Shown piece by piece: positions 1 to 64,000 of a stretch of DNA of 64,000 bases. Within the stretch, counting starts at the first letter, position 1. The number at the start of each line of letters is the position of its first letter. The notes below the pieces were generated by a model. That model saw only the letters and a program-made list of their open reading frames with translations, searched no databases and was not told the origin of the DNA. Source of the stretch: a bacterium (GTDB taxonomy: Bacteria; CAIWAD01); NCBI GenBank assembly GCA_030685015.1, contig JAUXWS010000087.1, positions 24,822-88,821 on the forward strand, given 5' to 3'. The position numbers were made by a program, and so were the translations under genes.

Positions 1-1038
1 GACATTGCGTTCGGTCATGTTCGAGGTGCGCATCTTGCGGCGGTGGCTGGAGGGCAGTTCGTAGACCGTGAATCCCTCCGGGATGTTGGCTTCCAGCCAG
101 TCCGCGAGCTTGGGGGCCGATGGCCGGTAGCGGGCGACCAGGCGGTCCAGTTGCTGCTGGGCGTCCTCCCGGGAGCTGCTGCTCCACACACTGCGCAGGT
201 CCTCGCCCAGGATGGCTTTCTGGCTCCGGCGCGGGCAGTGGTCCTGGGCGTTCCGGGACAGGTGCGCCTGACAGCGCTGCCAGCGGACACTGGGCAGGAC
301 CTTCTGGCGTGCCGCCTTCAGGCCGCTGTGGTCGTCGCTGACGATGTACTCGACGCCGTGCATGCCCCGCGCGCACAGGCTTTCCAGGAAGCCCCGCCAG
401 TGGACCTCGGCTTCGGAAAGGGCCACGCTCAAACCCATGACACGTCGGGTGCCGTCCTCCGTGACGCCGACTGCGGACAGCAGGGCGCAATCCACATAGG
501 CCCCGCCCATGCGGACCTTCTCGTAGCGTGCGTCCAGTTGCAGGTAGCGGACACGCCCCAGCCGGCGCTCACGCCAGGCCGCGAGTTCCTCGTCCAGCAG
601 CTTTGCGGCCCGGCTGACCTGGGTGGAGCTGACGGACATGCCCAGGCACTTCTCGAAGACCGCTGTCACCTTGCGTGTGGAGATGCCTCTGAAGTACATC
701 TCCCCCATGCAGGTCAGCAGGGCGCGCTCGCTGAGCAGCCCCTTCTCCAGGGCGGAAGGGTAGAAGGACTCCCCGCTGCCGTCGGTCATCACCGCCTGAG
801 GCACTGACACGGCCAAGGGGCCAAGCAGGGTGCGGACGGTCTTGGGTTTGTAGCCATTGGCCACGCCGCGGCGCTGGTCGCTGCGCTCATACAACCTGGC
901 CTGCAGATGGTTCTCCCGCTCGAACTGCATCGCAAGGTTCAGCAGCTGGGTCATCGTCTGGGCCATTTCCGCTGTGCCATGGGTCGAAACCAGATCCATT
1001 AGCAGGCCGAGTGTGGTAGTTTCGTCGTTGCGGGTCAT
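1..1038 (-). mobile_element. IS256-family (mutator-type) transposase gene, N-terminal ~346 codons; ORF runs off the left window edge
   Basis: Reverse-strand translation from the ATG at 1036-1038 gives MTRNDETTTLGLLMDLVST...YEKVRMGGAYVDCALL...YIVSDDHSGLKAARQKVLPSVRWQRCQAHLSRNA...RTSNMTERN, which matches conserved IS256 transposase blocks. It is absent from the ORF table because no stop codon lies inside the window. Confidence 0.8.
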
Positions 1039-1103
1039 GCGTCCTCCTGGTGTTTGTTGTGATTCACCAAGAATGGACAATTGGCCCGCGCTTTACTCCC
1101 GGG

Positions 1104-1157
1104 CCGTCTGGCGCGGGAGGGCTTTGTACAAATTTACGCTCCTCCCGCGCCAGACGG
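1104..1157. repeat. 17-bp perfect inverted repeat (stem-loop) just outside the IS256 transposase start
   Basis: ccgtctggcgcgggagg (1104-1120) and cctcccgcgccagacgg (1141-1157) flank an 18-nt loop containing ttgtacaa. No T-run follows on either strand. It may be an IS terminal or subterminal structure. Confidence 0.5.
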
Positions 1158-1210
1158 CGGGGCAGGAAAGTCCAGAAACGAAGTTACACCACCTGCGAAA
1201 GGCCTTGAAC

Positions 1211-1945
1211 ATGCAATACAGTTATGACCATTTGATACACGCCCTGGTCCACCAGGTGCAGTCGGTGAAGCGCTACATCCGTATGGACGATGGGATCGTT
1301 TTGGGCGCCCTCCCCGCGGACCGGGCCATCCTACGCTTCGACGTGGAGCGTGACTTGCCACACCATGTGGCCGTTGCACGGCACCTTGCCAAATTGGGCA
1401 TTCCAGCCAGCATGTACGTCCACACGCGACGGAACTGCTTCATGCCGGACCATTTGCGGGCCATTGCCGACCAAGGCCACGAGATCGGTTACCACCATGA
1501 GTGCTTGGATCGTTGCAGTGGCGACTTCCGCCAGGCCCGCGACCTATTCCTGCGCGAAGTGGAGCTGTTCGCCAAGGCCGGCTTTCCATTGCGCACGGTT
1601 TGCGCGCATGGCGAGGCGGGTCTACCCCGTCGCGGTTACCGCTCCAATGGTGATTTGCTCTTAAAATTTCCAGGGTTGCTGAAGGAAGCGGGCGTCGTAG
1701 CTGAGGTTTACGAATGGCGCGACCACCAACAGCTGTTGTATGCATCAGACACCTTTCGCAGTTATAATCACTTCTTCCCCACACTGGAAATGGTTGGGAC
1801 TCAGTCGCTCCCCATCATGATCCTAGTACATGTCCATCGATGGCGCAGCAACCCGTTCCGCATCGGTCTGGAGGCTGCGAGGGATGTGTACCAGAATGCG
1901 GCCAACCGCTTACTCAAGCGTCGCAGGTATCAGCTGGCCTACTGA
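1211..1945 (+). CDS. polysaccharide deacetylase (NodB/CE4-like) family protein
   Basis: ATG at 1211 (MQYSYDHLIHALV...). Motifs HTRRNCFMPDHLRAIADQGHEIGYHHE and TVCAHGE resemble carbohydrate esterase family 4. The upstream extension in the ORF table (857..) is high-GC read-through. Confidence 0.55.
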   Translation: MQYSYDHLIHALVHQVQSVKRYIRMDDGIVLGALPADRAILRFDVERDLPHHVAVARHLAKLGIPASMYVHTRRNCFMPDHLRAIADQGHEIGYHHECLDRCSGDFRQARDLFLREVELFAKAGFPLRTVCAHGEAGLPRRGYRSNGDLLLKFPGLLKEAGVVAEVYEWRDHQQLLYASDTFRSYNHFFPTLEMVGTQSLPIMILVHVHRWRSNPFRIGLEAARDVYQNAANRLLKRRRYQLAY

Positions 1946-3254
1946 TTAGATTTCGTGCGTCCGATGGTGGGGGCGTCTCTGCGCCTTTGTCGTCCTGGTC
2001 ATCCCGCTGCCGGCCGTGATAGATCATGGCGAACACCACTAACCGCAGCACGGCTTCCGCCACATTGCCGATGCAGATGGAATAAGCGGCACCGATCAAA
2101 CCCCATTTGGGGACCAGGCTGAACATCAGGACGATAATTAACAGCAGAACGCTGAAGTTGATTGTTGGAATCCAGGCCACTTTGGCGAATTTAGTGATCA
2201 GCGGCCGGACGAATGCGATCACGAAGTTCGCGGGTATCATCCAGATCAAAATGGGAAACAGGCCCACCGCACGATTGCCAAAGCCGGGGAACAGCAGACG
2301 CAACATCAACGGCGAGAGGAAATAGAAAAACAGCATGCCTCCCGCCCCAAGCGCAACCATCATACCAAGGATTAGTCGATAAGTGTTTCGTGAGATCTCC
2401 TTGACCGAGTTGTACTTTGAGATCATGCTTAAAAGAAGAGCGCCACTGTTGGATACCGGCGTGACAAACAGGTAGACGATTCCGGTGGCGGCGAACAAGT
2501 CGGCCACCGCTTCATTATCCCAAAAGATTCGCAAAACTATTCTGTTCAAATGTGGTCCGGCCTGCACTAACATGCCAGCCAAGGTCATGTGGAACCAAAC
2601 GCCCTTCAGCACGGTTGCCAGCTCCGCCTGCGGGGTGACGTGTGGTTCCCTGAATCGGCGTTGGGCGAGGAAGTACAAGAGATAGTTGCTCAGCATCATT
2701 CCCGCAGCCAAACCAACCACACCGCCAATGGCACAACCCACGACTCCCATAAACGCCGTCGCCAGCGAAGCGGCAAGATACCATAAGGATCGCGACTTGA
2801 ATTGACGTCTGAACCTAAGTGGGGTCATAACCAGCATTATTTGATTTTCCGCATATAACGACATTCCGAGAAAAATAACACATAAGTATGTTTTAACATC
2901 AAAAAATCGCTCGTAGTACATTATGGAAGAAATAAACAATAATGCAACGACAACCGCTATAATTAACTTACAGCTCAATCCCAGGGCCGTTCTCACCAAT
3001 TTACGCTGTTGATCCTCGCCATAACGTGACATATTCCTCAACAGCCCCACCGCAAGTCCATTAGCAGGATTGACACCTATGATCAGCACGGCACTTAGCG
3101 CGGTTGCAAAGAGACCGAACTCCCCTTTGCCGACTAGGTGTGCGGCGATGGGAAACAAGAGCAGCCGAGAGACACCTGTCACCGCTCCTTGTTCGACGAA
3201 ATTCCAAAAAAGGTTTGGAACCTGCCGTGTAAGTTGTTCGATATAGTGGCGCAT
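1914..3254 (-). CDS. Wzx-like oligosaccharide flippase (MOP/polysaccharide biosynthesis protein family)
   Basis: 446 aa, about 12 predicted TM helices, typical Wzx/RfbX architecture. AT-rich relative to the window. Confidence 0.7.
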   Translation of the reverse strand: MRHYIEQLTRQVPNLFWNFVEQGAVTGVSRLLLFPIAAHLVGKGEFGLFATALSAVLIIGVNPANGLAVGLLRNMSRYGEDQQRKLVRTALGLSCKLIIAVVVALLFISSIMYYERFFDVKTYLCVIFLGMSLYAENQIMLVMTPLRFRRQFKSRSLWYLAASLATAFMGVVGCAIGGVVGLAAGMMLSNYLLYFLAQRRFREPHVTPQAELATVLKGVWFHMTLAGMLVQAGPHLNRIVLRIFWDNEAVADLFAATGIVYLFVTPVSNSGALLLSMISKYNSVKEISRNTYRLILGMMVALGAGGMLFFYFLSPLMLRLLFPGFGNRAVGLFPILIWMIPANFVIAFVRPLITKFAKVAWIPTINFSVLLLIIVLMFSLVPKWGLIGAAYSICIGNVAEAVLRLVVFAMIYHGRQRDDQDDKGAETPPPSDARNLISRPADTCDA

Positions 3255-3301
3255 GCTTCAATCAGTCCAAATAAAGCTGATTGTTCGAGTCCTGCTTACT
3301 C

Positions 3302-4456
3302 TTACCCTGCCAATGATTGTTGGAGGAACGCCGTGGACGCGGCACGTTCCCGCGACAAGACCATATCGGTTTGAGCGAAATCAACATGCGGCACGATTTG
3401 CCTCAATTCATCCTGTTCATATAGAATGCGATGGGATAAGCCAATATTGCACAGAAAACTTGTCATGCGGCTATTGACTGCACCTCCCTTCCTGAGTATG
3501 GTATAGAATGGCTTGCGGAAATTGACAGCAAAGGCCGTGCCGTGGAATGAGGAGCTGATAATGAAGGCAGCACCCTGAAACAGGCCCAGGAACTCAGCCG
3601 GCCCGTTGCCGAAAGCGTAACTCACGCCGAATTCGAGACCCTCGCGGATGTGGCCGCGCGGAATGCGGATGATCCGCGCACCAAGGCTCTTGGCCACCCG
3701 CACGGCGACATCGTAGATGTACTTGGAGTAAACCCGGCTATAAATCACGACATATCGTCCTTCTGCGTACGGGCGAGCCACCTCCCGCCAACCATCAGGC
3801 GTGATGAGCAAGGTGGGGTCCAACACCACCTGGGCTTGGCGTCCGGTCAAGTCCCGGACGATTGCGACGCCCTCATTCTCACGCACGGAAATGTTCTGGA
3901 TGTTGGCCAGCCACCGTCGGTAATCCTCCCTCATGTCCTCGGGAAGCATGGTGATACCGAAGCTGGCCGCGTATGAAAACCGCTTCGATGCAGGCGGGGC
4001 GAAAGTGAGAAAGTATGGCTCTGGCGAAGTGATCCGAGTTTGCGGATTCCAGACTTGATCACTGCCGGTGACAAAGGTATCGTAATCAAGATCGATAGAA
4101 TAAAGATCGTCAACACAAGCGAACTTCTGCTGTGAGACAACTAAATGTTGTTCTTTAAATTTTTGAAAACCACGACGCGTCAGTCGCTCATTTTTGTACC
4201 CAAATAAGCGTTCCATTTTTTTATAGAGATAATTGTTGAGCTTTGTTTGGCTGCTGTGCATCCGGTGCGCGGCCTTTCGTGCGCTATATCTGACCGGTTG
4301 TCGCGCTTGGGGATCGTCCGGCGACAGCACATCTAGGATTTCGCAGGTATAACCCAGTGAAGAGATTTTTCGCTGCAACGCATATGCTTGCAATTCCGCA
4401 CCGAAATTCAATCGGTTAAAGAAGGTCAAGGTCGCGACTTTTCCTTTCGGCATCAT
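3302..4456 (-). CDS. polysaccharide pyruvyl transferase family protein
   Basis: N-terminus KVATLTFFNRLNFGAELQAYALQ is typical of the CsaB/WcaK-type pyruvyl transferase fold. 384 aa. Confidence 0.65.
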   Translation of the reverse strand: MMPKGKVATLTFFNRLNFGAELQAYALQRKISSLGYTCEILDVLSPDDPQARQPVRYSARKAAHRMHSSQTKLNNYLYKKMERLFGYKNERLTRRGFQKFKEQHLVVSQQKFACVDDLYSIDLDYDTFVTGSDQVWNPQTRITSPEPYFLTFAPPASKRFSYAASFGITMLPEDMREDYRRWLANIQNISVRENEGVAIVRDLTGRQAQVVLDPTLLITPDGWREVARPYAEGRYVVIYSRVYSKYIYDVAVRVAKSLGARIIRIPRGHIREGLEFGVSYAFGNGPAEFLGLFQGAAFIISSSFHGTAFAVNFRKPFYTILRKGGAVNSRMTSFLCNIGLSHRILYEQDELRQIVPHVDFAQTDMVLSRERAASTAFLQQSLAG

Positions 4457-4479
4457 TGTTTCCCCTGTTTGATCGTGAA

Positions 4480-5514
4480 CTAATCTGCCCTTCCTGCATT
4501 GGCGACTGGCATGATTAAAAAAGGAAGATAGTTTATTGTGCCCAACTGAGTTTCAACACGATGATCTATCATCCTTCCGGCAATCACGTCATCTTGTGTT
4601 GTTCCCCAGTAGTTCTCAGTGACATCAACAGTACCTGACACAACCTTTACAAAGTTCGCCTCGTTACTAATGTTGTTTTGCCTGATATTATTTCTACCAT
4701 ATAGCGCGCTATGAAAGTAAATAACATACCGTTCTTGTCCTGCGAAGTCGCAATATGTGATGTTTAGATCATTTCTTTGACGCTCATAGATATGGTAAAA
4801 ATTGGCGTAAAAATCTATATAAGTGGCATGCAAAAAATCCTCGCCATGACAATATAGGCCAACATTTGAGCAATGCGATATTTCTCCATTATCAATGATC
4901 ATTCCTGATCGAATATTATAAATTCCTATCTCACAGTTACTAATTGTGAATCTTGTCATAATCAATGAATCAACATTATTAGAGCAATACAGTCCATATT
5001 GGCTATTCATGATGGTCAAATCTTCAATTTCCGCCCTCGCCACGTTGTCGCAATAGATACTATAAATTTCGTTTTCATCCATGGTTAACCTGCTTAACAT
5101 CACCCGTTGAGCCGCACGGATCTCTAGGCCTATTTGTCCACCCTCGATGTCCACATTATCCAGCGCCAGCGTCCCTTCAGCATGCTCGTACTTTAAACTA
5201 TACCATGGCCCTGCACCCAAGCGCTTCACAACCAAGTGGGCATCGTCCTCCAAGAGTATCATAGGAGGCAACTTGCAAGTAGCCCCCTCAGCCAAGCGGA
5301 ATTCCACCTCGCCGCGGATCACCAATCCAGCGTCGTTCCCTTCATACAAAAACGCCAAATCACCTTCGATGGTTACGCGCTCGTTGGGGCCAAAGCTCGC
5401 CGCTGTGGTCTGATCGCCCAAGACGGTCACATTCCTCCACGTGGTTCCCTCATCCTTGTGACAGGCCATCGCAAGAAGCAGCAATGACAAGGGCATGATA
5501 TGACTGGCTCTCAT
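4480..5514 (-). CDS. right-handed parallel beta-helix repeat lipoprotein (pectate-lyase-like fold)
   Basis: Lipoprotein-type signal (LLLLAMAC) is followed by repeated N/D/G/I/Y-rich beta-helix turns (NVDIEGG, CDNVARAEIEDLTIMNSQYGLYCSNN...). AT-rich gene. Confidence 0.55.
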   Translation of the reverse strand: MRASHIMPLSLLLLAMACHKDEGTTWRNVTVLGDQTTAASFGPNERVTIEGDLAFLYEGNDAGLVIRGEVEFRLAEGATCKLPPMILLEDDAHLVVKRLGAGPWYSLKYEHAEGTLALDNVDIEGGQIGLEIRAAQRVMLSRLTMDENEIYSIYCDNVARAEIEDLTIMNSQYGLYCSNNVDSLIMTRFTISNCEIGIYNIRSGMIIDNGEISHCSNVGLYCHGEDFLHATYIDFYANFYHIYERQRNDLNITYCDFAGQERYVIYFHSALYGRNNIRQNNISNEANFVKVVSGTVDVTENYWGTTQDDVIAGRMIDHRVETQLGTINYLPFLIMPVANAGRAD

Positions 5515-6719
5515 AATCGGCTCCCGTGATTCATCTCGTCGCGCATTGTATTCTGCATTTGCGAGGCGCGCAAGACTCGGTTATAAAGCTGAAGTAGATT
5601 GAGCACCTGTCGATTCAGGTTGTAGGTCTCCAGCACTGTTTGGCGCCCCCGAGTGCCCATCGCCTGTCGACGTGATGGGTCGTCCAGCAATGTGATGATA
5701 GCCTGGGCGATGTCCCCTGGGCGGGAAGTGTCCACTACAAGGCCAGCTTGCGTATCGTTCAGGATCTTCACCAGCTCCGGAAAGTCCTGCGCTAGTACCG
5801 CCACCCCACAGAACATGTACTCGAAGATGCGGTTAGGGATGGTCACACGGTTGTTCACATTGTCTTCGTAAAAGACACAGCCAATGTGGGCGTTCATGAG
5901 GCGCATGAAATTATCCTTCCAGGGCAGCATGCCCTCCAAACATAGGTTCTGCTCCACACTAAGGTGGCGGGCCAGCTCCCGCAGCACCTGGTCGTATCCG
6001 GCTGGTTCATAACGGCCCACGAACGCGAACACCGTGTCCGGGTGTTTGGCCAATACCTCCGGCATAGCCTGGATGGTCTGGCGGCAGTGCCGATCATCCG
6101 AATGCGTGCCCGAAGTGTAGACAGTGGGCGGCAAGGGCTTGACCTCTGGAACCTCTACATCCACCAACCGCTTGATGTCCGGCACGTTCTGGACCAGAAC
6201 GCCATCTCGCCGCACGCCATCGGACATGGCCAGGATGCTGTCCGAAACGGCCACCACCCCCGCGAACTGGGCTATACACCAGCACTCTATGGCCGTGTAC
6301 ATGCCTCCGGCCAAGCGTGCCATCCATCCCGGCAAGCCCCACATGTGGAAGCGGACCACATGGTTTTCATGTTTGTCATAGATCACGGGTCGTCCCTGCC
6401 ACGCCAGAAGCACCATCCACGGTAACAAATCGGGGTCGTGGAAATGGTACACGTCAGCCTTCACGCGGCGGGCCAGACGCAGTGCATCCCAGCAACTGAG
6501 GATTCGGCGACGCAGGCCCCGCCGCTCGGGAATCGGCAGGATCTCCACGCCATTCAAGGTCTCGGCCTTGTCATGGGTAATGATAAGGGTTACGCGGTGG
6601 CCTATGCGCACCAAGGCCCGGCAGGTGCGCTCGTAGATCCGCGCATCGTACATGGGGTGCATGCTTGTGATCTGACAGATATGCAGGAGCGGGGTCACAG
6701 GGGAACGTTGTCCATTCAT
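5511..6719 (-). CDS. glycosyltransferase family 4 (GT1 superfamily)
   Basis: 402 aa. N-terminus ICQITSMHPMYDARIYERTCRAL...GHRVTLI. The C-terminal retaining-GT motif lies in the EX7E region. Confidence 0.75.
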   Translation of the reverse strand: MNGQRSPVTPLLHICQITSMHPMYDARIYERTCRALVRIGHRVTLIITHDKAETLNGVEILPIPERRGLRRRILSCWDALRLARRVKADVYHFHDPDLLPWMVLLAWQGRPVIYDKHENHVVRFHMWGLPGWMARLAGGMYTAIECWCIAQFAGVVAVSDSILAMSDGVRRDGVLVQNVPDIKRLVDVEVPEVKPLPPTVYTSGTHSDDRHCRQTIQAMPEVLAKHPDTVFAFVGRYEPAGYDQVLRELARHLSVEQNLCLEGMLPWKDNFMRLMNAHIGCVFYEDNVNNRVTIPNRIFEYMFCGVAVLAQDFPELVKILNDTQAGLVVDTSRPGDIAQAIITLLDDPSRRQAMGTRGRQTVLETYNLNRQVLNLLQLYNRVLRASQMQNTMRDEMNHGSRL

Positions 6720-7585
6720 GGCAGCATGGGTCCAAACACTTGGTGTATAGTCGAGCAGCGCGCCTCCGCGAGCAGCTTCCCCAGTTTACCTTCCGTCTGT
6801 TCCCGGTTGCGAAGCTGAGATCTGAAGACCCTCCGGATGGCGTGCTCCTCTGCACGGGATAGGTCGATGGGCATGCACCAAAAGGAGAACTGGCTGTCAA
6901 GTTCGTAAGGATGCAGGTAGATCACCGCCGGCCGCTGTTCGCGTTCCAAGCGGGCCAAGGCCCAGCGGCTGTATGCATAGGGAAGATGGCGGAAGTACCC
7001 GCCCCCCAAGGCCGGCAGGCGCAAGGGCCCCAACTGCACGACCGACAAGGGAATCTCTAACAGCTCCCCGCCGGACCCGACGGTCACTCGGTGGGCGCCC
7101 GGGGAAGCCTCTGGCACGCCATAGCGCGTTCCCCTGAAGGGGTATATAGAGCTGGAATAGCGAAACCCCGCCTGTGAGATCGCATCATAGGCCCACCACG
7201 TGGCCTTAGTAATGCTCATGGCCACGGCCCGGTAGCCCAGGACCTCCTGTCCGCTCAGATCCTGCAACAAGGCGCGTGCCCGGCGCAGGCTCTCGCCATA
7301 GACCGTGCGCTCCTGTTCAAAGACGCGGTGGTGGTGCCAGCCGTGGACGCCCAACTCGTGACCCTGCTCATGAATGCGCTTGACGAGGTTGGGAAAGGCC
7401 TCCGCCACTTCGCCAAGGACGAAGCACGTGCAGTGCACGCCCCTTTCCTCGAGTAGGCCCAGCATACGCTCCGTCAGGCGAACCACATCTTGGTGCGGGG
7501 GTACAATACGTCCACAAACGTGCAGCAGGCAACCAGACGAAAAGTCCTCCACATCCACCGACACAGCATGCAGCATTTGCGTCAT
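6716..7585 (-). CDS. polysaccharide deacetylase family protein (resembles the PEP-CTERM/EPS-locus subfamily)
   Basis: Start MTQMLHAVSVDVEDF (ATG 7585) overlaps the upstream stop by 4 nt. HELGVHGWHHHRVFE and ELLEIPLSV motifs. Confidence 0.7.
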   Translation of the reverse strand: MTQMLHAVSVDVEDFSSGCLLHVCGRIVPPHQDVVRLTERMLGLLEERGVHCTCFVLGEVAEAFPNLVKRIHEQGHELGVHGWHHHRVFEQERTVYGESLRRARALLQDLSGQEVLGYRAVAMSITKATWWAYDAISQAGFRYSSSIYPFRGTRYGVPEASPGAHRVTVGSGGELLEIPLSVVQLGPLRLPALGGGYFRHLPYAYSRWALARLEREQRPAVIYLHPYELDSQFSFWCMPIDLSRAEEHAIRRVFRSQLRNREQTEGKLGKLLAEARCSTIHQVFGPMLP

Positions 7586-8640
7586 AGAGTGTCCCAATCT
7601 GCAATGCTCTGGAACCAATGCTTCCGCTCCCTCAACTGCGCGAGGTCCTCTTCGCCCAGGCCTGGAGCCGGTCGATAAACGGTGTAGAAACGTTTAGGTG
7701 CGAGGCCTGGCGCTAGGACCCGCATGCCCAGGCGGCGCAACTGGGCCTGCTGGCTCTGGCTGGCTACCACCGCCATCACAAGGTCTGCGCCCAGGTCATG
7801 CAGCGCTGTCAGGAGATCTACACCGCAGGCGATGAGGGCGTCGTCATCCATGCCGAGCCAGTCGACCAAGTACCCCACCTGCAAGCCCTCGCGCATCTCC
7901 AAGGCGCCCACCGCCCAGGCGAGCCCCCTGCCCTGCAGATCGGTGGCCAAACGCACCAAATATGGCGGACGTCCCGGCGTGGCGTAGCGCCAGTGGAGCC
8001 ATACCTCATCTCGCTGCTGTACCAAGCCGGGCCAATGGGCTTGGTGGGCTATCGCCACTTCCGCCAAGCGGGGATCATCCGGCTCGGCCTGTTCAACTCT
8101 TGTCCCTTGCACTGACGGCAAGCGTCCAATCACGAAACGCAGTGACCATGCACATGTGGAAGCTAACCAACGGGGCGCACGCCGTCGCAGCATCGACTCC
8201 GGCCGCCGGCTCCATACATGCAGGCGGCGTTCCCCAGGCTCTAAATAGCCAGCTTTGATAAAGCCGCGGCGACTGCGATCATTGGGCATGGTCCACACCA
8301 AAGCCGCCCCCCGCCGCCACGCCTCCTCCTCGCAAGCCTGCACCAAGGCCGAGAAGATGCCCCGACGACGGTAGTCGGGGTGTACCATCACACCCGTCAG
8401 GACGCCTGCAGTGACGGCCCGTCCCCCCAGTAGATGGGTCGTCAGCTCCATTGGCTGCATGCCTACGAGGTGGTCACCATCCACGGCCACTGACATTCCC
8501 TGCGCTCCGTCGCCCAAACCGAAGTGCCAATGGTCGAAGGCCGCCTGGGTCACCCCCGCCGTGCCATAGCAGGCAACGACCAGGGCGGCGACACCTGCCC
8601 GGTCGGCATGGGGGTCGACGGCACGAATCCGCCATGTCAT
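7582..8640 (-). CDS. GNAT-family N-acetyltransferase (two-domain, 352 aa)
   Basis: VMVHPDYRRRGIFSALVQACEEEAWRRGAALVWTMPND is a canonical GNAT acetyl-CoA-binding motif. Confidence 0.6.
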   Translation of the reverse strand: MTWRIRAVDPHADRAGVAALVVACYGTAGVTQAAFDHWHFGLGDGAQGMSVAVDGDHLVGMQPMELTTHLLGGRAVTAGVLTGVMVHPDYRRRGIFSALVQACEEEAWRRGAALVWTMPNDRSRRGFIKAGYLEPGERRLHVWSRRPESMLRRRAPRWLASTCAWSLRFVIGRLPSVQGTRVEQAEPDDPRLAEVAIAHQAHWPGLVQQRDEVWLHWRYATPGRPPYLVRLATDLQGRGLAWAVGALEMREGLQVGYLVDWLGMDDDALIACGVDLLTALHDLGADLVMAVVASQSQQAQLRRLGMRVLAPGLAPKRFYTVYRPAPGLGEEDLAQLRERKHWFQSIADWDTL

Positions 8641-8703
8641 GGGGTCCCTCCGCGGCCGGCCAACACATGGCCCTCTATTGTGCGCCGGCCGGTAGCGTGG
8701 ATC

Positions 8704-10581
8704 TCAGCCCTGTACATTGCCCACGGCGTCCAATTGTACTGCCCTCCTCGACGGGCAGGTCACCAGCCAGGTGGCCTTCTGGCCATCCTCGAACACGACG
8801 TCCACGGGAATGCTGGCGTGCTCCAGGGGAGCCGTGCTTTCCACGCGCAGGCCCTCGGCTGCAAAGGCAATCTTCACGCTGGCACGGTCGCTTAGCACGT
8901 CCCGCCAGTAGACACCCAAACCGTACACCGTGTTGATCCAGAAATCACCCGAAAATGCGTGCAGGACGTGGCGCAGGATGGCCTCGGTGAGCCGTGGTCC
9001 CACCCACCCCGTGAACTGCCGCATGTGCTGGTGGCACATGAAGATTACGGGGATGGCCTTGCGCATGGCGCGGTGAATCCAGAACAGGTTCATCCAATAA
9101 TGGAAGATGTGCTCGGGATCGCCGGGATAACGTTTGGTTAGCTCCACAGCCTGTCGAGCGCCCGGCGCCCAATGCGGGGGCGGCTGCAGCAGGACATTAT
9201 GCTTGGTCCGCACGTCGGAATCGGACAGCACTTCGCAGCCCGCCGCTTCCATGGCCTTGGGTGTGAAAGCATCGTTGGTGCGGTCGGGCATGGCCCAAGA
9301 TTTCGGCGTGAACCCGAAATGCAATTCGCTCATGCGCCGCATCTCCAGTGCGTTGTCGCGCTGCTCCGCCAGCGAACCTTCATTGTCGCTCAGCCACCGG
9401 TAACGGCCAGCACCCATGCGGGCGTCCAGCTTCCATCCGTTCTCCTCCGCCGTCGCTGTGTCCGTACCGTAATGCAGGTGGCCGTGGTTGCCTAGCTCGA
9501 TTAGATAGGGCAGGGAACTGTCGAAGGGATAGCTGGCGCGGTGCCGCAGCTCCACGTGTTCATTCATCCACGAGATGAAGCGCGGGATCTGGTCCGCGCC
9601 ACGGTCGATGCCGTAGTACGCGGCCCAGCGGGTCGCCTCCTCTTCATCCAGCGACAGCCGGGACGAGAGGTACATGGTTTGCGGCATGCGGTAGCGTGAC
9701 GCTATGTCAAAGGTCAGGGTCAGCCCCTCGATGGACTGACACGTAGAGGTGTCGTAAATATCCATGTCGCCACGCCAGGCGAAGGCTGATGTGCAGGCTC
9801 CGGGCCAGCGGGTAACAGCAGCCGATGTAATCCGGGGTGCCCGTGCGAGGACGGCCTCGACAGCCAAGTTGGCGCGCCAAGTGCTCTCGCCCCATTCGCA
9901 GGTCAAGTCGATGTGTGAGCTGGCAGCGGCGGCCACCGCCTCGAAGTCAAGATCCACGCGATGGATCTGGCCGGTCTTTAGCACTCCCAGCTGTCGTTCA
10001 GCTTCCCCCAACAACTTCACGCCATCCCCCGTGGCCACCCGCAAGCGCTGGGCGGTCTGCGTAGGAGTAATGGTGTGGTTGCCCACGACGACCTGCACGC
10101 GCCAGCGGCGGCCCACCGCCATTGTGCCCATGGAATACGAGGGGCGCCGCTGAGTGAAGGGACCTATAATAGTAAAGGTCAACTGCGGATGCATTGAAGG
10201 GGCGGGATAGGCACGGGCCAACCCGCGGCTGCAAGCAGCATTCGTCGGTTCGGGGCCGATTGTGTCCCGGGTGTTCCAGACTTCGTTCATGAACCGCCGT
10301 TCTTGGCGGGTTAACTGAAGCGACCATACTAGCAGAACAACTGATAAGGCCAAGACGAACACTACATCTAATCCTCCCCACCATAGGGCCAAGAGGCCGA
10401 CCATAACCGCCGCAGTCTCGAAGCGGTGCCGGGGAACACCCAGCTTTTTGGGTCCCACCTCGCCCACGATGTTGGCAATGTAGAACAGCCAGCCCAACCT
10501 ACCAGGAGCCAGCCAAACGAGGCGCTGCACCACATGGAAGGCCACCAATGCGATGCCCAAAAGCAGTTGAATCATCCTCAC
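8704..10581 (-). CDS. membrane-anchored polysaccharide deacetylase-like protein (3 N-terminal TM helices plus large extracytoplasmic domain)
   Basis: GTG start overlaps the TGA of the upstream gene (GTGA). Motifs AWRGDMDIYD and LGNHGHLHYG resemble NodB/deacetylase active-site regions. Confidence 0.5.
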   Translation of the reverse strand: MRMIQLLLGIALVAFHVVQRLVWLAPGRLGWLFYIANIVGEVGPKKLGVPRHRFETAAVMVGLLALWWGGLDVVFVLALSVVLLVWSLQLTRQERRFMNEVWNTRDTIGPEPTNAACSRGLARAYPAPSMHPQLTFTIIGPFTQRRPSYSMGTMAVGRRWRVQVVVGNHTITPTQTAQRLRVATGDGVKLLGEAERQLGVLKTGQIHRVDLDFEAVAAAASSHIDLTCEWGESTWRANLAVEAVLARAPRITSAAVTRWPGACTSAFAWRGDMDIYDTSTCQSIEGLTLTFDIASRYRMPQTMYLSSRLSLDEEEATRWAAYYGIDRGADQIPRFISWMNEHVELRHRASYPFDSSLPYLIELGNHGHLHYGTDTATAEENGWKLDARMGAGRYRWLSDNEGSLAEQRDNALEMRRMSELHFGFTPKSWAMPDRTNDAFTPKAMEAAGCEVLSDSDVRTKHNVLLQPPPHWAPGARQAVELTKRYPGDPEHIFHYWMNLFWIHRAMRKAIPVIFMCHQHMRQFTGWVGPRLTEAILRHVLHAFSGDFWINTVYGLGVYWRDVLSDRASVKIAFAAEGLRVESTAPLEHASIPVDVVFEDGQKATWLVTCPSRRAVQLDAVGNVQG

Positions 10582-11828
10582 GCGAAAGGTTCCCAGCTAA
10601 GTAGTTCGTAGGCTTGGCCCCTGGCCACAGCTTCGATGACGCGGACATAGCGGCCTAGGATGTCAGGTAGCAGGAGATGCTCTTGCACGAATCGTCGCCC
10701 GTTGCCTCCCATGGTATCGCGGACAGTGGGGTCCGCCGCCAAGTCCAGGATCGCAGCGGCGAGGCCCTTGGCGTCAAAGGCCGGCACTACGCGACCGGCT
10801 TGGTGGGCGGCTATGATTTCCGCCTGTTGTCCGCCCATGGCCGCGACAATGGGCTTGCCGGACCCCATGTAGTCCATCAGCTTGTTTTCGAAGTAAATGT
10901 GGATTAGCGGACTCTCGAAGAGCGACATAAGGCAGATATCGGCCGCCGCGATCAACCCGGGTATCCTACCTTTTGGCACAGGATCGTGGAAGTACACGTG
11001 TTGCAGCCCCAGCTCACGAGCCAGGGCTATGGCCCTCGGCTTGGTCTGTCCGTATCCGACAAAGTCGAAGCGGATGCCCCTGTCTGCCGGCACATAGGCA
11101 GCAGCCCGCACTAAGGTGTCCACGGCCGTTACTTCTGTGTGGGTACCAGTAAACAGGCATACAATCGAGCTGTCCCAACCTAAGGCGCGCCGCTGCTCTT
11201 TGCGCTCGCCTTCCTCAACCTTGAACAAGTCTGGGTCGAAGCCGTTGGGAAACACGTCCACACGTCGCGGATCTAACCCCTTGCGCAGCAGCTCGACCTT
11301 GATGCCCGGTGTAATAGAAACGATGCGGTCCGCGCTGTTGTACAAGGAGTTGGCTAATGCATGGAGAGGCCTAGCCTGCCATGAACGGATGGCCCCCTTG
11401 ACCTCAAGGGCGTCGGGCCAAAGATCCCTTACCTCCAGCAGCCAAGGTACCCCGTACTTGCGGGCCACTCGCCGGCCGGCCCAGGCGGCAAACAGGGGTT
11501 GCACGGAAGCCAGCACAATATCCGGGCGAGGCAACGTCGCCGCCACTTGGAGAGCGGGTCTGACATAGCCGAGATAGTTCTTCAAACGGGCGGCTAGGCT
11601 CCTACGCAAGCCAGAATGTTCCTTCACGCGATGGACAAAAACGCCTCCTCCGCTGATGGTGGAGATAGCCTCCTCCGGCTCCGCCTGCTCACTGTAGACG
11701 TTGAGGTCGCTGGCCACCACATGCACGTCATGCCCCGCATCAGCCAAGGCGACCGACAGTTTGCGGGGTTGCATGCTGCCTGGCGCTGCCGGGCCAGTAT
11801 AGTATTGCTTATACACGTGGATGATCAC
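10578..11828 (-). CDS. glycosyltransferase family 4
   Basis: Probable GTG start giving VIIHVYKQYYTGPAAPG...LADAGHDVHVV. The longer ORF start at 12116 would overlap the upstream aminotransferase by about 290 nt. Contains an EX7E-type C-terminal domain. Confidence 0.7.
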   Translation of the reverse strand: MIIHVYKQYYTGPAAPGSMQPRKLSVALADAGHDVHVVASDLNVYSEQAEPEEAISTISGGGVFVHRVKEHSGLRRSLAARLKNYLGYVRPALQVAATLPRPDIVLASVQPLFAAWAGRRVARKYGVPWLLEVRDLWPDALEVKGAIRSWQARPLHALANSLYNSADRIVSITPGIKVELLRKGLDPRRVDVFPNGFDPDLFKVEEGERKEQRRALGWDSSIVCLFTGTHTEVTAVDTLVRAAAYVPADRGIRFDFVGYGQTKPRAIALARELGLQHVYFHDPVPKGRIPGLIAAADICLMSLFESPLIHIYFENKLMDYMGSGKPIVAAMGGQQAEIIAAHQAGRVVPAFDAKGLAAAILDLAADPTVRDTMGGNGRRFVQEHLLLPDILGRYVRVIEAVARGQAYELLSWEPFA

Positions 11829-12958
11829 CTGCGGCACTCCCCGAAGGTGCGGATGCGATCGATCACCCGATGAATGTCGGAGTCCGTCAAGGCACTTCCC
11901 GAGGGCAGGCAAAGGCCGCCTGCGAAGAGCTGCTCGGCCACGGTGCTGCCGAAGCAGCGACTGCCGCGGAAGACAGGCTGCAAATGCATGGGCTTCCACA
12001 CGGGCCGGGTCTCGATATCGTCCGTCTCCAAGTGCAGGCGCAAGGTCTCTGGATCCACACCAAACTTGTCGACGTCGATCTGGATCACGGTGAGCCAGCG
12101 GTTGTGACCAGCCCACGGAGCCTCGGGCATGAAAGTAATGCCCGGCACATTATCCAAGCCTAGGCGATAGGCTTCGAAGATCCGCCGCCGTGCGGCCACA
12201 CGCACGGGCAGCACACGCAATTGCGCCAAGCCGATGGAGGCCAACACGTTGCTCATGCGGTAATTGTAACCCCACTCCTTGTGCTCATAGTATGGCTTGG
12301 GCTCACGTGCTTGCTGCGATAAGTTACGGGCGCGGTCTATTAGGTCCCTATTCGCCGAACAGAGCATACCGCCGCCCGAGCTGGTGATGATCTTGTTGCC
12401 GTTGAAGGAGAAGATGGCGGCGTCCGCGTCCAGTCCCACAGGCCGTCCTTTGTATGTGGTCCCCACCGCCTCTGCGCAATCTTGTAACACGGGGATGCCA
12501 CGCTCGCGGCAAAGGGCCAGTATGGGGTCCATATCTGCAGGATGGCCGTACAAGTCCGTGGGAACTACGGCAGACACGCGACGCCCTTCCCGTTCACAGG
12601 TTGCTAGAGCCTCCGCAAGGACGTGTGAATCCATGCACCAGCTCTCTCGATCCGCGTCCACGAAGGCCAGCTCGGCCCCTTGGTACAAGGCAGAGGCGAT
12701 GCTGCCGATGAATGTAAGCGTGCTGGCTAGCACTGTGGTTCCCGGCCCCACCCCAACAAGGCGCATGGCTAGATGCATAGCGGCCGTGCCACTGCATAAA
12801 GCCAGTGCATTCCCATGATCAAGTAGTTCACAGAATTCAAGTTCGAAGGCGTCGACCATGGGCCCCAGGGGTGCAATGTAATTCGATTCAAAGGCCTGTT
12901 GAACCAGAGCCAGTTCGGTGCCATGCATATGAGGTGGCGAGAGAAATAGTCTAGCCAT
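11825..12958 (-). CDS. DegT/DnrJ/EryC1/StrS (PglE-like) PLP-dependent sugar aminotransferase
   Basis: 377 aa. FSFNGNKIITSSGGGML carries the PLP lysine. Motif EWGYNYRMSNVLASIGLAQL. Confidence 0.85.
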   Translation of the reverse strand: MARLFLSPPHMHGTELALVQQAFESNYIAPLGPMVDAFELEFCELLDHGNALALCSGTAAMHLAMRLVGVGPGTTVLASTLTFIGSIASALYQGAELAFVDADRESWCMDSHVLAEALATCEREGRRVSAVVPTDLYGHPADMDPILALCRERGIPVLQDCAEAVGTTYKGRPVGLDADAAIFSFNGNKIITSSGGGMLCSANRDLIDRARNLSQQAREPKPYYEHKEWGYNYRMSNVLASIGLAQLRVLPVRVAARRRIFEAYRLGLDNVPGITFMPEAPWAGHNRWLTVIQIDVDKFGVDPETLRLHLETDDIETRPVWKPMHLQPVFRGSRCFGSTVAEQLFAGGLCLPSGSALTDSDIHRVIDRIRTFGECRR

Positions 12959-12961
12959 GGT

Positions 12962-15304
12962 TCACCTTTTCACGTTATAACGATACTTGGGGAAGAAACT
13001 CTCAGGCACATCATCAATTCCGTGCACGATCTGGTTGCGCTCGCAAAGGGTTTCGTAGGCGGCCCCATCCACAACAATCCGTTGCGTGCTATACGGATAT
13101 ATCACTTGTGAGAAGCCAAGTTTGAATTGAAAAAGCTCGTCATCACGGCCACCCAATCCTCCTCCCAAGTTAAGCCATTCGGCACCAGATTCCGCATAAT
13201 ACTCAAAAGCTTTGTAAAACATGAGTTTCGATGGCGCCCAGTTGAGATGGTCATCCGTGGTGCCGCCAAGGTGATATTGGACAATACCGCCAGTTCGCAC
13301 GAATAGACCACCGGCGACGACCTTTCCCGCTGGGTTCAGAACCGATATCAAAGCGACATTCGGGCTCAGAACACGACGAAAATCATCGAAATATGCCCCA
13401 CTGAAGAAGTAATAGCGAGCCGCATTGACTCGGGTCATTGTCTGCGCGTATAGTTTTTGAAATACAGTATAATCTTCCCAGTGGTTAATTCGGACTTCGA
13501 AACCAGCCTTCTGGAGTTTTCGGATTGCACGTTTGTGGCTGTTCCGCATGCCCTGCTCAAAAGTGGCCAGATCTTGCCGAAGATTGATCATTACAGTGTT
13601 GCCATGCTTGAAGATCTCCCCCATGGCGCTGGCTGTCTCTGAGAAACAGCCCAGCAACGGGTGGTTGCGGAGAAATAGTGATACAATGTTATTCTGATAG
13701 CAGTAATGTTTTAGAGCCTTCATCAACTCATTCACTTGTGATTCGAAAACAGCATAGACTAGTGGTCCAGGATAGCCATATGGACTATATGCATCCCAAA
13801 GTCTATTTTCGGTAAGAGTCGTTGGTACGAGCCGCAGCAGAAGTGGAACGAACAATTCAGTTTCCCCCAATGTGATGTGCAGTGCAAGTGAACGAACTTC
13901 TTCTTCGCGTGCGCATAGCTTAAGATAGCCCGGCAGGTGATAGAAGTCATGGGGCAATCTTCCCAACACACGTTCCAGCTCCGCAGGTTGATCCAACAAA
14001 TCCCGAATCCTGCTTCGAATTCTTAAGGCGGGCACCCCGACTCGAGTTTCATATCCTTCACTGTCAACGATCTGCACGCTACCCGCTCCGAGTATTGTCC
14101 AGGGACGGATCCGCAGCTGAGGCAATACGCAGCATCCAACTCCTGCGAAAACACCCTCCTCAATATTGGCACCACCGCCCAAATGGACCCCAGGACACAA
14201 GTGGACATGATTCTTAATCAGGCAGTCATGGTCGACACTGCAGGAAGTGTTGAGAATCACGTTGCAACCGATAGATGCTCCAGTATTGACCACAACTCCG
14301 GCTGCAATGAAGGTGCCCATTCCTATTGGAACATCATCGGCAATGACCGCCGAAGGATGGATTACTGCTCGAACTTGCACTCCAGATTTAACCAACCAAT
14401 GAAACACTGTCATCCTTAATTGGTTGCTGCCAAAACCAATGATAACACAGTCGCAGCCACCTGCGCCAAACATAGTTGAAGCGATCGGGCCATACACTGG
14501 CCGGCCAAGGCAAGTCTGGCCATGTAACTGAACATCGTCATCTAGAAATCCGACCAGTTGCAGTTCTCCACCCGACTTCTCGGTGCACAGCACGGCATCC
14601 CCGATCACCCGGCCATGCCCGCCAGCCCCTAGCACCATAATCCTAGTCTTGGGCGAATGACCAATAAACTCGGGCATGGTGGCGTACCTTGGATGGCTGA
14701 TGCCCTCCCTTCTCACCACAAGAGAAACGGTCTTCCAAAGAATCCAAAAGTCAAGCATCAGGGAGTGGCGCTCAACGTACTCCACATCGTGCTCGAAACG
14801 CTCCTCCCAACTCAAGGAGTTGCGGCCTCGGATCTGCGCCAAACCCGTAATCCCGGGCTTCACCTCATGGCGACGGGCTTGGCGCGGGGAATAGCGTGGA
14901 ATGTACTCGACCATCAAGGGGCGCGGACCCACCAAGCTCATCTTACCACGCATCACCAACAGCAATTCAGGCAGCTCGTCAAGCGATGTGGAGCGCAGCC
15001 ACGCGCCAAACGGAGGAATGCGCTCCTCATCTGGCAGCAGGCGGCCCTGTGCGTCACGGGCGTCCGTCATGCTGCGGAACTTGACCAGTTCGAACAAAAG
15101 CCCATGCAGCCCCGGCCGTGTTTGCCTGAATAGAACCGGACGCCCTAGTTTAAATGCGATGGCCAGGGCCAATCCCATGAACATCGGCGCGAGCAACACA
15201 AGGGCGACCGCCGAGGCGCCGATATCAAACAAGCGTTTACCTGCCCGCCGGTATAGCCCTTGGCGCTCTAACCGCGCGGACGCCCAGCCGGAATCTGGAA
15301 TCAC
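12962..15304 (-). CDS. tri-domain fusion: bacterial sugar phosphotransferase (PglC/WbaP C-terminal type), NeuD/PglD-like hexapeptide N-acetyltransferase, and FemAB-related acyltransferase domain
   Basis: Domain 1 is KRLFDIGASAVALVLLAPMF...SLVGPRPL...PGITGLAQI. Domain 2 is MVLGAGGHGRVI...hexapeptide repeats. Domain 3 is ...AARYYFFSGAYFDD...VQYHLGGTTDDHLNWAPSKLMFYKAFEYYAESGAEWLNLGGG. The likely start is a GTG overlapping the upstream TGA (GTGA at 15301-15304). The long N-terminal extension in the ORF table overlaps the upstream gene. Confidence 0.7.
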   Translation of the reverse strand: MIPDSGWASARLERQGLYRRAGKRLFDIGASAVALVLLAPMFMGLALAIAFKLGRPVLFRQTRPGLHGLLFELVKFRSMTDARDAQGRLLPDEERIPPFGAWLRSTSLDELPELLLVMRGKMSLVGPRPLMVEYIPRYSPRQARRHEVKPGITGLAQIRGRNSLSWEERFEHDVEYVERHSLMLDFWILWKTVSLVVRREGISHPRYATMPEFIGHSPKTRIMVLGAGGHGRVIGDAVLCTEKSGGELQLVGFLDDDVQLHGQTCLGRPVYGPIASTMFGAGGCDCVIIGFGSNQLRMTVFHWLVKSGVQVRAVIHPSAVIADDVPIGMGTFIAAGVVVNTGASIGCNVILNTSCSVDHDCLIKNHVHLCPGVHLGGGANIEEGVFAGVGCCVLPQLRIRPWTILGAGSVQIVDSEGYETRVGVPALRIRSRIRDLLDQPAELERVLGRLPHDFYHLPGYLKLCAREEEVRSLALHITLGETELFVPLLLRLVPTTLTENRLWDAYSPYGYPGPLVYAVFESQVNELMKALKHYCYQNNIVSLFLRNHPLLGCFSETASAMGEIFKHGNTVMINLRQDLATFEQGMRNSHKRAIRKLQKAGFEVRINHWEDYTVFQKLYAQTMTRVNAARYYFFSGAYFDDFRRVLSPNVALISVLNPAGKVVAGGLFVRTGGIVQYHLGGTTDDHLNWAPSKLMFYKAFEYYAESGAEWLNLGGGLGGRDDELFQFKLGFSQVIYPYSTQRIVVDGAAYETLCERNQIVHGIDDVPESFFPKYRYNVKR

Positions 15305-16506
15305 CTCATGAACTCCATCAAGACGCCCACCACTTCCCGCTGCTGGTCTTCCCGCAGTTCCGGGTAGATGGGAATGGCCAGGGACTGGTTGGCGGCGCAT
15401 TCGCTGACGGTAAAGTCGCCCGGGCCGTGACCCAGGTTGGCGAAGCAGTCCTGCAGGTGGAAGGGCACGGGGTAGTAGACCTCGTTGCCGATGCCGCGCG
15501 AGTTCAGGAAGGCGCGCAGCTCGTCGCGGCGGTCCACGCGCAGGACGAACTGGTTGTAGATGTGGCGGTCGCCCGGCCGCGCCCAAGGCAGGATCACGCC
15601 CCTGCGCCCCGCCATGTCAAGGGTCGCCGGGTCCAGGCCGGCCGGATCCACCACCAACCCGGCTTCCGCCAGCAGGCGCCGGTAGCGCTCGGCGTTGGCC
15701 TGGCGGGCCGCCGTCCACTCGTCCAGCTTGCCCAGCTTGACTGTGAGCACGGCCGCCTGGATGGCGTCCAGGCGGAAGTTGCCGCCGATGACGCGATGGT
15801 AGTACTTGGGCTTGCCCCCGTGGACGCGGAGAATCTCCAGGCGGGCGGCCCGCTCCTCGTTCTGGGTGACCACCATGCCGCCGTCCCCCACCCCGCCCAG
15901 GTTCTTGGAGGGGAAGAAGCTGAAGCAGCCGTACTGGCCCAGGCCGCCCACGCGCCGGCCCTGATACTCCGTGCCGATGGCCTGGGCGCCATCCTCGATG
16001 ACCGTCACGCCATGCCGGGCGGCGATCTCCACGATGGGGGCCAAGTCCGCACTCTGCCCGTACAGGTGGACGGGAATGATCGCCTTGGTGCGCGGCGTGA
16101 TGGCCGCCTCCAGGCGCGCCGGATCCAGGTTGAAGCTGCGCGGCTCGATCTCGACGAAGACCGGCGTGGCGCCCAGGCGGACCGGACAGCCGGCCGTGGC
16201 GAAAAAGGAGTAGGGCGGCGTGATCACCTCGTCCCCGGGGCCGACCCCCTCGGCCATGAGGGCGATGAGCAGGGCGTCCGTGCCGCTGGAGACGCCGCAG
16301 GCATGGGCGGCGCCCACATAGGCTCCCACCGCCTCTTCCAGCTCCTTCACCTTGGGCCCCAGGATGAAGTGTTGGGACTCCAGCACCTCCAGCACCGCCC
16401 GGTTGATCTCCTCGCGCTGGGTGGCGTACTGCGCCTTCAGGTCGAGCAGGGGAACACCCATCCTCAGCTTCCTTTCCTGTGCTCCTGGTCCAATGGTTTC
16501 GCTCAA
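15301..16506 (-). CDS. DegT-family aminotransferase (WbpE-like UDP-2-acetamido-3-oxo-glucuronate aminotransferase candidate)
   Basis: 401 aa. LLDLKAQY...GGMVVTQNEERAARLEILRVHG...GGNFRLDAIQAAVL. The real start may be the internal MGVPLLDL. Confidence 0.8.
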   Translation of the reverse strand: MSETIGPGAQERKLRMGVPLLDLKAQYATQREEINRAVLEVLESQHFILGPKVKELEEAVGAYVGAAHACGVSSGTDALLIALMAEGVGPGDEVITPPYSFFATAGCPVRLGATPVFVEIEPRSFNLDPARLEAAITPRTKAIIPVHLYGQSADLAPIVEIAARHGVTVIEDGAQAIGTEYQGRRVGGLGQYGCFSFFPSKNLGGVGDGGMVVTQNEERAARLEILRVHGGKPKYYHRVIGGNFRLDAIQAAVLTVKLGKLDEWTAARQANAERYRRLLAEAGLVVDPAGLDPATLDMAGRRGVILPWARPGDRHIYNQFVLRVDRRDELRAFLNSRGIGNEVYYPVPFHLQDCFANLGHGPGDFTVSECAANQSLAIPIYPELREDQQREVVGVLMEFMR

Positions 16507-17195
16507 GCTGTCAGCCGCCCGCCGTGGACGATCTCGTCGTAGAAGCGGCCGCCGTTGCGCAGCTCGTCGGGCAGCGGCGCCTCCTCGTCGAAATCCAGGC
16601 AGCGCAAGACGCCCGCCTCCACTTCGCGGTAACGCAGGCCGCTTTCCGGACAGGAGTAGACCCCCTCGGCGTCGGGCTGGCCCAGCGGCAGGCCGTGGCG
16701 GCTCACCCAGCCGATGCGGCGGGCGGGCACGCCCACCATCAGGGCGTAGTCGGGCACGCTCTTGGCCACCACGGCGCCGGAGCCGATGAAGCAGTAGCGC
16801 CCCAGTTCGATGCCGCAGACGATGGTGGCGTTGGCGCCCACGCTGGCGCCGCGACGGATGATGGTCGTCTCGTAGAGGCTGTGGCGGTTGATCTCGCTGC
16901 GCGGGTTGGTGACGTTGGTGAGCACGCAGGAGGGGCCCAGGAAGACATGGTCCTCGAGAATCACTCCCGAATAGATGCTGACGTTGTTCTGCACCTTGAC
17001 GCCGTCACCGATGACCACCCCGCCGTCCACGTTGACGTTCTGGCCGAAGACGCAGCGCCGGCCGATCCTCGCCCCCGTCATCACATGGCTGAAGTGCCAG
17101 ATCTTGGTTCCCTCGCCGATCTCGCAGGGTTCGTCCACCACGGCGGTGGGATGCGCGTAGTAAAGCTTTTCCGCCACACTCCTCTCCTTCATCAT
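16503..17195 (-). CDS. hexapeptide-repeat N-acetyltransferase (WbpD-like)
   Basis: Start MMKERSVAEKLYYAHPTAVVD. Left-handed beta-helix repeats (IGDGVKVQNNVSIYSGVILEDHVFLGPSCVLTN). Confidence 0.75.
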   Translation of the reverse strand: MMKERSVAEKLYYAHPTAVVDEPCEIGEGTKIWHFSHVMTGARIGRRCVFGQNVNVDGGVVIGDGVKVQNNVSIYSGVILEDHVFLGPSCVLTNVTNPRSEINRHSLYETTIIRRGASVGANATIVCGIELGRYCFIGSGAVVAKSVPDYALMVGVPARRIGWVSRHGLPLGQPDAEGVYSCPESGLRYREVEAGVLRCLDFDEEAPLPDELRNGGRFYDEIVHGGRLTA

Positions 17196-17259
17196 CTCAA
17201 TTGCGCCGCGGAGCCGTGGATTGTAATGAAAGGTCGAACATAAAGCTTCGCCACACGCC

Positions 17260-18366
17260 TCAGACACCTGCAGTCGCTATGATGCGTCCAGCCATGCGTT
17301 CCACTTTCTCCCCCAGGACCCGGGCCGTGGTCCATTTTCCCCCAAAGACAGATAGCAGGCGGCCTTCCTGCTCCAGCACGTACTCGCGGGTCGTCCGCCC
17401 CGGATTGGCGCTGCCGACATCCACCAGGGGGCGCAGTCCGGCGAAGCGCTCCCTGATCTCCGTGGCGCGCGCCGCCTGAATGAAGGCCGAGGCATGCACG
17501 CCCAGCAGGTAGTTTTCCTCCTCGCCCGAGCAGGCGATGGGCTCGGCCAACCCCTGCCGCACCTCGGTCGTGCCCAGCAGGGTGCCTCCCCGCCAGGGCA
17601 GGGCAAAGCAGATGCGCTCCTCACCCGGAACCTGGAGAAAGAAGCCGTCCGCCAGCGGACGATCCAAGACGAGGTGGCTGCCCCGCACCAGGTCCAGGCC
17701 ATGCCGGGCCGGCACGCCGGAACGGTCCAGCAGGTCCCGGCACCAGGGTCCGGCGGCGTTGACGATCAGGTCGGCCTGCCGCTCCTTGCCCGCCAGGAAG
17801 CTGCCGTCGACCGCCAGCCGCTCCACCGGCACCCCCTCATGGATGGTGGCCCCGGCGGCGCGGGCCTGATCGGCGGCCCAAAGGCCCAGGCCCTGATCAT
17901 CCATCTGCACATCGTAGAACAGGAAGCCCCCCTGCAGGCCCTCCGGCCTCAAATCCGGGGCACGCCGGACCAGGGCGGCGCGGGACAGCCAGGCATGCCG
18001 TCCGAGGGTGCGCCGTCCGGCCATCAGGTCATAGAGCAGCAAACCCAGGCGCAGGAGGAGGCGGCTGCGCGACACGCCCCGGTAGATGGGCAGGATGAGG
18101 CCGAGCGGCCGGGCCAGGTGCGGCGCCTGGGCCAGCCACCAGCTGCGCTCGCGCAGGCTTTCCCGCACCAGCCCGAACTCGCCCTGCTCCAGGTAGCGCA
18201 GTCCGCCGTGGATGAGCTTGGTGGAGGCGCTGCTCGTCTCCCCCATCAGGCGGCCGCGCTCGAAGAGCTCCACCTCGTGACCGGCCCGGGCCAGCGCCCA
18301 GGCGCTCATCACTCCGTTGATGCCGCCTCCCACCACCGCGATGCGCGCCCTGCGCTCCTGTGTCAT
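17260..18366 (-). CDS. FAD-dependent oxidoreductase (GlpD / 2-hydroxyglutarate oxidase-like DAO superfamily)
   Basis: N-terminal Rossmann IAVVGGGINGVMSAWALARAGHEVELFER and LIHGGLRYLEQ motifs. 368 aa. Confidence 0.65.
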   Translation of the reverse strand: MTQERRARIAVVGGGINGVMSAWALARAGHEVELFERGRLMGETSSASTKLIHGGLRYLEQGEFGLVRESLRERSWWLAQAPHLARPLGLILPIYRGVSRSRLLLRLGLLLYDLMAGRRTLGRHAWLSRAALVRRAPDLRPEGLQGGFLFYDVQMDDQGLGLWAADQARAAGATIHEGVPVERLAVDGSFLAGKERQADLIVNAAGPWCRDLLDRSGVPARHGLDLVRGSHLVLDRPLADGFFLQVPGEERICFALPWRGGTLLGTTEVRQGLAEPIACSGEEENYLLGVHASAFIQAARATEIRERFAGLRPLVDVGSANPGRTTREYVLEQEGRLLSVFGGKWTTARVLGEKVERMAGRIIATAGV

Positions 18367-18371
18367 GGCGA

Positions 18372-19457
18372 TCAGTACTCCAGGGGCAGGGAGACTTTCA
18401 CACCGTCCCGCGCGGAGCGGTAGGCGGCAACCAGCAGCTCAAGCGAGCGCAGGCCTTCGCGCCCGTCCGTCTCGGGCTCCGCCTCGCCGCGCAGGGTCCG
18501 GATCACATTGTCGTAATAGAGCGGGTGCCCGAAGCCGTACACGGAGGTGGTCTGGTAGCTTGCATCCTTGATGGTGGCGTCCTCGGGGCGCTGGTCGGCA
18601 AACTCCCAGTGCTGGATCTCGTTGACGGCCATGCCCCCCACCCGCACCGTGCCATGCTCGCCCAGGATGGTGATCGACCCCTCCATGTTCCTGGGATAGG
18701 ACAGCATGGTCACATTGAGGGTGCCCAGGGCGCCGCTGCGCCACTTGATCGACATCACGCCGCTGTCCTCCACCTCGATGCGGCGGGCCAGGGTGGCCGT
18801 GTAGGCGAAGACGCTCTCCACTGGTCCGATCAACCAGTCCACGAGGTCGACATAATGGCTGGCCTGGTTCATGAAAGCGCCGCCGTCGAACTCCCAGGTG
18901 CCGCGCCAGGCCGCCTGGTCGTAGTATTCCTGGGGGCGCGACCAGAAGACGTTGATGTTGACCATGTAGATGCGGCCGAACCTCCCCTGGCGCACGGCCT
19001 GCTTGAGCAACTGCAGCGTGGCGTTGCGGCGGTTCTGCTTGACGATGAAAAGGCGCCGCGCCATCTCATCACAAACCTGCACCATGCGCTTGCCCTCGGC
19101 CCAGGAGGTGGCCATGGGTTTCTCGCTCATGACGTGGCGTCCGGCCCGCGCCGCCTGAATGGCCTGGCTGGGATGAAGGCCGCTGGGAGTGCACAACACT
19201 ACCACGTCGGCGGGGCCGGCCTTGAGCAGCTCCGTCAGTCCGGCATAGCCGGCCGCCCCCGTTCTCTCCACCGCGCGCGCCAAGGCGGCGGGGTCCGTGT
19301 CGCAGACGGCTGCGATCTCGGCATGAGCGTCATGCTTCTCGATGGCACCAAAGTGGTTGGCGGCGATGCGGCCACACCCCACCACGGCGAAACGTATGTG
19401 CCGATGGGTGATGATTGCGGGGCTGCGCTCCATGTAGCTTCCTTCCATTCCTCTCAT
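18372..19457 (-). CDS. Gfo/Idh/MocA-family NAD-dependent oxidoreductase (WbpB-like UDP-GlcNAcA 3-dehydrogenase candidate)
   Basis: RFAVVGCGRIAANHF...VVVLCTPSGLHP...SEKPMA are classic family motifs. First gene of the long reverse operon. Confidence 0.75.
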   Translation of the reverse strand: MRGMEGSYMERSPAIITHRHIRFAVVGCGRIAANHFGAIEKHDAHAEIAAVCDTDPAALARAVERTGAAGYAGLTELLKAGPADVVVLCTPSGLHPSQAIQAARAGRHVMSEKPMATSWAEGKRMVQVCDEMARRLFIVKQNRRNATLQLLKQAVRQGRFGRIYMVNINVFWSRPQEYYDQAAWRGTWEFDGGAFMNQASHYVDLVDWLIGPVESVFAYTATLARRIEVEDSGVMSIKWRSGALGTLNVTMLSYPRNMEGSITILGEHGTVRVGGMAVNEIQHWEFADQRPEDATIKDASYQTTSVYGFGHPLYYDNVIRTLRGEAEPETDGREGLRSLELLVAAYRSARDGVKVSLPLEY

Positions 19458-19651
19458 TGGTTCAGCAAATTACGTTGTTTTGTCAATGGTGCCGCCGCGA
19501 CCAGCGCCGGCGACGAACTCGAAGGCCCCGGTCGTATCGGCAGCGCGTCGCGGACAATCCAGCCCGGGCAGGCCATCAAGGCACCTTGGTGGCATGACGA
19601 TAGCATTTGACGATTGGGCCATTGTGTCTGGGACAAGATGGAAAGGACCTC

Positions 19652-20614
19652 ATGACGCGCATCCTGGTCACCGGCGCCGCCGGCTTCATCGGGTTTCATC
19701 TCAGCCTTTCCCTGTTGGAGGACGGCCACGAGGTGCTGGGTCTGGACAACCTGAACAGCTACTACGACCCCGCCCTCAAGGAGGCCCGTCTCGCCCGGCT
19801 GCAAGCGCGGAGCGGCTTCCGCTTCACCCGGACGGATCTGGCCGACCGCCCCGCCATGGAGGGCGTCTTCCGCGACTTCCGGCCGCAGCGGGTGGTCAAC
19901 CTGGCCGCCCAGGCCGGCGTCCGCCATAGCCTGACCCATCCTTACGACTACGTGGAAGCCAACCTTGTCGGCTTCCTCAATGTCCTGGAAGGGTGTCGGC
20001 ACACCCCGGAGGTGGAGGGTCTCGTCTACGCCTCCAGTTCGTCGGTGTACGGCGGTAACACCAAGGTCCCCTTCTCCGTCGAGGATCGGGTGGATCAGCC
20101 CGTCTCCCTCTACGCGGCCACCAAAAAGGCCAATGAGTTGATGGCTCATTGCTACAGCCATCTTTACGACATCAACACCACCGGCTTGCGCTTCTTCACG
20201 GTCTACGGCCCGTGGGGACGGCCGGACATGGCCTATTACTCCTTCACCAAGGCCATCCTGGCGGGGGAATCCATCCGCGTCTTCAACCATGGCCGGCTCA
20301 AACGGGACTTCACCTACATTGACGACGTGGTGGCGGGCATTCGGGCCGCGCTGGCACGCAACGGGCACTGCGAGCTGTATAATCTGGGCAATAATCGACC
20401 GGTGGAGCTGCTGGATTTCATCCGCGTCATCGAGGAGAGCCTGGGAAGAAAGGCTGTCCTGCAGATGGAGCCCATGCAACCCGGCGACGTGTTGGAAACC
20501 TGGGCCGATATCGACAGCAGCCGCCGCGACCTGGGTTACGAACCCCTCACACGGCTGGAGGACGGGATTCCACGCTTCACCGCCTGGTACGAAGACTTCC
20601 ACGGCGTGGCCTGA
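19652..20614 (+). CDS. NAD-dependent epimerase/dehydratase (UDP-glucuronate 4-epimerase-like), paralog 1
   Basis: MTRILVTGAAGFIGFHL...YASSSSVYG...YAATKKANELMAHCYSHLY. The reverse ORF 19454-20623 is an antisense artefact. Confidence 0.85.
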   Translation: MTRILVTGAAGFIGFHLSLSLLEDGHEVLGLDNLNSYYDPALKEARLARLQARSGFRFTRTDLADRPAMEGVFRDFRPQRVVNLAAQAGVRHSLTHPYDYVEANLVGFLNVLEGCRHTPEVEGLVYASSSSVYGGNTKVPFSVEDRVDQPVSLYAATKKANELMAHCYSHLYDINTTGLRFFTVYGPWGRPDMAYYSFTKAILAGESIRVFNHGRLKRDFTYIDDVVAGIRAALARNGHCELYNLGNNRPVELLDFIRVIEESLGRKAVLQMEPMQPGDVLETWADIDSSRRDLGYEPLTRLEDGIPRFTAWYEDFHGVA

Positions 20615-20637
20615 TCCGCGCACAAATCCGGACTCCC

Positions 20638-21600
20638 ATGCGCATCCTGGTCACCGGCGCCGCCGGGTTCATCGGCTACCACCTGAGCAAGTCCCTGCTG
20701 TGGGACGGCCACAAGGTGACGGGGCTGGATATCGTCAACGACTACTACGACCCGCGTCTCAAGGAGGACCGCCTGGCCCGGTTGGCGGAGTATCCGGCCT
20801 TCCAGTTGGAGCGCCGGGACGTTGCGGACCGGGCCGCCCTGGAACGGGTCTTCCAGACGCACCAGCCGGAGCGTGTGGTGCACCTGGCGGCCCAAGCGGG
20901 CGTGCGACACAGCATCAGCCATCCTCATGTCTATGGTGCAAGCAACCTGACCGGCTTCCTCAACATCCTCGAGGCCTGCCGCCACACGCCCGGCGTGGAG
21001 GGCCTCGTCTACGCCTCCAGCTCCTCGGTCTACGGTGGCAACACCAAGATTCCCTTCTCCGTGGAAGATCGGGTGGATCAACCCATCTCCCTTTACGCCG
21101 CCACCAAGAAGGCCAATGAGCTGATGGCCCACTGCTACAGTCACCTTTACGGCCTGCATGTCACAGGCCTGCGCTTCTTCACGGTTTATGGTCCCTGGGG
21201 CAGGCCGGACATGGCCCTCTTCCTCTTCACCAAGGCCATCCTGGCAGGCGAGCCCATCCGCGTCTTCAACAAGGGTGAGATGGCGCGGGACTTCACCTAC
21301 ATCGACGACATCGTGGCCGGCATCCGCGCCGCCATCGAGCGCAACCACCGCTGCGAGATCTTCAACCTGGGCAACCACAAGAGCGAGCGGCTGACCGATT
21401 TCATCGCCCTCATCGAGCGCCACTTGGGCCGGACGGCGGAGCGCATCCTGGAACCCATGCAACCGGGCGACGTGCCGGCCAGTTTCGCCGACATCGACCA
21501 TTCCCGGGAAGGGTTGGGCTACGAGCCCACCACCGACATTGATGTGGGCATCAAGCGCTTCCTCGATTGGTATCTGGACTATTACAAGGAGACCTGTTGA
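20638..21600 (+). CDS. NAD-dependent epimerase/dehydratase (UDP-glucuronate 4-epimerase-like), paralog 2 (tandem duplicate)
   Basis: About 60% amino-acid identity to the preceding gene, with long near-identical nucleotide runs. Confidence 0.85.
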   Translation: MRILVTGAAGFIGYHLSKSLLWDGHKVTGLDIVNDYYDPRLKEDRLARLAEYPAFQLERRDVADRAALERVFQTHQPERVVHLAAQAGVRHSISHPHVYGASNLTGFLNILEACRHTPGVEGLVYASSSSVYGGNTKIPFSVEDRVDQPISLYAATKKANELMAHCYSHLYGLHVTGLRFFTVYGPWGRPDMALFLFTKAILAGEPIRVFNKGEMARDFTYIDDIVAGIRAAIERNHRCEIFNLGNHKSERLTDFIALIERHLGRTAERILEPMQPGDVPASFADIDHSREGLGYEPTTDIDVGIKRFLDWYLDYYKETC

Positions 21601-21602
21601 AC

Positions 21603-22691
21603 ATGCGCGTTGTCGCCGTGGTGGGGGCCCGCCCCAACTTCATGAAGGTGGCCCCCCTCGCCCGGGCCTTCGCGGACAGCTCCGTGGACTTCAAGATCGT
21701 CCACACGGGCCAGCACTACGACCAGGCCATGAGCCAGAGCTTTTTCGACGAGCTGGAGATTCCCCGCCCCGACCTCAACCTGGAGGTGGGCAGCGCCAGC
21801 CATGCCGTGCAGACGGCGGAGATCATGAAGCGCTTCGAGCCCGCCTGCCTGGACCTGCGCCCGGACTGGGCGCTGGTGGTGGGGGACGTCAACTCCACGG
21901 CCGCCTGCAGCCTGGTGGCGAGCAAGCTGGGCATCCGCGTCTGCCATGTGGAGGCCGGCCTGCGCAGCCGCGACCGCGCCATGCCCGAGGAGATCAACCG
22001 GCTGGTCACGGACGTGATCAGCGACCTGCTGCTCACCACCTGCCATGAGGCGGACCGCAATCTGCTGGCCGAGGGCATTCCCGCCGGGAAGATCCACATG
22101 GTGGGCAACACCATGATCGACACGCTGGCTCTCATGCTGCCCAAGGCCGCCCGCCGCGGCACGCCGGCGCGCTTCAACCTGCGGCCTGGCGCCTACGGCG
22201 TGGTGACCCTCCATCGTCCCAGCAACGTGGACAACCCGGAAATCCTGGCCGACCTGCTGGGCACCCTGGAGATCGTGCAGCGCGAGCTGCCCCTCATCTT
22301 CGCCATCCATCCCCGCACCCGAAAGAACATCACTGCCTTCGGCCTGGAGGATCGCCTGGCCAGCATGCCGGGCTTGCAGCTCTGCGACCCGCTCTCTTAT
22401 CTGGACTTTTTGGACCTCTACCGCCAGTCCCGCCTGGTGCTGACCGACTCGGGCGGCATCCAGGAGGAGACCAGCTGGTTGAGGATCCCCTGCATCACCA
22501 TGCGGGAGAACACGGAGCGCGGCGTGACGGTGGACCTGGGCACCAACTACCTGACCGGCACGCGGCGGGACAAGGTGCTGGAAGCTTACACCGCCGTGAT
22601 GGAAGGCCGCGGCAAGCCGGGTGGAGAGATTCCCCTTTGGGACGGCCGGGCGGCGGAGCGGATCCGCACTCTCTTCGAATCCCTGGCCTGA
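21603..22691 (+). CDS. wecB: UDP-N-acetylglucosamine 2-epimerase (non-hydrolysing; WecB/WbpI-like)
   Basis: MRVVAVVGARPNFMKVAPL...HVEAGLRS...QEETSWLRIPCITMRENTERG. Starts 3 nt after the previous stop. Confidence 0.85.
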   Translation: MRVVAVVGARPNFMKVAPLARAFADSSVDFKIVHTGQHYDQAMSQSFFDELEIPRPDLNLEVGSASHAVQTAEIMKRFEPACLDLRPDWALVVGDVNSTAACSLVASKLGIRVCHVEAGLRSRDRAMPEEINRLVTDVISDLLLTTCHEADRNLLAEGIPAGKIHMVGNTMIDTLALMLPKAARRGTPARFNLRPGAYGVVTLHRPSNVDNPEILADLLGTLEIVQRELPLIFAIHPRTRKNITAFGLEDRLASMPGLQLCDPLSYLDFLDLYRQSRLVLTDSGGIQEETSWLRIPCITMRENTERGVTVDLGTNYLTGTRRDKVLEAYTAVMEGRGKPGGEIPLWDGRAAERIRTLFESLA

Positions 22692-22754
22692 AGGCATTTC
22701 CTACCTTGCGCCCCCGCGCGGGACGGCCCCGCGCGCGGAGCACCCTGGGATGGA

Positions 22755-23456
22755 TTGCCCATGTTCACTGGAATCTCCCACGCCGTGGAGCGCGCCATCC
22801 GCACCGGCCTGCACATGGCGCTGGACACCTGGCTTTTCGGCTACAACCGCGTCACCTACCACCGCCGGGAGCGCCTGCGGGAGGACCAACAGCAGATCAT
22901 CGTCTCCAACCACACCAGCCACTACGACGCCGCCGTGCTGCTCTCGGCCTTCCCTTTCCACTGCATGCACCGCGTGCATCCGGTGGCGGCCAAGGACTAC
23001 TTCTTCTCCAACCGCCTGAAGGGCCTTTTCTTCCGCCTCTTCATGAACGTGCTGCCCATCGAACGCTCGGCCAAGCTGCACGAGGCCTTCGTCCCCACTG
23101 AGGAGGCCCTCGCCCGCGGGCACAGCATCATCATTTTTCCGGAGGGGACGCGCAGCGTGGACGGGGAGATCAAGTCCTTCAAGGTGGGCGTGGGCTACCT
23201 GTCAGCCAAGTACGGCCTGCCCGTCCTGCCCGTCTACATCGACGGCGCCCACAAGGCCTTCGGCAAGGGCCACAACGTGCCCAAGGCCTTCAAGGTGAGC
23301 GTCGTCTACGGCAAGCCCCTGCGCTACGAGGGCGACCCCGCCGACCGGGAGGGCTGGGCGACCTTCGCCGAGCGCCTGCGCGGGGAGATCCAACGCCTGC
23401 AGCGTTCCTTCCAGCGGGCCCGGGACAACTTCAACCTCTTCCCGCCCCAGGCCTGA
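22755..23456 (+). CDS. 1-acyl-sn-glycerol-3-phosphate (lysophospholipid) acyltransferase, PlsC family
   Basis: HX4D motif (VSNHTSHYD) and FPEGTRS motif. Confidence 0.75.
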   Translation: MPMFTGISHAVERAIRTGLHMALDTWLFGYNRVTYHRRERLREDQQQIIVSNHTSHYDAAVLLSAFPFHCMHRVHPVAAKDYFFSNRLKGLFFRLFMNVLPIERSAKLHEAFVPTEEALARGHSIIIFPEGTRSVDGEIKSFKVGVGYLSAKYGLPVLPVYIDGAHKAFGKGHNVPKAFKVSVVYGKPLRYEGDPADREGWATFAERLRGEIQRLQRSFQRARDNFNLFPPQA

Positions 23457-23513
23457 ACCATCCACGGATCACGCCGCCTTGGATGGAAGCCCCCGCCTCC
23501 CGCCCGACCCCTC

Positions 23514-24374
23514 CTACTCCTCCCCGATGGGCTGGAAGCGGAACTCCCCCAGCACGCGCTCCAGGCGCCCCTCGAAGCGCTCCAGCCCGTGGTACTGGCG
23601 CAGGCTCCGCCAGACGGGCAGGCGCAGGCGGGGCTGCTCCAGATCCAGCTCCCAGGGGTGGACGTAGAGATGGAAGCTGCGTCCGCCGCGGTTCCAGTCC
23701 CGCATGTGGGACAAGTTCCAGGCCATGGGCAGGGCGCGCAGCCAGAAGCCGCCTCCCCAGGCCAGCGGTTGCCCCAGGATGCGACGGCCGGCCAGCGGAT
23801 ACTCGCGGATGGATCCGGAGGGAATCGTCACCTGATGGGGGCGGCCCTCCACCAGGTCGCGGCGGCGCTCCGCCGGGACGCCGGCCAGCAGGCGCGGGGA
23901 GAGGCGCGCCGCCATCAGGCTGCTCGACCAGGCGAAGCCGGCCGAGCGCAGCGCTTCATAATGGCTTTCGAGGGGCGGCAGGCTGAAATCCGGCGCCCGG
24001 TATCCAGGTCCTCCGCCCCAGGCCGCCTCCCAGGGCCGCAGCAAGGCCAGGCTCTCCGCCAGGTCCCGCTGGAAGTCGCCCAGGTCCTGCCGGAAGACGC
24101 GGCGGTGGCCCAGCCCGTGGGATGCAATGCGGTGTCCCGCCGCGGCGATCTCGTCGATGAGGGCGGGATGCTGGCGCGCCACCTCGCCCAGGACGAAGAA
24201 GGTGGCCTGGGTCTGGAACTGGTGGAAGAGCCGCAGGAGGCGCCGGGTGCCATAGACCACGCGCTGGCCCAACTGCTCCTTGAGCGGCCGGTCTTCCAGC
24301 CGCCGCAGCCGGGCTTGCAGATTGGCCGCGTGGTGGGCGCTCTCCAGGTCGACGCTGAGGAAATGGAACCGCAT
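23514..24374 (-). CDS. polysaccharide deacetylase family protein
   Basis: HFLSVDLES...TFFVLGEVARQHPALIDEIAAAGHRIASHGLGHRR is a NodB homology domain. Confidence 0.75.
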   Translation of the reverse strand: MRFHFLSVDLESAHHAANLQARLRRLEDRPLKEQLGQRVVYGTRRLLRLFHQFQTQATFFVLGEVARQHPALIDEIAAAGHRIASHGLGHRRVFRQDLGDFQRDLAESLALLRPWEAAWGGGPGYRAPDFSLPPLESHYEALRSAGFAWSSSLMAARLSPRLLAGVPAERRRDLVEGRPHQVTIPSGSIREYPLAGRRILGQPLAWGGGFWLRALPMAWNLSHMRDWNRGGRSFHLYVHPWELDLEQPRLRLPVWRSLRQYHGLERFEGRLERVLGEFRFQPIGEE

Positions 24375-24424
24375 AATGCTCCAAATGGTACCCTGACCCG
24401 TTCCTCCGTCGAAGATCCGCCGGG

Positions 24425-24632
24425 CCTGTCATTCTGCAGAACTGTCATCCTGAGGACTTGTCATCCCAGCGAAAGCTGGGATCCCATCCTTTTTTGACCA
24501 GCGCCACGCGTGGCACTTGGTGGCCCGCTATCCCGGCACCGGCGCCGTGAGGCGACGGGATGGGTGGTATGGATGATCCTCCCGCGGGATCCCAGCTTCC
24601 GCTGGGATGACATCAAATCTGAGATGACGGAC
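24425..24632. repeat. MITE-like module of nested inverted repeats in the 5' region of ychF
   Basis: A 26-bp near-perfect inverted repeat: gtcatcccagcgaaagctgggatccc (24461-24486) versus gggatcccagcttccgctgggatgac (24588-24613). Each copy is itself a hairpin (cccagc-GAAA-gctggg). Three direct TGTCATYC copies lie on the left (24428, 24444, 24460) and two GATGACA copies on the right. Confidence 0.6.
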
Positions 24633-24688
24633 CCTCCCCCTATATTGCATTTGCTCCTTTGGCATCGGCAAGCTCGCGGAAGGAATCC

Positions 24689-25774
24689 ATGGAAATCGGC
24701 ATCATCGGCCTGCCCCAGGCGGGCAAGACCACATTGTTCAACGCACTCACCGGCCTGGGGGTGGATCTGGGCTACGCCGGCGGCCGCAAGAGCGCCAACC
24801 GCGGCGTAGCCCGCGTCCCGGACGAGCGGCTGGAGCAGCTCTCCCGGCTTTTCAAGCCGCGCAGCACGGTCCACGCCACGGTCAACTACGTGGATCTGGG
24901 CGGCCTCTCCGGCGAGGGACGGCGCTCCAGCGGCTTTCCCGCCGACGTCCTGCAGGCGCTCAAACCCTGCGAGGCGCTTCTGCTGGTCCTCCGCGCGTTC
25001 GACGACCCGGCCCGCCCCCACCCCGACGGTCCGGCCGACCCGCAGCGGGACTTCCGCACCGCCCGCGACGAGTTCATCCTCTCCGACCTGGCCATCTGCG
25101 AGGGCCGCATCGAGCGGCTGGAGAAACAGATGATGAAGGTGAAGGAGAAGGATCAGGCCTTCGAGCTGGAGACGCTCAAGCTCTGCCACGCCGCGCTGGA
25201 GGAGGAGCGGCCCCTGCGCACCCTGGAGCTGGACGAGGCGCGCCGCCGGGTGCTGCGCTCCTACGCCTTCCTCAGCCTCAAGCCGCTCCTGGTCGTGCTC
25301 AACGTGCAGGACAACGCGGTGCGCGACGAGTCCCGGCTGGAGGCCCTGCGCCAGGCCAAGGCGGGCGGTGGTCAGCGTTTCCTCCAGGTGAGCGCCCGCA
25401 TCGAGATGGAGCTGGCGCAGCTGGACGAGGCGGAGGCCGGCGAGTTCCTGGCCGAGTACGGCATCCAGGAGCCGGCCCTTCATCGGGTGTTGCGGGAAAG
25501 CTTCGCCCTGCTCGACCTCGAGACCTTCTTCACCGTGGGCGAGGACGAGTGCCGGGCCTGGACCCTGCGCCGCGGCAGCACCGCCCCCATGGCCGCCGGG
25601 GTCATCCACAGCGACATCCAGAAAGGGTTCATCCGCGCCGAAGTGGTCCCCTCCGCCGAACTCCTGCGCCTGGGCAGCATGGCCGCCTGCAAGGAGAAGG
25701 GCAGCCTGCGCCTGGAAGGCCGCGAGTACCTGGTGCAGGAGGGGGAGGTTGTCCATTTCCGCTTCAATGTCTGA
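24689..25774 (+). CDS. ychF: redox-regulated ribosome-binding ATPase YchF (Obg family)
   Basis: MEIGIIGLPQAGKTTLFNALT Walker A motif and C-terminal TGS domain (GSTAPMAAGVIHSDIQKGFIRAEVV). Confidence 0.9.
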   Translation: MEIGIIGLPQAGKTTLFNALTGLGVDLGYAGGRKSANRGVARVPDERLEQLSRLFKPRSTVHATVNYVDLGGLSGEGRRSSGFPADVLQALKPCEALLLVLRAFDDPARPHPDGPADPQRDFRTARDEFILSDLAICEGRIERLEKQMMKVKEKDQAFELETLKLCHAALEEERPLRTLELDEARRRVLRSYAFLSLKPLLVVLNVQDNAVRDESRLEALRQAKAGGGQRFLQVSARIEMELAQLDEAEAGEFLAEYGIQEPALHRVLRESFALLDLETFFTVGEDECRAWTLRRGSTAPMAAGVIHSDIQKGFIRAEVVPSAELLRLGSMAACKEKGSLRLEGREYLVQEGEVVHFRFNV

Positions 25775-27539
25775 CCAGGCCGTGTTCCCATCCTCCTTCC
25801 GCGAGCACTGGCGCTGGCTGCGCCCCGCGGGCGAGCCGCCCGCGGACGGCCTCCTGCGGGCCTGGCCCGATCTGGGTCCCGCCGGTCGCTCGGCGCTGCT
25901 GTCGCTGCTGGCCGAGGCGCGCCGCCGCCTGGAGGAGCAGGCCGTCCCGGAAGCCGCTCCGATGGAGGCCGGCCGCCTGGCGCTGGCCCGACGCCTGCTG
26001 GACCGGGAGGAGGCCGCCCTGGCCCACCCGCCCGCTCGCGGCGAGGTGGTGGCGTTGGTCGCGGACACCCTGGAGTCGGATCTGGAGGCGGATCCCGCCC
26101 GGTGTCTGGAGCGGCTGCGGCGGCTGGACGAGCTGTCCCGGCCCCTCTTCGGCCCCGAGGCTCCCCCTTTGGGCGGGGACGGCGAGGAGGGACGCGCCGC
26201 CGCCCAGCGCCTGCGCGCCCTGGCCGCTCACCTGGGCCATCGTCTGCCCCGCCTGTCGGGCGGCGAAGCGGATCCCGCCCTGGGCCCCCTCGAAGAGCTG
26301 GCCCGCCGGGTGGAGGAGCTTCCCCCGACCCCCCCGCCCGCCGGTCCAGACAGGTGGGCGGAGATCGGGACCGAGGGTGGCTGGGAGCTGGCTCCCCTGT
26401 TGCAGCGGATCGAGGAGGAGCTGGGCCGCGTCCGCCGCGAGGCGGCGCGCCGCGCCCTCCTCCTCCGGCAACGCTTCCTGGGTTCGGCCGAGGCCCCCGG
26501 CGGCGACCTCCCCTGGATCCTGGCCCAGCTGGCCCTGGATCCGCCCCGCGCCGAGCACTGGCGCTGGCTGCACCAGCGGCTGGTCGGCGAGCTGGCCCGC
26601 CACCTGGACCGCCTGGGCCTTGCCGCGGGCCGCCTGGCTGTGCGGCTCTCGCCCGGCCTGTCGCCCGACCAGCCGGATCCCGCCTGTGACGGGTCGGGCG
26701 CGGCCCTCGGCCTGGCCGACCTCTCCCTGCTGGCGCCGGAGGAGCTGGAATCATTCCTGGAATCATGCGGCCACGCCCTCCTGCCGCTCCTTGTCGCCCG
26801 GGAAGGATTGCCCGGTCGCGCCTGGCGCTTGGCCGCAGCCCGGGAGGAAGGTGGTGACCCGGCGCGCGATGTGGTGGCCGTCCTTCTGCGCCCGGCGGAC
26901 CTGGAAGCCTGGGCCCGCTGGGCCGGGGACTGGGCCCTCCAGGCCGGCTGGCAGGCGGGCGACCTGCGTGTGCGCCTCTGCCAGGCCCGCCGCGAGGAGC
27001 TGGACTGGCTGCTGGCGCGCGCCGACCTGGAGCGCCGGCTGGGCAGTCGCGGCGAGGAGGAAATCCGCGAGCGCCTCTGCCGCGAGGCCGCCTTGTCCGC
27101 GCGGGCGGGCGAGGCCGCCTGGCGGCGCCTGGTCAGGGAGCCGGGCAGCCAGGCCGCCGCCGCCCTGCGTCTGCTCCATTTCCGCGAGGCGGGCCGCCGC
27201 TGGCGCCGTGCGCATCGGGAGGCCGCCTCGGCCGACTGGTTCCATCTGTTGGCAGCCTGCGCCCCCTTCCCGCTCGCCTGGCTGCGTCAGCATCTGCACC
27301 AGCTCCCGCCGCCGGGCCTGGCCTGGCGGCCACAGCCGCCCGCTCTCGTCAAGCCCGTCACGCCGCGGGGGGAGGGCCTGCTCAGCGAGATGGAGGAGCG
27401 GCTGGCCGCGCTGGGCCGCATCCGGCGCGAGGACCTGGAGGCCGGCCGCGAGTTCGACGGCGCCCCCGCCGGGCCGCCCACAGCCGATCCCCCGGGGCGA
27501 GATGGGTCGGAGGAAGAGGTCGATGCGTCAGCTGAGTGA
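25767..27539 (+). CDS. hypothetical protein, 590 aa, Arg/Leu/Ala/Glu-rich, no recognisable domain
   Basis: ATG overlaps the ychF stop (ATGTCTGA) and the 3' end overlaps the ABC exporter start by 17 nt. Very high GC3 codon usage in this frame is consistent with real coding. EHWRWL motif occurs twice. Confidence 0.55.
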   Translation: MSDQAVFPSSFREHWRWLRPAGEPPADGLLRAWPDLGPAGRSALLSLLAEARRRLEEQAVPEAAPMEAGRLALARRLLDREEAALAHPPARGEVVALVADTLESDLEADPARCLERLRRLDELSRPLFGPEAPPLGGDGEEGRAAAQRLRALAAHLGHRLPRLSGGEADPALGPLEELARRVEELPPTPPPAGPDRWAEIGTEGGWELAPLLQRIEEELGRVRREAARRALLLRQRFLGSAEAPGGDLPWILAQLALDPPRAEHWRWLHQRLVGELARHLDRLGLAAGRLAVRLSPGLSPDQPDPACDGSGAALGLADLSLLAPEELESFLESCGHALLPLLVAREGLPGRAWRLAAAREEGGDPARDVVAVLLRPADLEAWARWAGDWALQAGWQAGDLRVRLCQARREELDWLLARADLERRLGSRGEEEIRERLCREAALSARAGEAAWRRLVREPGSQAAAALRLLHFREAGRRWRRAHREAASADWFHLLAACAPFPLAWLRQHLHQLPPPGLAWRPQPPALVKPVTPRGEGLLSEMEERLAALGRIRREDLEAGREFDGAPAGPPTADPPGRDGSEEEVDASAE

Positions 27540-29259
27540 GATCTTCCGCCTGCTGGTCCGCTACCGTTCCCGCCTGCTGGTGGGCGCCTTCTTCGTGCTG
27601 GTCACCAACACCATCCTCATCTTCGGCCCGCGCGTGCTGGGCCTGGCCGTGGACGACCTGCGCGACGGCCTGGTGCGCCACTCCCTGGGCTGGTACCTGG
27701 GCTGGCTGCTGGCCATCAGCCTGGGCCAGGGCTTGGCCCGCTTCGCCATGCGCCGCATCCTCATCGGCACTTCGCGGCGGGTGGAGCGCGACCTGCGCGC
27801 CACCTACCTGGAGCGGTTGCTCGAGCTGCCGCGGAGCTTCTACGCCCGGCGCTACACGGGCGACATCATGAGCCGCGCCACCCAGGACATCGAGAACGTG
27901 CGCATGGCGGCCGGACCGGCCCTCATGTACTCGCTGGACACGATCCTGCTCAGCGCCTACGCCCTCACCATGATGCTGCTCATCCACCCCGCCCTCACCG
28001 GCATCGTGCTGGCCCTGCTGCCCGTCATCAGCGGCCTGGTCTGGTGGCTCTCCCACCGCATCCACCTGGCCACAATGGATGCCCAGCGCTGCTTCGGGCG
28101 CGTCTCCACCGTCGTGCAGGAGGCCCTCTCCGGCATCCGCGTCATCCAGGCCTACGTCCGCGAGGAGCATCAGGCCCGCCGCTTCGACGACCAGCTGGTG
28201 GAGTACCGTCGCCTGCAGATGCGGCTGGTGGGCCTCCAAAGCGCCTTCCGGCCGCTGCTCGGCCTGCTCTTCGCCCTGGGACAGGGCCTGGTTCTGTGGC
28301 AGGGCGGACGCCTCATCGTCGAGGGTGCCCTCACCCTGGGCGACTACGTGGCCTTCTCCACCTACCTGACCCTGCTGTCCTGGCCGATGGTGGCCACCGG
28401 CTGGAGTCTCAGCCTGCTGCAGCGCGGCAGCGCCGGCATGCGACGGCTCAACGAGGTGCTGGGCGCCTCCGTCGAGCTGGCCTGGGGCGGCGCCCGGCCC
28501 CGCCTGCAAGCTCGCCTGAGCGTGCAGGGACTGGGCTTCCGCTACCCGGACGCGGAGGCGGACGCCCTCCAGGACCTCAGCTTCGACCTGGAGCCGGGTC
28601 AGGCCATGGGCATCGTGGGCCTGACCGGCTGCGGCAAATCCACCCTGCTGCGCCTGCTGGCGAGGCAGGCCGATCCCGACCGCGGTCGCATCCTGCTGGA
28701 CGGCCATGACATCCGCAGCCTCGATCCCGGTCTGCTGCGCTCCATGATGACGGTCGTGCCCCAGGACGCCTTCCTCTTCAGCGCCACCCTGGCCGGCAAC
28801 GTGGCCTATGGGCGGCCCGACGCCCCCCGCGCCGAGCTGGAGCGCGCCGCGGCGGACAGCCGCCTCGAGCAGGACCTGCCCCAGTTGCCAGCCGGTTGGG
28901 AGACCCTGGTGGGCGAGCGGGGCGTGACCCTCTCCGGCGGACAGAAGCAGCGGGCCACCATCGCCCGCGCCCTGGTGCCCGAGGCCCCCATCCTCTTGCT
29001 GGACGATGCCCTCTCCGCCATCGACACGCGCACCGAGGAGGCCCTTGTCCACCGCCTGCGCGACGTGATGGCCCGGCGCACCGTGCTCATCGCCTCCCAC
29101 CGGCTCTCCATCATGCGGGAGGTGGACGTCATCATCGTGCTCGACCAGGGCCGCATGGTCGAGCGCGGCACCCATGACGAGCTGGTGAAGCGGGGCGGCC
29201 TCTACGCCGAGCTGTGGCGCCGCCAGGAGCTGCGCAGCGCCCTCGAGGAGGCGGCATGA
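27523..29259 (+). CDS. ABC transporter permease/ATP-binding protein (type I exporter half-transporter, subunit 1)
   Basis: Six-TM domain followed by Walker A (GLTGCGKST), signature (LSGGQKQRATIARAL) and Walker B (ILLLDDALSAID) motifs. Confidence 0.85.
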   Translation: MRQLSEIFRLLVRYRSRLLVGAFFVLVTNTILIFGPRVLGLAVDDLRDGLVRHSLGWYLGWLLAISLGQGLARFAMRRILIGTSRRVERDLRATYLERLLELPRSFYARRYTGDIMSRATQDIENVRMAAGPALMYSLDTILLSAYALTMMLLIHPALTGIVLALLPVISGLVWWLSHRIHLATMDAQRCFGRVSTVVQEALSGIRVIQAYVREEHQARRFDDQLVEYRRLQMRLVGLQSAFRPLLGLLFALGQGLVLWQGGRLIVEGALTLGDYVAFSTYLTLLSWPMVATGWSLSLLQRGSAGMRRLNEVLGASVELAWGGARPRLQARLSVQGLGFRYPDAEADALQDLSFDLEPGQAMGIVGLTGCGKSTLLRLLARQADPDRGRILLDGHDIRSLDPGLLRSMMTVVPQDAFLFSATLAGNVAYGRPDAPRAELERAAADSRLEQDLPQLPAGWETLVGERGVTLSGGQKQRATIARALVPEAPILLLDDALSAIDTRTEEALVHRLRDVMARRTVLIASHRLSIMREVDVIIVLDQGRMVERGTHDELVKRGGLYAELWRRQELRSALEEAA

Positions 29260-31076
29260 ACGGGATGGGCATGGGCGGGGGCATGCGCCATGGCCGCGCC
29301 TCCGACAGCGAGCGCGGACTGGACGGCCGCCTCCTGCGCCGTCTCACCGCCTACCTGCGGCCGCACTGGCGGGGAGCCCTCCTCGCCCTGCTCATGATCC
29401 TGGGCGCCGCCGCCCTGGAGACGGCCGTGCCCCTGGTGACGCGCCACGCCATCGACGTGCATGTGGCGGGGCGCGACCTGGCCGGGCTCTTCCGATCCCT
29501 CCTGGCCTTCCTGGGACTCTCCCTGGGCGCCTTCCTGCTGCGCTACGCCCAGCAGCTGACCACGGGCTGGATCGGCCAGAGCATCGTCCTCAAGCTGCGC
29601 GGCCGGGTCTTCGCCCGCGTCCTGCGCCTGCCCCTGGCCTGGTTCGACCGCCACCCCGTCGGTCAGGTGATGAGCCGCATCACCAACGACGTGGAATCCT
29701 TGAACGAGCTGTTCACGGGCGGCCTCATCCTCATCTTCCAGGACATCCTGCTGCTGGTCGCCATCGCCGCCGCCCTCCTCTGGATGGACTGGCGCCTGGC
29801 TTTGGTCCTCTTCGCCGTGGTGCCCTTCATCTTCCTGGCCAGCTTCCAGTTCAAACGGTTGACCCGGGCCGCCTTCCGCCGCGTGCGGGCCCTGGTGGGC
29901 GAAGTGACGGGCTTCCTGCAGGAGACGATCACGGGCATGGCCGTGGTCCAGCTCTTCCGGCGGGAGCGCGGCACCCGGGAGCGCTTCGCCCGCATGAACG
30001 ACGAGCTGATGCGGGAGAATGTCCGCACCATCTTCTACTTCGCCGTCTTCTTCCCGCTGATGGAGCTGCTGGGCAGCGTGGCGACGGCGGCCATCATCTG
30101 GGCGGCGGCGGGACGCCTGCTGGAGGGCAGCCTGAGTTTCGGCGCCCTGGTCGCCTTCCTGGCCTACGCCGATCGCTTCTTCCGCCCCATCCGCGACCTG
30201 GCCGAGAAGTACAACATCCTGCAGAGCGCCATGGCCGCCTCCGAGCGTGTCTTCGAACTGCTGGACGAGCCGGCCGCCCTGGCTGGTGGCCTGGTGGGCG
30301 CGCCCGGCGGTCCGCCCGCTCCGCCACGGCGGGGAGAGGTGGTGTTCGAGGGGGTCTGTTTCGCCTATGAAGGGGAGAACTGGGTGCTGCAGGACCTCTC
30401 CTTCCGCATTGAAGCCGGCACCAGCACGGCCCTGGTGGGCTGGACGGGCGCCGGCAAGAGCAGCGTGGCCGGCCTGCTGCTGCGCTACTACGAGTTCCAG
30501 CGCGGACGAATCCTGGTGGACGGCGTGGACATCCGCCAGTGGGATGCGGCCGCCCTGCGCGGGCGCATGGCCATCGTCCTCCAGGATGTCTTCCTCTTCT
30601 CCGGGACGGTGGCCGACAACATCCGCCTGGGGCGCGAGCTGCCGGTGGGGGCGGTGGAGGCGGCGGCGCGGCGCACCGGCCTGGACCGCCTGGCCGGACA
30701 GCGCGCCCTGGGCTATGAGGAGCCGGTGGGGGAACGGGGTCAGCTGCTCAGCGGCGGCCAGCGCCAGCTGGTCAGCTTCTCGCGGGCCCTGGCCGGGGAT
30801 CCGGCCATCCTGGTGCTGGACGAGGCGACCAGCAGCGTGGACTCCTTGTCGGAAGAGCTGATCCAGCAGGCCATCGCCCAAATGATGAGCGGACGCAGCT
30901 CTCTGGTCATCGCCCATCGCCTGTCCACCATCCGCGCCGCCGACCAGATCCTGGTCCTGCACCAGGGCCGGCTGGTGGAGCGGGGCCGCCACGACGAGCT
31001 GCTGGCGGCGCAGGGCTTCTACCATCGCCTCTGGCAGCTGGAGCAGCCGGTGGGGGAGGCGGACCGTGCAGCTTGA
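29256..31076 (+). CDS. ABC transporter permease/ATP-binding protein (type I exporter half-transporter, subunit 2)
   Basis: ATGA overlap with subunit 1. Walker A (GWTGAGKSS), signature (LSGGQRQLVSFSRAL) and Walker B (ILVLDEATSSVD) motifs. Confidence 0.85.
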   Translation: MNGMGMGGGMRHGRASDSERGLDGRLLRRLTAYLRPHWRGALLALLMILGAAALETAVPLVTRHAIDVHVAGRDLAGLFRSLLAFLGLSLGAFLLRYAQQLTTGWIGQSIVLKLRGRVFARVLRLPLAWFDRHPVGQVMSRITNDVESLNELFTGGLILIFQDILLLVAIAAALLWMDWRLALVLFAVVPFIFLASFQFKRLTRAAFRRVRALVGEVTGFLQETITGMAVVQLFRRERGTRERFARMNDELMRENVRTIFYFAVFFPLMELLGSVATAAIIWAAAGRLLEGSLSFGALVAFLAYADRFFRPIRDLAEKYNILQSAMAASERVFELLDEPAALAGGLVGAPGGPPAPPRRGEVVFEGVCFAYEGENWVLQDLSFRIEAGTSTALVGWTGAGKSSVAGLLLRYYEFQRGRILVDGVDIRQWDAAALRGRMAIVLQDVFLFSGTVADNIRLGRELPVGAVEAAARRTGLDRLAGQRALGYEEPVGERGQLLSGGQRQLVSFSRALAGDPAILVLDEATSSVDSLSEELIQQAIAQMMSGRSSLVIAHRLSTIRAADQILVLHQGRLVERGRHDELLAAQGFYHRLWQLEQPVGEADRAA

Positions 31077-31083
31077 GCCGATC

Positions 31084-32106
31084 ATGCTGCTGGCGGACGG
31101 GGTGACCGCCTCCTTCTGGGTCCTGCTCATGGCCGGCCTGCTGGGGGGGCTCACGGCCGGCCTCTTCGGCGTGGGCGGCGGCGTCATCGTCACGCCCCTG
31201 CTCATCTCCCTGGGCGTGCCGCCCCGCATCGCCGCCGGCAGCATGAACGTGGCCATCATCGCCAATGCGGCCGACTCGCTGGTGCACGACCTGCCGCGGC
31301 GCCGGGTCGACTGGCGGCTGGGTCTGTTCATGGGGGCGGCCGCCGTGGCGGGCGGGCAAGCGGGGACATTTTGGCTGGGCCGCCTGGGCAAGCCGGAATT
31401 GGTGGACCTCATGATCCGCGCCGGCTTCCTTGTCCTGCTGGCCTACATGGCCTATCACCTGCTGCGCAAGAAGCTGTCCCGCGGGGACACCGCCCGCCGC
31501 TGGCTCTTCCACATGCCCCTGCGCTACCAGAGTCCCTGGGAGGAGGCGCCGGTCAGCGCCCTGGGTCCCGTCCTGGCCTCGCTGGGGGGCGGCCTGGTGG
31601 CATCCTTGCTGGGAGTGGGCGGCGGCATCTTCTACGTGCCGGTCCTCCTGGCCCTCTTCCACCGCCCCCTGCAGGAGCTGGTCCCCGTCAGCCAGATCGC
31701 CGTCCTGCTGGGCACCTTGTCCGTCAGCACGGGCCATGTGCTGCACACGGGCTTCATCGATCCGCGCCTCTCCCTCATCCTGATCACGGCGGGCAGCGTG
31801 GGCACGGTGGTGGGCACGCGGCTCAAGTCGCACCTGGAGAGCCGGCTGTTGGAGCGCCTGCTCGCCCTGGTGCTCCTGGCCGCCGCGCTGCGCCTCGCCC
31901 TGCCCCTGATCGGGTTGGAGGCATCCCCCGCGCGGGCCGCGACGACCCTGGGGCGGGACTGGCTGCGGCCCTTCGCCGACTGGTGCGCCCGCGATCCGCT
32001 TCACCTTTGGCTGGGCACGGTGGGCGTGGCCCTGGGCATGGCACCGCTTCTCTCCTGGCTGCAGCATGCCCTCCTGGACCGCTTGCGCCGACGGAGCGCC
32101 ACCTGA
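31084..32106 (+). CDS. TauE/SafE (TSUP, DUF81) family anion-exporter permease
   Basis: Duplicated 4-TM halves each carrying a GVGGG motif (LFGVGGGVIVTPLL and LLGVGGGIFYVPVL). Confidence 0.75.
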   Translation: MLLADGVTASFWVLLMAGLLGGLTAGLFGVGGGVIVTPLLISLGVPPRIAAGSMNVAIIANAADSLVHDLPRRRVDWRLGLFMGAAAVAGGQAGTFWLGRLGKPELVDLMIRAGFLVLLAYMAYHLLRKKLSRGDTARRWLFHMPLRYQSPWEEAPVSALGPVLASLGGGLVASLLGVGGGIFYVPVLLALFHRPLQELVPVSQIAVLLGTLSVSTGHVLHTGFIDPRLSLILITAGSVGTVVGTRLKSHLESRLLERLLALVLLAAALRLALPLIGLEASPARAATTLGRDWLRPFADWCARDPLHLWLGTVGVALGMAPLLSWLQHALLDRLRRRSAT

Positions 32107-32132
32107 TGATCATCAGCAGCCCACGGGGACAA

Positions 32133-32338
32133 CCCCCGGGCAACCCCCGGGCAACACCAGGGCAACACCAGGGCAACACCAGGGCGGCACCAGGGCAACA
32201 CCAGGGCAACACCAGGGCAACACCAAGGCGACACCAGGGCAACACCAGGGCAACACCAGGGCGACACCAGGGCAACACCAGGGCAACACCAGGGCAACAC
32301 CAGGGCGACACCAGGGCGACACCAGGGGGCCAATTCGC
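32133..32338. repeat. 11-bp tandem repeat array, about 18 copies (consensus CACCAGGGCAA)
   Basis: Two cccccgggcaa units are followed by caccagggcaa units with occasional A-to-G or G-to-A variants. The array fills the whole gap between the TauE stop (32104-32106) and the reverse-strand stop at 32340-32342. It has no stop codon in any of the six frames. Confidence 0.95.
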
Positions 32339-32339
32339 C

Positions 32340-32624
32340 TCAGTAGCAGGCGTCGCGTCCAGTGCTGATGCTGAAAGCCGCCCGGTCTCGACCCTGGCGG
32401 TAATCCACCACCGCCTCCTCCACCCACTCCCGCTCCTGGGAATCCATCAGCACGAGGATCCCATTGACGTGAAGCTGTTTATCACTCTCCTGCGGCTCGT
32501 CCAGAGCCAGCCCCAGGCGGGGCCCGCCTCACCCGTGGCCGGCGATGGTGACACGCAAGCCCGCGCCGGGGTGTTCGGCCAGGATGGCCTGCAGGCGCTC
32601 CCGCGCCTTGTCGGTGATCTGCAC
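32340..32624 (-). CDS. IscA/HesB-like iron-sulfur cluster insertion protein with an in-frame TGA (candidate selenocysteine) at the conserved Cys position
   Basis: Reverse-strand translation from GTG 32624 gives (M)QITDKARERLQAILAEHPGAGLRVTIAGHG-TGA-GGPRLGLALDEPQESDKQLHVNGILVLMDSQEREWVEEAVVDYRQGRDRAAFSISTGRDACY*. It aligns to E. coli IscA [23 protein letters not shown] with the TGA (32529-32531) opposite Cys35. The hairpin GCCCC-gcct-GGGGC begins 6 nt after the TGA. Confidence 0.55.
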
Positions 32625-32688
32625 ATGGCCTCCCAGGATTCGCACAATCTGCTTCCACCCGCACAACCATGAGGGCGGGGCTGCCAGC

Positions 32689-32717
32689 TTGACGCCGCCA
32701 GACCGGCCACATAATAT
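32689..32717 (+). promoter_or_regulatory. near-consensus sigma70-type promoter (TTGACG, 17-bp spacer, TAATAT) overlapped by a 23-bp perfect palindrome
   Basis: The -35 element is 32689-32694 and the -10 element is 32712-32717. The palindrome AATATTTCATG-C-CATGAAATATT (32713-32735) covers the -10 and the predicted transcription start site. Confidence 0.5.
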
Positions 32718-32977
32718 TTCATGCCATGAAATATTTCAACAAGACCTTGGATTGTCACAAGTTCGACATGCTGACACATTGTTAGTTATGACGTATTCTG
32801 GCAGATTTGCGGGCGCCCTGTCGTATGTCAATACAAGCGGAACGGGCGGTTCAGCCTGGCTTTCCTTTGTCAATCAGGGTGCTGCGGTTTTTGCCGCTTC
32901 GGTGGCTTCGCGCGGACCATCCCGGGGCTTCGCCGGCGGATGCTCGCGGAAGGGACTCAACCATGTCAGGAGGATCC

Positions 32978-33796
32978 ATGTCGACCCGCATCTGGCTCTT
33001 GCTTGTCTGTCCGGCCCTGGCCTTCGGCTATGCCAGCGGTCCGCCCAACGGCCTCACGGGCGCGCCCGGCGAAGGCACCTGCATCCAATGTCATGACAGT
33101 TTCGGTTTGAACAGCGGCAGCGGCCTGCTCACCATCAGCGGTCCGGACGAGTATGAGCCGGGCCAGACCTATCCCATCACGGTCACGCTGGCCCACGCCG
33201 GCCAGTCCCGCTGGGGCTTCCAGATGACCCCCCTGGACTTGGGAGCGCTCCTGGTCACGGACTTCGTCAACACCCAGGGCAGCAGCACGGGCGGCAACAG
33301 CTACGTGAAGCACACCACGACCGGAACCCAGGCCGGCACGGCGGACGGCCCGGTGAGCTGGACCTGCGACTGGATCGCCCCGGCCACCGACGTGGGACCG
33401 GTCACCTTCTACGCCGCCGGCAACGCGGCCAACGGCAACTTCAGCAACAGTGGCGACTACATCTACACGGCCTCCTTCACGACGGAGTTCCCCACGGGCA
33501 TGGCGCCCGTCCTTGTCCGTGGCTTCGCCCTGCTGGACGCCTATCCCAACCCCTTCAATCCCGGCACCACCCTGCGCTATCGCCTCGATGTCCCCGGCGA
33601 AGCGCGGCTGGAGGTCTACGATCTGGCTGGCCGTCTGGTGGACCGGCTGGCCCAGGGCTGGCATGGCGTGGGCGAGTACACGGCGCGCTGGGCCGGATTG
33701 GCGCAGGGCGGCCGACCCGCCGCCGCCGGCGTCTATCTGGCCCGCCTGGAGTTGAACGGCGCGGCCGAGGTGAAGCGCCTCCTGCTGGTGAAGTGA
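32978..33796 (+). CDS. secreted protein with single CxxCH motif and C-terminal T9SS-type (Por secretion tail) sorting domain
   Basis: Signal peptide MSTRIWLLLVCPALAFGYA. CIQCH lies 25 aa after the predicted cleavage site. The C-terminus YPNPFNPGTTLRYRLDVPGEARLEVYDLAGRLV...GVYLARLELNGAAEVKRLLLVK matches the T9SS C-terminal domain consensus. The alternative ATG at 32963 is possible. Confidence 0.65.
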   Translation: MSTRIWLLLVCPALAFGYASGPPNGLTGAPGEGTCIQCHDSFGLNSGSGLLTISGPDEYEPGQTYPITVTLAHAGQSRWGFQMTPLDLGALLVTDFVNTQGSSTGGNSYVKHTTTGTQAGTADGPVSWTCDWIAPATDVGPVTFYAAGNAANGNFSNSGDYIYTASFTTEFPTGMAPVLVRGFALLDAYPNPFNPGTTLRYRLDVPGEARLEVYDLAGRLVDRLAQGWHGVGEYTARWAGLAQGGRPAAAGVYLARLELNGAAEVKRLLLVK

Positions 33797-33816
33797 GCCT
33801 CCGATTCAGTCCATGC

Positions 33817-33843
33817 AAAAGGGGAAGCACGGCCTCCCCTTTT
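33817..33843. terminator. bidirectional rho-independent terminator between convergent genes
   Basis: aaaagggga-agcacggcc-tcccctttt is a GC-rich stem flanked by A-runs and T-runs on both strands. Confidence 0.7.
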
Positions 33844-33866
33844 CGTGGCTTGTCGTGCTTGGCGGA

Positions 33867-34859
33867 TCAGCGATACTCGCGCAGGGCCTTCATGTAATTG
33901 GCCCGCTCGAAGGCGGCGGGATCCACCACCTTGCCCAGGCTCATGCTGCCCTTCATCTGGCGCAGGGACTCGTATTCGTGTTCCTCCATCCAGTGGCGGA
34001 TGGTCTCCAGCAGGCCGCGGGCGTGCTCGGGACCGTGGATGAGCAGGCTGGCGCAGAGCTGGCAGGCGTCGGCCCCGGCCATGGTCGCCTTGATCACGTC
34101 GCGCCCGGTGTGGACGCCCGTGGAGAGGGCGAGGCTGGCCCGCGTCACCACGGAGCGCAGGATGGCGGTCCAGCGCAGGGGCAGGCGCAGGCTGCCCGAG
34201 TTGCTGAGCCGGACCTCGGGCACCACCTCCAGGTTCTCGATGTCCATGTCCGGTTGGTAGAAGCGGTTGAAGAGGACGAGGGCGTCGGCCCCGGCCTGCT
34301 CCAGCTTGCGCGCCATGTTGGGCAGGCTGCTGAAGAAGGGGGAGAGCTTGACGGCGACGGGCACGCCGACCACCTTGCGCACCTGGGCGAGGTCGTCCAG
34401 GTAGAGCTGCTCCACGGCGGCGCCATCCAGATCGGGATGGGTTGGGATGGTGTAGATGTTGAGTTCGATGCCGTCGGCGCCGGCCTGCTCCATCTTGTGG
34501 GCCATGTCCATCCAGCCGCCCGGCGTCACGCCGTTGAGGCTGGCGATGACCGGGATGGAGAGGGCCTGCTTGAGGCGGCGGATCTGCTCCAGATAGCCAT
34601 CGGGGCCGGACTGGTAGTGACCCAGATCGGGGAAGTAGCCCATCGCCTCGGCGAAGCTCTCGCTGCCTTGCTCGAGATGGTGGAAAAGCTCCAGCTCGGC
34701 GTGGCGGATCTCCTCCTCGAAGAGGGAATACATGACGATGGCGGCGACGCCCGCCTCCTCCAGCCGCTTGACCGTGTCCAGTTCGCGGGAAAGGGGCGAG
34801 GCCGAGGCGATCAGCGGATTGGGCAACTGAAGCCCCATGTAACTGGTGGAAAGATCCAT
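33867..34859 (-). CDS. dihydroorotate dehydrogenase-like (PyrD/PreA-type TIM-barrel flavoprotein) family protein
   Basis: Start MDLSTSYMGLQLPNPLIASASPLS. Motifs IELNIYTIPTHPD and VKLSPFF. The ORF-table extension to 34934 is probably not translated. Confidence 0.65.
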   Translation of the reverse strand: MDLSTSYMGLQLPNPLIASASPLSRELDTVKRLEEAGVAAIVMYSLFEEEIRHAELELFHHLEQGSESFAEAMGYFPDLGHYQSGPDGYLEQIRRLKQALSIPVIASLNGVTPGGWMDMAHKMEQAGADGIELNIYTIPTHPDLDGAAVEQLYLDDLAQVRKVVGVPVAVKLSPFFSSLPNMARKLEQAGADALVLFNRFYQPDMDIENLEVVPEVRLSNSGSLRLPLRWTAILRSVVTRASLALSTGVHTGRDVIKATMAGADACQLCASLLIHGPEHARGLLETIRHWMEEHEYESLRQMKGSMSLGKVVDPAAFERANYMKALREYR

Positions 34860-35024
34860 CGAGATCTCCTCAAAGGCTCGTTTCAAGGTTTCTGTCTGAA
34901 CTGTTAAGGTACTGACAAGACGAAGGTGGTGCAAGGCGCGGCCGGACCTCGCTCACGCACACCGCCAGGTCCGCATCCCGGCCGGGCCGGCGGAAGCAAC
35001 AGCCGGGCCAACGTGGAGCCAGCC

Positions 35025-35426
35025 ATGGACCAGCCCCGACCCTTTGCCCTGCGCCTGCTTAGCCCCCTGCCCATGGCCGAGGTGGAGGCGCGCTGTCGCA
35101 GCCTGTTGGCGGACGAGGGTTTCGGCGTGCTCACCGAGATCGATATGGCCGCCACGCTCAAGGCCAAGCTGGGGGTCGATGAGGCGCCCTGCCTCATCCT
35201 GGGCGCCTGCAACCCGACCTTCGCCCACGAGGCCATGGGGCGCGAACCGGCTGTCGGGGTGCTGCTGCCCTGCAACGTGGTCATCCGCGATCTGGGCAGC
35301 CATCGTGAAGTGTGGGCCATGGACCCCGCCTTCATGGGAACCGTGGCGCCCACCCTGGCCGACCTTGGCCAGGCGGTCGGCGAGCGCATCCGCCGCGTGC
35401 TGGAGCGATTGGAAGCGGGGGCCTGA
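35025..35426 (+). CDS. DUF302 domain protein
   Basis: MDQPRPFALRLLSPLPMAEVEARCRSLLADEGFGVLTEIDMAATLKAKLGVDEAPCLILGACNP is characteristic of DUF302. The upstream part of ORF 34926 is discounted. Confidence 0.55.
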   Translation: MDQPRPFALRLLSPLPMAEVEARCRSLLADEGFGVLTEIDMAATLKAKLGVDEAPCLILGACNPTFAHEAMGREPAVGVLLPCNVVIRDLGSHREVWAMDPAFMGTVAPTLADLGQAVGERIRRVLERLEAGA

Positions 35427-35472
35427 CCAAGCCTGACCTGTTGCCAGCCTGTCGCGGCAAGAGGCGACGGTC

Positions 35473-35874
35473 TCAATCCGCCACCAGATCCGTGTAGATG
35501 CTCTCCGTCTCGTGGAGTCGCAGACGCACCACGCGGCAGCCCAGCTCCTCATCCACCAGCTGCAGCCGGATCCAGCGCAGCAGGTTCTCCGTGGAAGGCT
35601 GCCGGGTGGAGAACCAGTCGATGTCGGTGTCGATGCGGGCATGGTCCAGCACCCGGATGACCCGTTCCCGAACCACCGTCTTGATCCGCCCCAGATCCGC
35701 CACGAAACCCGTCCGCTCATCCAGCTCGCCGGTGAGAGACACGATCAGGCGGTAATTGTGGCCATGGAGGCGGACATCCTCCCCGAAGGCGGCGACGTTT
35801 TCCTCCTCGCTCAGGACAGGATTCCAGTAGCGGTGGGCGGCACAAAAATGGAAGACTTTATGCAAGATGATCAT
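35473..35874 (-). CDS. queD: 6-carboxytetrahydropterin / 6-pyruvoyl-tetrahydropterin synthase family protein (QueD/PTPS)
   Basis: MIILHKVFHFCAAHRYWNPVLSEEENVAAFGEDVRLHGHNYRL carries the Cys-His-His zinc site and catalytic motif of PTPS/QueD. Alternative start at 35922. Confidence 0.7.
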   Translation of the reverse strand: MIILHKVFHFCAAHRYWNPVLSEEENVAAFGEDVRLHGHNYRLIVSLTGELDERTGFVADLGRIKTVVRERVIRVLDHARIDTDIDWFSTRQPSTENLLRWIRLQLVDEELGCRVVRLRLHETESIYTDLVAD

Positions 35875-36182
35875 GGGGATCCGCCTGACAATGTTGGATC
35901 TTGCTGCCCGCAAAGTTATCATTCCAAACTTTCTTCGCGCGCCTGTGAGCCGGGAGGCCCCGCCTCGCGCCGGGCCGTGGATTCCCGACCAGCAGTCTGT
36001 CGGGCTTGGACCTTCAATGGGATTTGCGCCCAGATCGAGGCCGGTCCTTCGGAGATTTCGCAGCGCATACTGGTGGTATGTGCAAGAAATCTGTGAAAAA
36101 TCCGGGCCGATTGGGGCGATGAAGACCGCGCAGCGGCCAAGTCCGACTGGCTGCCAAGGCAGCTGCAACAAGGAGGCGATTC

Positions 36183-37268
36183 GTGCTGACAAGTTACGAC
36201 CCGCTCAAGGGGAAGATCCTGCAGATGCTGGATGAGTCCGGCCGGCTGGTCAAGGGCAAGCATCAGCCTCTGCTGGAGGGCGAGGCCCTGGTCGCCGCCT
36301 ACCGCCACATGCTGCGGGCCCGGGTTGCCGACGAGAAAGCCCTCCAGTTCCAGCGCCAGAAGCGCATCCACACCCTGCCCGTCAACAAGGGGCAGGAGGC
36401 GGCGGCGGTGGGCAGCGCCCTCGCCCTCGCCGCGGACGACTGGATGGTGCAGTCCTACCGGGAGCTGGGCGCCCTGCTGGTGAAGGGGGCCACCATCCGC
36501 AACCACCTGCTCTATTTCAAGGGGAGCGAATGGGGCGCCGTCCACCCCGGCCATCCCCGCATCCTGCCGCTGTCCGTGCCCATCGGCTCGCAGATCACGC
36601 ACGCCGCCGGCATCGGCCACGCCATCCGCTACCAGGGTGGGCGGGAGGTGGTGATCGTCTACTTCGGGGACGGCGGCACCTCCCAGGGGGATTTTCACGA
36701 AGGCCTCAACTGGGCCGCCCTCTTCGGCTGCCCCGTCATCTTTTTCTGCAACAACAACCAGTACGCCATTTCCCTCAATCGCCGGCGGCAGACCCTCACC
36801 CCCACCCTGGCCCAGAAGGCCGTGGCCTACGGCATGCCAGGCCTGCAGGTGGACGGCAACGACCTGCTCGCCGTCCATGCCGCCACCGCCGCTGCCGCCG
36901 ACCACGCCCGCACGGGCAAGGGGCCCGTCCTGATCGAGGCCCTCACCTACCGGATGGGTCCCCACACCACGGCCGACGATCCCAGCCTCTACCGCAGCCG
37001 CGAGGAGGAGCTGCAATGGGAGGCCCGCGACCCGCTCGTCCGGGTGCGCCGCCTGCTCGAGAGCCGGGGCCAGTGGGATGATGCCCGCGAGGAGGCCTGC
37101 CGGCAGGAGGCCGTGGCCGAGACCGACGCCGCCATGCGGGAGGTGGACGAGTTGCACGAAACGCCCGTGGACGAGGTCTTCGCCTTTCAATACGCCGATC
37201 GACCGGCCGAGCTGGTGCGCCAGCAGGCGGCCTTTGAAGCCTACCTGAGCTGGAAGGAGGCCCGCTGA
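36183..37268 (+). CDS. 2-oxoacid (pyruvate or branched-chain) dehydrogenase E1 component alpha subunit, TPP-dependent
   Basis: GTG start preceded by AAGGAGG. TPP-binding region YFGDGGTSQGDFHEGLNWAALFGCPVIFFCNNNQYAIS. Confidence 0.85.
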   Translation: MLTSYDPLKGKILQMLDESGRLVKGKHQPLLEGEALVAAYRHMLRARVADEKALQFQRQKRIHTLPVNKGQEAAAVGSALALAADDWMVQSYRELGALLVKGATIRNHLLYFKGSEWGAVHPGHPRILPLSVPIGSQITHAAGIGHAIRYQGGREVVIVYFGDGGTSQGDFHEGLNWAALFGCPVIFFCNNNQYAISLNRRRQTLTPTLAQKAVAYGMPGLQVDGNDLLAVHAATAAAADHARTGKGPVLIEALTYRMGPHTTADDPSLYRSREEELQWEARDPLVRVRRLLESRGQWDDAREEACRQEAVAETDAAMREVDELHETPVDEVFAFQYADRPAELVRQQAAFEAYLSWKEAR

Positions 37269-38251
37269 TGCCCGCCATGAACCTGGTCCAGGCCATCCAA
37301 TCGGCCCTGGATTTCAAGCTGCAGGACGACGGGCGGGTGCTGGTCTTCGGCGAGGACGCCGGGCACGAGGGCGGCGTCTTCCGCGTGACCCAAGGATTGC
37401 AAGCCAAGTACGGCGAGCGTCGCGTCTTCGACACGCCGCTGGCCGAGTCCGTCATCATGGGCGCCGGGCTGGGCATGGCCGTGGCCGGGCTGCGGCCGGT
37501 GATGGAGATCCAGTTCTGCGGGTTCATCTACCCCGCCATGAACCAGCTGGTGACCCATGTGGCCCGCATGCGCAACCGCAGCCGCGGCGTTTTCACAGCG
37601 CCCCTCACCATCCGCCTGCCCTACGGCGGAGGCATCCAGGCCCTCGAGCTGCACAGCGAGAGCATGGAGGCCATGATGGCCCACATCCCCGGGCTCAAGG
37701 TGGTCATCCCCTCCACCCCCTACGACGCCAAGGGCCTGCTCATCAGCGCCATCGAGTGCGAGGATCCCGTCCTCTTCATGGAGCCGAAAAAGGTCTACCG
37801 GGCCTTCCGGCAGGAGGTGCCGGAGGAGCCCTACCGCATTCCCCTGGGCAAGGCCAGCCTGGTGCAGGCCGGGGAGCGCGTCACGCTTGTCGCCTACGGG
37901 GCCATGATGCGCGTGGCGCGCCAGGCGGTGGAGCTGGCGGCGAAGGAGGGCCTTTCGGTGGAGTTGATCGACCTGCGCTCCATCTACCCGCTGGACACCG
38001 AAACCGTGCTCGAATCGGTGCGCAAGACCGGCCGCCTGGCCATCCTGCATGAGGGCCCCATGTCCTTCGGCGTGGCGGCGGAACTGGTCGCCCGCGTCAA
38101 CGAGGAGGCCCTGCTCTGGCTGGAGGCGCCGCCCCGCCGCATCTGCGGGTTCGACACGATCATGCCGCTGCCCATGGGCGAGCACCATTACATGCCGACG
38201 CCGGAGCGGGTCCTATACGAGCTGATCCAGCTCCACAGCTTTCCGGAGTGA
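37268..38251 (+). CDS. 2-oxoacid dehydrogenase E1 component beta subunit
   Basis: Transketolase-like pyrimidine-binding and C-terminal domains (FGEDAGHEGGVFRVTQGL...IPSTPYDAKGLL). Confidence 0.9.
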   Translation: MPAMNLVQAIQSALDFKLQDDGRVLVFGEDAGHEGGVFRVTQGLQAKYGERRVFDTPLAESVIMGAGLGMAVAGLRPVMEIQFCGFIYPAMNQLVTHVARMRNRSRGVFTAPLTIRLPYGGGIQALELHSESMEAMMAHIPGLKVVIPSTPYDAKGLLISAIECEDPVLFMEPKKVYRAFRQEVPEEPYRIPLGKASLVQAGERVTLVAYGAMMRVARQAVELAAKEGLSVELIDLRSIYPLDTETVLESVRKTGRLAILHEGPMSFGVAAELVARVNEEALLWLEAPPRRICGFDTIMPLPMGEHHYMPTPERVLYELIQLHSFPE

Positions 38252-39546
38252 CCATGGCCTACGTGTTCCATTTCCCCGACCTGGGCGAGGGCCTGACCGA
38301 GGGCAAGCTGCTGCAGTGGTACGTGCAGGAGGGCGCCCAGGTGAAGGAGGGCGACCTCATCGCCAAGGTGGAGACGGACAAGGTGGTGGCGGACATCCCG
38401 GTGCCACGCTCCGGCCGGGTGAGGAAATTGCACGGCCGGCCCGAGGAGATCCTGCTCGTGGGCAATCCGCTCATCGAGCTGGACACGGAAGGCCAGGCCT
38501 CGCCCCTGGCGGCGAAACCCTCCACCGCTGATTCCGCGGCCGGGGAAGCGGGACCGGGCGTGGTGGGCAACATCGAAGTGGCCACCGGTCCCGAGGTGAT
38601 GCCCGCCACGGGTGAGGGATTGGCTCCCGCCCCCACGTCCGGAGCAGCCCCCGGGCGCCGCGCGCAGGCCACACCCGTGGCGCGCCGCATGGCCATGGAC
38701 CTCCGGGTGGATCTCAACCAGGTGACGGGCAGCGGTCCCCAGGGCCGCGTGATGAAGGCCGACATCCAGCGCGCGTCCCAGGCTCCCGCCGTCCAGCCGG
38801 CGGACGCCCCGACCGCGCCGACGCCCCCCCTGGCGACGGAAACCCGCGGCGGCACGCGGGTGGAGCCGCTCAGCCAGTTGCGCAAGACGGTGGCGGCGCG
38901 CATGGTGCGGTCCAAGTTCAGCGCGCCCCACGCCACCACCTGCGAGGAGGTGGAGGTGGGCGCCCTGGTCGAGCTGCGCGACTCGCAGCGCCCCCGCTAC
39001 CAGGCAATGGGCCTGCGCCTCTCCTACATGCCCTTCATCTGCCGGGCCGTGGCGCTGGCCCTGCGCCGCCACCCCAAGCTCAACAGCCGCCTGGACATGG
39101 AGGCGGGAACCGTCACCTGGCACGACTTCGTGCACCTGGGCCTGGCCGTGGACACGCCCGACGGCCTGATCGTGCCGGTCATCCGGGACGCCGACACGCT
39201 CTCCATCCGCGAGCTGGCCATGCGCATCGCCGACCTGGCGGAGCGGGCGCGCACCCGGCAGATCCGCCTGGACGAGCTGCGGGGCGGCACCTTCACCATC
39301 ACCAACTACGGCGCCATCGCCGGCATCCACGGCGCCCCCATCATCAACACGCCGGAGTCGGCCATCCTGGGCGTCGGCCGACTGCGGGAGGTCCCGGTGG
39401 TGAAGGCGGGGGCCGTCCTGCCCGGCCATGTGCTGCCCTTGTCGCTGGCCGTGGACCACCGCATCATCGACGGCGGCGACGCGGCGCGCTTCCTGCGCGA
39501 GGTGATGGACCTGCTGGCCGATCCCATCGCCATGCTGATGGACTGA
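38248..39546 (+). CDS. dihydrolipoamide acyltransferase (E2) component
   Basis: N-terminal lipoyl domain (KVETDKVVADIP), Ala/Pro linker, and C-terminal catalytic domain with DHRIIDGGDAARF. Confidence 0.9.
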   Translation: MTMAYVFHFPDLGEGLTEGKLLQWYVQEGAQVKEGDLIAKVETDKVVADIPVPRSGRVRKLHGRPEEILLVGNPLIELDTEGQASPLAAKPSTADSAAGEAGPGVVGNIEVATGPEVMPATGEGLAPAPTSGAAPGRRAQATPVARRMAMDLRVDLNQVTGSGPQGRVMKADIQRASQAPAVQPADAPTAPTPPLATETRGGTRVEPLSQLRKTVAARMVRSKFSAPHATTCEEVEVGALVELRDSQRPRYQAMGLRLSYMPFICRAVALALRRHPKLNSRLDMEAGTVTWHDFVHLGLAVDTPDGLIVPVIRDADTLSIRELAMRIADLAERARTRQIRLDELRGGTFTITNYGAIAGIHGAPIINTPESAILGVGRLREVPVVKAGAVLPGHVLPLSLAVDHRIIDGGDAARFLREVMDLLADPIAMLMD

Positions 39547-39631
39547 ACCGGCGGGAGGCGGCTTTGTCGTCCGCCTGCGACCGCGACGAGGCCGGGCAAC
39601 TGGAAATGGACCAAATGAGAGCGGGTGGGAC

Positions 39632-40987
39632 ATGGCAGCCTTCGATTGCGTGATTGTCGGCGGCGGGCCGGGCGGTTATGTCGCCGCCATCCGCGCCGCC
39701 CAGTTGGGTCTCAAGACCGCGCTGGTCGAGCGCGCCCGGATGGGCGGCCAGTGCCTGAACTGGGGCTGCATCCCATCCAAGGCGTTGATGGAGAGCGCCA
39801 AGCTCTTCGATCGGATCGGCCGGGCCGGGTCCTTTGGCATCGACGGGATCGATCCGGCGGCGCTGCGCTTCAACTGGAGGAAGGCCTCGGCGCGCAAGGA
39901 CAAGATCGTCCTCAAACTGGTGCGCGGCGTCGAGTTCCTCATGAAGAAGAGCACGGTCGACGTGGTGCAGGGCGAGGCCGTCATCGAGGACGCGGGCCGC
40001 GTGCGGGTGGACGATCGTTTGCTGGAGACCCGGCACATCCTGCTGGCCACGGGCGCCGTGCCCGACGACAGGGCACTGGCCAGCCTGCCGGCGTCCCTGG
40101 TGGCCACCGTGCCCGCCTTCTTCGCGCGCCAGGACCTGCCGGACGAGATCCTGGTGTGGGGGGCCAACGGCGCCGCCTGCGAGATCGCCCTCATGCTGCG
40201 GCTTTCCGGCCATGCGGTGCGCCTGGCGGCGCCCGACCAGCACCTGCTCGGCTTTCTGGACCACGATCTGCGGGACTACGTCCACAAGCGCATGGTGAAG
40301 CTGGGCATTCCCCTCCACCTGGGTGTGGCGGCTCCCCATTCACCCGAGGCTGGCCAGCTTTCCATCGAGGGGGAGACCTTCCCGTGCGGCTTGGTGGTGA
40401 ACAGCGCCGACCGCCTCCCCGTGGTGCCCCGGTTGGGATCGCTCCACCCCGCCCGGGATGGGCGGGGCTTCCTTGTCGTGGACGGGCACGGGCGCACCAA
40501 CGTGCCCGGCCTTTACGCCGCCGGCGACGTGACCGGCCTGCTCTGGGCCCAGGCAGCCAGCGCCCAGGGAACGGCGGCGGTCAGCCACATGGCGGGCCGA
40601 GAACAGCCGGTGGACGTGGCCCGCATCCCGGTCAACCTCTACCTGGATCCCGAGATCGCCGCCGTGGGCATGACGGAGGAGCAGTTGAAGGAGCTGAATC
40701 TGCCCTACCGCAAAGGAGAATTCAGCCTCTCCGTCAACGGCAAGGCCCTGGCCGAGGGCAACACCGAGGGCTTTGTCAAGGTGCTCGCCACCGAGCCCTA
40801 CGGCGAGGTGGTGGGCGTGCACGTGGTGGCGGCCAGCGCCACCGACCTGATCAGCGAGGCGGTGGCCCACATGAAGCTGGAGGCGACGCTGGAGGACGTG
40901 GCCGGCGCCATCCATGCCCACCCCACCCTGAGCGAGGCCTTCTGGGAGGCCAGCGTCGACGCCCTGGAGCGCCCCCTGCACAAGTGA
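39632..40987 (+). CDS. lpdA: dihydrolipoyl dehydrogenase (E3)
   Basis: FDCVIVGGGPGGYVAA...GGQCLNWGCIPSKAL redox-active disulfide. C-terminal HAHPTLSEA dimerisation motif. Confidence 0.9.
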   Translation: MAAFDCVIVGGGPGGYVAAIRAAQLGLKTALVERARMGGQCLNWGCIPSKALMESAKLFDRIGRAGSFGIDGIDPAALRFNWRKASARKDKIVLKLVRGVEFLMKKSTVDVVQGEAVIEDAGRVRVDDRLLETRHILLATGAVPDDRALASLPASLVATVPAFFARQDLPDEILVWGANGAACEIALMLRLSGHAVRLAAPDQHLLGFLDHDLRDYVHKRMVKLGIPLHLGVAAPHSPEAGQLSIEGETFPCGLVVNSADRLPVVPRLGSLHPARDGRGFLVVDGHGRTNVPGLYAAGDVTGLLWAQAASAQGTAAVSHMAGREQPVDVARIPVNLYLDPEIAAVGMTEEQLKELNLPYRKGEFSLSVNGKALAEGNTEGFVKVLATEPYGEVVGVHVVAASATDLISEAVAHMKLEATLEDVAGAIHAHPTLSEAFWEASVDALERPLHK

Positions 40988-41155
40988 TGGTCGGGCCGGC
41001 CGGTCCGGCCAGCCCGTCGCGATGAATCCCGCCCGGCGCGGCGGCGCTCAACCGTCCGTCCCTGCCGTCCCGCTCTGCAGGCGAACGGAGCAGGCCGCGT
41101 TCCATGCCCCTGTCCCGCCCATGCTCTACATTGATTGTGTCACTCCCACCAGCCA

Positions 41156-42187
41156 ATGGCGAGGTTCATGATGGAATTCAAGGAAATCAACCTCGAAGCA
41201 GATTGGGGCGAATGGATGGACCGCCTGCGCCAGCGGGCCGGCCACCTGCTGGGCATCGTCCTGCTGCTCGTGCTGGCGCTCAGTTCCTGGTTCACGGTGG
41301 GCCCCGAGGAAGTCGGCGTCGTGCTGCGCTTCGGCGCCTACACGAGAAAGGTGGATCCCGGCCTTCATCTCAAGTTCCCCTTCGGCATCGAGCAGGTGAC
41401 GAAGGTGCCTGTCGAGCGGCAGTTGAAGGAGGAGTTCGGCTTCCGCACGGCCAAGGCCGGCGTCAACACACAGTATGCCAAGGGGGATTTCTCGGGTGAA
41501 TCCCTCATGATGACGGGCGACCTCAACCTGGCCGATGTGGAGTGGATCATCCAGTACCGGGTGGCCGATCCCTTCAAGTACCTCTTCCGCGTGCGGGGAC
41601 CGCGCGAGACCCTGCGCGACATGACCGAGGCCGTCATGCGGCGGGTGGTGGGCGACCGCAGCGTCAACGAGGTGCTGACGGTGGGACGCCAGGAGGTCTG
41701 CCTGGCCGTCGAGGAGGAGCTGCAGCTGCTCTGCGTGCAGTACGAGACGGGCATCAAGATCGAACAGGTCGTGCTGCAGGACGTCAACCCGCCCGATCGC
41801 GTCAAGCCCGCCTTCAACGAGGTGAATGAAGCCCAGCAGGAACGCGAGAAGCTGATCAACGAGGCCCGCAGCGAGTACAACCGCATCATACCGAGGGCCC
41901 GCGGCGAGGCGGAGCAGACCCTGCAGCAGGCCGAGGGCTATGCCATGGACCGCGTCAACCGCTCCCGCGGCGAGGCGACCCGCTTCAATTCCCTCTTCAC
42001 CGAATACCAGCGCGCGCCCGAGGTGACACGGACCCGCATCTACCTGGAGACGATGCGCGACGTGCTGGCCAAAAGCGGGCGCAAAGTGGTGCTGGACGAG
42101 GCGGCCAAGGGCCTGCTACCACTCATGCTCTTTGATGGACAGGCCGCCCCTGCGGCCACAGGGGCCGGCACGGGAGGTGCACGATGA
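41156..42187 (+). CDS. hflK: FtsH protease modulator HflK (SPFH/band-7 domain)
   Basis: Single N-terminal TM helix followed by an SPFH domain. The ATGA-type overlap with downstream hflC. Exact start (41135, 41156 or 41168) is uncertain. Confidence 0.85.
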   Translation: MARFMMEFKEINLEADWGEWMDRLRQRAGHLLGIVLLLVLALSSWFTVGPEEVGVVLRFGAYTRKVDPGLHLKFPFGIEQVTKVPVERQLKEEFGFRTAKAGVNTQYAKGDFSGESLMMTGDLNLADVEWIIQYRVADPFKYLFRVRGPRETLRDMTEAVMRRVVGDRSVNEVLTVGRQEVCLAVEEELQLLCVQYETGIKIEQVVLQDVNPPDRVKPAFNEVNEAQQEREKLINEARSEYNRIIPRARGEAEQTLQQAEGYAMDRVNRSRGEATRFNSLFTEYQRAPEVTRTRIYLETMRDVLAKSGRKVVLDEAAKGLLPLMLFDGQAAPAATGAGTGGAR

Positions 42188-43122
42188 AACTGGGCGTCAA
42201 GATCGGCATCGCCGCGGCAGGGCTCTTCCTGATCCTGTCGGCGATCTATCAGGTCAACGAGACGGAGCAGGTCATCATCACGCAATTCGGCCGTCCAGTG
42301 GGCGGCGCCGTGACCAAGGCCGGCCTCCATCTCAAGGTGCCGCTCATCCAGGAGGTGCATCGCTTCGACAAGCGCTTCATGGCCTGGGACGGGGATCCCA
42401 ACCAGGTGCCGACCCGGGACAAACGGTTCATCTGGATTGACACCTACGCCCGCTGGCGCATCGTCGACCCGCTGCTCTTCTACCAGCGGCTGCGGGATGA
42501 GCGCGGCGCCCACAGCCGCCTGGACGATATCCTGGACGGCGAGGCGCGCACGGCCGTGGCCCGTCACGACCTGGTGGAACTGGTGCGCACCACCAATCGC
42601 ACCCTGATCAGCGCGGAGGACGTGGATTCCCTGGCCGGGGAAGGGGCCGGCCCCATCAACACCGGGCGGCAAGTGATCAGTGCCGAGATCCTGGCCAATG
42701 CCCAGGCGCGGGTCAAGGACCTGGGCATCGAGGTGCTGGACATCCGCTTCAAGCGCATCGGCTATGTGGAGGAAGTGCGCCAGAAGGTCTACGAGCGCAT
42801 GATCAGCGAGCGGCGCCGCATCGCCGACCAGTACCGTTCCGAAGGCCAGGGCGAGGCCAGCCGCATCAACGGCGAGCGGGAGCGCGAGCTGAAGACGATC
42901 AGCTCCGAGGCTTACCGCAAGGCCGAGGAGGTGCGGGGCAAAGCCGACGCCGAGGCCACGCGCATTTATGCCGGAGCCTACAACCAGAACCAGCAGACCC
43001 GGGATTTCTACACCTTCATGCGCACGATGGAGAGCTACCAGGAAAGCTTCAACGGAGAGACGGCGCTCATTCTCTCCACTTCGAGCGAGTTCTACCGTTT
43101 CCTGTCGAGGGGGGGCCGCTGA
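42184..43122 (+). CDS. hflC: FtsH protease modulator HflC (SPFH/band-7 domain)
   Basis: MKLGVKIGIAAAGLFLILSAIYQVNETEQVIITQFGRP... is a canonical HflC N-terminus. Confidence 0.85.
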   Translation: MKLGVKIGIAAAGLFLILSAIYQVNETEQVIITQFGRPVGGAVTKAGLHLKVPLIQEVHRFDKRFMAWDGDPNQVPTRDKRFIWIDTYARWRIVDPLLFYQRLRDERGAHSRLDDILDGEARTAVARHDLVELVRTTNRTLISAEDVDSLAGEGAGPINTGRQVISAEILANAQARVKDLGIEVLDIRFKRIGYVEEVRQKVYERMISERRRIADQYRSEGQGEASRINGERERELKTISSEAYRKAEEVRGKADAEATRIYAGAYNQNQQTRDFYTFMRTMESYQESFNGETALILSTSSEFYRFLSRGGR

Positions 43123-43125
43123 CCG

Positions 43126-44040
43126 GTGGCCTTGGGTGCGATCCAGGCCCATGTGGGCCGCTGTGCCTTCCACCGCCTGCTCGATTCCGGCAATGGATAC
43201 CGGCTCGAGCAGTTCGGGGAGGTGTCGGTGGCGCGACCAGACCCCCATGCCCTTTGGTCGCCGCGCCTGCCGCGCGCGGATTGGGAAGCGGCGACGGCTT
43301 GGTTCCACCGCGAGCAGCGCTTCGGCACCAGCCACTGGGAGCGCCGCGCTCCCCTTCCCCAGCCCTGGCTGGTCCGCCATGGCGACCTCGCCTTCGAACT
43401 GGCCCTGACCCCTTTCAAACACACGGGCATCTTTCCCGAGCATGAGCCGAGCTGGTCTTGGCTGCAGGAAGGCCTGCGCGCCTGGCGGGAGCGCCATCCC
43501 GGCCGCGCCCCCCGCGTCCTCAACCTCTTCGCCTACACGGGCGCCGCCAGCCTGGCGGCGGCCGCCGCCGGGGCCGAGGTCTGCCACGTGGACGCCGCGC
43601 GGGAGGTGGTGGCCTGGGCACGGCGCAACCAGGCCCATTCCGGCCTGGGCGAGGCGGCCCTGCGCTGGATCACCGACGACGCGGGTGATTTCCTGCGCCG
43701 CGAGCTGAAGCGCGGCCGCCGCTATGACGGCATCCTGCTGGACCCGCCCGCCTACGGCCGGGACCCCAAAGGCCAGGTCTTCCGCTTCGAGACGCATGTG
43801 GGTCCGTTGTTGGCCGACTGCCGCCGCCTGCTGGGAGACGAGGCGGACTTCCTCCTGGTCCATGCCTACTCCCTGGGCTACTCGGCCACTGTCATCGGAC
43901 AGTTGCTGGCCGCCCACCTGCCGGAGGACGGAATCGAGCTGGGCGAGCTGCGCCTGGATGAGGAGGCCCGTCCGGGGCTGCCCTCCCGCCAGCTGCCCTG
44001 CAGCGTCTTCGCCCGCTGGTCGGCGCGGAGCGGGCGGTGA
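43126..44040 (+). CDS. class I SAM-dependent methyltransferase (RlmI/YccW-like)
   Basis: VLNLFAYTGAASLAAAAAGAEVCHVD SAM-binding motif and ILLDPPAYG motif. Confidence 0.6.
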   Translation: MALGAIQAHVGRCAFHRLLDSGNGYRLEQFGEVSVARPDPHALWSPRLPRADWEAATAWFHREQRFGTSHWERRAPLPQPWLVRHGDLAFELALTPFKHTGIFPEHEPSWSWLQEGLRAWRERHPGRAPRVLNLFAYTGAASLAAAAAGAEVCHVDAAREVVAWARRNQAHSGLGEAALRWITDDAGDFLRRELKRGRRYDGILLDPPAYGRDPKGQVFRFETHVGPLLADCRRLLGDEADFLLVHAYSLGYSATVIGQLLAAHLPEDGIELGELRLDEEARPGLPSRQLPCSVFARWSARSGR

Positions 44041-44780
44041 GTGGACTCGTCCGCCCAGTTCCCGAGCTGGACGGCGACCAGCCGGTGGGCGTCTGGCCAG
44101 GCAGCCCGCCCCGGGTCCTGTGGAGCGACGCCCGGCTCCTGATCCTGGTCAAGCCTTTCAACATGCCGGTGATGGAGGATGAGAGCGGCGACCTGGATCT
44201 TCTCTCCTGGGGTCGGGCCTGGGTGGAAAGGATTTACCACAAGCCGGGCCGCGCCTGGCTGGGCCTGATCCACCGCCTGGACCGCCCCGCCGCCGGACTT
44301 GTCCTGTTGGCGCGCACCTCGCAGGCCGCCGCCCGGCTTAGCGCCCAGTTCCGCCGCCGCACCGTGGGCAAGGTCTACCGGGCCTGGCTGCATGGGACCC
44401 TCGACCGCGCCGAAGGCCGCCTTGAGCACCGGCTGGCCAAGGAGCGAGACCGCAATTTCGTGCGCCTGGCCGACGCCGGGGATGCCGCGGGGCGGGAGGC
44501 CCGCCTGGCTTATCGCCTGCTGGAGCGCCGCCTCCTGCCCGGCCACGGCCCGGCCACTGAAGTGGAGATCCGCCTTGAGACTGGCCGCCCCCACCAGATC
44601 CGTGTCCAGTTCGCCGCCCTGGGGCACCCCCTCGTCGGGGACCTCAAGTATGGCGCCGCGTCGCCGCTGCCGGAGGGGCAGCTGGCCCTCTTCGCGGCCG
44701 GGCTGGCGGCGGCCCATCCGGCCGGTGGACGGCGCATGAGCTGGACGGCGCCCCTGCCGGCAAAGTGGGGCTCTTGGTAG
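44037..44780 (+). CDS. RluA-family pseudouridine synthase
   Basis: Catalytic HRLD motif (LGLIHRLDRPAAGLVLLART) and C-terminal GRPHQIRVQFAALGHPLVGDLKYG motif. GTG start overlaps the upstream stop. Confidence 0.8.
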   Translation: MSGLVRPVPELDGDQPVGVWPGSPPRVLWSDARLLILVKPFNMPVMEDESGDLDLLSWGRAWVERIYHKPGRAWLGLIHRLDRPAAGLVLLARTSQAAARLSAQFRRRTVGKVYRAWLHGTLDRAEGRLEHRLAKERDRNFVRLADAGDAAGREARLAYRLLERRLLPGHGPATEVEIRLETGRPHQIRVQFAALGHPLVGDLKYGAASPLPEGQLALFAAGLAAAHPAGGRRMSWTAPLPAKWGSW

Positions 44781-45298
44781 GCGGACGCGGCCCTGCCACC
44801 GGAGTGGCGGCTCTCCGCACCCGGCTGGAGACATGCCGGCGCCTGATCGTCCTCTGCGCCCCCGGCCTTTTCCCCGCCACCGGTCTCCCGAGCCCCGGCG
44901 CGACTATCGTCCTTGAGATGTCCCGCTTCTTCGAGGACGTCCTCCTGGTGGACGAGGAGAGCGGGGCGGCGGCCTGGCATGGTCGGCAAGGACTGCTACA
45001 AGGAGATGCGGGCAGCCTGGCCAAACGCTTCCTGACCCTGGGGGCGGATCTCTGCCTGGTGGCGGGCGCCCCCTGCCGGACCCCGGAAGTGGCGGCCGTG
45101 GTGGTGGCGGCCTGGCGGGCCGGCGTGCGGATCGTCGAGCTGGGTCCGGCACCCTCGGAGCTGGCCCCGCTGGCCGGGGAGCGGGTGGACGGGTCCACGG
45201 AGGAGCTGCTGGAGGACCTGTGGGATCGCTTTCTCGGGGATGGGGCGGATCATGCCTTGAACAAAGGGGTGGATCGACTGGGACGGCACACCCCATAG
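44765..45298 (+). CDS. hypothetical protein (no recognisable domain)
   Basis: GTG start overlaps the rluA-like gene by 16 nt. An alternative ATG lies at 44918. The coding call rests only on the high-GC3 frame. Confidence 0.3.
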   Translation: MGLLVGGRGPATGVAALRTRLETCRRLIVLCAPGLFPATGLPSPGATIVLEMSRFFEDVLLVDEESGAAAWHGRQGLLQGDAGSLAKRFLTLGADLCLVAGAPCRTPEVAAVVVAAWRAGVRIVELGPAPSELAPLAGERVDGSTEELLEDLWDRFLGDGADHALNKGVDRLGRHTP

Positions 45299-45539
45299 GG
45301 TCGGGCGTCCGCCCCTGCCCTGTCACCAGGACGACACATCCGGTCGGGGGTGGGTCCTGCAGGTTGCCCCAGCGTCCAGTCGATCAACGGTGGCGGACTG
45401 AATCCTGCGAAAAACACCCCACGGACCGGGAACCTGACCTGGAGCTTTTCCGTTTGGCGGCTCGCTCCCCATGACGCCCTTCGAAGGGCGGGTGGGGGGA
45501 GGTGGGAGGGCGCAAAAAAAAACTGTCTGGATGAGCGCC

Positions 45540-46424
45540 TCAGGGACTCGCCCCGGTCCCACCACGCGCCGCTTCGCTTCCACCACCCGGTGGCATAAGC
45601 CCGTAGCGCCGATCCGCCACGGCATCCAGCCCTGCGCGCTCCTGCCGCACCGCCGCCAGGTCCAGGTCCACCACCGCCCCCTCGCGATCATAGAGCGGTT
45701 CCAGGAACACATGCCCGTCCCCCATGCCATAGGCCGCGCTGCCGCCGTCGAAGGCGGTGTTGCCGCTGCGCCCCAGCCGGTTGGCTCCCGCCACCGTGAT
45801 GCCATTCTCCATGGCCCGGGCGCGCAGCAAGTGATGGAAGGCCAGGTGCCGTGCCCGCGGCCACTGGGCGGGGAGCAGCACCAGTTCGGCGCCGCGGGCG
45901 GCCAGGTCGCGGAAGAGCTCGGGGAAGCGCAGGTCGTAGCAAATGGCGAGACCCACCCGCAACCGCTTCCCGTCCATGACCAAATCGGCGACGCAAGGGG
46001 TGTCGCCCGCCCGCACCCACGCCGGCTCGCCCATGGGACCGAAGAGGTGCAGCTTGTCGTAGCGGGCCAGGATGCGGCCATCCTGGATGAGCCAGGTGCG
46101 ATTGGCCAGGGCCGGTGTTCGAGCGTCCCTCAATCGAAGGGGCAGTGACCCGGGGCACAGCAGCAGGCCCGGCCGCCGCGCGCTCCAGGCCAGGAGGGGG
46201 GACAAGGCCCCTTCGTCCTCCAGGGTCCCCCGGGCGAGGCGTCCGCCGTCGAAAGTCGCGTTCCAGAACTCGGGCAGCAGGATGACCCGGGCGCCCTGGT
46301 CCGCCAGGTCCTCCAGCCGGTCGGGCAGCCGGGCGAGCGGGGGGGCCTGCTCCGGATCCAGCTGGAGCACTCCCAGCCGCACGCTGGCAGCCGGTCCGTC
46401 CGGTCTTCCACTGGAATCAGCCAC
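45540..46424 (-). CDS. carbon-nitrogen hydrolase (nitrilase superfamily) family protein
   Basis: LGVLQLDPE...ARVILLPEFWN (Glu), YDKLHLF (Lys) and GLAICYDLRFPE (Cys) form the catalytic triad context. The real start is uncertain (ORF extends to 46469). Confidence 0.7.
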   Translation of the reverse strand: MADSSGRPDGPAASVRLGVLQLDPEQAPPLARLPDRLEDLADQGARVILLPEFWNATFDGGRLARGTLEDEGALSPLLAWSARRPGLLLCPGSLPLRLRDARTPALANRTWLIQDGRILARYDKLHLFGPMGEPAWVRAGDTPCVADLVMDGKRLRVGLAICYDLRFPELFRDLAARGAELVLLPAQWPRARHLAFHHLLRARAMENGITVAGANRLGRSGNTAFDGGSAAYGMGDGHVFLEPLYDREGAVVDLDLAAVRQERAGLDAVADRRYGLMPPGGGSEAARGGTGASP

Positions 46425-46478
46425 CCGAATCCTCCTCTTTGCCGTTTCCAGGATGCCCAACACCTCCACCCGACCTGG

Positions 46479-47840
46479 TCACACCACCCGCCGCATCCAG
46501 TCACCGCGCCGGTAGGCGCGCTGCAGGATCAAGGCGTAGGCCGTGAGATAGATCGCCAGCGCGGCGAAGCCTTCCAGGATGCCACCCTTGAAGCCGTAGA
46601 TGATGACAGCCGAGACGGGCAGGAAGACCAGCCAGTTGAGACCCACGTCCACGCGCATGACAAAGGCGGTCATCCCCGCGCCCTCCAGGCAGCCCGCCGT
46701 TGTCATGCCCAGGGCGTCCAGGGCCTGGAAGAGCCCCAGCAGCCGCAGGGGCCAGCGGGCGGCTTCATGCACGGCCGGATCGCTGGTGAAGAGCGACATG
46801 AGCGGGTCGGGCGCCAGGATGAACACAAGGCCCAGTCCGCTCATGAGCAGCATGCCCAGCTTCTGGGCCTCCCAGCCCGCCCGCTTCGCCTCCTCGGGCC
46901 GGCCCGCCCCCATCAACTGCCCGATCAGGGTGCTGGCCGCGATGCCGATGCCGAAACCCGGCATGAAGGAAAAGGACAGGATGGTGAAGACCACATTGGT
47001 GGCCGCCACCTCCACCATCCCCACGTGTCGCATCATGGCAATGAAGAAGGTGAAGCCCGCCAGCACGAGGAAGGCCTGGGCGGCGGCCGGCGCGGCCAGG
47101 CGCAGCAGGTGGGCGGGACCCTCCGCGGCATGGGCGGCGCGCCGCAGGACCATGCGCCAGTGGAATCCCCAGCGGTCCCGCAAACCGGTGCGGTAGGCCT
47201 GCCACAGGAAGAGGCCGCAGCCGGCGGTGGTGGCCAGCAGGGAGGCCAATCCCGCTCCCGGCGCCCCAAGGGCGGGGGCGCCCAGCCGGCCGAAGATGAA
47301 GATCCAGTTCAACGGGATGTTGAGCAGGTTGATGGCGATGGCCACGCGCATGTGCTGCTTCGTGTCGCCCACGCCGTTGTAGAAACCCCGCAACGCGGAG
47401 ATGACGACGAAGGGCACCAGGCCGCTGATCCGCCACAGCGAGTAGTGAAGGCAGGGCTGGTAGAGCGGATCTTCCGGCCCCTGCAGCACCAGACCGTAGT
47501 AGACAGGGTAGATGAGGAAGAGCAGGCCGGTCAGCGCCAGGGCCAGCGGCAGTCCCGCCTGGAGGGCCGAGGCGAGGGCCCGCCCCGCCGCCTGGTGGTC
47601 CTCCTGGCCCGTGCGGCGGGCCGTGAGGATCTGGGTTCCCGTGGCAAGATGCCCCACGGCTCCCATCACCATCCACACGGCGAGGCCGGCCAGCCCGGTG
47701 GCGCCGAGGGCCACCACGCCCAGGCGGCCCACCATCATCGTGTCGACCATGCCCACCACGGTCTGGCTGAGCTGGGAGATGACGACAGGGACGGCCAGGC
47801 GGATCACCTGGCGGGAGAGCGTGGGGTGCAGCAGGCTCAT
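46479..47840 (-). CDS. MATE-family efflux transporter
   Basis: Start MSLLHPTLSRQVIRLAVPVVISQLSQTVVGMVDTMMVGRLG. 12 TM helices. The N-terminal 118 codons of the ORF-table entry overlap the upstream gene and are discounted. Confidence 0.8.
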   Translation of the reverse strand: MSLLHPTLSRQVIRLAVPVVISQLSQTVVGMVDTMMVGRLGVVALGATGLAGLAVWMVMGAVGHLATGTQILTARRTGQEDHQAAGRALASALQAGLPLALALTGLLFLIYPVYYGLVLQGPEDPLYQPCLHYSLWRISGLVPFVVISALRGFYNGVGDTKQHMRVAIAINLLNIPLNWIFIFGRLGAPALGAPGAGLASLLATTAGCGLFLWQAYRTGLRDRWGFHWRMVLRRAAHAAEGPAHLLRLAAPAAAQAFLVLAGFTFFIAMMRHVGMVEVAATNVVFTILSFSFMPGFGIGIAASTLIGQLMGAGRPEEAKRAGWEAQKLGMLLMSGLGLVFILAPDPLMSLFTSDPAVHEAARWPLRLLGLFQALDALGMTTAGCLEGAGMTAFVMRVDVGLNWLVFLPVSAVIIYGFKGGILEGFAALAIYLTAYALILQRAYRRGDWMRRVV

Positions 47841-49200
47841 CGGGCCGAGAGGTCCATCTCCTGCCCGGGCAGCGCCTCCTCGACGACCAGGCCGGGATCC
47901 TGCTCCAGGGCGGCCCAGCCCAGGCGGCGGGCGGAATCCTTGCGCCCGGGCAGCATCACCAGGTGGGAAGGGGCCACGCGCCGCAGCATGTCCAGCAGTT
48001 CGGGCAGGCTGGAATGCGAGGAGAAGAGGTAGCTCTCGATGCGGCAATGGCGCGGCAGGGCCACGCCGGCGAAGTCCAGCTGCTCGCCGGGGGCGGACTG
48101 CAACACCTGCTTGGCGAAGCTGCCGCCCGCGGCATGTCCCACGAAGAAGATGGCGTGCAGCGGCAAGGGCAGCAGCTGGCGGGCCAGGCGCCAAGAGGCG
48201 CTGTGCGGCTGCATCATGCCGGAGGGCACCAGGAAGATGCGCGAGCCGGACAGGTCCACCTCATCCTCGTCCAGATCGAGGATGTCCACCATCGTCTCCA
48301 CGAACTGGAAGTCCGGCAGCAAGCGGCGGTCGTGGGCGGCGAACTGGTCGTAGAGCTGGGCGATCTCCCAGGCCCGGCGGCCCAGGTAGACGGGCAAGGG
48401 GGGGATGCGGCCCTTGCGTTTCAGGCTGTGCAGGATGTAGAGCAGTTCCTGGGCCCGGCCCATGTTGAAGACGGGCATGAGCAGGGAACCGCCCACGCCG
48501 GCCACCTCGCGGATGCCGGCGGCCAGCCGTTCGATCTCGTCCCGCCGGGAGAGGGTGGCGTGCTGCTTGCTCCAGGCCACCGTGCTCTCGCTGACCACCA
48601 CATCGGCGCCGGGCGGGTAGATCGCGCCCTGGATGACGCTTTGCGGCCGCCCGCAGATGTCCGCCGTATAGTAAAGGGATCGACCCTCCACTTCAATCAG
48701 CCAGCTGACGCTGCCCAGGATGTGCCCGGCATCCAGGGGCGTGAGGAAGAGGCCGGGATCGGCCGCCACGGGATTGATGCGCACGCCCTTTTCCACGAAG
48801 CGCAGGCGGTGGTCCAGGTCCTGCACGTCGGCTGGTCCGTAGAGCGGCTCCTCCGCGCTGTCGCCCGCCTCGCAGGCCTGGGCCCACAGGGTGGCGTGCC
48901 GGCACAGCTGGAGGCGGGTCAGGCGCCAGGTGGCCTCCGTGCACAGGATGACGGCCTCGGGCCAGCGGGCGGCCAGCACGGGCAGGGCGGCCATGTGGTC
49001 CACGTGGGCATGGCTGATCAGGATGGCGTGGACGGGGTAGTAGTCCTGGTGGCGGTCCAGCAGACTGAGGTCGGGCAGGGCGGCACGTCCCTCGATGATG
49101 GGATCCAGGCCGGCATCCAGCAACAGACCGGCCTGCCCCGCGCTCAAGTGGCGGCAATGGGCGGCATGGTCGCCGGCGGGTCCCAACAGCGTGAAATACA
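47837..49200 (-). CDS. MBL-fold metallo-hydrolase (beta-CASP-like RNA-metabolising family)
   Basis: Start MYFTLLGPAG. HxHxDH motif (ISHAHVDHMAALP) and later conserved Asp/His positions. Confidence 0.7.
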
Positions 49201-49397
49201 TGATGGAATGTAGCAAAGCTGACCATGCAGTCCGGTGAAGGCGCCGGATCGACAGGCCCAATCATGTGCGGGGAGACGGCGCCCCCCATCCCTCACTCAA
49301 GTTGTCCCACAGCTTTGCCGATGAGCACTTCGCCGGTGAGTCATGAAGTCACCGGTCACCCGGTCCTCTGCGGGGGATCGGTTACAACTGCTGCGAC

Positions 49398-49424
49398 GCC
49401 GGGGCTTGGCCCCGGCGTTTTCTC
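49398..49424 (+). terminator. rho-independent terminator-like hairpin with no annotated upstream plus-strand gene (possible sRNA 3' end)
   Basis: gccggggc-ttg-gccccggc followed by gttttctc. Confidence 0.4.
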
Positions 49425-49557
49425 ACATGGGCTGTGAATCAGGTGTGGCCAGACCTTGGGTGCCAGCATCCCGCTGTCCGGTGCTACAGGCATGGGGCAT
49501 CAGGTCGTCACCGGGTTTGTTGTGAATCCTATGGCCTGTGCCAGTCTGCGGACAGGT

Positions 49558-49790
49558 GTCCGACACTTCGTCCGACACCTGGCTAACCTTTGCCCCCCGA
49601 CCGGGGATGGGGGCGGCGCAAGCGCTCACTGACATGGACAGATCTGGCTTGACCAGGCCACTTCCTCCCCGGTCATCCATACATACATCCAGCTTACGAT
49701 CCATTCTCGGGGTGATTGATCGCGGTGATCATGGACTCAGGTCGTGGGATTGTCAAGATGCTGGGACAGGAGTCGGACGAAGTGTCGGAC
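49558..49790. repeat. MITE-like unit bounded by 19-bp perfect terminal inverted repeats
   Basis: gtccgacacttcgtccgac (49558-49576) and gtcggacgaagtgtcggac (49772-49790) lie 195 bp apart in a 650-bp non-coding gap. The left repeat contains a direct duplication of GTCCGACAC. Confidence 0.55.
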
Positions 49791-49845
49791 TCCCTGGTAG
49801 ATTCTGCCCACTTCCTGCAGGCAGGCCGCGGATCATCCCGGGGCA

Positions 49846-50361
49846 TCAGTCCGCCCAGGACGCCGCCATGCGGCGCATGACGCCGCGGTGCTCCGCCTCG
49901 TGCTGCAGCAGGTGCGTCAGGATCCAGTCCGGGGCCGCCGCCCCTTCCAGTCCCAGGACCAGCTCTCCCAGTCCATCCTCCCGCAGGCGGAGGCATTCCG
50001 TCACAAGCCGCGAGCGGGACTCCTCCAACGCCGCGAGCAATTCCGGCAGGGTGGCGGTCCCGGCCCGGGCCAGCCGTCCGTCCGGGTCCAGGACATCCGC
50101 GATGGGCAGCAGCGCCAGTGCCTCGGCGGGAATCTCCCGGCCCAGCAGGTCGCAGTAGAGCCAGTCCAGCTCGATGGCGGCCAAGTGGGCCAGGTGGGCG
50201 GCCAGACTGTTGGGGAACTGGGGCGAGGACCAATGCAGACGCTCGGGCGGCACCGCCGCCACGACGCGCAGGGTCCGTCGCCGGCCCTCCTCCAGTTGGG
50301 CCAGCAGCAGGCTGAGCCTGCCATCGCCCCCCGCCGCCGGCAAGCGAAAGGGATCTCTCAT
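49846..50361 (-). CDS. DinB/YfiT-like (DinB_2) four-helix-bundle metalloenzyme family protein
   Basis: Start MRDPFRLP. The LLQHEAEHRGVMRRM C-terminal His motif is typical of the DinB_2 family. The Arg-rich upstream extension is discounted. Confidence 0.55.
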   Translation of the reverse strand: MRDPFRLPAAGGDGRLSLLLAQLEEGRRRTLRVVAAVPPERLHWSSPQFPNSLAAHLAHLAAIELDWLYCDLLGREIPAEALALLPIADVLDPDGRLARAGTATLPELLAALEESRSRLVTECLRLREDGLGELVLGLEGAAAPDWILTHLLQHEAEHRGVMRRMAASWAD

Positions 50362-50837
50362 CCGGTCCGACCCTTGACGGGGCGGGCGGGCACGCCGGCC
50401 ACCACGGCGCCGTCGGGCACGTCCTTCGTCACCACGCTGCCCGCCCCCACCATCGCGTCCCGGCCGATCGTCACGCCGCAAAGGATGGTGGAACCAGTGC
50501 CGATGGAGGCTCCCGCCAGCACCCTCGTGCGCTCCAGGGTCCAGTCCTCCTCGGTCTGGGGCGAGCCGTCCGCCCGCGTGGCGCGGGGGCGCCGGTCATT
50601 GATGAAGGAGACGTTGTGGCCCACAAAGACGCCGTCGCCGATCTCCACCCCCTCGCAGATGAAGGTGTGGCTGCTGATCTTGCAGTTGCGGCCGATGCGC
50701 GCGCCCTTCTGGATCTCCACGAAAGCGCCCACCTTGCTCCCATCGCCGATCTCGCAGCCGTAGAGGTTGACAAAGCAGAAGATCCTGACCCCCTCGCCCA
50801 GCTTGACGTCCGGCGCGATCCTCGTATAAGCCTCCAT
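50358..50837 (-). CDS. hexapeptide-repeat acyltransferase (WbbJ/maltose O-acetyltransferase-like)
   Basis: Left-handed beta-helix repeats (VGHNVSFINDRRP...IGTGSTILCGVTIGRDAMVGAGSVV). Confidence 0.75.
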   Translation of the reverse strand: MEAYTRIAPDVKLGEGVRIFCFVNLYGCEIGDGSKVGAFVEIQKGARIGRNCKISSHTFICEGVEIGDGVFVGHNVSFINDRRPRATRADGSPQTEEDWTLERTRVLAGASIGTGSTILCGVTIGRDAMVGAGSVVTKDVPDGAVVAGVPARPVKGRTG

Positions 50838-50867
50838 CCGGCCATTCCTTTCTCCAGGTGAACTCCC

Positions 50868-51881
50868 CTACGACAGCTCAGCCAGCTCCACCCGGCGGCC
50901 GCCCTGGCGCAGGCTGTGCTCGGCGGCCTCCAGCATGCGCGTCACGCGCAGGGCGTGGGCCGGGCCGCAGAGGGGTTCGGCGCCCGTGCGGATGCCGGCC
51001 AGGAAGTCACGGGCCATGCCCGCCAGCGCCTCGCCGCCGTCCAGGCGCGGCGCGCGCATGTCCCCCGTGCGATAGCTGACCAGCGTGCGCCAGATCTCCT
51101 CGGGCCGGGTCAGTTCCACGCCGCGGTCGTACACCTTGATCTTCTCGCTGGGCTCCATGTCATCGTACACGACCATGTGGCGGTCGCCGCCGATGAGGAT
51201 GCGCCTCACCTTGACGGGGGCGATCCAATTGACGTGGAAGTGGGCGATGAGCTGGTCCGGATAGAAGACCGTCAGGTAGGCCAGATCCTCGTGCTGGTAG
51301 TAATGGCGGGCGCCGCAGGCCTGCACGGCCTGGGGCTCCACCCCCGTCAGGTGGTCGCAGATGCTGAGGTCGTGGGGCGCCAGGTCCCACACCACGTTGG
51401 TGTCGTGCTGGAAGAGGCCCAGGTTGACGCGCACGCTGTCGAAGTAAAGCAGGCGGCCCAGTTCGCCGCCGTCCACCAGCTCGCGGATCTTGCGCACGGC
51501 CCCGGTGTAGAGGAAGGTGTGGTCCACCATCAGGGTCAAGCCCTTGCCCCGGGCCAGTCCGATCAGTTCGCGGGCCTGGGCGGCGCTTTCCGTGAAGGGC
51601 TTCTCCACCAGCAGGTGGCAGCCCGCCTCCAGGGCCAGCCGTCCCAAGTCGAAATGGGTGGAGAGGGGCGTGGCCAGCGCCACGGCGTCCAGCCCTTGCC
51701 CGAGCATCTGCTCGAAGCCGGCGGCCACCCGTGTTCCGGGAAATCGCCGGGCGGCGGCGGTGCGGCGCCCCTCGTCGAGGTCGGTGATCCAGAGCTCCTC
51801 CACGTCGGGCAGGGCCTGGAAATTGCGCACCAGATTGGGTCCCCAGTAGCCGAGCCCCACCACGCCGAATCTCATGATCAC
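50868..51881 (-). CDS. Gfo/Idh/MocA-family oxidoreductase (second WbpB-like sugar-nucleotide dehydrogenase)
   Basis: MRFGVVGLGYWGPNLVRNF...EKPFTESAAQAREL. Confidence 0.75.
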   Translation of the reverse strand: MIMRFGVVGLGYWGPNLVRNFQALPDVEELWITDLDEGRRTAAARRFPGTRVAAGFEQMLGQGLDAVALATPLSTHFDLGRLALEAGCHLLVEKPFTESAAQARELIGLARGKGLTLMVDHTFLYTGAVRKIRELVDGGELGRLLYFDSVRVNLGLFQHDTNVVWDLAPHDLSICDHLTGVEPQAVQACGARHYYQHEDLAYLTVFYPDQLIAHFHVNWIAPVKVRRILIGGDRHMVVYDDMEPSEKIKVYDRGVELTRPEEIWRTLVSYRTGDMRAPRLDGGEALAGMARDFLAGIRTGAEPLCGPAHALRVTRMLEAAEHSLRQGGRRVELAELS

Positions 51882-51933
51882 CTCGCTGGTCGACCGGACA
51901 GTGTCACTCTTCTTCGCTATCGCTTTCGGTACT

Positions 51934-51966
51934 GATCTCGATATCGATATCGATATCGGTATCGAT
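51934..51966. repeat. hexanucleotide repeat block (ATCGAT/GATATC)n
   Basis: gatctcgatatcgatatcgatatcggtatcgat lies in the divergent promoter region. Confidence 0.9.
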
Positions 51967-52046
51967 TCCGGGTTCGGCCCTCAGACCAATGTCCATGCGC
52001 GAAGCCACTTATAGACTGTGAGTCTGACTGCAAGCCGAGAAACAAT

Positions 52047-52103
52047 CTCGATCACGATATCGATATCGATAGCGATAGCGATAGCGATAGCGATAGCGAT
52101 AAC
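52047..52103. repeat. hexanucleotide repeat block, GATATC x2 then (AGCGAT)x6
   Basis: tcgatcacgatatcgatatcgatagcgatagcgatagcgatagcgatagcgataa lies 115 bp upstream of the DegT-like start. Confidence 0.9.
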
Positions 52104-52217
52104 TGTGGTCAAGGTCGGATGAAGGCCCCGGTTTCTCCAAGCCGCGCCCAATCGCCACCTTTCCGCCTGCCCGAGCGGCCGGGGCGGCCGCCGGGGGACC
52201 ATCAGCACGGAGCTGTC

Positions 52218-53336
52218 ATGCCCGTCCCCTTCCTTGATCTGAAGATCCAATACCAGAGCATCAAACCCGAGATCGACGAAGCCATTGCCGGCATCCTCGC
52301 CCGGACCGAGTTCGTGACGGGTCCCACCGTCCGCGCCTTCGAGGAGGCCTTCGCCGCCGCCCACGGGGTCCGCTTCTGCGCCACCTGCAACAGCGGCACG
52401 GCGGCCCTGCATCTCATGCTGTGGGGGTTGGACATCGGACCCGGCGACGAGGTGCTCACCGCCGCCAACACCTTCATGGCGACGGCGGGCGGGATCAAGC
52501 TGGCCGGCGCCCGGCCCCGCCTGGCCGACGTGCGCGAGGAGGACTTCAACCTGGACCCGGAGCGCGTGGAGGCGGCCCTCACGCCGCGCACCCGCGCCCT
52601 CCTTCCCGTCCACCTCTACGGCCAGTGCGCCGATCTGGCCCCGCTCGCGGAGATCGCCCGCCGCCACGGCCTCCTGCTTCTGGAGGATGCCGCCCAGGCC
52701 CACCTCGCCACCTTCGAGGGCGGGCATGCCGGGCAGCATGGACGCGCCGCCGCATTCAGTTTCTACCCGGGCAAGAACCTGGGAGCCTACGGCGAGGGCG
52801 GCGCCGTGCTCACCAACGACGAGGACCTCTGGCGGCGCATCTGCCGCCTGCGCGACCACGGCATGCCCGAGAAGTACCTGCACACCGAGTGGGGCCACAA
52901 CTACCGGCTGGAGGGCCTGCAGGGGGCCGTCCTCGGCGTCAAGCTGCGCCATCTGGAAGCCTGGACGGAGGCCCGTCTCCAGGTGGCCGCCTGGTACCGG
53001 GAGGAGCTGGCCGGCCTGCCCGGCCTCCTTTGTCCGCAGGAGTTGCCCGGCCGCCGCCATGTCTACCACTTGTTCGTCATCCGCGTGACGCCGGAGTCCG
53101 GCATCAGCCGCGATGCCCTGATGGCCCGTCTGCAGCAGGCGGGAATCGGCTGCGGCCTGCACTATCCGCGCCCCGTCCACCTGCAGCCGGCGGCGGCGGA
53201 ACTGGGCTACCAGGCCGGGGACTTCCCGGTGACGGAGCGCCTCGCTGGCGAGATCCTCAGCTTGCCCATGTACGCGGAGCTGACGCGGGAGCAGGTGGCG
53301 GAGGTGGGTCGAATCCTGCGCTCAGCCCTGTCCTGA
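52218..53336 (+). CDS. DegT/DnrJ/EryC1/StrS PLP-dependent sugar aminotransferase (third copy in window)
   Basis: Start MPVPFLDLKIQYQ. FSFYPGKNLGAYGEGGAVL carries the PLP lysine. The upstream 33 codons in the ORF table are discounted. Confidence 0.85.
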   Translation: MPVPFLDLKIQYQSIKPEIDEAIAGILARTEFVTGPTVRAFEEAFAAAHGVRFCATCNSGTAALHLMLWGLDIGPGDEVLTAANTFMATAGGIKLAGARPRLADVREEDFNLDPERVEAALTPRTRALLPVHLYGQCADLAPLAEIARRHGLLLLEDAAQAHLATFEGGHAGQHGRAAAFSFYPGKNLGAYGEGGAVLTNDEDLWRRICRLRDHGMPEKYLHTEWGHNYRLEGLQGAVLGVKLRHLEAWTEARLQVAAWYREELAGLPGLLCPQELPGRRHVYHLFVIRVTPESGISRDALMARLQQAGIGCGLHYPRPVHLQPAAAELGYQAGDFPVTERLAGEILSLPMYAELTREQVAEVGRILRSALS

Positions 53337-54382
53337 TGGGAGCTCCCATCGTCAGCCGCAACCCGCCGGCCATCTTCCTGGTGGGATGCCTCCCCCCACC
53401 CGTCGGGGGCGTATCGATCCATGTGCAGAGACTGACGGCTCGACTGGAGGCCGAGGGTCATCGTTGGCGCCTGCTGGACGACGGCCGCATTCCACCCCGG
53501 CGCCTGCCCCTGCAGCTGGCCAAGGCCCTGCTTGCCGCCCGGCTGGCGGGATTCCGCCTGGTGCACGTGCATAGCGGCAATTGGCGCGTGCGCTTTCTTT
53601 GCGCCGTGCTGGGCCGCTGGCTCGGTCTGCCCGTCCTGCTGACCATGCACAGTTTCCGGGATCCCGGTAGCGCTCGCACTCGACGCCTGGCCCGGACGGC
53701 CCTCAAGTGGGCTTCGGGGATCGTGGCCGTCAGCGAGGAGGTGCGCAGCCGGTGCCTGGAGCACGGCGCCCCCGCCGCCCGCCTGCGGGTCCAGTACGCC
53801 TACCTGGACCCGCCTCGCGCTGAGACCGCCACCCTTCCGGACGGCGTCGAGGACTTCCTGCGCGGGCATGGACCGATCCTGGCGGCCAGCGCCTTCCGTC
53901 TGCGTATTCTGCAGGGGCAGGATCTCTACGGCCTGGACCTGCTCATCGACCTGATGCACCAGCTGCGCACCTGGCACACCCGGGCCGGCCTGGTCTTCGT
54001 CCTGCCGGAGACGGGCCTGCCGGACTATCTGGAACAATGCCAGGCGAAACTTGCCGACCTCGGTCTGGAGAGGGACCTCCTCATCGTGAGGGAGAGCATC
54101 GACTTCACGGCCCTGCTGCGCCGAAGCGACCTGTTGGTGCGGCCCACCACCACGGATGGCGACAGCATCTCCCTGCGCGAGGCGCTCCACGTCGGGTGCC
54201 GGACCCTCGCCAGCGACGCCGTGCCGCGGCCCGCTGGCGTGGCGACCTTCCGTTCGCGGGACCCTGCCCACCTCCTCCAGCGCTGCCGGGAGGTGCTCGC
54301 CGATCCCGCCCCGCCACCTCGTTCCGGCCAGGACGGATGGGCCGGCCTGGCGCAGGCCTACGCGACGGTCATGGATGGCTGA
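53336..54382 (+). CDS. glycosyltransferase family 4-like
   Basis: TGATG overlap with the upstream gene. Motifs IFLVGCLPPPVGGVSIHVQRL and later EX7E-type region. Confidence 0.65.
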   Translation: MGAPIVSRNPPAIFLVGCLPPPVGGVSIHVQRLTARLEAEGHRWRLLDDGRIPPRRLPLQLAKALLAARLAGFRLVHVHSGNWRVRFLCAVLGRWLGLPVLLTMHSFRDPGSARTRRLARTALKWASGIVAVSEEVRSRCLEHGAPAARLRVQYAYLDPPRAETATLPDGVEDFLRGHGPILAASAFRLRILQGQDLYGLDLLIDLMHQLRTWHTRAGLVFVLPETGLPDYLEQCQAKLADLGLERDLLIVRESIDFTALLRRSDLLVRPTTTDGDSISLREALHVGCRTLASDAVPRPAGVATFRSRDPAHLLQRCREVLADPAPPPRSGQDGWAGLAQAYATVMDG

Positions 54383-55805
54383 GAGTCTGCGCCAGCGAAG
54401 CCTGGCCGGACTGGGCTGGGCCTTCGGGCAGCAGGCGGGCAGCCAGCTCAGCCGTGTCCTCTTCTCCATCCTCCTGGCGCGCGTGCTGGCGCCGGACGAC
54501 TACGGCCTGCTGGGGCTTGGCCTGCTCTGCGTGAACTTTCTGCAGATCCTGGCCACCTTCGGGCTTGGCGACGGCCTGATCCAGGCCGGCCGCCGGGCCT
54601 CGCCCGGGGAGTTGTCCACTCTCTTCCGCCTGCACGCCCTCCTGGCCAGCAGCGCCGCCTTGACCCTCCTGTTGGCCGCGCCGGCCATCGCGGCCTGGTA
54701 CCGGCTGGACGGCCTGTCCGACATCCTGCGCCTCCTGGCCCTGACCTTCCTCTTCTCCATCGGCATCGTGGTGCCGCGCGCGGCCCTGGAGAAGGATCTG
54801 CACTTTGAAATCGTCGCCCGGCGGGCGGTGCCCGCCACGGTGGTGAGCGGGCTGCTGGCCCTGGCGGCGGCCCACGCCGGGTGGGGTGTCTACAGCCTGG
54901 TGGTCCTTTCACTGGCGGAACCGGCCATCCTGGCCCTCAGCCTGCTGCCCTGGATCCCGCGCCACCGGCCGGCTCCGCTGCGGCAGGTGCTTCCTGTGAT
55001 GCGCTACTCGTGGAAGCTGGCCTTGGCCGGGGTGGTGGGTTTCGCCGGCAAGAACATCGACGCGGTGGTGATCGGCCGCTGGATCGGCGCGCGGGATCTG
55101 GGGCTCTACCAATTGGGCTTCCGCCTGACCCGCCTGCCCAGCCAGAACCTGGCCGCCGTGCTGGACCGCGTGCTCTTTCCCGCCTACGCCAGCATCCAGG
55201 ATGATCCGGCCCGCGTGGCGCGGGCCTATGCGCGGGTGCTGCGCGGCATGTCCTGGCTGATGTTCCCGGTCATGACCCTGGTCGCCGCCTCCTTGGAGTG
55301 GGTGGCGCCCCTGCTCTTGACCCACCGCTGGGACGGGGTGGTGCCGGTGATGCAGGTCTTTTGCGCGCTGGCGGTGGTGCAGACCATGGGCCGCAGCATG
55401 AACGCGGTCATTCAAGCCCTGGGCCGCAGCGATGTGGTGCTGGCCTGGGTCTTTCTGGCCGCGCCGCTCAACGTGGCCGCCGTGGCCATCAGCGCCCGCT
55501 GGGGCATCCTGGCGGTGGCGGGGGCCTTGGTGGCGACCCGGCTGGTCATCCAGCTGGGGCAGCAGCACGTCCTCGCCCGTCTGCTCGGAGTGCCCCACGG
55601 CCGCTTGCTGAAAGCGGAGTTTGCCGGCCTGCCCCTAGCCCTGCTGCAGGGGTCCTTCTTTGCGATGGGCGCATGGGCCGGCTGGCACCCGCTGACGTTG
55701 AGCGCACTGGCGGCCGCGGTGGTCCTGATGCCGGCGGGCAGGCTGGTGGCCCGGCGCGGAGTCCGCGGGGCGCTGGCCTGGCTGACCGGGGACTTCAGCT
55801 CGTGA
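54375..55805 (+). CDS. Wzx-like polysaccharide flippase (MOP superfamily), second copy
   Basis: ATGGCTGA 8-nt overlap with the upstream stop. 476 aa with about 12 TM helices. Conserved N-terminal region [22 protein letters not shown]. Confidence 0.75.
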
Positions 55806-56370
55806 GGCGGGTCTTGCCCCGTCGCAGCCGCAGGGCCACCTTGCCGTCCGTCCCCGATCGCGCCCAGGCGGACACCGTCTGGCGGATCGCGCCCTCGTCC
55901 TCCGCTTCCAGCACGCGTCCGGGTTGGGAGTACTCGGCCAGGTAGTCCTCAACGGAGCAGATCACCTTGGCGGGCACTCCGCCCACCACGCTGTCCGGCG
56001 GCACGTCCCGGGTGACCAGCGCCCCCGCCGCCACCACGCTGCCTCGTCCCACGCGCACCCCTGGCATGATCACCGCCCGCGTGCCCACGAACACGTCGTC
56101 CTCGATGACGATGCGTCCCACCACATTGACCAGGTCCGTGCGCCCGGCCCGGTTGAGCATGGCGATGGCCCCGTCGTGGTTCAGCAGCAGGGTCCCCGCC
56201 GTGAGCCAGACGTTCTCACCGATCTCCGTCAGATGGGGCTCGGCGATGCTGGCGTTGAAAACGGGAAGCCAGGCCGGCGCGCGCAGACCCCGGCGGCGGT
56301 AGCGCTCCAGGGGGGTGAAGCGCAGGCGCTCCCAGGCGGCGGAGGCCCGCTTCAACAGGCGTGTCAGCAT
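55795..56370 (-). CDS. hexapeptide-repeat acetyltransferase (WcaF/NodL-like)
   Basis: Hexapeptide repeats [18 protein letters not shown] and [27 protein letters not shown]. Its 3' end overlaps the convergent flippase by 11 nt. Confidence 0.7.
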
Positions 56371-58502
56371 GACTCCTCCTCTCCCACGCCGTCCAGCCAG
56401 TCCTGCAGTTCGATGGCGATGCGGGTGGCGCCCAGGGCCTCCTCCGGTGACATGGCGGGCGGGGCTTCTCCCCGGGCGGCCTGCAGGAAGGCTGTCAGCC
56501 CCGCCGCGTGGCCTTTGTCGGCCTGCTCCCAGCTGCGCGCACCTCCCTTGGCGTCGTGGTGGACCAGGCGGTGGAAGTCCTCGAGGATCCAGCTCGTCGC
56601 GCCGGCATGCACTTCAATGCGTTCCTTCTCCAGGCCGGGGCCGCCTTCGCTCAGGTATTGGATCTGGGCCAGGCTGCCGTCGGGATAGGACAGCGTGAGC
56701 GCGAACTGGTCGACCACACCCGGACTGGCCGCCAGGGCGGGCAGGGCGCGGACCGCGGCCTCCTCCGGCTGTGCGCCGGCCAGGAAGGAGCAGAAATCGA
56801 TGAAGTGGCAGCCCTCGCCGATGAGGCGGCCGCCTCCTTCGCCGCGTTGCTGCACCCAGGAGGCGGGCGGAATGCGGCCGGCATTGATCCGGTAGGTGAT
56901 GAAGAGGGGTCCGCCGCGTGTCAGGATCCCGTCGCGCAGGCGTCGTGCCAATGGAGCGAAGCGCCGGTTGTAGCCCACCTGGAAGACCTGCTGGCCGGGA
57001 GCAAGTGCCCTCTCCAGCGCCTCGACCTCCTGCCGGCGGATGGCGGCGGGTTTCTCCACGAAGACATGCTTGCCGGCCGCCAGCGCTTGCAGGCAGAGCT
57101 CGGCGTGGCTGTCATGGCGCGTGGCGATGAGCACGGCCTGGACCCCCGCGTCGGCCAGCAGGGGGGCAGGGTCCGTTCCCGACCAGGGCACCTTGAATTC
57201 GGCGGCCAGCTTGCCGGCGGTGAAGCCCCCGCGGGCGACCAGACCGCGCAGTTCCACCTGGGACAGGGCGGCCAGCACGGGCAGATGGACGCGGGCACAG
57301 AAGCCCCCCGCCCCGATCACGGCCAGGCCCAGCCTCCCCTCCCGCGCCACCACCATCGGCAGCGGAAGAGGGTCCTCCGCCGCGAGCGCCGGGTATTGCA
57401 ACAGCACGGCCAGGTGTGTCTCCGGTTCGCCCTTGATGCCGTCGAAGGCCTGCACGGCCTGCTCCACGGGGTAGACGCGCGGCTCCAGCAGGTCGGGGCG
57501 CAGGCGTCCGGAGCGCATCAGCTCCAGCACGGCCTGCAGGTTGCGGTTTTCCGTCCACCGGGCATGGGCCGGGGGATAGTCGCGACCGCGCTGCTCGTAA
57601 TCCGGGTCGTAGCGGCCGGGTCCGTAGGAGCAGGCGATGCGCAGTTCCACCTCCTTCTCGTAGAAGGGGCTGCGCGGCACATCCATCCCCACCGCGCCCA
57701 CCACCACCACCCGACCACGCTTGCGCACCAGCTCCATCGCCTGGGCCAGCGGGCGGCTCGAGGACGTTCCTGCCGCAAGCAGCACGAGATCCGCGCCCAG
57801 GCCTCCGCTCAGACGCCGCACGGCCTCCGCCACGCCCGCGTCGTCGGCGGGCAGGGCCAGCTCCGCCCCGCAGCGCAGCGCCGCCTCCAGGCGGCTGGGC
57901 AGCAGGTCCAGCCCCACCACGCGGCAACCGTTGGCCGCCAGCAGTTGCACGGCCAGCAAGCCGATGAGGCCCAGGCCCGTCACCACCACCACCTCGCCCA
58001 GGCGCGGCCCGCCCTGGCGGATTCCCTGCAGCGCGATGCTGGCCACGGTAGTCCAGGCGGCGTCGCGGGTGGGAACCCCCTCGGGCACCGGCGCCACCAG
58101 GAGGCGCGGCACGGCCACCACCTCGGCGTGGGCGGCGATGCCCGATCCGGCGCAGGCGACCCGGTCCCCCGGCCGCAGGTCCTGCACACCCAGGCCGACG
58201 GTCAGCACACGGCCCGCGCTGCTGTATCCCACCGCCTGGGCGATGTTGTCCACGTGGGCGGCCTTGCGCCAGAGGTCGCGCAGGCTGTTGTTGCGCACAG
58301 CCTTGAGTCCCTTGCGCAGCAGGTCCCGACGCACCTGCAGCTGCCCGCGCAGGTCGCCGGGCAGCACCAGGCCGCCGGTCTCCGTGCCCGCGCTGATCAG
58401 GCTGAACTCGTTCAGCACCAGCACCTGCCCGGCATCGACCCGCGGGCGGGGCACCTCGCGCACCACCATGCGCTGCTCCTTGGTCTTGAAGACCTGCTTC
58501 AC
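56364..58502 (-). CDS. bi-domain oxidoreductase: N-terminal zinc-type MDR alcohol dehydrogenase-like domain fused to C-terminal Gfo/Idh/MocA domain
   Basis: Residues 1-340 have an MDR fold ([43 protein letters not shown]). Residues 370-712 carry a Gfo/Idh/MocA motif ([16 protein letters not shown]...EKPAA). Confidence 0.7.
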
Positions 58503-59689
58503 ACGCGTTCCTCCAGGTGGTAAGTGTCACACGACAGGGGCAGGGGCAAAGCGACGAAGCGACCACGGGCCGTGTCCCGCACGCGGTGGACCTGTCCGTC
58601 TCTGCCGCGCAAGGCGGCCAGGCGGGGATTCCGCACTTCCAGCTCCAGACGATCCAGCCGGTCAACGGCAGACCCTTCCAGGCGCAGCGTGCCGGCCATG
58701 AGGTGCAGGCGCACCCGCTCCCTCAATCGCCAGTGGTCGGCGATTTCGCTGGGATGTGCGTGCCAGTGGGATCGATTCGCCAGCCGCCGCAACAGCCAGG
58801 TCACCGCGGATTGGTCGTCCTGCAGGTTGTTGCGCTGGCGGCGACCGTCCTCGCGACTGGGGGCGATGTGCTCCTGGATGGTGAGTGGAAGCCCGGCCTC
58901 CTCCAATTGGAGGCATTGCCGCAGCCAGGTGCGCCGCAGAACTTGTCTCTGCCGCCAGCGCAGGGGCCAGCGCTCCATCTCCTCCCGCAAGTAGGGAGGC
59001 AGCACGTTCCCGGCCAGGGTGGTGGGCAACTCAAGCCACGCCCCGCCGGCCCGCCAGCCGGGTGTCAGCTCGGAGCATTGGGTGTCCGTGTCCTGGATTT
59101 GGGAGCGGTTGAACCGTGGGCACCACCAGCGAAATCCACAGGCGGCCACGGCCTCGTCGGAGTGCTCGTTGCTGGCGTAGCCCGGGTACTTGCCGCCCAC
59201 AGGCGGACGCATGAACACGCGGTCCCAGATCTCCAGCCCGCGGCGCGTCTCCGCCACCGCCTCCTCCACGCTGGAAAAGGTGCGGAACTCCTGATCACGG
59301 GCAGCGCCTTCCCCGCGGAAGTGGTCCTTGCCGTGGTAGCAGCACTCCACCCGGGGGTGGGCCTCCAACCCGCGCAGGAATTCCACCATCTCCGGCCGCT
59401 GGGCGATGGAGTGGAAGCGCGACCCCGCCGGCGGGGACGCGAGGGGCTGGCGATTGACCGGGATGAAGAGGCTGATGCGCAAGTCCGGGAAGGGCTCCAG
59501 CAGGGTGCGCTCCACAAAGCGCCAGGCCGAATCTGGACCACGGCCCAGGTTTCCCCAGTCCCGCTCGCGGCCACGGCAGCCCGGCGCCGGGATCCACACG
59601 TCCGCCAGGTCGTCCACCATCAGGTTGAGGGGCGCGGCGGCCCCGCCGGGCCAGCGGGCCACGCGCAGCGCGGTCAGAGCTTCCATGCG
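58499..59689 (-). CDS. polysaccharide deacetylase-like (putative carbohydrate esterase) protein
   Basis: Start MEALTALRVARWP. Motifs NLMVDDLADVW and CCYHGKDHFRGE are suggestive of a deacetylase/DUF2334-type fold. Assignment is tentative. Confidence 0.4.
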   Translation of the reverse strand, partial: RMEALTALRVARWPGGAAAPLNLMVDDLADVWIPAPGCRGRERDWGNLGRGPDSAWRFVERTLLEPFPDLRISLFIPVNRQPLASPPAGSRFHSIAQRPEMVEFLRGLEAHPRVECCYHGKDHFRGEGAARDQEFRTFSSVEEAVAETRRGLEIWDRVFMRPPVGGKYPGYASNEHSDEAVAACGFRWWCPRFNRSQIQDTDTQCSELTPGWRAGGAWLELPTTLAGNVLPPYLREEMERWPLRWRQRQVLRRTWLRQCLQLEEAGLPLTIQEHIAPSREDGRRQRNNLQDDQSAVTWLLRRLANRSHWHAHPSEIADHWRLRERVRLHLMAGTLRLEGSAVDRLDRLELEVRNPRLAALRGRDGQVHRVRDTARGRFVALPLPLSCDTYHLEERV

Positions 59690-60753
59690 GCCTTCATCCG
59701 TCCCAGGGCCCGCACTCCGTCGCGCAGGGCGTTCACCGGCCCGGGACGACGGTGGCGCAGGCGCCACATGCCGCGCACCTCCGGATTCCACTTGAGCTTG
59801 TAGTCCTCCTCGCCGGCCATGAAATCCAGGCGGGTCACGCCCCGGCGGCACAGATCCTCCACCACATCCCAGAGCATCAGCTTGCCGATGGAGAAGGGAA
59901 AGAAGGCCGGGTCGTAGCTGGTGATCCAGTCGAAGAAGGCACCCCGGTGCAGAAAGCCCAGGCGGTAGGCCACCAGCCCGCCCTCTTCCCGGCAGGTGTA
60001 ACACGCAAAGGCGCCCCGCTCCGTGGCCAAGCGCCCCACCTTCCCGATGAAGGCGCGGCGGGCCGGATCCAGCAACGAACTCTTGTGGCCCTCGGCCTGG
60101 AAGCGCAGACGCGACAGCTCCGTCAGCCCGGCCAGGAGCGTCGTGTCGCAGCAGGTCTCCAGCGTCAGCTCCACCACGTGCCCGACCTCCGCCAGCCGTC
60201 GCTTCTTCTTGGCCACATCGTGGCGCAGGTTTTTGCCCACCGCTCTCTCCAGCGCCTCCCAGCCAGGGGAGAGGTCGAGGAGCGGATTGCCCTCCACCCG
60301 CTGCCGCTCCCAGCCCCGGCCTGCGAGCCGCTCCGCCAGGGGAAAGGAGGCCGTCCCTTCGATGAGGGGCAGGAGCCGGGCTTCATGGACACGCCGGGAC
60401 GCGTCGTCCAACCAGGCCGCCACCTGCTCCATCGCCTCGCCGTCGCCGTCCCGCACCAGCAAGGGCAGGGCGTCGGTGAAGCCGTCGCCCGCGGGGCTGA
60501 GCACCCGGTGCGAGACGGGGGAGCGGGGGTCACGCTCCCGGCGCTCCCACATCGGCAACAAGGCGCGCACGTCGCGATCCCGGCGGAAGGCCAGCACCCG
60601 GACCCCGTCCGAGGCGAAGTGCTCCAGCCAGACCTCCACCCACCACCGGGTGGTCTGGATGTGGGGGTGCACACCGTCCTCCGCCAGACGATCCCAGGCA
60701 TCCGCGCAATCCCCGGCCAAGGGCAGGGGCCACTCCTCACAGATCCAGCTCAT
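59674..60753 (-). CDS. FemAB-related / CelD-like GNAT acyltransferase (EPS-locus associated)
   Basis: Start MSWICEEW. C-terminal YRLGFLHRGAFFDWITSYDPAFFPFSIGKLMLWDVVEDLCRRGVTRLDFMAGEEDYK. The upstream part of the ORF-table entry is an alternative frame of the neighbouring gene. Confidence 0.6.
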   Translation of the reverse strand: MSWICEEWPLPLAGDCADAWDRLAEDGVHPHIQTTRWWVEVWLEHFASDGVRVLAFRRDRDVRALLPMWERRERDPRSPVSHRVLSPAGDGFTDALPLLVRDGDGEAMEQVAAWLDDASRRVHEARLLPLIEGTASFPLAERLAGRGWERQRVEGNPLLDLSPGWEALERAVGKNLRHDVAKKKRRLAEVGHVVELTLETCCDTTLLAGLTELSRLRFQAEGHKSSLLDPARRAFIGKVGRLATERGAFACYTCREEGGLVAYRLGFLHRGAFFDWITSYDPAFFPFSIGKLMLWDVVEDLCRRGVTRLDFMAGEEDYKLKWNPEVRGMWRLRHRRPGPVNALRDGVRALGRMKAAWKL

Positions 60754-61327
60754 GCCACTCCACGGGCCGGCGGCGCACCATGCGCCAGCCCAGCACCTTG
60801 ATGATGGTGATGCGCTCCAGGGCCCGGGCCCCCGCCGCCCGCTGGGCACGCAGCGCGGGCGCGTTGCCCAGGTGGACCAGTCCGTCCAGGGGAGCCAGAC
60901 CCAGCCGCGCCGCCTCCGCCAGCCGGCGCTCCAGCATGCGCCCATGCAAACCGCGGCCCCGGTGCTCCGGTGCGGTCCACGAGTCCAGCAGCACGCCGCC
61001 GCCGGGGCCGGGGTCCAGCCGAAGGCCCGTGTTGGGCTCGTCGTAGGCCCCGCGCCAGATCCAGGTGTCGTAGACCAGGCCGTCGCCGCAGCGGACGCCC
61101 AGCCCGGCCTGGCGAGGGTCGGCCAGCCGCTCGGCCACACGCCGGTTGCGTCGGGCGTAGTCCCGATAGCCGCCACGCAGTTCCTCACCGCGCACCTCGT
61201 GGTAGCCATCCGGCAGCGGCTGCACCGCCGGTGGCGCTCCCTCGTGCCGGATGTATAGCCACAGCTGGCGATCCACCACCCGGCGCGCCGCGTGACACAA
61301 CTTTCCCCAGATGGACTTCAGGGCGCT
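60737..61327 (-). CDS. GNAT-family N-acetyltransferase
   Basis: Start MSALKSIWGKL. VLLDSWTAPEHRGRGLHGRMLERRLAEAARLG is a GNAT motif A. The first 345 codons of ORF 60737-62362 are an alternative frame of the glycosyltransferase gene. Confidence 0.6.
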   Translation of the reverse strand, partial: SALKSIWGKLCHAARRVVDRQLWLYIRHEGAPPAVQPLPDGYHEVRGEELRGGYRDYARRNRRVAERLADPRQAGLGVRCGDGLVYDTWIWRGAYDEPNTGLRLDPGPGGGVLLDSWTAPEHRGRGLHGRMLERRLAEAARLGLAPLDGLVHLGNAPALRAQRAAGARALERITIIKVLGWRMVRRRPVEWHELDL

Positions 61328-62562
61328 CATGGTCTCCCCACCGCCCCTCTCAGCACGCCGTCCAGCGTCGCCAGAATGGCCTCCCGGCGGTAGTCCCGCT
61401 CCAACAGCGCTCGTCCCCGGGATCCCATGGCCGCCCGCTCCTCCGGGGACAAGGTGGCGAAGGCGGTCACCATGGCGCGAATCTCCTCCACGCGACCCGG
61501 ATGGGCGGTCAGTCCCAGCCCCTCGTCCGCCACCACGCGTTGCAACTCCCCGCCGGCGACGGCGAGGATGGGCTTGCCCGCCGCCAGGCAGCTCTGGAAC
61601 TTGGAGGGCACGGTCAGCCGAAAGATGGGCTGGTCGTCCAGACTCACCAGCAGGCCGTCGCTGGCGGCGTAGACCGGCCCCATCTCCGCCGCCGGGATGC
61701 GGCCATGGAAGTCCACGCCGGGCAGTCCCTCCCCCTCCACGCGCCGGCGCAGGTGGGCGGCGTGGGAGCCATCCCCCACCAGATGCAGGCGCAGGCGCGC
61801 CGCCGTGGGTGCCGGCAGGCCGGCCCAGGCGTCCAGCAGGCGGTCCAGGTTCTGGACCTTGCCCAGGTTCCCGGCGAAGACGAGGTGCAGGCGGTCGTCC
61901 CGCGCCCAGGGTCGGGGTTCGGTCCGGGCGGGGGGCTCGTCGGCCCAATTGGGGACGAACTCCGCCTGCCGTCCCGCCGGCAGGAAGGGGGCCAGCGCGT
62001 CGCGGAATCCCGCGCAGGAGACCAGCACGCGGGCGGCGGGTCGGTAGCAGAAGCGAACGAAGGCGTTGAGCAGCGCGGCCCGCGGCGCGCTGCGACGAAA
62101 GCCGTAAGCCCAGACGCTGTCCGGCCACAGGTCCTGCGTCCAGATGACAAAGGGCACGGCGCGCCAACGGGCCAGCAGCACGGCCGGCAAGGCGCTGGTC
62201 AGGGGGCCGGTCTGGAAGGAGAGGACGACATCCGGCCGCGCACCGGCCAGGGCCGCCCGACTGCCGCGCCAGGCAAAAGCCAGGTAGTTGAGCAGCTTGC
62301 GCCGCAGGCTGGCCTCGTAGCCGGTCACGGTGGGCACGCGCGTGACCCGCGCCCCCGCCCAAACCTCGCCGTCCACCCCGCGGTTGCGCCAGCCGTCGAA
62401 GACCCGGCCGTGGGGATAGCTGGGGATCTGGGTGAGCACGCGCACCTGGTGGCCGCGCCCCGCCAGATGCCGCACCAGGTCGTTGACGCGGAACTCCTCC
62501 GGGTGGAAGCGCTCGCTCACGACCAGGATGTGCAGGGGGCTACTGGAGGTCCTGGACTTCAA
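61327..62562 (-). CDS. glycosyltransferase family 4 (WcaI-like)
   Basis: HILVVSERFHPEEFRVNDLVRHLAGRGHQVRVLTQIPSYPHG is a WcaI-type N-terminus. Probable TTG start at 62562; the ATG at 62628 would overlap the upstream gene by 88 nt. Start is uncertain. Confidence 0.7.
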   Translation of the reverse strand: MKSRTSSSPLHILVVSERFHPEEFRVNDLVRHLAGRGHQVRVLTQIPSYPHGRVFDGWRNRGVDGEVWAGARVTRVPTVTGYEASLRRKLLNYLAFAWRGSRAALAGARPDVVLSFQTGPLTSALPAVLLARWRAVPFVIWTQDLWPDSVWAYGFRRSAPRAALLNAFVRFCYRPAARVLVSCAGFRDALAPFLPAGRQAEFVPNWADEPPARTEPRPWARDDRLHLVFAGNLGKVQNLDRLLDAWAGLPAPTAARLRLHLVGDGSHAAHLRRRVEGEGLPGVDFHGRIPAAEMGPVYAASDGLLVSLDDQPIFRLTVPSKFQSCLAAGKPILAVAGGELQRVVADEGLGLTAHPGRVEEIRAMVTAFATLSPEERAAMGSRGRALLERDYRREAILATLDGVLRGAVGRP

Positions 62563-63670
62563 TGCCGTTCCACCGATGCAGGAGGGGCGTGAGGCCGGTG
62601 ATGATGCGCGCCACGCGTTCCGAGACATCGCGCACCTGGTAGGCCTCGGGCACCTGGCGTCCCGGGGCGGCGCCGGCATCCGTCACCAGGCGCAAGGCCC
62701 GCAGCACCACATCCTCCTCCAGGCCGCAGAGCACGATGTTGCCCCCGTCCAGGGCCTCCGGCCGCTCCATGGAATGGCGCAGCGTCACCGCCGGGAAACC
62801 CAGCAGCGCCGCCTCTTCGCTGATGGTTCCGCTGTCGGACAGGACACAGAAGGCCCCCTCCTGCAAACGGACATAGGCCGGAAAGCCGAAGGGCCGGTGG
62901 GTCCGCACGCCTTCCGGCAACGCGCCGCCGCCCAGCTGTTGCAGGCGTTTGGCCGTGCGCGGATGGGTGGAGAGCAGCACAGGGCGCCCGAATTCCCGTG
63001 CGGCGGCCCCCAATGCCGCCAGGGCACCTTCCAGGCCGCGACGGTTGTCCACGTTCTCCTCGCGGTGCAGGCTGGCCAGCAGGTAGCCGCCGGGCGTCAG
63101 GCCCAGTTCGTCCAGCACGGGACTGGCCTCGATCAGCGGACGATAGTGCTCCAGCACCTCGAGCATGGGGCTGCCCGTGAGCAGCACCTGGCGTGGCGGC
63201 AAGCCCTCGGCCAGCAGGTTGCGCCGGGCGTGTTCGGTGTAGACCAGGTTGACGTCGCAGACATGGTCCACCAGCCGGCGGTTCACCTCCTCGGGGACGT
63301 TGAGGTCGAAGGAGCGGTTGCCCGCCTCCATGTGGAAGACGGGAATGCGCAGGCGGCGGGCCAGCACGCAGCACAGGGCGCTGTTGGTGTCCCCCAGGAC
63401 GAGCAGGGCGTCCGGCCGCTCCCGGCGCAGCACCCCCTCGAACTGGATGAAGAGGGTCCCGATCATCCGTCCCAGGCTGGAAGGATCCGTCGCCAGGAAG
63501 TGGTCCGGGCGGCGGAGGGCCAGCTCATCGAAGAAAATCTGGTTCAGTTCATAGTCATGGTTCTGGCCCGTGTGCACCAGCACGTGGTCCAGACAGGCGT
63601 CCAGGCGGACGATGACCCGGGAGAGGCGGATCAACTCGGGCCGCGTGCCCACCACGGTCATCACTTTCAT
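62540..63670 (-). CDS. UDP-N-acetylglucosamine 2-epimerase (non-hydrolysing), second copy
   Basis: MKVMTVVGTRPELIRLSRV...HTGQNHDYELNQIFFDEL...HMEAGNRS. Confidence 0.85.
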   Translation of the reverse strand: MKVMTVVGTRPELIRLSRVIVRLDACLDHVLVHTGQNHDYELNQIFFDELALRRPDHFLATDPSSLGRMIGTLFIQFEGVLRRERPDALLVLGDTNSALCCVLARRLRIPVFHMEAGNRSFDLNVPEEVNRRLVDHVCDVNLVYTEHARRNLLAEGLPPRQVLLTGSPMLEVLEHYRPLIEASPVLDELGLTPGGYLLASLHREENVDNRRGLEGALAALGAAAREFGRPVLLSTHPRTAKRLQQLGGGALPEGVRTHRPFGFPAYVRLQEGAFCVLSDSGTISEEAALLGFPAVTLRHSMERPEALDGGNIVLCGLEEDVVLRALRLVTDAGAAPGRQVPEAYQVRDVSERVARIITGLTPLLHRWNGIEVQDLQ

Positions 63671-64000
63671 CGCAGCAGCTCCCCGCCCTCGGCCAGCGGC
63701 ACCTCGCCGTCCAGGAGCAGTTGGTTGGCCCCCAGGATCTCCACCACCCCGTCCAGGCCGACGGGCGTCGCGCCGCTGCTGTACTCGCCGTCCAGGGCGC
63801 GGGTGAAATCGCCCTCCCGGCGCAGCTCCGGCAGCATGGGCAGGATGGCGTAGTAGGGGCCGCGCCGCACCGTGTGGTGGGACTCCTCCTCGCTCACCAT
63901 GATCTCGTGGACCTTCTCGCCCGGCCGGATGCCCGTCACCCGCACGGGATTGCCGCGGTCCCCGACCAGGGCGCGCGCCAGGTCCTCCATGGTGCAGGAC
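63667..64000 (-). CDS. CapD/PseB-like polysaccharide biosynthesis nucleotide-sugar 4,6-dehydratase, C-terminal part; gene continues beyond the right window edge
   Basis: C-terminal ...VTGIRPGEKVHEIMVSEEE... is typical of CapD/FlaA1. The frame stays open from 63990 to the window end. Confidence 0.6.
   Translation of the reverse strand, partial: SCTMEDLARALVGDRGNPVRVTGIRPGEKVHEIMVSEEESHHTVRRGPYYAILPMLPELRREGDFTRALDGEYSSGATPVGLDGVVEILGANQLLLDGEVPLAEGGELLR

What the first reader, a model, noticed from the sequence alone, without database searches (positions are those of the whole stretch)
12962..15304. Single polypeptide fusing PglC-type sugar phosphotransferase, PglD/NeuD-type acetyltransferase and a FemAB-related acyltransferase domain
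One 781-codon ORF carries three normally separate activities. The first is the initiating undecaprenyl-phosphate sugar-1-phosphate transferase (KRLFDIGASAVA...PGITGLAQI). The second is a hexapeptide N-acetyltransferase of the PglD/NeuD type. The third is a C-terminal domain resembling FemAB-related, EPS-locus-associated acyltransferases. Together with the adjacent PglE-like aminotransferase (11825-12958) this looks like a compacted bacillosamine-type initiation module. The extra FemAB-like domain suggests further N-acylation, possibly aminoacylation, of the 4-amino sugar. I am not aware of this three-way fusion as a described architecture.
Basis: partly seen in the sequence, partly recalled or inferred. 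Interest (0 to 1): 0.65.

Follow-up and report, generated by a model that had tools for sequence, protein, structure and literature searches.

The report
Three-enzyme fusion starting a surface sugar chain
One real, uninterrupted bacterial gene joins three enzymes that are normally separate (a membrane sugar-phosphate transferase, an acetyltransferase and a FemX-like aminoacyl transferase); it probably makes the lipid-linked, amino-acid-decorated first sugar of a surface polysaccharide, and it points to a large uncharacterised enzyme family that could explain how such sugars are made.

Summary
Window 12962-15304 (minus strand) is an uninterrupted 780-codon ORF plus stop. Its GTG start overlaps the stop of the upstream gene.

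It has three domains, and in each the catalytic residues I checked are intact:
- a PglC-type phosphoglycosyl transferase carrying the full diNAcBac-specificity fingerprint;
- a NeuD/PglD-type N-acetyltransferase;
- a complete FemX-like tandem-GNAT domain, whose only solved sequence relatives and closest structural relatives are aminoacyl-tRNA-dependent transferases.

The same ORF occurs in an identical independent assembly and in a 98% variant, so it is not a mis-assembly.

The exact three-way fusion was found only in this one 90% cluster, among 5.8 billion proteins and 1.84 billion cluster representatives. Its parts are a recurrent module, though. The Fem-like family (at least 549 species genomes) lies within 10 kb of a PglC-type transferase in 32 of 36 fully flanked loci and of a DegT aminotransferase in 30 of 36. 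It has fused independently to PglD, to the transferase and to DegT.

Most likely mechanism (inferred): Fem aminoacylates the 4-amino group of a UDP-4-amino-4,6-dideoxy-HexNAc, PglD acetylates the new alpha-amine, and the transferase loads the sugar onto undecaprenyl phosphate. The donor and the order of steps are untested.

Verdict: a new variant of a known kind, of moderate interest.

The parts
12962..15304 (-). Whole fusion gene: 780 codons plus stop. GTG start at 15304-15302, stop at 12964-12962.
   Evidence: An identical ORF is in L001 and a 98% variant in L002. AF2 full-length model: mean pLDDT 92.0, pTM 0.73.
15313..15316 (-). Shine-Dalgarno-like GGAG, 8 nt upstream of the GTG start. The start overlaps the upstream stop (GTGA at 15304-15301), which suggests translational coupling.
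   Evidence: Sequence read directly.
14654..15256 (-). Domain 1 (residues ~17-217): PglC-type monotopic phosphoglycosyl transferase. It has the Asp109-Glu110 dyad, the PRP motif at 127-129, the aromatic box Y134/Y138/W166/F170/F213, and G87-R-L-L-P91.
   Evidence: Pfam Bac_transf 8e-58. Gapless match to C. concisus PglC 8e37, E=3e-62. Fingerprint defined in PMC10186338 and mapped. Long N-terminal helix 17-52 in the model.
13997..14653 (-). Domain 2 (residues ~218-436): NeuD/PglD/VioB-type left-handed beta-helix N-acetyltransferase with a PglD_N nucleotide-sugar-binding subdomain. The catalytic His359 lies in 'SVDHDC'.
   Evidence: TIGR03570 176 bits, above the 160.8 cut-off. PglD_N and Hexapep hits. 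N. gonorrhoeae PglD 4m98 at 3e-25, PerB and C. jejuni PglD; the His aligns with the PerB residue mutated in 4eaa/4eab. Position confirmed.
12965..13996 (-). Domain 3 (residues ~437-780): complete FemX-like tandem-GNAT domain. Y638, Y677, F727 and K728 align with FemX(Wv) Y215, Y254, F304 and K305.
   Evidence: Pfam FemAB and Acetyltransf_6 hits. Profile against PDB hits only aa-tRNA-dependent enzymes. AF2 model pLDDT 94.2. Foldseek top 26 hits are all aa-tRNA transferases, TM 0.63-0.71 for FemX and Sbb17/Sba18. Role of Lys305 from PMC12945691. Residue mapping.
11825..12958 (-). Downstream partner: a DegT/PglE/LegC-like PLP aminotransferase (377 aa), presumed to make the 4-amino group.
   Evidence: Pfam DegT 6e-89. 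Best NCBIfam match is the LegC family, 320 bits, below the 420 cut-off. Same position after PglD-Fem genes in L003, L010 and L069.
15301..19457 (-). Upstream genes of the same operon-like block: a DegT aminotransferase (15301-16506), a hexapeptide acetyltransferase (16503-17267), an FAD oxidoreductase (17260-18366) and a GFO/IDH/MocA oxidoreductase (18372-19457). I read these as a likely second, WbpB/E/D-like amino-sugar branch; that label is from my knowledge of the pathway.
   Evidence: Pfam and NCBIfam.
19607..21600 (+). Two short-chain dehydrogenase/epimerase genes (19607-20614 and 20638-21600). They are the only candidates in the window for the required UDP-HexNAc 4,6-dehydratase, and the assignment is unresolved.
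   Evidence: Pfam Epimerase/GDP_Man_Dehyd. NCBIfam scores are all below cut-offs. Only 23-29% identity to PglF-type dehydratases.
1914..11828 (-). Rest of the polysaccharide locus: GT4 (10578-11828), a 623-aa protein with no family hit (8704-10575), a GNAT (7582-8640), a deacetylase with DUF3473 (6716-7585), a second GT4 (5511-6719), a beta-helix protein (4480-5514), a pyruvyl transferase (3302-4456) and a Wzx-like flippase (1914-3254).
   Evidence: Pfam. Gene calls in L001.

Best explanation
This is a real trifunctional enzyme at the start of a flippase-dependent polysaccharide pathway. A PglC-type phosphoglycosyl transferase gene became joined, with no linker, to a pre-existing PglD-Fem two-domain gene immediately downstream of it.

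Proposed mechanism:
1. A 4,6-dehydratase (not identified) and the adjacent DegT aminotransferase make a UDP-2-acetamido-4-amino-2,4,6-trideoxyhexose.
2. The FemX-like domain transfers an amino acid from an aminoacyl-tRNA onto the 4-amino group, using the conserved Phe727-Lys728 site.
3. The PglD-like domain acetylates the new alpha-amino group with acetyl-CoA, using His359.
4. The N-terminal transferase, held in the inner leaflet by its re-entrant helix, moves the finished phospho-sugar onto undecaprenyl phosphate.

The product would be Und-PP-linked 2-acetamido-4-(N-acetyl-aminoacyl)amino-2,4,6-trideoxyhexose, which the GT4 enzymes then extend.

Shown here: the ORF, the three domains, the intact catalytic residues I checked, the folds, the conserved gene neighbourhood and the recurrent fusions.
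Inferred: the acceptor, the donor, which amino acid is used, and the order of steps.

The confidence of 0.48 is for this whole mechanism; that the three-domain architecture is real I put at about 0.97.
For: ORF and assembly:
- The ORF is uninterrupted and has been assembled independently.
- In the part that differs between the two variants, 23 codon changes are synonymous and 13 are not.

Transferase domain:
- It matches PglC at E=3e-62 with no gaps. It has the DE dyad, PRP, 5/5 aromatic-box residues, GxLLP and the C-terminal extension, which together form the published diNAcBac fingerprint.

PglD domain:
- It scores above the TIGR03570 cut-off and keeps the catalytic His.

Fem domain:
- A family profile hits only FemX(Wv) (1e-9), Sba18/Sbb17 (6e-7; these aminoacylate the amino sugar streptothrisamine) and S. 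aureus FemX.
- The model has pLDDT 94. The top 26 Foldseek hits are all aa-tRNA-dependent: FemX and Sbb17/Sba18 at TM 0.63-0.71, then the MprF domains at about 0.47-0.57. Acetyl-CoA tandem GNATs reach only 0.32-0.44.
- The F-K pair that aligns with catalytic F304-K305 of FemX is invariant in 42 family members.

Genome context:
- Of 36 Fem-family loci with full 10-kb flanks, 32 have a PglC-like transferase, 30 have a DegT and 28 have both. Of those 28, 23 lack any PglD.
- The same is seen in Deinococcus, Anaerolineae and Syntrophotaleaceae loci that also carry PglF-type dehydratases.

Independent fusions (Rosetta-stone evidence):
- PglD-Fem: P0121 is colinear at 47% identity across residues 220-777, and many others exist.
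- PGT-Fem: P0011.
- Fem-DegT: P0340.

Synteny:
- The order PGT | PglD-Fem | DegT, with the transferase unfused, is seen in L003, L010 and L069.

Chemical precedent:
- N-(N-acetyl-aminoacyl) 4-amino-4,6-dideoxy sugars are known in O-antigens.
Against: - No member of this Fem-like family has been characterised, and no paper linking it to bacillosamine-type sugars was found.
- The donor is not established. GNAT folds also use acyl-CoA, and the family has an invariant Gly-rich loop (GGGxGG) just before the F-K helix, which could bind a pyrophosphate.
- No dedicated tRNA or aaRS genes lie near these loci. This is neutral, because Fem enzymes normally use housekeeping tRNAs.
- No PglF-type dehydratase is in the window.
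- Most Fem-family loci lack PglD, so the acetyl-capping step is not general.
- Fusion to the membrane transferase would also fit action on the lipid-linked sugar.
- TIGR03019 (the PEP-CTERM FemAB equivalog) scores only 28.8 bits against a 260 cut-off.
Confidence: 0.48

Rival explanations
1. The architecture is the same, but the Fem-like domain is an acyl-CoA (or acyl-ACP) dependent N-acyltransferase. It would put a non-acetyl acyl group (for example 3-hydroxybutanoyl) on the 4-amino group. The PglD domain would acetylate a different amine, or would compete with Fem to give mixed N-4 substituents.
For: - Pfam files the region under Acetyltransf_6, a GNAT family.
- The family has an invariant GGGxGG loop at the position where GNATs bind the CoA pyrophosphate.
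- 4-N-(3-hydroxybutanoyl) bacillosamine is about as common in polysaccharides as the diacetyl form.
- No tRNA or aaRS genes are associated.
- In 23 of the 28 fully flanked loci that have both partner genes, the Fem-like gene occurs without any PglD, as a simple PglD replacement would.
Against: - Every PDB sequence hit and the top 26 fold hits are aa-tRNA-dependent enzymes. Acetyl-CoA tandem GNATs reach TM of only 0.32-0.44.
- The FemX catalytic Phe-Lys pair and two active-site tyrosines are conserved.
- The canonical GNAT R/Q-x-x-G-x-G/A motif is not matched (sequence read).
- Repeated fusion to a PglD-type acetyltransferase is hard to explain if both domains acylate the same nitrogen.
Confidence: 0.2
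2. The PglD domain makes ordinary UDP-diNAcBac and the transferase loads it onto the lipid. The Fem-like domain acts later, at the membrane, on the lipid-linked sugar or oligosaccharide. Its target could be an amine exposed by one of the DUF3473 deacetylases in the locus, or a hydroxyl group, by analogy with lipid II-dependent S. aureus FemX and with the HfsH/HfsK pairing.
For: - Fusion to the membrane-anchored transferase places Fem next to the Und-PP product.
- The diNAcBac fingerprint of the transferase is fully canonical.
- Deacetylase+DUF3473 genes lie in the window and directly after the closest PglD-Fem homologue.
- HfsK, a FemX-like protein, is membrane-associated and has been proposed to re-acylate deacetylated holdfast sugar.
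Against: - A deacetylase is found near only 1 of 80 Fem-family loci, whereas DegT is near 50 of 80, and 30 of the 36 fully flanked ones.
- A direct Fem-DegT fusion exists (P0340), which argues that Fem uses the amine made by the aminotransferase.
- Most family members are soluble stand-alone proteins of about 350 aa.
Confidence: 0.2
3. The fusion is an artefact (a mis-assembly, or a sequencing frameshift that removes a stop), or one domain is a decayed, inactive remnant.
For: - The GC content changes along the gene, from about 0.60 at the 5' end to 0.47-0.53.
- A recombination breakpoint lies inside the gene.
- An out-of-frame TAG lies 4 nt before the Met223 codon at the PGT/PglD junction.
Against: - Two independent assemblies carry the same ORF, and a diverged variant keeps the frame. 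JGI and NCBI copies sit in the same cluster.
- The catalytic residues checked in all three domains are intact.
- pLDDT is above 90 in all three domains.
- Synonymous changes outnumber non-synonymous ones in the variable part.
Confidence: 0.03

Closest known systems
Bifunctional monotopic phosphoglycosyl transferases (BiPGT class), e.g. Neisseria gonorrhoeae PglB (PGT + PglD-type acetyltransferase)
   Same: An N-terminal PglC-type catalytic core is fused directly to a NeuD/PglD-type acetyltransferase. PglB is scored as a UDP-diNAcBac-specific PGT in PMC10186338, and the class is defined in PMC11626204. Hundreds of PGT-PglD proteins share 40-50% identity with residues 1-430.
   Different: Here a complete ~340-aa FemX-like domain follows the acetyltransferase. 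No other protein with all three domains was found outside this one 90% cluster.
Campylobacter PglF/PglE/PglD/PglC pathway (UDP-diNAcBac synthesis and transfer to undecaprenyl phosphate)
   Same: The transferase domain aligns without gaps to C. concisus PglC (E=3e-62) and has every fingerprint residue. The PglD domain matches C. jejuni PglD (1e-20). A DegT aminotransferase lies adjacent.
   Different: The enzymes are fused rather than separate. There is an extra Fem-like domain, and no PglF-type dehydratase lies nearby. The predicted product carries an amino acid at N-4.
Weissella viridescens FemX (UDP-MurNAc-pentapeptide : L-alanyl-tRNA alanyltransferase)
   Same: It is the best sequence hit (1e-9) and one of the two best fold hits (TM 0.67-0.71; S. 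aureus FemX 6snr also reaches 0.71). Both have the tandem-GNAT fold without a coiled-coil insert, and the acceptor is a UDP-linked precursor. Y215, Y254, F304 and K305 are conserved.
   Different: Identity is only about 15-16%. The N-terminal GNAT half shows no sequence match, and the predicted acceptor is an amino sugar rather than a peptide lysine. The domain is fused to two other enzymes.
Orf11 / Sba18 / Sbb17 (aminoacyl-tRNA-dependent aminoacylation of the amino sugar streptothrisamine in streptothricin-type antibiotics)
   Same: This is a Fem-fold enzyme that puts glycine from Gly-tRNA onto a sugar amine, the closest chemical precedent. Profile E=6e-7; Foldseek TM 0.63-0.66 normalised to the query and 0.74-0.77 normalised to the target.
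   Different: It belongs to secondary-metabolite pathways in Streptomyces. The acceptor is not a nucleotide sugar, the protein stands alone, and identity is about 20%.
Uncharacterised PglD-Fem two-domain proteins (e.g. P0121, Calditrichaeota MAG, annotated 'NeuD/PglB/VioB family sugar acetyltransferase')
   Same: 47% identical and colinear across residues 220-777, including the domain junction. In L003, L010 and L069 the same unit sits between a small PGT gene and a DegT gene.
   Different: The transferase is a separate gene, adjacent or overlapping, in those genomes. In the window it is in frame.
HfsK (Caulobacter holdfast) and CDR20291_0244 (C. difficile type B flagellin glycan locus)
   Same: Both are FemX-like tandem GNATs encoded in glycan loci, and both are proposed to N-acylate sugars.
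   Different: Their functions are unknown too. No relationship to the PglC/PglE module has been reported for them, and I did not compare their sequences with this domain.

Membership tests
Monotopic phosphoglycosyl transferase, PglC-type (Pfam PF02397 Bac_transf) | Profile match above the curated cut-off across the whole catalytic core | tested here: met
   195.3 bits against a cut-off of 27; profile positions 1-178 of 179.
Monotopic phosphoglycosyl transferase, PglC-type (Pfam PF02397 Bac_transf) | Asp-Glu catalytic dyad and PRP nucleotide-binding motif | tested here: met
   D109-E110 in 'SLDELP'; 'GPRP' at 126-129.
Monotopic phosphoglycosyl transferase, PglC-type (Pfam PF02397 Bac_transf) | N-terminal re-entrant membrane helix | tested here: inconclusive
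   The AF2 model has one long helix over residues 17-52, preceded by basic residues (KR), with a Pro at position 40. Membrane topology was not computed.
UDP-diNAcBac-specific PGT subgroup (Anderson et al. 2023, PMC10186338) | Five-residue aromatic box, GLLLP-type loop motif and a ~14-residue C-terminal extension | tested here: met
   Y134, Y138, W166, F170 and F213 are all aromatic. G87-R-L-L-P91 is present. The alignment runs to the C-terminus of PglC. The authors' own HMM (cut-off 200 bits) was not available.
UDP-diNAcBac-specific PGT subgroup (Anderson et al. 2023, PMC10186338) | Transfer of the phospho-sugar from a UDP-bacillosamine-type donor to undecaprenyl phosphate | not testable with these tools
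   Needs a UMP-release assay.
NeuD/PglB/VioB sugar N-acetyltransferase family (TIGR03570; Pfam PglD_N + Hexapep) | Profile match above the curated cut-off, including the N-terminal nucleotide-sugar-binding subdomain | tested here: met
   TIGR03570 176.3 bits against 160.8; profile positions 2-201 of 202. PglD_N positions 1-78 of 78.
NeuD/PglB/VioB sugar N-acetyltransferase family (TIGR03570; Pfam PglD_N + Hexapep) | Catalytic histidine on the beta-helix (PglD His125 is from my own knowledge; for PerB, the residue mutated in 4eaa/4eab) | tested here: met
   His359 in 'SVDHDC' aligns with the His that is replaced in the PerB mutant structures 4eaa/4eab, and with 'IEHEC' of C. jejuni PglD.
NeuD/PglB/VioB sugar N-acetyltransferase family (TIGR03570; Pfam PglD_N + Hexapep) | Homotrimeric left-handed beta-helix with active sites at the subunit interfaces | not tested
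   The monomer model shows the regular beta-helix over residues ~310-420. No multimer prediction was run.
FemABX aminoacyl transferases (Pfam PF02388; related PF13480 Acetyltransf_6) | Profile match above the curated cut-off | tested here: met
   FemAB 39.1 bits against 24, but covering only profile positions 306-383. Acetyltransf_6 39.5 bits against 22.
FemABX aminoacyl transferases (Pfam PF02388; related PF13480 Acetyltransf_6) | Tandem GNAT fold of about 330 residues | tested here: met
   Model pLDDT 94.2. Foldseek TM 0.67-0.71 to FemX(Wv) over about 350 columns, probability 1.00.
FemABX aminoacyl transferases (Pfam PF02388; related PF13480 Acetyltransf_6) | Catalytic lysine (FemX Lys305) preceded by an aromatic residue | tested here: met
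   F727-K728 align with F304-K305. The Lys is invariant in 42 family members.
FemABX aminoacyl transferases (Pfam PF02388; related PF13480 Acetyltransf_6) | Use of aminoacyl-tRNA as the donor | not testable with these tools
   Inferred only from homology. No tRNA or aaRS genes are co-located.
FemAB family XrtA/PEP-CTERM system-associated protein (TIGR03019) | Equivalog score above the cut-off | tested here: not met
   28.8 bits against a cut-off of 260.35. It is not a member of this equivalog.

The most novel reading that the evidence does not exclude
The C-terminal domain represents a large, uncharacterised family present in at least 549 species across Cyanobacteria, Chloroflexota, Planctomycetota, Nitrospirota, Acidobacteriota, Myxococcota, Deinococcota and others. 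Under this reading its members are aminoacyl-tRNA-dependent nucleotide-sugar aminoacyl transferases. They would take the place of PglD in bacillosamine-type pathways, or act just before it, and would be the missing enzymes that build N-aminoacyl and N-(N-acetyl-aminoacyl) amino sugars of surface glycans. That would link charged tRNA directly to polysaccharide synthesis. The fusion in this window would be the most compact form of that pathway.
Probability: 0.4. Interest if true: 0.75.

Novelty: new variant of a known kind. Interest (0 to 1): 0.55.

Why it matters
Amino sugars that carry amide-linked amino acids (N-acetyl-alanyl, N-acetyl-glycyl, hydroxybutyryl-alanyl and others) have been reported in O-antigens and capsules for decades. 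To my knowledge, the enzymes that attach the amino acid have not been defined.

This gene and its relatives give a concrete, testable candidate. It is a FemX-like domain tied to the aminotransferase, the acetyltransferase and the initiating transferase of a bacillosamine-type pathway, both by conserved gene neighbourhood and by three independent kinds of gene fusion.

If the tRNA dependence is confirmed, it would extend non-ribosomal use of aminoacyl-tRNA from peptidoglycan, membrane lipids and antibiotics to surface polysaccharides in many phyla.

The three-way fusion is also a convenient reagent. The soluble PglD-Fem part can be expressed alone, and the full protein offers a single-polypeptide route to a lipid-linked modified sugar. 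It also extends the catalogue of multi-domain phosphoglycosyl transferases.

Tried and rejected
1. Mis-assembly or frameshift: rejected. Independent assemblies carry an identical ORF, and a 98% variant keeps the frame.

2. Membership of the PEP-CTERM FemAB equivalog TIGR03019: rejected, at 28.8 bits against a 260 cut-off. The rest of the window (25-64 kb) is housekeeping, and no XrtA/PEP-CTERM genes were seen among the ORFs scanned.

3. A PglF-type dehydratase in the window: none. There is only 23-29% identity to two generic SDR genes.

4. Dedicated tRNA genes near Fem-family loci: none in the window and 3 in 40 loci, which I do not regard as enrichment (no statistical test was run).

5. Other constant partners of the Fem family were all rare:
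- CapK-like adenylating enzyme, 2/80
- ATP-grasp, 5/80
- methyltransferase, 3/80
- DUF3473 deacetylase, 1/80
- the window's 623-aa unknown protein and its GNAT, 0/80

6. A second PGT+PglD+Fem protein: every hit of 750 aa or more in the top 150 of the 1.84-billion-representative search was domain-scanned, or its domains were already known. None has all three domains.

7. Technical dead ends:
- The 42-sequence alignment was too diverse for the search for related loci; a 10-sequence alignment worked.
- The O'Toole 2021 PNAS survey of PGT fusions is not in the held library, so I could not check whether it lists a Fem-type fusion partner.
- Literature searches for PGT+FemAB and PGT+Acetyltransf_6 found nothing, and aminoacyl-tRNA+bacillosamine gave three papers, none of which by its title links the two.

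Full report
**1. The observation**

The feature is on the minus strand. The maximal open frame is 12962..15586.

The start is a GTG at 15304. It overlaps the TGA of the upstream DegT gene (AGGTGA) and has GGAG 8 nt upstream. The next gene's ATG (12958) follows the stop after 3 nt. The gene therefore sits in a tightly packed, probably translationally coupled block.

NCBI's own annotation of the source MAG (MDP2361520.1, 'NeuD/PglB/VioB family sugar acetyltransferase [bacterium]') starts 24 codons later, at 756 aa. That start would remove the basic N-terminal stretch that aligns with residues 1-8 of PglC, so I prefer the GTG.

**2. Domains**

Pfam finds five families, all above the curated cut-offs:
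- Bac_transf, residues 23-197, 8e-58
- PglD_N, residues 221-304
- Hexapep
- Acetyltransf_6, residues 586-716
- FemAB, residues 661-736

NCBIfam places residues 222-426 in the NeuD/PglB/VioB family above its cut-off. The match to the PEP-CTERM FemAB equivalog is far below cut-off.

*Transferase domain.* Against solved structures it aligns without gaps to Campylobacter concisus PglC (E=3e-62). It keeps:
- the Asp-Glu dyad (D109-E110) and the PRP motif;
- all five aromatic-box residues (Y134, Y138, W166, F170, F213);
- the GxLLP loop;
- the C-terminal extension.

Anderson et al. showed that these features together mark UDP-diNAcBac-specific transferases.

*Middle domain.* It matches N. gonorrhoeae PglD (3e-25), PerB and C. 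jejuni PglD. It keeps the catalytic histidine, H359 in 'SVDHDC'.

*C-terminal domain.* These 341 residues form a complete unit. Many stand-alone proteins of 340-360 aa align over 97-99% of it at 38-44% identity.
- A 42-sequence profile of this family hits only aminoacyl-tRNA-dependent enzymes in the PDB: Weissella FemX (1e-9), Sba18/Sbb17 (6e-7) and S. aureus FemX.
- An AlphaFold2 model of the domain has pLDDT 94.2.
- Its top 26 Foldseek matches are all aminoacyl-tRNA transferases. FemX and Sbb17/Sba18 score TM 0.63-0.71, followed by FemA, S. aureus FemX and then the MprF synthase domains. Acetyl-CoA tandem GNATs reach only TM 0.32-0.44.
[quoted passage not shown] Together with Phe304 it aligns with F727-K728, and the Lys is invariant in the family. 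FemX Y215 and Y254 are also matched.

*Whole protein.* The full-length model has mean pLDDT 92.0. Confidence is low only at residues 1-9 and at the PGT/PglD junction (about 200-220). The PglD/Fem junction is confident.

**3. It is not an artefact**

A Logan assembly from a different run (SRR13727517) is identical over 9637 nt.

A 98% variant from SRR13051708 has the same 780-codon frame. Its 65 differences all lie upstream of window position 14897, and the 2.5 kb downstream is identical. That pattern is a recombination mosaic. Within the ORF the differences are 23 synonymous and 13 non-synonymous codons.

JGI copies on contigs of up to 40 kb fall in the same 90% cluster.

**4. Context in the window**

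Positions 1.9-24.4 kb form a polysaccharide locus. Its genes, in order, are:
- a flippase, a pyruvyl transferase and a beta-helix protein;
- two GT4 genes, a deacetylase with DUF3473, a GNAT and a 623-aa protein with no family hit;
- the LegC/PseC-like DegT (11825-12958), then the fusion gene;
- a second DegT, a hexapeptide acetyltransferase, an FAD oxidoreductase and a GFO/IDH/MocA oxidoreductase;
- on the other strand, two SDRs, a UDP-GlcNAc 2-epimerase and an acyltransferase.

The rest of the window is housekeeping. No PglF-type dehydratase is present. The locus has lower GC than its surroundings: the PglD-Fem part is 0.47-0.53, against 0.60-0.72 on either side.

**5. How rare is the architecture, and where does it come from**

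In the 5.8-billion-protein search, only the protein's own 90% cluster has all three domains.

The phmmer scan of 1.84 billion 50%-cluster representatives gave 86,651 hits, and none of the top 150 has PGT+PglD+Fem. I domain-scanned every hit of 750 aa or more whose domains were not already known. The best match in 185,579 species genomes is only 42% identical in the Fem domain.

The pairwise and other multi-domain combinations are common:
- PGT-PglD, in hundreds of proteins;
- PGT-PglD-DegT and PGT-PglD-GT4, and four-domain proteins of about 1200 aa;
- PglD-Fem, including reversed and duplicated forms;
- PGT-Fem;
- Fem-DegT (P0340).

The closest relative, P0121, is a PglD-Fem protein. It is 47% identical and colinear across residues 220-777, including the junction. 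In L003, L010 and L069 a small PGT gene abuts or overlaps the start of a PglD-Fem gene, and a DegT follows.

The window's gene is therefore best read as that arrangement with the PGT stop lost. The two domains meet with essentially no linker, and an out-of-frame TAG lies 4 nt before the Met223 codon. That last point is a weak hint only.

**6. What the Fem-like family does**

The family was found in at least 549 species genomes across many phyla.

| Neighbour within 10 kb | Loci with full flanks (n=36) |
|---|---|
| PglC-like transferase | 32 |
| DegT | 30 |
| Both | 28 |
| Both, with no PglD-type acetyltransferase | 23 of the 28 |

Of 59 neighbouring transferases, 17 have the full aromatic box and 12 more have 4 of 5 residues.

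Stand-alone members in Deinococcus radiotolerans, an Anaerolineae MAG and a Syntrophotaleaceae MAG sit among PglF-type dehydratase, DegT and small PGT genes. No other partner recurs, and there are no dedicated tRNAs.

The constant partners are the enzyme that makes a sugar amine and the enzyme that loads a bacillosamine-type sugar onto the lipid. The Fem domain has fused independently to each of them and to PglD.

The simplest reading is that Fem acylates the amine made by DegT. Where PglD is also present, a free amine must remain for it, which fits an aminoacyl group whose alpha-amine is then acetylated. Sugars of exactly this type are known in O-antigens: 4-(N-acetyl-D-alanyl)amino-, N-acetylglycyl- and N-(3-hydroxybutyryl)-L-alanyl-4,6-dideoxyglucose, and the 3-amino analogues. 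The Gly-tRNA-dependent aminoacylation of the amino sugar streptothrisamine by Orf11 (PMC12945691), together with the solved streptothrisamine complexes of the related Sba18 and Sbb17, provides an enzymatic precedent.

**7. Mechanism and its status**

Shown:
- the ORF, its domains, the folds and the conserved catalytic residues I checked;
- the neighbourhood statistics;
- the fusions.

Inferred:
1. DegT, with an unidentified dehydratase, gives a UDP-4-amino-4,6-dideoxy-HexNAc.
2. Fem transfers an amino acid from aminoacyl-tRNA to N-4.
3. PglD acetylates the alpha-amine.
4. The transferase moves the phospho-sugar to undecaprenyl phosphate.

I put about 0.97 on the architecture being real and about 0.45-0.5 on this full mechanism.

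The main rivals are an acyl-CoA donor (0.2) and action of Fem on a lipid-linked or deacetylated acceptor after ordinary diNAcBac synthesis (0.2). The Gly-rich loop before the F-K helix and the membrane tethering keep these rivals alive.

**8. Comparison with what is known**

The protein belongs to the BiPGT class and works like Neisseria PglB with an extra module. The Fem domain meets the fold and catalytic-residue criteria of the FemABX family. It is not a member of TIGR03019, and its tRNA dependence is untested.

FemX-like proteins in glycan loci have been noted before (HfsK, C. difficile CDR20291_0244), but their functions are unknown. I found no paper that describes a PGT-Fem fusion or links this family to bacillosamine-type sugars. 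The key survey of PGT fusions (O'Toole 2021) was not available to me.

**9. Verdict**

This is a real, very rare three-domain variant of a known class of fused initiating enzymes. The fusion itself is a modest curiosity. The more valuable result is the comparative evidence that a widespread, uncharacterised FemX-like family is an integral part of bacillosamine-type amino-sugar modules, which makes the origin of N-aminoacyl amino sugars directly testable.

Interest 0.55. Novelty: new variant of a known kind.

Noticed in passing
window 12385-15742 compared with L002: The 98% variant differs at 65 positions, all between 14897 and 15742 (the upstream DegT and codons 1-136 of the fusion). It is 100% identical over the remaining 2.5 kb. 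This is a sharp recombination breakpoint inside the transferase domain.
   Followed up: partly
window 12800-14600 and 2001-6000: GC falls to 0.47-0.53 in the PglD-Fem part of the gene and in the flippase/pyruvyl-transferase/beta-helix genes. Neighbouring genes are at 0.60-0.72. This suggests that parts of the locus were acquired horizontally.
   Followed up: partly
window 8704-10581 (minus strand): A 623-625-aa protein in the middle of the locus has no Pfam or NCBIfam hit. No homologue was found near any of the 80 Fem-family loci.
   Followed up: partly
window 17260-18366 (minus strand): An FAD-dependent oxidoreductase resembles the N-terminal ~370 residues of glycerol-3-phosphate dehydrogenase (272 bits, below the 360 cut-off). 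It is inserted between the GFO/IDH/MocA oxidoreductase and the hexapeptide acetyltransferase, an odd member for an amino-sugar operon.
   Followed up: no
window 15232-15304: NCBI's annotation of this protein (MDP2361520.1, 756 aa) starts at a TTG 24 codons downstream of the GTG used here. It names the protein only as a NeuD/PglB/VioB acetyltransferase, so the transferase and Fem domains are invisible in the public name.
   Followed up: partly
window 14639-14650: At the PGT/PglD junction the sequence is GACTAGGATTATGGTG. It holds an out-of-frame TAG 4 nt before the Met223 codon and an AGGA just upstream. This may be a relic of the ancestral stop and start of two separate genes, or an internal start that could also yield a free PglD-Fem protein.
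   Followed up: no
proteins P0255, P0265, P0293, P0260, P0266, P0273, P0340: The Fem-like domain occurs in many other multi-domain forms: PglD-PglD-Fem, Fem-PglD-PglD, PglD-Fem-Fem, Fem-Fem, Fem-PglD (reversed order) and Fem-DegT. Tandem Fem domains would fit addition of two amino acids in succession.
   Followed up: partly
window 6716-7618 and 23514-24374; L088 5856-6643; L010: Two polysaccharide-deacetylase+DUF3473 genes lie in the window. The closest PglD-Fem homologue (P0121) is followed directly by one, and L010 also has one. Across 80 Fem-family loci, however, this pairing is rare (1/80).
   Followed up: partly
L005 6716-7621; L006 10498-11391: A class I methyltransferase lies near the stand-alone Fem-like gene in two unrelated loci. 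It could N-methylate the added group, but it is not a general partner (3/80).
   Followed up: partly
window 26001-32000: GC is very high (0.71-0.75) and AT skew strongly negative (-0.15 to -0.19). ORFs overlap on both strands, including a 1236-codon frame at 25549-29259. Only the ABC transporter (29214-31076) and a TauE-like exporter were annotated.
   Followed up: no

What the first reader, a model, noticed from the sequence alone, without database searches (positions are those of the whole stretch)
24425..24632. MITE-like nested inverted-repeat module in the ychF 5' region
Two 26-bp repeats, gtcatcccagcgaaagctgggatccc and its complement gggatcccagcttccgctgggatgac, differ by one base. Each is itself a GAAA-tetraloop hairpin. 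They face each other 100 bp apart. Three TGTCATYC direct repeats lie on one side and two GATGACA, its complement, on the other. This level of symmetry is not expected by chance. It fits a miniature inverted-repeat transposable element, a structured leader RNA, or a cluster of dimeric operator sites that regulate ychF, the translationally coupled hypothetical protein and the ABC exporter pair.
Basis: seen in the sequence. Interest (0 to 1): 0.55.

Follow-up and report, generated by a model that had tools for sequence, protein, structure and literature searches.

The report
Known hairpin repeat pair upstream of ychF
The symmetric module upstream of ychF is a head-to-head pair of a small hairpin repeat already known from many bacteria, and it is missing from a strain of the same species, so it is passenger DNA and not a ychF control element.

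Summary
Two 27-nt units, TGTC|ATCCCAGC|GRAA|GCTGGGAT|CCC, face each other across 100 nt at 24459-24485 and 24586-24612. Three orphan tag copies flank them.

The units fit the published CGTC-1 class of repetitive extragenic palindromes (Di Nocera 2013). These are the same repeats as the NTS-like "Ssn-related motifs" of Chenal 2025. They have a TGTC tag, an 8-bp stem starting with AT, a 4-nt loop and a 3-nt tail, and they sit tags-outward.

The 19 specified bases of the core occur in more than 120 genome loci against about 4 expected by chance. Most are in Sphingomonadales and Xanthomonadales, usually as tags-outward pairs. Eight loci (six genome, two viral) also carry a roughly 95-aa GIY-YIG (Ssn-type) nuclease gene, in three cases between two units.

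In this window the module lies in a divergent intergenic region, upstream of a conserved -10-like box. A same-species strain (96.6-98% flank identity) carries unrelated DNA with a PF05635 gene in its place. Three of four more distant relatives lack it.

The leader-RNA and operator readings are therefore not supported. "Small mobile palindromic element" is right in spirit, but this is a REP type, not a classical MITE. No nuclease or transposase gene is in the window. The copy number in the host genome could not be tested.

Verdict: an ordinary new member of a known kind.

The parts
24427..24442 (+). Orphan tag unit 1, TGTCATTCTGCAGAAC. It is the tag TGTCA followed by the 10-bp palindrome TTCTGCAGAA, with no foldable hairpin.
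   Evidence: (family D3). It does not fold as ssDNA.
24443..24458 (+). Orphan tag unit 2, TGTCATCCTGAGGACT, 16 bp in phase with unit 1 and with the full unit.
   Evidence: The pattern GTCATYCTSNAGRA occurs in no other fetched locus.
24459..24485 (+). Left complete REP unit: tag TGTC, stem ATCCCAGC/GCTGGGAT, loop GAAA, tail CCC.
   Evidence: It fits the CGTC-1 description and is one substitution from the SRM search string.
24486..24585 (+). Spacer of the head-to-head dimer, 100 nt. It contains the palindrome GCCACGCGTGGC (24503-24514) and the hairpin CCGGCGCC-GTGA-GGCGACGG (24539-24558).
   Evidence: It shows orientation-specific, co-linear similarity to sequence downstream of the same REP type in L149, L153 and L148 (z 6.0, 5.0 and 3.9). 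Taken alone it is not unusually structured (z -0.75).
24586..24612 (-). Right complete REP unit. On the - strand it reads TGTC|ATCCCAGC|GGAA|GCTGGGAT|CCC.
24623..24629 (-). Orphan tag on the right side. It reads CGTCATC on the - strand and GATGACG on the + strand.
   Evidence: It pairs with the left orphan units in the predicted fold.
24641..24646 (+). Context, not part of the repeat: the -10-like TATATT within a conserved CCTATATTG, 42 nt upstream of the ychF ATG at 24689. The module lies upstream of it.
   Evidence: Promoter scan. It is invariant in alignment A1 and present in L122, L123, L124, L126, L129 and L132.

Best explanation
**What it is.** The module at 24427-24629 is a small cluster of CGTC-tagged repetitive extragenic palindromes of the CGTC-1 type. 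These are the same repeats as the NTS-like 'Ssn-related motifs'. It has two complete units in head-to-head orientation (tags outward) around a 100-nt spacer, plus three orphan tag copies. It is non-coding passenger DNA in the divergent intergenic region between a polysaccharide deacetylase gene and ychF.

**How it works (inferred from the family, not shown here).** When the DNA is single-stranded, during replication or DNA uptake, each unit folds into an 8-bp hairpin. The 5' GTC tag and the 3' C give the hairpin an orientation. Small single-domain GIY-YIG nucleases (Ssn) bind such hairpins and nick a few nucleotides 5' of the tag. The repeats travel and multiply together with ssn genes in a REP>-ssn-<REP arrangement. 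Tags-outward pairs without the gene are the common ssn-less form.

**At this locus.** No nuclease gene is nearby. The copy is most likely an inert or trans-dependent relic. Any effect on the two flanking promoters would be incidental.
For: **Anatomy.** The tag is TGTC, the stem is 8 bp and starts with AT, the loop is 4 nt, the tail is 3 nt, and the pair sits tags-outward with a 100-nt spacer. This matches the written definition of CGTC-1 REPs and their dimers (PMC3733652).

**Match to the Ssn target.** The units are co-linear with the Neisseria NTS, CGTCATTCCCGCGMAVGCGGGAATCYRG, with stem changes on both sides of two pairs. They keep the GTC and the C after the palindrome, which SsnA needs for cutting and binding (PMC11893778).

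**Family size.** My estimate of the chance expectation is about 4.
- There are 144 exact copies. The base before GTC is C in 128 and T in 14. The loops are GAAA, GAAG, GCAG or GAAC, read on one strand only.
- Of 206 oriented copies, 62 pairs are tags-outward with spacers of 27-81 nt. Only 4 pairs are tags-inward and 1 is tandem.

**Link to the nuclease.** GIY-YIG genes of 94-96 aa lie between tags-outward pairs in L006, L047 and L009 (PF01541, E about 1e-14 to 1e-15). Homologs lie near units in L060, L108 and L116 and on two viral contigs.

**Variable at this locus.** A same-species strain has 646 bp of unrelated DNA in place of 24375-24663. L122, L124 and L129 lack the module, although gene order is conserved.

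**Other points.**
- The spacer is related to sequence next to the same REP subtype in other metagenomic genomes.
- Orphan tags upstream of full units recur in the family: 17 of 211 copies against 2-7 in control windows.
Against: - Only one locus exists in the 64-kb window. The copy number in the host genome is unknown.
- No ssn, transposase or recombinase gene was found in the window.
- The exact 27-mer was not found in the JGI samples that hold the sister strain.
- Each arm misses the published SRM search string by one substitution.
- The spacer is longer than in any of the 62 tags-outward pairs compared here, 106 nt against a maximum of 81 by the same measure.
- The position between divergent genes is the least common one reported for REPs.
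- The figure with the CGTC-1 consensus sequences is not held, so membership rests on the features described in the text.
Confidence: 0.85

Rival explanations
1. It is a recombination or cassette-exchange hotspot. The REP units serve as target or homology sites for a site-specific recombinase, as Neisseria dRS3 does for a phage recombinase, or for transformation-driven replacement. This would explain why strains carry different inserts here.
For: - The whole intergenic block differs between strains with 96.6-98% flank identity. One has the REP module and the other a PF05635 gene.
- Every lineage of the clade has different content at this site.
- dRS3 is reported as a target of a specific phage recombinase and lies near genes that vary between isolates (PMC11893778).
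- The motif occurs on 30 IMG/VR contigs.
Against: - The sister strain's insert has no REP or tag at its borders.
- No recombinase gene is in the window.
- This reading does not exclude the best explanation.
Confidence: 0.12
2. It is a REPIN mobilised by a RAYT (an IS200/IS605-type tyrosine transposase), like the GTAG-tagged REP doublets of Pseudomonas and E. coli.
For: The architecture is the same: two inverted REPs around a short spacer, forming one long hairpin (PMC3116915 abstract).
Against: - The tag is TGTC/CGTC and not GTAG.
- CGTC repeats were never found flanking RAYT or other transposase genes (PMC3733652).
- The genes found between units here are GIY-YIG, not HUH/Y1.
- No Y1 transposase is in the window.
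Confidence: 0.05
3. It is a regulatory element of ychF or of the divergent deacetylase gene: a cluster of dimeric operator sites or a structured 5' leader.
For: - It lies in a divergent promoter region, and its right unit ends 28 nt upstream of the -10-like box.
- The orphan units are short dyads in a 16-bp phase.
- The tags read ATGACA outward, which resembles a -35 hexamer (read directly from the sequence).
Against: - It is absent in a same-species strain and in three of four relatives with the same gene order.
- The conserved -10-like box lies downstream of it.
- Rfam has no match at gathering thresholds, and the best sub-threshold hit is 16 bits against a 39-bit cutoff.
- The spacing from ATGACA to TATATT is 29 nt, too long for a promoter.
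Confidence: 0.04
4. It is a classical MITE: a deletion derivative of a DDE-type insertion sequence with terminal inverted repeats and target-site duplications.
For: It has 27-nt inverted termini, a total size of about 150-200 bp, and a strain-variable presence.
Against: - No direct repeat flanks either possible pair of boundaries. The flanks read GGACT versus TCAAA, and GGGCC versus GACCC.
- Each terminus is a self-complementary REP that also occurs singly and in pairs with unrelated spacers.
- No related IS was found.
Confidence: 0.03

Closest known systems
CGTC-1 family of tagged REPs (Di Nocera, De Gregorio and Rocco 2013, BMC Genomics 14:522), for example in Sphingomonas/Rhizorhabdus wittichii
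   Same: - An unpaired 5' tag, with TGTC an accepted variant of CGTC.
- An 8-bp stem starting with AT, a 4-nt loop and a 3-nt tail.
- Mostly head-to-head homodimers with 20-100 bp spacers.
- Intergenic, with no adjacent transposase.
- The identical 19-base core dominates in Sphingomonadales loci.
   Different: - The tail is CCC and not the usual CCA (CCC in 6 of 144 copies elsewhere).
- The spacer is at the upper limit.
- It lies between divergent genes.
- The host is an unclassified MAG, not a named proteobacterium.
- Only one locus was seen in 64 kb.
Neisseria NTS/dRS3 and 'Ssn-related motifs' with the GIY-YIG ssDNA nuclease SsnA (Chenal et al. 2025, Nat Commun 16:2388)
   Same: - The oriented hairpin is co-linear with CGTCATTCCCGCGMAVGCGGGAATCYRG.
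- GTC precedes the palindrome and C follows it.
- The same repeat subtype flanks 94-96-aa GIY-YIG genes in L006, L047 and L009.
   Different: - The stem sequence differs at two base pairs, with changes on both sides.
- Each arm is one substitution off the SRM search string.
- No ssn gene is in the window.
- Nuclease action and any role in transformation are untested here.
REPINs and RAYTs (Bertels and Rainey 2011)
   Same: It is an inverted REP doublet that can fold into one long hairpin, and a non-autonomous element dependent on a single-copy enzyme.
   Different: The tag is GTAG there and TGTC here. The enzyme there is a HUH/Y1 transposase, and none is associated with this repeat.
Neisseria intergenic mosaic elements and minimal mobile elements
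   Same: The repeats sit in an intergenic site between conserved genes where different strains carry different content.
   Different: There is no array of RS units here, and the alternative allele is not flanked by the repeat.

Membership tests
CGTC-1 REP (Di Nocera 2013) | Unpaired terminal tag CGTC, with TGTC or CCTC as accepted variants | tested here: met
   Both arms have TGTC. The right-hand orphan tag is CGTC. In 144 family copies the base before GTC is C in 128 and T in 14. Definition.
CGTC-1 REP (Di Nocera 2013) | An 8-bp stem with complementary A and T in the first and second positions, and a 4-nt loop | tested here: met
   The stem is ATCCCAGC/GCTGGGAT and the loops are GAAA and GGAA. 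The ssDNA fold is -8.6 kcal/mol.
CGTC-1 REP (Di Nocera 2013) | A short unpaired 3-nt tail, mostly CCA | tested here: met
   The tail is CCC on both arms. Elsewhere the tails are CCA 56, CTC 38, CGC 15 and CCC 6 of 144.
CGTC-1 REP (Di Nocera 2013) | Mainly head-to-head dimers (tags outside) with a 20-100 bp spacer, mostly homodimers | tested here: met
   The tags face outward, 100 nt lie between the 27-mers, and the arms differ by 1 nt. Comparison set: 62 tags-outward, 4 tags-inward and 1 tandem pair.
CGTC-1 REP (Di Nocera 2013) | A dispersed multicopy family within the host genome | not testable with these tools
   Only 64 kb of the host is available and it holds one locus. Multiple loci per genome were seen in other genomes, including Sphingomonas sp. 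R86520, Sphingomonas sp. BK036, a Telluria MAG, and 12 loci from sample Ga0172380.
NTS/SRM-Ssn system (Chenal 2025) | Matches the degenerate SRM search string HGTCWYN(0-2)YYVSBRHN(0-5)WNVSBRGN(0-2)RNCYNB | tested here: not met
   Each arm is one substitution away. 86 of 144 core-identical copies elsewhere match exactly. The string is a search heuristic, so this lowers the membership claim without excluding it.
NTS/SRM-Ssn system (Chenal 2025) | The three bases 5' of the palindrome (GTC) and the C directly 3' of it, which are critical for SsnA cutting and binding | tested here: met
   Both arms read GTC-palindrome-C. The requirement is described.
NTS/SRM-Ssn system (Chenal 2025) | A cd10448-type single-domain GIY-YIG gene in the genome, often flanked by the repeats | tested here: inconclusive
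   There is none in the window or in the clade loci (tblastn; Pfam). The rest of the host genome is not available. Such a gene is present next to the same repeat in 6 genome loci and 2 viral loci.
NTS/SRM-Ssn system (Chenal 2025) | Bound and cleaved only as ssDNA by the cognate Ssn | not testable with these tools
   This needs a biochemical assay.
REPIN/RAYT | A GTAG tag and a RAYT gene flanked by the repeats | tested here: not met
   The tag is TGTC. No Y1 transposase is in the window. The genes flanked by this repeat are GIY-YIG.
Classical MITE | Target-site duplication flanking the terminal inverted repeats | tested here: not met
   No direct repeat occurs at either candidate pair of boundaries.
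Curated cis-regulatory RNA (Rfam) | A match at the family's gathering score, and conservation in orthologous leaders | tested here: not met
   No gathering-level match was found. The best weak hit is BjrC68, 16.2 bits against a 39-bit cutoff. The module is not conserved in orthologous regions.

The most novel reading that the evidence does not exclude
In this uncultured lineage the repeat pair marks a cassette-exchange hotspot. Ssn-type nicking just 5' of the tags on single-stranded, replicating or incoming DNA drives replacement of the whole intergenic block. In one strain the block is the REP module and in another it is a PF05635 gene. The nicking leaves orphan-tag footprints of the kind seen at 24427, 24443 and 24623, and upstream of 8% of family copies elsewhere.
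Probability: 0.1. Interest if true: 0.55.

Novelty: new member of a known kind. Interest (0 to 1): 0.22.

Why it matters
- The finding prevents a wrong annotation. The striking symmetry upstream of ychF is a copy of a widespread selfish or domesticated hairpin repeat, not a riboswitch or an operator.
- It adds one data point: CGTC/NTS-like units, so far described mainly in Proteobacteria, also occur in an unclassified MAG lineage. They are strain-variable there.
- The recurrent orphan tags just 5' of full units fall where SsnA is reported to cut. This is a small, testable lead on how these repeats arise.

Tried and rejected
- **Rfam.** The gathering search and a permissive search of the region gave nothing usable. 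There are no tRNA or tmRNA genes in the window.
- **Literature search by sequence string.** It found 0 papers. The family was found through REP keywords instead.
- **Supplements of Di Nocera 2013.** They hold no explicit sequences.
- **Other CGTC-type hairpins in the window.** A scan found only the two arms.
- **Target-site duplications.** None were found.
- **Intrinsic terminator.** None was predicted, and the flanking genes are divergent.
- **Homology between the window's intergenic block and the sister strain's block.** Only the -10 box and the 5' UTR match.
- **Spacer against all fetched loci.** No long match was found. There is only short co-linear similarity to three metagenomic loci.
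- **The orphan-unit pattern GTCATYCTSNAGRA.** It occurs in no other locus.
- **Host subfamily scan of JGI metagenomes.** There were 23 hits, none from the sister strain's samples.
- **Ssn, transposase or recombinase genes in the window.** None were found.
- **Attempts to extend the data.**
  - Two relatives had no DNA on file.
  - A look-up meant to extend the host contig failed.
  - Host phylum: NCBI calls the MAG only 'bacterium', and the nearest named YchF relatives are Acidobacteria at about 50% identity. I did not pursue this further.

Full report
**1. What is in the sequence**

The region lies in a 314-bp intergenic stretch (24375-24688). On one side is a polysaccharide deacetylase gene on the minus strand (23514-24374; PF01522 and PF11959). 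On the other is ychF on the plus strand (ATG at 24689). The two genes are divergent.

The arms are 24459-24485 and 24586-24612, 27 nt each, with one mismatch and 100 nt between them. No further copy with up to 3 mismatches exists in the 64-kb window, and none appeared in 100 shuffles.

Each arm reads TGTC | ATCCCAGC | GRAA | GCTGGGAT | CCC. As single-stranded DNA it folds into an 8-bp stem with a 4-nt loop, at -8.6 kcal/mol.

To the left are two 16-bp units in phase with the left arm, TGTCATTCTGCAGAAC and TGTCATCCTGAGGACT. They do not fold. To the right, at 24623-24629, is GATGACG, the complement of CGTCATC.

The right arm's loop is GGAA on its own strand, not GAAA. The second right-hand heptamer is GATGACG, not GATGACA.

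**2. The arms belong to a very large repeat family**

I scanned one genome per species for GTCATCCCAGC-N4-GCTGGGAT, which has 19 specified bases. My estimate of the chance expectation is about 4, from 596 Gb, two strands and uniform base composition.

Most hits are in Sphingomonadales and Xanthomonadales/Lysobacterales, with some Burkholderiales and others. Several genomes contribute more than one locus.

Among 144 exact copies:
- The base before GTC is C in 128 and T in 14.
- The loops read GAAA, GAAG, GCAG or GAAC on one strand only, so the unit has an orientation.
- The tails are CCA in 56, CTC in 38, CGC in 15 and CCC in 6.

Of 206 oriented copies, 62 pairs are tags-outward with spacers of 27-81 nt. 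Only 4 pairs are tags-inward and 1 is tandem. Many spacers have complementary ends, so the whole pair can form one long hairpin.

**3. This family is already described**

Di Nocera, De Gregorio and Rocco (2013; PMC3733652) define CGTC-tagged REPs as follows:
- The terminal CGTC is often TGTC.
- Family 1 has an 8-bp stem starting with AT, a 4-nt loop, and a 3-nt tail, mostly CCA.
- The elements are mainly head-to-head dimers, meaning tags outside, with 20-100 bp spacers. They are mostly homodimers.
- No dedicated transposase is known.
- Neisseria dRS3 and Rickettsia RPE-6 are CGTC-1 members, and Sphingomonas wittichii is a CGTC-1-rich genome.

The window's arms meet every sequence feature listed there.

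Chenal et al. (2025; PMC11893778) give the matching protein. The Neisseria NTS is CGTCATTCCCGCGMAVGCGGGAATCYRG, and NTS-like 'Ssn-related motifs' occur in Rhizorhabdus wittichii, Wolbachia and others. These motifs are bound and cut, as single-stranded DNA only, a few nucleotides 5' of the tag. The enzyme is SsnA, a 94-aa single-domain GIY-YIG nuclease. Its gene is typically flanked by the repeats.

The window's arm is co-linear with the NTS. Two stem pairs are changed on both sides. The arm keeps the GTC and the 3' C that matter for cutting and binding. Each arm misses the published degenerate search string by one substitution, while 86 of 144 core-identical copies elsewhere match it.

**4. 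The link to Ssn holds for this exact repeat subtype**

In L006, L047 and L009 a tags-outward pair encloses a gene of about 95 aa with a GIY-YIG domain (PF01541, E about 1e-14 to 1e-15). Homologs lie near units in L060, L108 and L116. Two of the 30 viral contigs that carry the motif also have a homolog.

The window itself has no such gene (tblastn). It also has no transposase, recombinase or HUH gene among about 46 ORFs scanned with Pfam.

**5. The module is not a conserved part of the ychF region**

The host is an NCBI MAG labelled only 'bacterium'. The nearest named YchF relatives are Acidobacteria, at about 50% identity.

Relatives with 81-86% YchF identity keep the gene order deacetylase | ychF | hypothetical | ABC transporter. 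Their intergenic regions are:

| Locus | Intergenic length | Content |
|---|---|---|
| L122 | 130 bp | no REP |
| L129 | about 155 bp | no REP |
| L124 | 191 bp | no REP |
| L126 | 710 bp | other content |

The only block shared by all of them is CTATATTG, about 42 nt upstream of the ATG, followed by part of the 5' UTR. The promoter scan picks its TATATT as a -10 hexamer. The module lies upstream of it, so it is probably not in the ychF transcript. This is an inference.

The closest other species, L123, has a double-tagged palindrome at the same place: TGTCATCCCGGCG-12 nt-CGCCGGGTTGACG. A CGTC-type element may therefore be old at this site.

The most telling comparison is a sister strain, L132, whose flanks are 96.6-98% identical in DNA. 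In place of window 24375-24663 it carries 646 bp of unrelated sequence, with a PF05635 gene and an (ATCGAT)n repeat. A ychF-specific regulator would not be swapped out within a species.

**6. Relatives of the whole module**

I scanned JGI metagenomes for the host subtype, with a TGTC tag and a CCC tail. This gave 23 loci, 12 of them from one sample on large contigs. There the unit is usually preceded, head to tail, by a second CGTC unit, CGTCATCCCCCGGCTTGACCGGGGGATCCC.

The window's spacer shows orientation-specific similarity to the sequence downstream of the unit in L149, L153 and L148 (z 6.0, 5.0 and 3.9). The similarity falls at the same offset. It includes the hairpin CCGGCGCC-GTGA-GGCGACGG at about 56 nt. 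So more than the 27-mer is shared, which fits a dispersed composite element.

None of the 23 loci came from the samples that hold the sister strain. The host's own copy number therefore remains unknown.

**7. Orphan tags**

An extra GTCA[TC][CT]C lies 2-40 nt upstream of 17 of 211 family copies, most often at 17-22 nt. Control windows gave 2-7. The window's 16-bp-phased orphan units are an instance of this.

Their origin is unexplained. They sit where SsnA is reported to nick, which is a lead and not a result.

**8. Verdict**

The module is a head-to-head pair of CGTC-1 / NTS-like REP units with orphan tags.
- It is a new member of a known kind, found in a poorly classified lineage.
- It is strain-variable, and no partner nuclease gene lies within 64 kb.
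- The mobile-element idea is right in spirit, but the classical MITE, RAYT-REPIN, leader-RNA and operator readings each fail a test.
- The Ssn-based mechanism is inferred from the family and was not shown for this host.

Noticed in passing
L132 9330-10000, corresponding to window 24375-24663: A same-species strain carries a 131-aa PF05635 gene (23S rRNA intervening-sequence / four-helix-bundle protein; E 2e-20) on the minus strand, plus an (ATCGAT)n repeat at L132 9351-9384, in place of the REP module.
   Followed up: partly
window 23449-23518, against L132 7293-8473: The sister strain has an extra 1.18 kb with a 221-aa ORF of no known family between the acyltransferase and deacetylase genes. 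This is a second strain-level indel, about 1 kb from the REP module.
   Followed up: no
L124 2810-3000, L126 2291-3000 and L123 2850-3000: The ychF-upstream intergenic region is hypervariable across the clade. L124 has (GTTCTC)x4 plus an 18-bp direct repeat. L126 has a 710-bp insert bordered by GATCGGGATCGC / GCGATCCCGAT inverted repeats. L123 has a double-tagged palindrome. Only CTATATTG is conserved.
   Followed up: partly
window 32130-32327: A tandem array of 18 copies of the 11-bp unit CAACACCAGGG (93% matches) lies in the intergenic region after the TauE-family gene.
   Followed up: no
window 51934-51966 and 52055-52101: The hexamer arrays (GATATC)x5.5 and (CGATAG)x7.8 lie in another divergent intergenic region. 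They resemble the (ATCGAT)n array upstream of ychF in the sister strain.
   Followed up: no
window 2001-6000 and 12001-14000: Low-GC islands (47-53% against 66-72% elsewhere) lie inside a polysaccharide-synthesis cluster with pyruvyl transferase, beta-helix protein, glycosyltransferase and sugar transferase genes. This suggests horizontally acquired glycan genes.
   Followed up: no
L142, L143, L145, L148, L155, L158 and L159 (sample Ga0172380): Head-to-tail heterodimers recur in one metagenomic genome. They consist of CGTCATCCCCCGGCTTGACCGGGGGATCCCATGGC, about 10 nt, then TGTCATCCCAGCGAAAGCTGGGATCCCATGGC. Tandem dimers were described as negligible for CGTC repeats.
   Followed up: partly
L161-L190 (IMG/VR contigs), especially L164 and L172: The core motif occurs on 30 viral or prophage contigs, and two of them also encode an Ssn-type GIY-YIG protein. 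This is a possible route for spread between lineages.
   Followed up: partly
window 25749-27539: The 596-aa ORF overlapping the ychF stop codon is very rich in Ala, Arg, Leu, Pro and Glu (78% GC). It has no Pfam match but is conserved in position across the clade, between ychF and the ABC transporter genes.
   Followed up: no

What the first reader, a model, noticed from the sequence alone, without database searches (positions are those of the whole stretch)
25767..27539. 590-aa uncharacterised Arg/Leu/Ala/Glu-rich protein translationally coupled between ychF and a heterodimeric ABC exporter
The start overlaps the ychF stop (ATGTCTGA) and the stop overlaps the first ABC exporter start. Codon usage is strongly biased, so it is very likely expressed as part of a ychF-hyp-ABC-ABC-TauE transcription unit. 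The sequence is low-complexity and helical-looking with a repeated EHWRWL motif. I recognise no conserved domain. Coupling a ribosome-associated ATPase to a dedicated exporter through an unknown protein is unusual. It may indicate an uncharacterised export or assembly system.
Basis: partly seen in the sequence, partly recalled or inferred. Interest (0 to 1): 0.55.

Follow-up and report, generated by a model that had tools for sequence, protein, structure and literature searches.

The report
Zinc-site-less DUF885-like protein in ychF operon
The "unknown" 590-residue protein is a real, conserved gene: a very diverged, probably non-catalytic relative of the DUF885 putative metallopeptidase family. 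It is found in a small set of uncultured bacteria (one is labelled Candidatus Delongbacteria), usually between ychF and a two-gene ABC exporter. This makes it a modest curiosity, not evidence for a new export system.

Summary
ATG 25767 to TGA 27539 encodes a 590-aa, all-helical, cytoplasmic protein (X). Its start overlaps the ychF stop by 8 nt and its end overlaps the first ABC exporter gene by 17 nt. The five genes ychF-X-ABC1-ABC2-TauE all overlap.

It is not domain-less. The AlphaFold model (pLDDT 85) matches only the three solved DUF885 structures, over their full length. A profile of the family hits DUF885 (3u24, E 1.6e-10; hhalign 96%). Two distant family members pass Pfam's DUF885 threshold; the window protein does not (15.7 bits against 32.4).

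All 17 family members replace the canonical H-E-x-x-P-G-H motif with (A)R-E-x-L-P-G-R. They have no signal peptide. They also carry a family-specific C-terminal motif, LAALGRIxxEDLxAGxEFD, with 75% mean pairwise identity against 34% for the body.

The gene order is kept in every relative within this lineage, even where X is only about 30% identical. The two most distant members lack ychF and ABC genes nearby.

Best reading: a non-catalytic DUF885-fold binding or adaptor protein that docks on a conserved partner through its tail. The partner is untested. The low-complexity composition comes from the high GC content, and the EHWRWL repeat is not significant. Interest is modest.

The parts
24619..24646 (+). 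Promoter-like site (CTGAGA-16-TATATT) upstream of ychF. It is a candidate promoter for the five-gene unit.
   Evidence: Consensus scan only. No terminator-like site above chance lies inside the unit. The next AT-richer intergenic region with promoter-like sites is at 32689-32799.
24689..25774 (+). ychF (redox-regulated ATPase YchF), 361 aa
   Evidence: TIGR00092 scores 286.6 bits against a cutoff of 279.2. Pfam hits are YchF-GTPase_C and MMR_HSR1. The start ATG 24689 follows GGAAGGAA. Identity to orthologues in related loci is 64-86%.
25767..27539 (+). X: 590-aa cytoplasmic DUF885-like protein (the finding). The DUF885-fold body is residues about 1-512, followed by a Pro-rich linker (513-537), a conserved motif (538-564) and an acidic disordered tail (565-590).
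   Evidence: Foldseek against PDB: the only significant hits are the DUF885 structures 3u24, 3o0y and 3iuk, with E 2.5e-9 to 2.6e-5 and TM 0.47-0.57 over about 560-600 alignment columns. The family profile hits 3u24 at E 1.6e-10. hhalign against the canonical DUF885 P0024 gives 95.9% probability. Pfam DUF885 scores 15.7 bits for this protein, 90.6 for relative P0019 and 39.6 for P0020. There is no hydrophobic segment: the maximum 19-residue Kyte-Doolittle mean is 1.08.
26796..26819 (+). Degenerate metal-site motif A-R-E-G-L-P-G-R (residues 344-351). It aligns with the canonical DUF885 motif H-E-x-x-P-G-H.
   Evidence: The alignment to 3u24 'IHEAIPGH' and P0024 'IHEGVPGH' comes. The canonical motif is present in 3u24, 3o0y, 3iuk and P0024. 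No member of the 17-sequence family has His at either position, and the Glu is itself lost in P0013 and P0017.
26898..26924 (+). D-L-E-A-W-A-R-W-A (residues 378-386), the counterpart of the canonical E-G-W-A-x-Y-x-E block
   Evidence: The Trp (W382) is invariant. The first acidic residue is kept as Asp in most members. The last Glu of the canonical block is lost.
27378..27458 (+). Family-specific C-terminal motif LLSEMEERLAALGRIRREDLEAGREFD (residues 538-564), predicted as helix-Gly-helix
Evidence: Mean pairwise identity is 0.75, against 0.34 for the body. Ten invariant positions were found in the 17 sequences and in the tail-only alignment. It lies beyond the end of the DUF885 domain. It occurs only once per locus, always at the C-terminus of X homologues. 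It has no significant match in PDB sequences.
27523..29259 (+). ABC1: half-transporter (TMD+NBD), 578 aa, with a degenerate Walker B (LLLDD)
   Evidence: Pfam hits are ABC_membrane and ABC_tran. The best NCBIfam hits, SmdA and MsbA-related, are all below their cutoffs.
29256..31076 (+). ABC2: half-transporter, 606 aa, with a canonical Walker B (LVLDE)
31066..32106 (+). TauE/SafE (TSUP) family membrane protein, 346 aa
   Evidence: Pfam TauE, E 3.9e-40

Best explanation
X is a cytoplasmic, highly diverged member of the DUF885 fold. DUF885 is a family of putative zinc metallopeptidases in the Peptidase_MA clan, whose solved members are mostly annotated as lipoproteins.

In X and its whole small family, both histidines of the canonical H-E-x-x-P-G-H motif are arginines. 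There is no signal peptide. A new, nearly invariant C-terminal helix-Gly-helix motif (LAALGRIxxEDLxAGxEFD) has been added on a flexible linker.

The most likely mechanism (inferred, not shown) is that X no longer cleaves anything. It would use the retained cleft, or the tail, or both, as binding modules. The tail would dock on a strongly conserved partner, and X would act as an accessory or adaptor subunit for the products of its own operon: the asymmetric ABC exporter or YchF.

The gene is translated by termination-reinitiation coupling from ychF. No Shine-Dalgarno sequence sits at a usable distance, and the start overlaps the ychF stop by 8 nt.

Sub-confidences:
- Real gene: above 0.98.
- DUF885 homologue: about 0.9.
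- No zinc-dependent catalysis: about 0.75.
- Acts with the operon partners through the tail: about 0.35.

The overall confidence of 0.55 is for the statement as a whole.
For: **Shown: homology to DUF885**
- The fold matches only DUF885 structures, with a sharp gap to the next hit (E 2.5e-9 against 0.09).
- Sequence-profile and profile-profile homology support the same assignment.
- Distant members pass the Pfam threshold.

**Shown: loss of the metal site**
- Canonical HE..PGH and EGWA.Y.E blocks are present in all three solved structures.
- Both His positions are non-His in all 17 family members: Arg at both in most, with Thr, Ser, Ala or Ser at one position in P0013, P0016 and P0017.
- The catalytic-position Glu is not invariant.

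**Shown: selection and the tail motif**
- Purifying selection, dN/dS 0.27.
- The tail motif is at 75% identity against 34% for the body.
- The motif is restricted to this family.

**Shown: operon structure**
- The operon order is kept in L001-L006, L008-L012, L014-L019 and the P0016 contig. Across these, X diverges to 30-34% identity against 55-72% for the ABC genes and 64-86% for YchF.
- Every ABC1 orthologue found at 77% identity or more whose upstream sequence was captured is preceded by X. The single 62% match (L033, a 3-kb contig) showed no X or ychF hit.

**Inferred**
- A motif conserved this much more strongly than the body implies a conserved binding partner.
Against: - The two most distant members (L007/P0019 and L013/P0020-like) keep R-E..P-G-R and the tail motif but have no ychF or ABC gene in the sequence held. 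That is a 6.1-kb contig for L007 and 8 kb on each side for L013. Both instead sit downstream of a DinB_2 gene. The tail's partner therefore need not be encoded next door.
- In the P0016 genome the genes do not overlap (59-nt and 42-nt gaps), so translational coupling is not universal.
- The tail is modelled at only moderate confidence, and no interaction was computed or measured.
- The function of canonical DUF885 is itself unproven. No functional study was found. 'Loss of catalysis' therefore rests on the clan assignment (PMC12572635) and on the motif.
- The window protein itself scores below Pfam's DUF885 threshold.
Confidence: 0.55

Rival explanations
1. Operon passenger. X is a lineage-specific cytoplasmic DUF885 derivative whose function, whatever it is, has nothing to do with YchF or the exporter. 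The tight packing would simply reflect a compact, inherited gene order in one lineage.
For: All loci with this order share other neighbours too (deacetylase, acyltransferase, epimerase), so they are one lineage inheriting one arrangement. The distant members L007 and L013 lack the order. X evolves much faster than its neighbours, at 30-34% identity against 55-86%.
Against: The order ychF-X-ABC1-ABC2-TauE survives where upstream genes have changed. A PspA/DUF4178/DUF350/spermine-synthase block is inserted upstream of ychF in the P0016 contig, and no deacetylase is found in L011 or L012. It also survives where YchF has dropped to 64% identity. Overlapping stop/start junctions on both sides are kept in the high-GC members.
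Confidence: 0.25
2. X is still an enzyme. The cleft would use a different catalytic arrangement, for example other acidic residues binding a metal, or the two arginines binding an anionic substrate such as a carboxylate, phosphate or sulfonate.
For: The region around the former site is better conserved than the rest of the body (0.46 against 0.34). Invariant residues include D258, E263, R401, D420 and W382, with R351 nearly invariant. Another His-less DUF885 fragment (P0023, 'AREVTPGR', 94 bits to DUF885) exists outside this family.
Against: Both presumed metal ligands are gone in every member. The Glu next to them is replaced in P0013 (TQ) and P0017 (AR). No alternative His/Cys cluster is conserved.
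Confidence: 0.15
3. X is the cargo of the adjacent ABC exporter, recognised through its conserved C-terminal region as type I secretion substrates are.
For: X has a conserved C-terminal motif followed by an acidic disordered tail. It sits immediately upstream of an ABC exporter. Canonical DUF885 proteins are often extracytoplasmic: 3u24 and 3o0y are annotated as lipoproteins, and P0024 has a signal peptide.
Against: The unit contains no membrane-fusion protein or outer-membrane factor. The ABC proteins have only ABC_membrane and ABC_tran domains, with no C39 or C39-like N-terminal domain. From my own knowledge, type I signals are poorly conserved in sequence, whereas this motif is nearly invariant. 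Distant members carry the motif without an adjacent exporter. No RTX or other repeats were detected.
Confidence: 0.04
4. The ORF is an artefact of high-GC sequence and is not a gene.
For: In this stretch another frame is open for 1236 codons and every frame has at most 4 stops.
Against: Full-length homologues exist down to 26% identity, including one with ordinary composition. dN/dS is 0.27. The fold prediction is confident and matches solved structures. The start (MSD/MSE) and length are conserved.
Confidence: 0.01

Closest known systems
DUF885 (Pfam PF05960, Peptidase_MA clan); solved structures 3U24 (Shewanella), 3O0Y (Colwellia), 3IUK (Arthrobacter)
   Same: - It has the same two-lobed all-helical fold over the full length (TM 0.47-0.57, Foldseek probability 1.0).
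- Sequence homology is detectable by profile.
- It keeps the P-G of the HE..PGH block, the W of EGWA, the D of the following helix, the later P-G block and the C-terminal F-H helix.
- Its size is similar, about 550-600 aa.
   Different: - Both His of H-E-x-x-P-G-H are Arg, and the EGWAxYxE block is reduced to D-x-W-A.
- It has no signal peptide or lipobox, whereas 3u24 and 3o0y are annotated as lipoproteins and P0024 has a signal peptide.
- It has an extra linker, a conserved 27-residue motif and an acidic tail.
- It scores below the Pfam gathering threshold (15.7 against 32.4 bits).
- It sits in a ychF/ABC operon.
- The function of DUF885 itself has not been established in the literature searched.
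M3/M32-type gluzincin peptidases (oligoendopeptidase F 2H1N, Pz-peptidase A 3AHM)
   Same: They belong to the same clan as DUF885 according to Pfam (PMC12572635). There is weak structural resemblance (TM 0.27-0.30).
   Different: The matches are not significant (E 1-2.6). X has no HExxH motif and no zinc ligands.
Asymmetric heterodimeric ABC exporters with one degenerate ATP site (TM287/288, BmrCD, LmrCD type; named from my own knowledge)
   Same: This applies to the neighbours ABC1/ABC2, not to X. They are two adjacent, overlapping half-transporter genes. ABC1 has Asp in place of the Walker-B catalytic Glu, and ABC2 is canonical.
   Different: To my knowledge, none of those characterised systems has a dedicated cytoplasmic accessory protein, or a ychF gene, in its operon. 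The substrate here is unknown. All NCBIfam equivalog cutoffs are missed.

Membership tests
DUF885 (PF05960) | Pfam HMM score at or above the gathering threshold (32.4 bits) | tested here: not met
   The window protein scores 15.7 bits, E 0.012, over residues 330-495 only. Family members P0019 (90.6 bits) and P0020 (39.6 bits) do pass. P0016 (27.1) and P0015 (24.0) do not. Membership is therefore transitive, through relatives.
DUF885 (PF05960) | Significant profile-level sequence homology to bona fide members | tested here: met
   The family profile A2 against PDB sequences hits 3u24 at E 1.6e-10. hhalign of A2 against P0024 (itself 383 bits to DUF885) gives 95.9% probability, E 5e-9, over 269 columns.
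DUF885 (PF05960) | DUF885 three-dimensional fold | tested here: met
DUF885 (PF05960) | Conserved H-E-x-x-P-G-H(H/Y) and E-G-W-A-x-Y-x-E blocks | tested here: not met
   These blocks are present in 3u24, 3o0y, 3iuk and P0024. X has A-R-E-G-L-P-G-R and D-L-E-A-W-A-R-W-A. No member of the 17-sequence family has His at either position.
Peptidase_MA zinc metallopeptidases | Two His and one Glu zinc ligands plus a catalytic Glu | tested here: not met
   The His ligand positions are Arg, and the catalytic-position Glu is not invariant. Metal binding itself cannot be measured here.
Type I secretion substrate / system | ABC transporter together with a membrane-fusion protein and an outer-membrane factor; substrate with a C-terminal signal, often with RTX repeats | tested here: not met
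   The unit is ychF-X-ABC1-ABC2-TauE only. The ABC proteins have no extra N-terminal domain. No HlyD- or TolC-type genes are adjacent, and X has no repeats. TIGR01846 scores 344 and 341 bits, below the 725 cutoff.
Heterodimeric ABC exporter (neighbours) | Two different half-transporters (TMD+NBD) encoded side by side, one with a degenerate site | tested here: met
   Walker B is LLLDD in ABC1 and LVLDE in ABC2, and the genes share an ATGA overlap.
YchF (neighbour) | NCBIfam TIGR00092 equivalog cutoff | tested here: met
   286.6 bits against a cutoff of 279.2
Anti-phage defence systems (PADLOC) | Match to any PADLOC model | tested here: not met
   There is no hit for X, YchF or TauE. ABC1 and ABC2 give only generic ABC-ATPase similarity.

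The most novel reading that the evidence does not exclude
X is a dedicated adaptor built from a dead peptidase. Its nearly invariant C-terminal helix-Gly-helix peptide would dock on YchF (or the ribosome), while the Arg-lined former active-site cleft holds a ligand or the nucleotide-binding domains of the asymmetric ABC exporter. This would physically link a stress- and redox-sensing translation-associated ATPase to export. No such accessory for heterodimeric ABC exporters, and no such YchF partner, has been described as far as I know. A sulfur or thiol theme is conceivable but purely speculative. It rests on TauE in the operon, a DinB_2 thiol-transferase-like gene next to the distant members, and the 'redox-regulated' YchF.
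Probability: 0.1. Interest if true: 0.6.

Novelty: new variant of a known kind. Interest (0 to 1): 0.3.

Why it matters
If the reading is right, this small family is a clean natural example of a peptidase fold turned into a non-catalytic module. The metal ligands are swapped for arginines, the signal peptide is lost and a docking peptide is gained. The family is fixed in an operon with a universally conserved but poorly understood ATPase (YchF) and an ABC exporter of unknown substrate.

It gives DUF885, which has three structures and no known function, a contrasting His-less branch that could help define what the cleft binds. It also offers a testable candidate partner for YchF or for a heterodimeric exporter.

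The practical weight is limited. The family has about a dozen clusters in 1.84 billion representatives. All of them come from uncultured organisms, and the parent family is itself uncharacterised.

Tried and rejected
- Pfam and NCBIfam at default thresholds gave nothing for X. Only a relaxed Pfam scan and scans of distant relatives revealed DUF885.
- A second word-indexed homologue search, using the 17-sequence alignment, returned only the nine proteins already known.
- A metagenome scan with ABC1 added no new kind of context. Close ABC1 relatives whose upstream sequence was captured were all preceded by X, and the rest were generic ABC proteins at 35% identity or less.
- A profile of the C-terminal motif against PDB sequences gave only a 12-residue match to HI0257 (1IMU), E 0.34. 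I treat it as chance.
- A regex search for the motif in six frames of the window and all 50 loci found it only at the X C-terminus.
- Rfam and tRNA scans of the window found nothing.
- PADLOC gave no defence-system match.
- Literature searches for DUF885, PF05960 and Delongbacteria found no functional study of the family.
- I rejected the EHWRWL repeat as a sign of internal duplication, because 20% of shuffles give a repeated 6-mer and the sites are unrelated positions in the fold.
- I rejected low complexity as a functional feature, because it is absent in the relative P0016.
- A second AlphaFold run with the deeper alignment raised the tail motif only to pLDDT about 66. This neither shows nor excludes the tail docking onto the body.
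Full report
**1. What is in the sequence**

The + strand carries an ORF from ATG 25767 to TGA 27539, encoding 590 aa. I call its product X.

The junctions are as follows:
- The start lies in ATGTCTGA. TGA 25772-25774 ends a gene that passes the YchF equivalog cutoff: TIGR00092, 286.6 bits against 279.2. That gene's true start is ATG 24689, giving 361 aa.
- No Shine-Dalgarno sequence lies at a usable distance from ATG 25767. The nearest G-rich run ends 17 nt upstream. Termination-reinitiation coupling from ychF is therefore the likely way X is translated (inference).
- The next gene, an ABC half-transporter, starts at ATG 27523, after GGAGG at 27509. It is in another frame and overlaps X by 17 nt.
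- ABC1 and ABC2 share ATGA at 29256-29259.
- ABC2 and a TauE-family gene overlap by 11 nt.
- A promoter-like site lies at 24619-24646. No terminator-like site above chance lies inside the unit.

**2. Is it a gene?**

ORF length alone proves nothing in this stretch. It is 75-79% GC. The ABC1 frame stays open for 1236 codons, back through the whole of X. The other frames have only 2-4 stops.

Four lines of evidence show that the frame is real:
- GC by codon position is 0.86/0.57/0.88, and synonymous codon choice is identical to that of the neighbours.
- Homologues of 540-661 aa exist with conserved starts (MSD/MSE) and identities from 98% down to 26%.
- Against a 98%-identical copy, X shows 17 synonymous and 12 non-synonymous differences, dN/dS 0.27. 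The matching values are 0.11 for ychF and 0.17 for ABC1.
- AlphaFold gives a confident all-helical model with only 10 or 17 sequences in the alignment: pLDDT 79 and then 85, pTM 0.79 and then 0.83.

The striking composition is a by-product of GC content. A, L, R, E, P and G make up 75% of residues, with one Lys, no Asn and no Tyr. The family member P0016 has an ordinary composition.

The duplicated EHWRWL (residues 12-17 and 263-268) is not significant. Twenty per cent of shuffles of the protein contain some repeated 6-mer. In relatives the two sites are separate conserved positions: W-x-W-L-x-P near the N-terminus and P-E-H-W in the middle.

The protein has no hydrophobic segment and no signal peptide.

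**3. What it is**

Default Pfam and NCBIfam scans are empty.

An exhaustive profile search of 1.84 billion representative proteins found only 17 hits:
- About a dozen are full-length relatives.
- Two are weak hits to proteins that turned out to be canonical DUF885: P0024 scores 383 bits to PF05960, and P0023 scores 94 bits.

Four independent tests then agree that X is a DUF885 homologue:
- Foldseek against the PDB, with either model, returns as its only significant hits the three solved DUF885 proteins. These are 3u24, 3o0y and 3iuk, at E 2.5e-9 to 2.6e-5, probability 1.0, TM 0.47-0.57, aligned over about 560-600 columns. The next hit is at E about 0.1.
- A profile of the 17-member family hits the 3u24 sequence at E 1.6e-10.
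- hhalign of the family against P0024 gives 95.9% probability.
- The distant members P0019 and P0020 pass Pfam's DUF885 threshold (90.6 and 39.6 bits against 32.4). X itself reaches only 15.7 bits.

Pfam places DUF885 in the zinc-metallopeptidase clan Peptidase_MA (stated in PMC12572635). I found no paper that establishes a function for DUF885.

**4. How it differs from DUF885**

The three solved structures and P0024 all carry H-E-(A/G)-x-P-G-H-(H/Y) and E-G-W-A-x-Y-x-E. The alignments place X's A-R-E-G-L-P-G-R (residues 344-351) and D-L-E-A-W-A-R-W-A (378-386) on these blocks.

Across all 17 family members:
- Neither histidine position is ever His. Both are almost always Arg.
- The Glu between them is lost in two members, P0013 and P0017.
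- The structural residues of the blocks (P349, G350, W382, G398, D420) are invariant.

The presumed metal site is therefore gone while its scaffold is kept. This is the usual signature of a pseudoenzyme (inference).

Two more differences stand out.
- The family has no signal peptide. By contrast, 3u24 and 3o0y are annotated as lipoproteins, and P0024 has an obvious signal peptide.
- After the DUF885 body ends near residue 512, there is a Pro-rich linker, a 27-residue motif (LLSEMEERLAALGRIRREDLEAGREFD, residues 538-564) and an acidic disordered tail.

That motif is by far the most conserved part of the protein. Mean pairwise identity is 0.75, against 0.34 for the body, and ten positions are invariant. 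It is predicted as helix-Gly-helix with a hydrophobic face, at moderate confidence. It occurs nowhere else in the window or in the 50 loci fetched. It has no significant match among PDB sequences.

**5. Context**

The order ychF-X-ABC1-ABC2-TauE is present in every relative within this lineage for which enough DNA was available. These are L001-L006, L008-L012, L014-L019 and the P0016 contig.

Record labels for these loci vary. P0008 and L012 (a 3.7-Mb chromosome) are labelled Candidatus Delongbacteria. Others are labelled 'uncultured bacterium', 'Acetofilamentum sp.' or 'uncultured Bacteroidaceae bacterium'.

The order persists in several changed backgrounds:
- Where X has fallen to 30-34% identity, while YchF stays at 64-86% and the ABC proteins at 55-86%.
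- Where the genes upstream of ychF have changed.
- Where the genes no longer overlap, in the P0016 contig.

X is the fastest-evolving gene of the unit.

The exporter is an asymmetric heterodimer. ABC1 has LLLDD at Walker B and ABC2 has LVLDE. Neither reaches any NCBIfam equivalog cutoff, so the substrate is unknown.

The unit borders a polysaccharide-biosynthesis cluster of about 22 kb.

The two most distant members are 40% identical to each other. They are P0019 on L007 and a P0020-like gene on L013. Both keep R-E..P-G-R and the tail motif. Neither has ychF or ABC genes in the sequence held. Both follow a DinB_2 gene.

**6. Mechanism and rivals**

I commit to this reading: X is a non-catalytic DUF885-fold protein. 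It binds something through its retained cleft, and it docks on a conserved partner through its C-terminal peptide. In this lineage it most likely serves the products of its own operon.

What is shown:
- Homology to DUF885.
- Loss of the motif histidines.
- Cytoplasmic character, judged by sequence.
- Conservation of the tail.
- Conservation of the gene order.

What is inferred:
- Loss of catalysis.
- The tail acting as a docking peptide.
- The identity of the partner.

The tail is almost unchanged even in relatives without the operon. This argues that its partner is something universally conserved, such as YchF or the ribosome, more than the faster-evolving exporter. That is only an argument from conservation.

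The rivals, with my probabilities:
- An unrelated passenger gene in an inherited gene order (0.25).
- A still-active enzyme with a different chemistry (0.15).
- Cargo of the exporter (0.04). There is no membrane-fusion or outer-membrane component, no C39-type domain, and the motif is too conserved for a type I signal.
- A GC artefact (0.01 or less).

**7. Novelty and verdict**

It is a new, very diverged, His-less, cytoplasmic branch of a known but uncharacterised family. It has a new C-terminal motif and a lineage-specific operon.

I rate it a new variant of a known kind, with interest 0.3. The idea of a YchF-to-exporter coupling system is not excluded. It has no direct support beyond gene order.

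Noticed in passing
window 24458-24613: An element of about 155 nt lies in the divergent intergenic region between the deacetylase gene (- strand, 23514-24374) and ychF. It is bounded by roughly 27-nt inverted repeats, and each arm is itself a hairpin (GTCATCCCAGCGAAAGCTGGGATCCC). As RNA it folds far better than shuffles (z = -5.2). One more copy of the hairpin core lies downstream of TauE in L008 (9947-9965, - strand). It looks like a dispersed REP/MITE-like repeat of this lineage.
   Followed up: partly
window 1914-24374: This is a large polysaccharide-biosynthesis cluster. It includes a flippase-like gene, a pyruvyl transferase, GT4 glycosyltransferases, two DegT aminotransferases, an 874-aa sugar-transferase/PglD/FemAB-like fusion, two DUF3473 deacetylases, epimerases, a UDP-GlcNAc 2-epimerase and an acyltransferase. 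Segments 2000-6000 and 12000-14000 are only 47-53% GC, against 66-72% elsewhere, which suggests acquired DNA.
   Followed up: partly
window 27523-31076: The two ABC half-transporters form an asymmetric pair. ABC1 has Asp instead of the catalytic Glu after Walker B (LLLDD). ABC2 is canonical (LVLDE). ABC2 has a Gly/Met-rich, basic N-terminal extension of about 40 residues.
   Followed up: partly
window 25549-29259: The reading frame of ABC1 stays open for about 2 kb upstream of its real start, giving a 1236-codon ORF right through X. This is an example of spurious long ORFs in 76% GC DNA. Gene callers in related loci sometimes extend ABC1 upstream for this reason, for example the 591-aa calls in L003 and L004.
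   Followed up: yes
L007 1792-2322 and L013 7272-7796: In the two most distant family members, which are 40% identical to each other, a DinB_2 superfamily gene lies just upstream of the X homologue. In L007 it is separated only by an IS1595-type transposase gene. In L013 a 2H-phosphoesterase gene follows.
   Followed up: partly
protein P0023 (200-aa fragment from the profile search): This is a clear DUF885 fragment (94 bits) from outside the X family. It also has Arg at both His positions ('AREVTPGR') yet keeps the canonical EGWAQYAE block. His-less DUF885 variants may therefore be more widespread than this family.
   Followed up: no
window 25767-27539: X is the most GC-rich stretch of the window, at 0.75-0.79 against about 0.68-0.72 around it. 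This is because of its very high first-position GC (0.86). It is also the fastest-diverging gene of the unit.
   Followed up: yes
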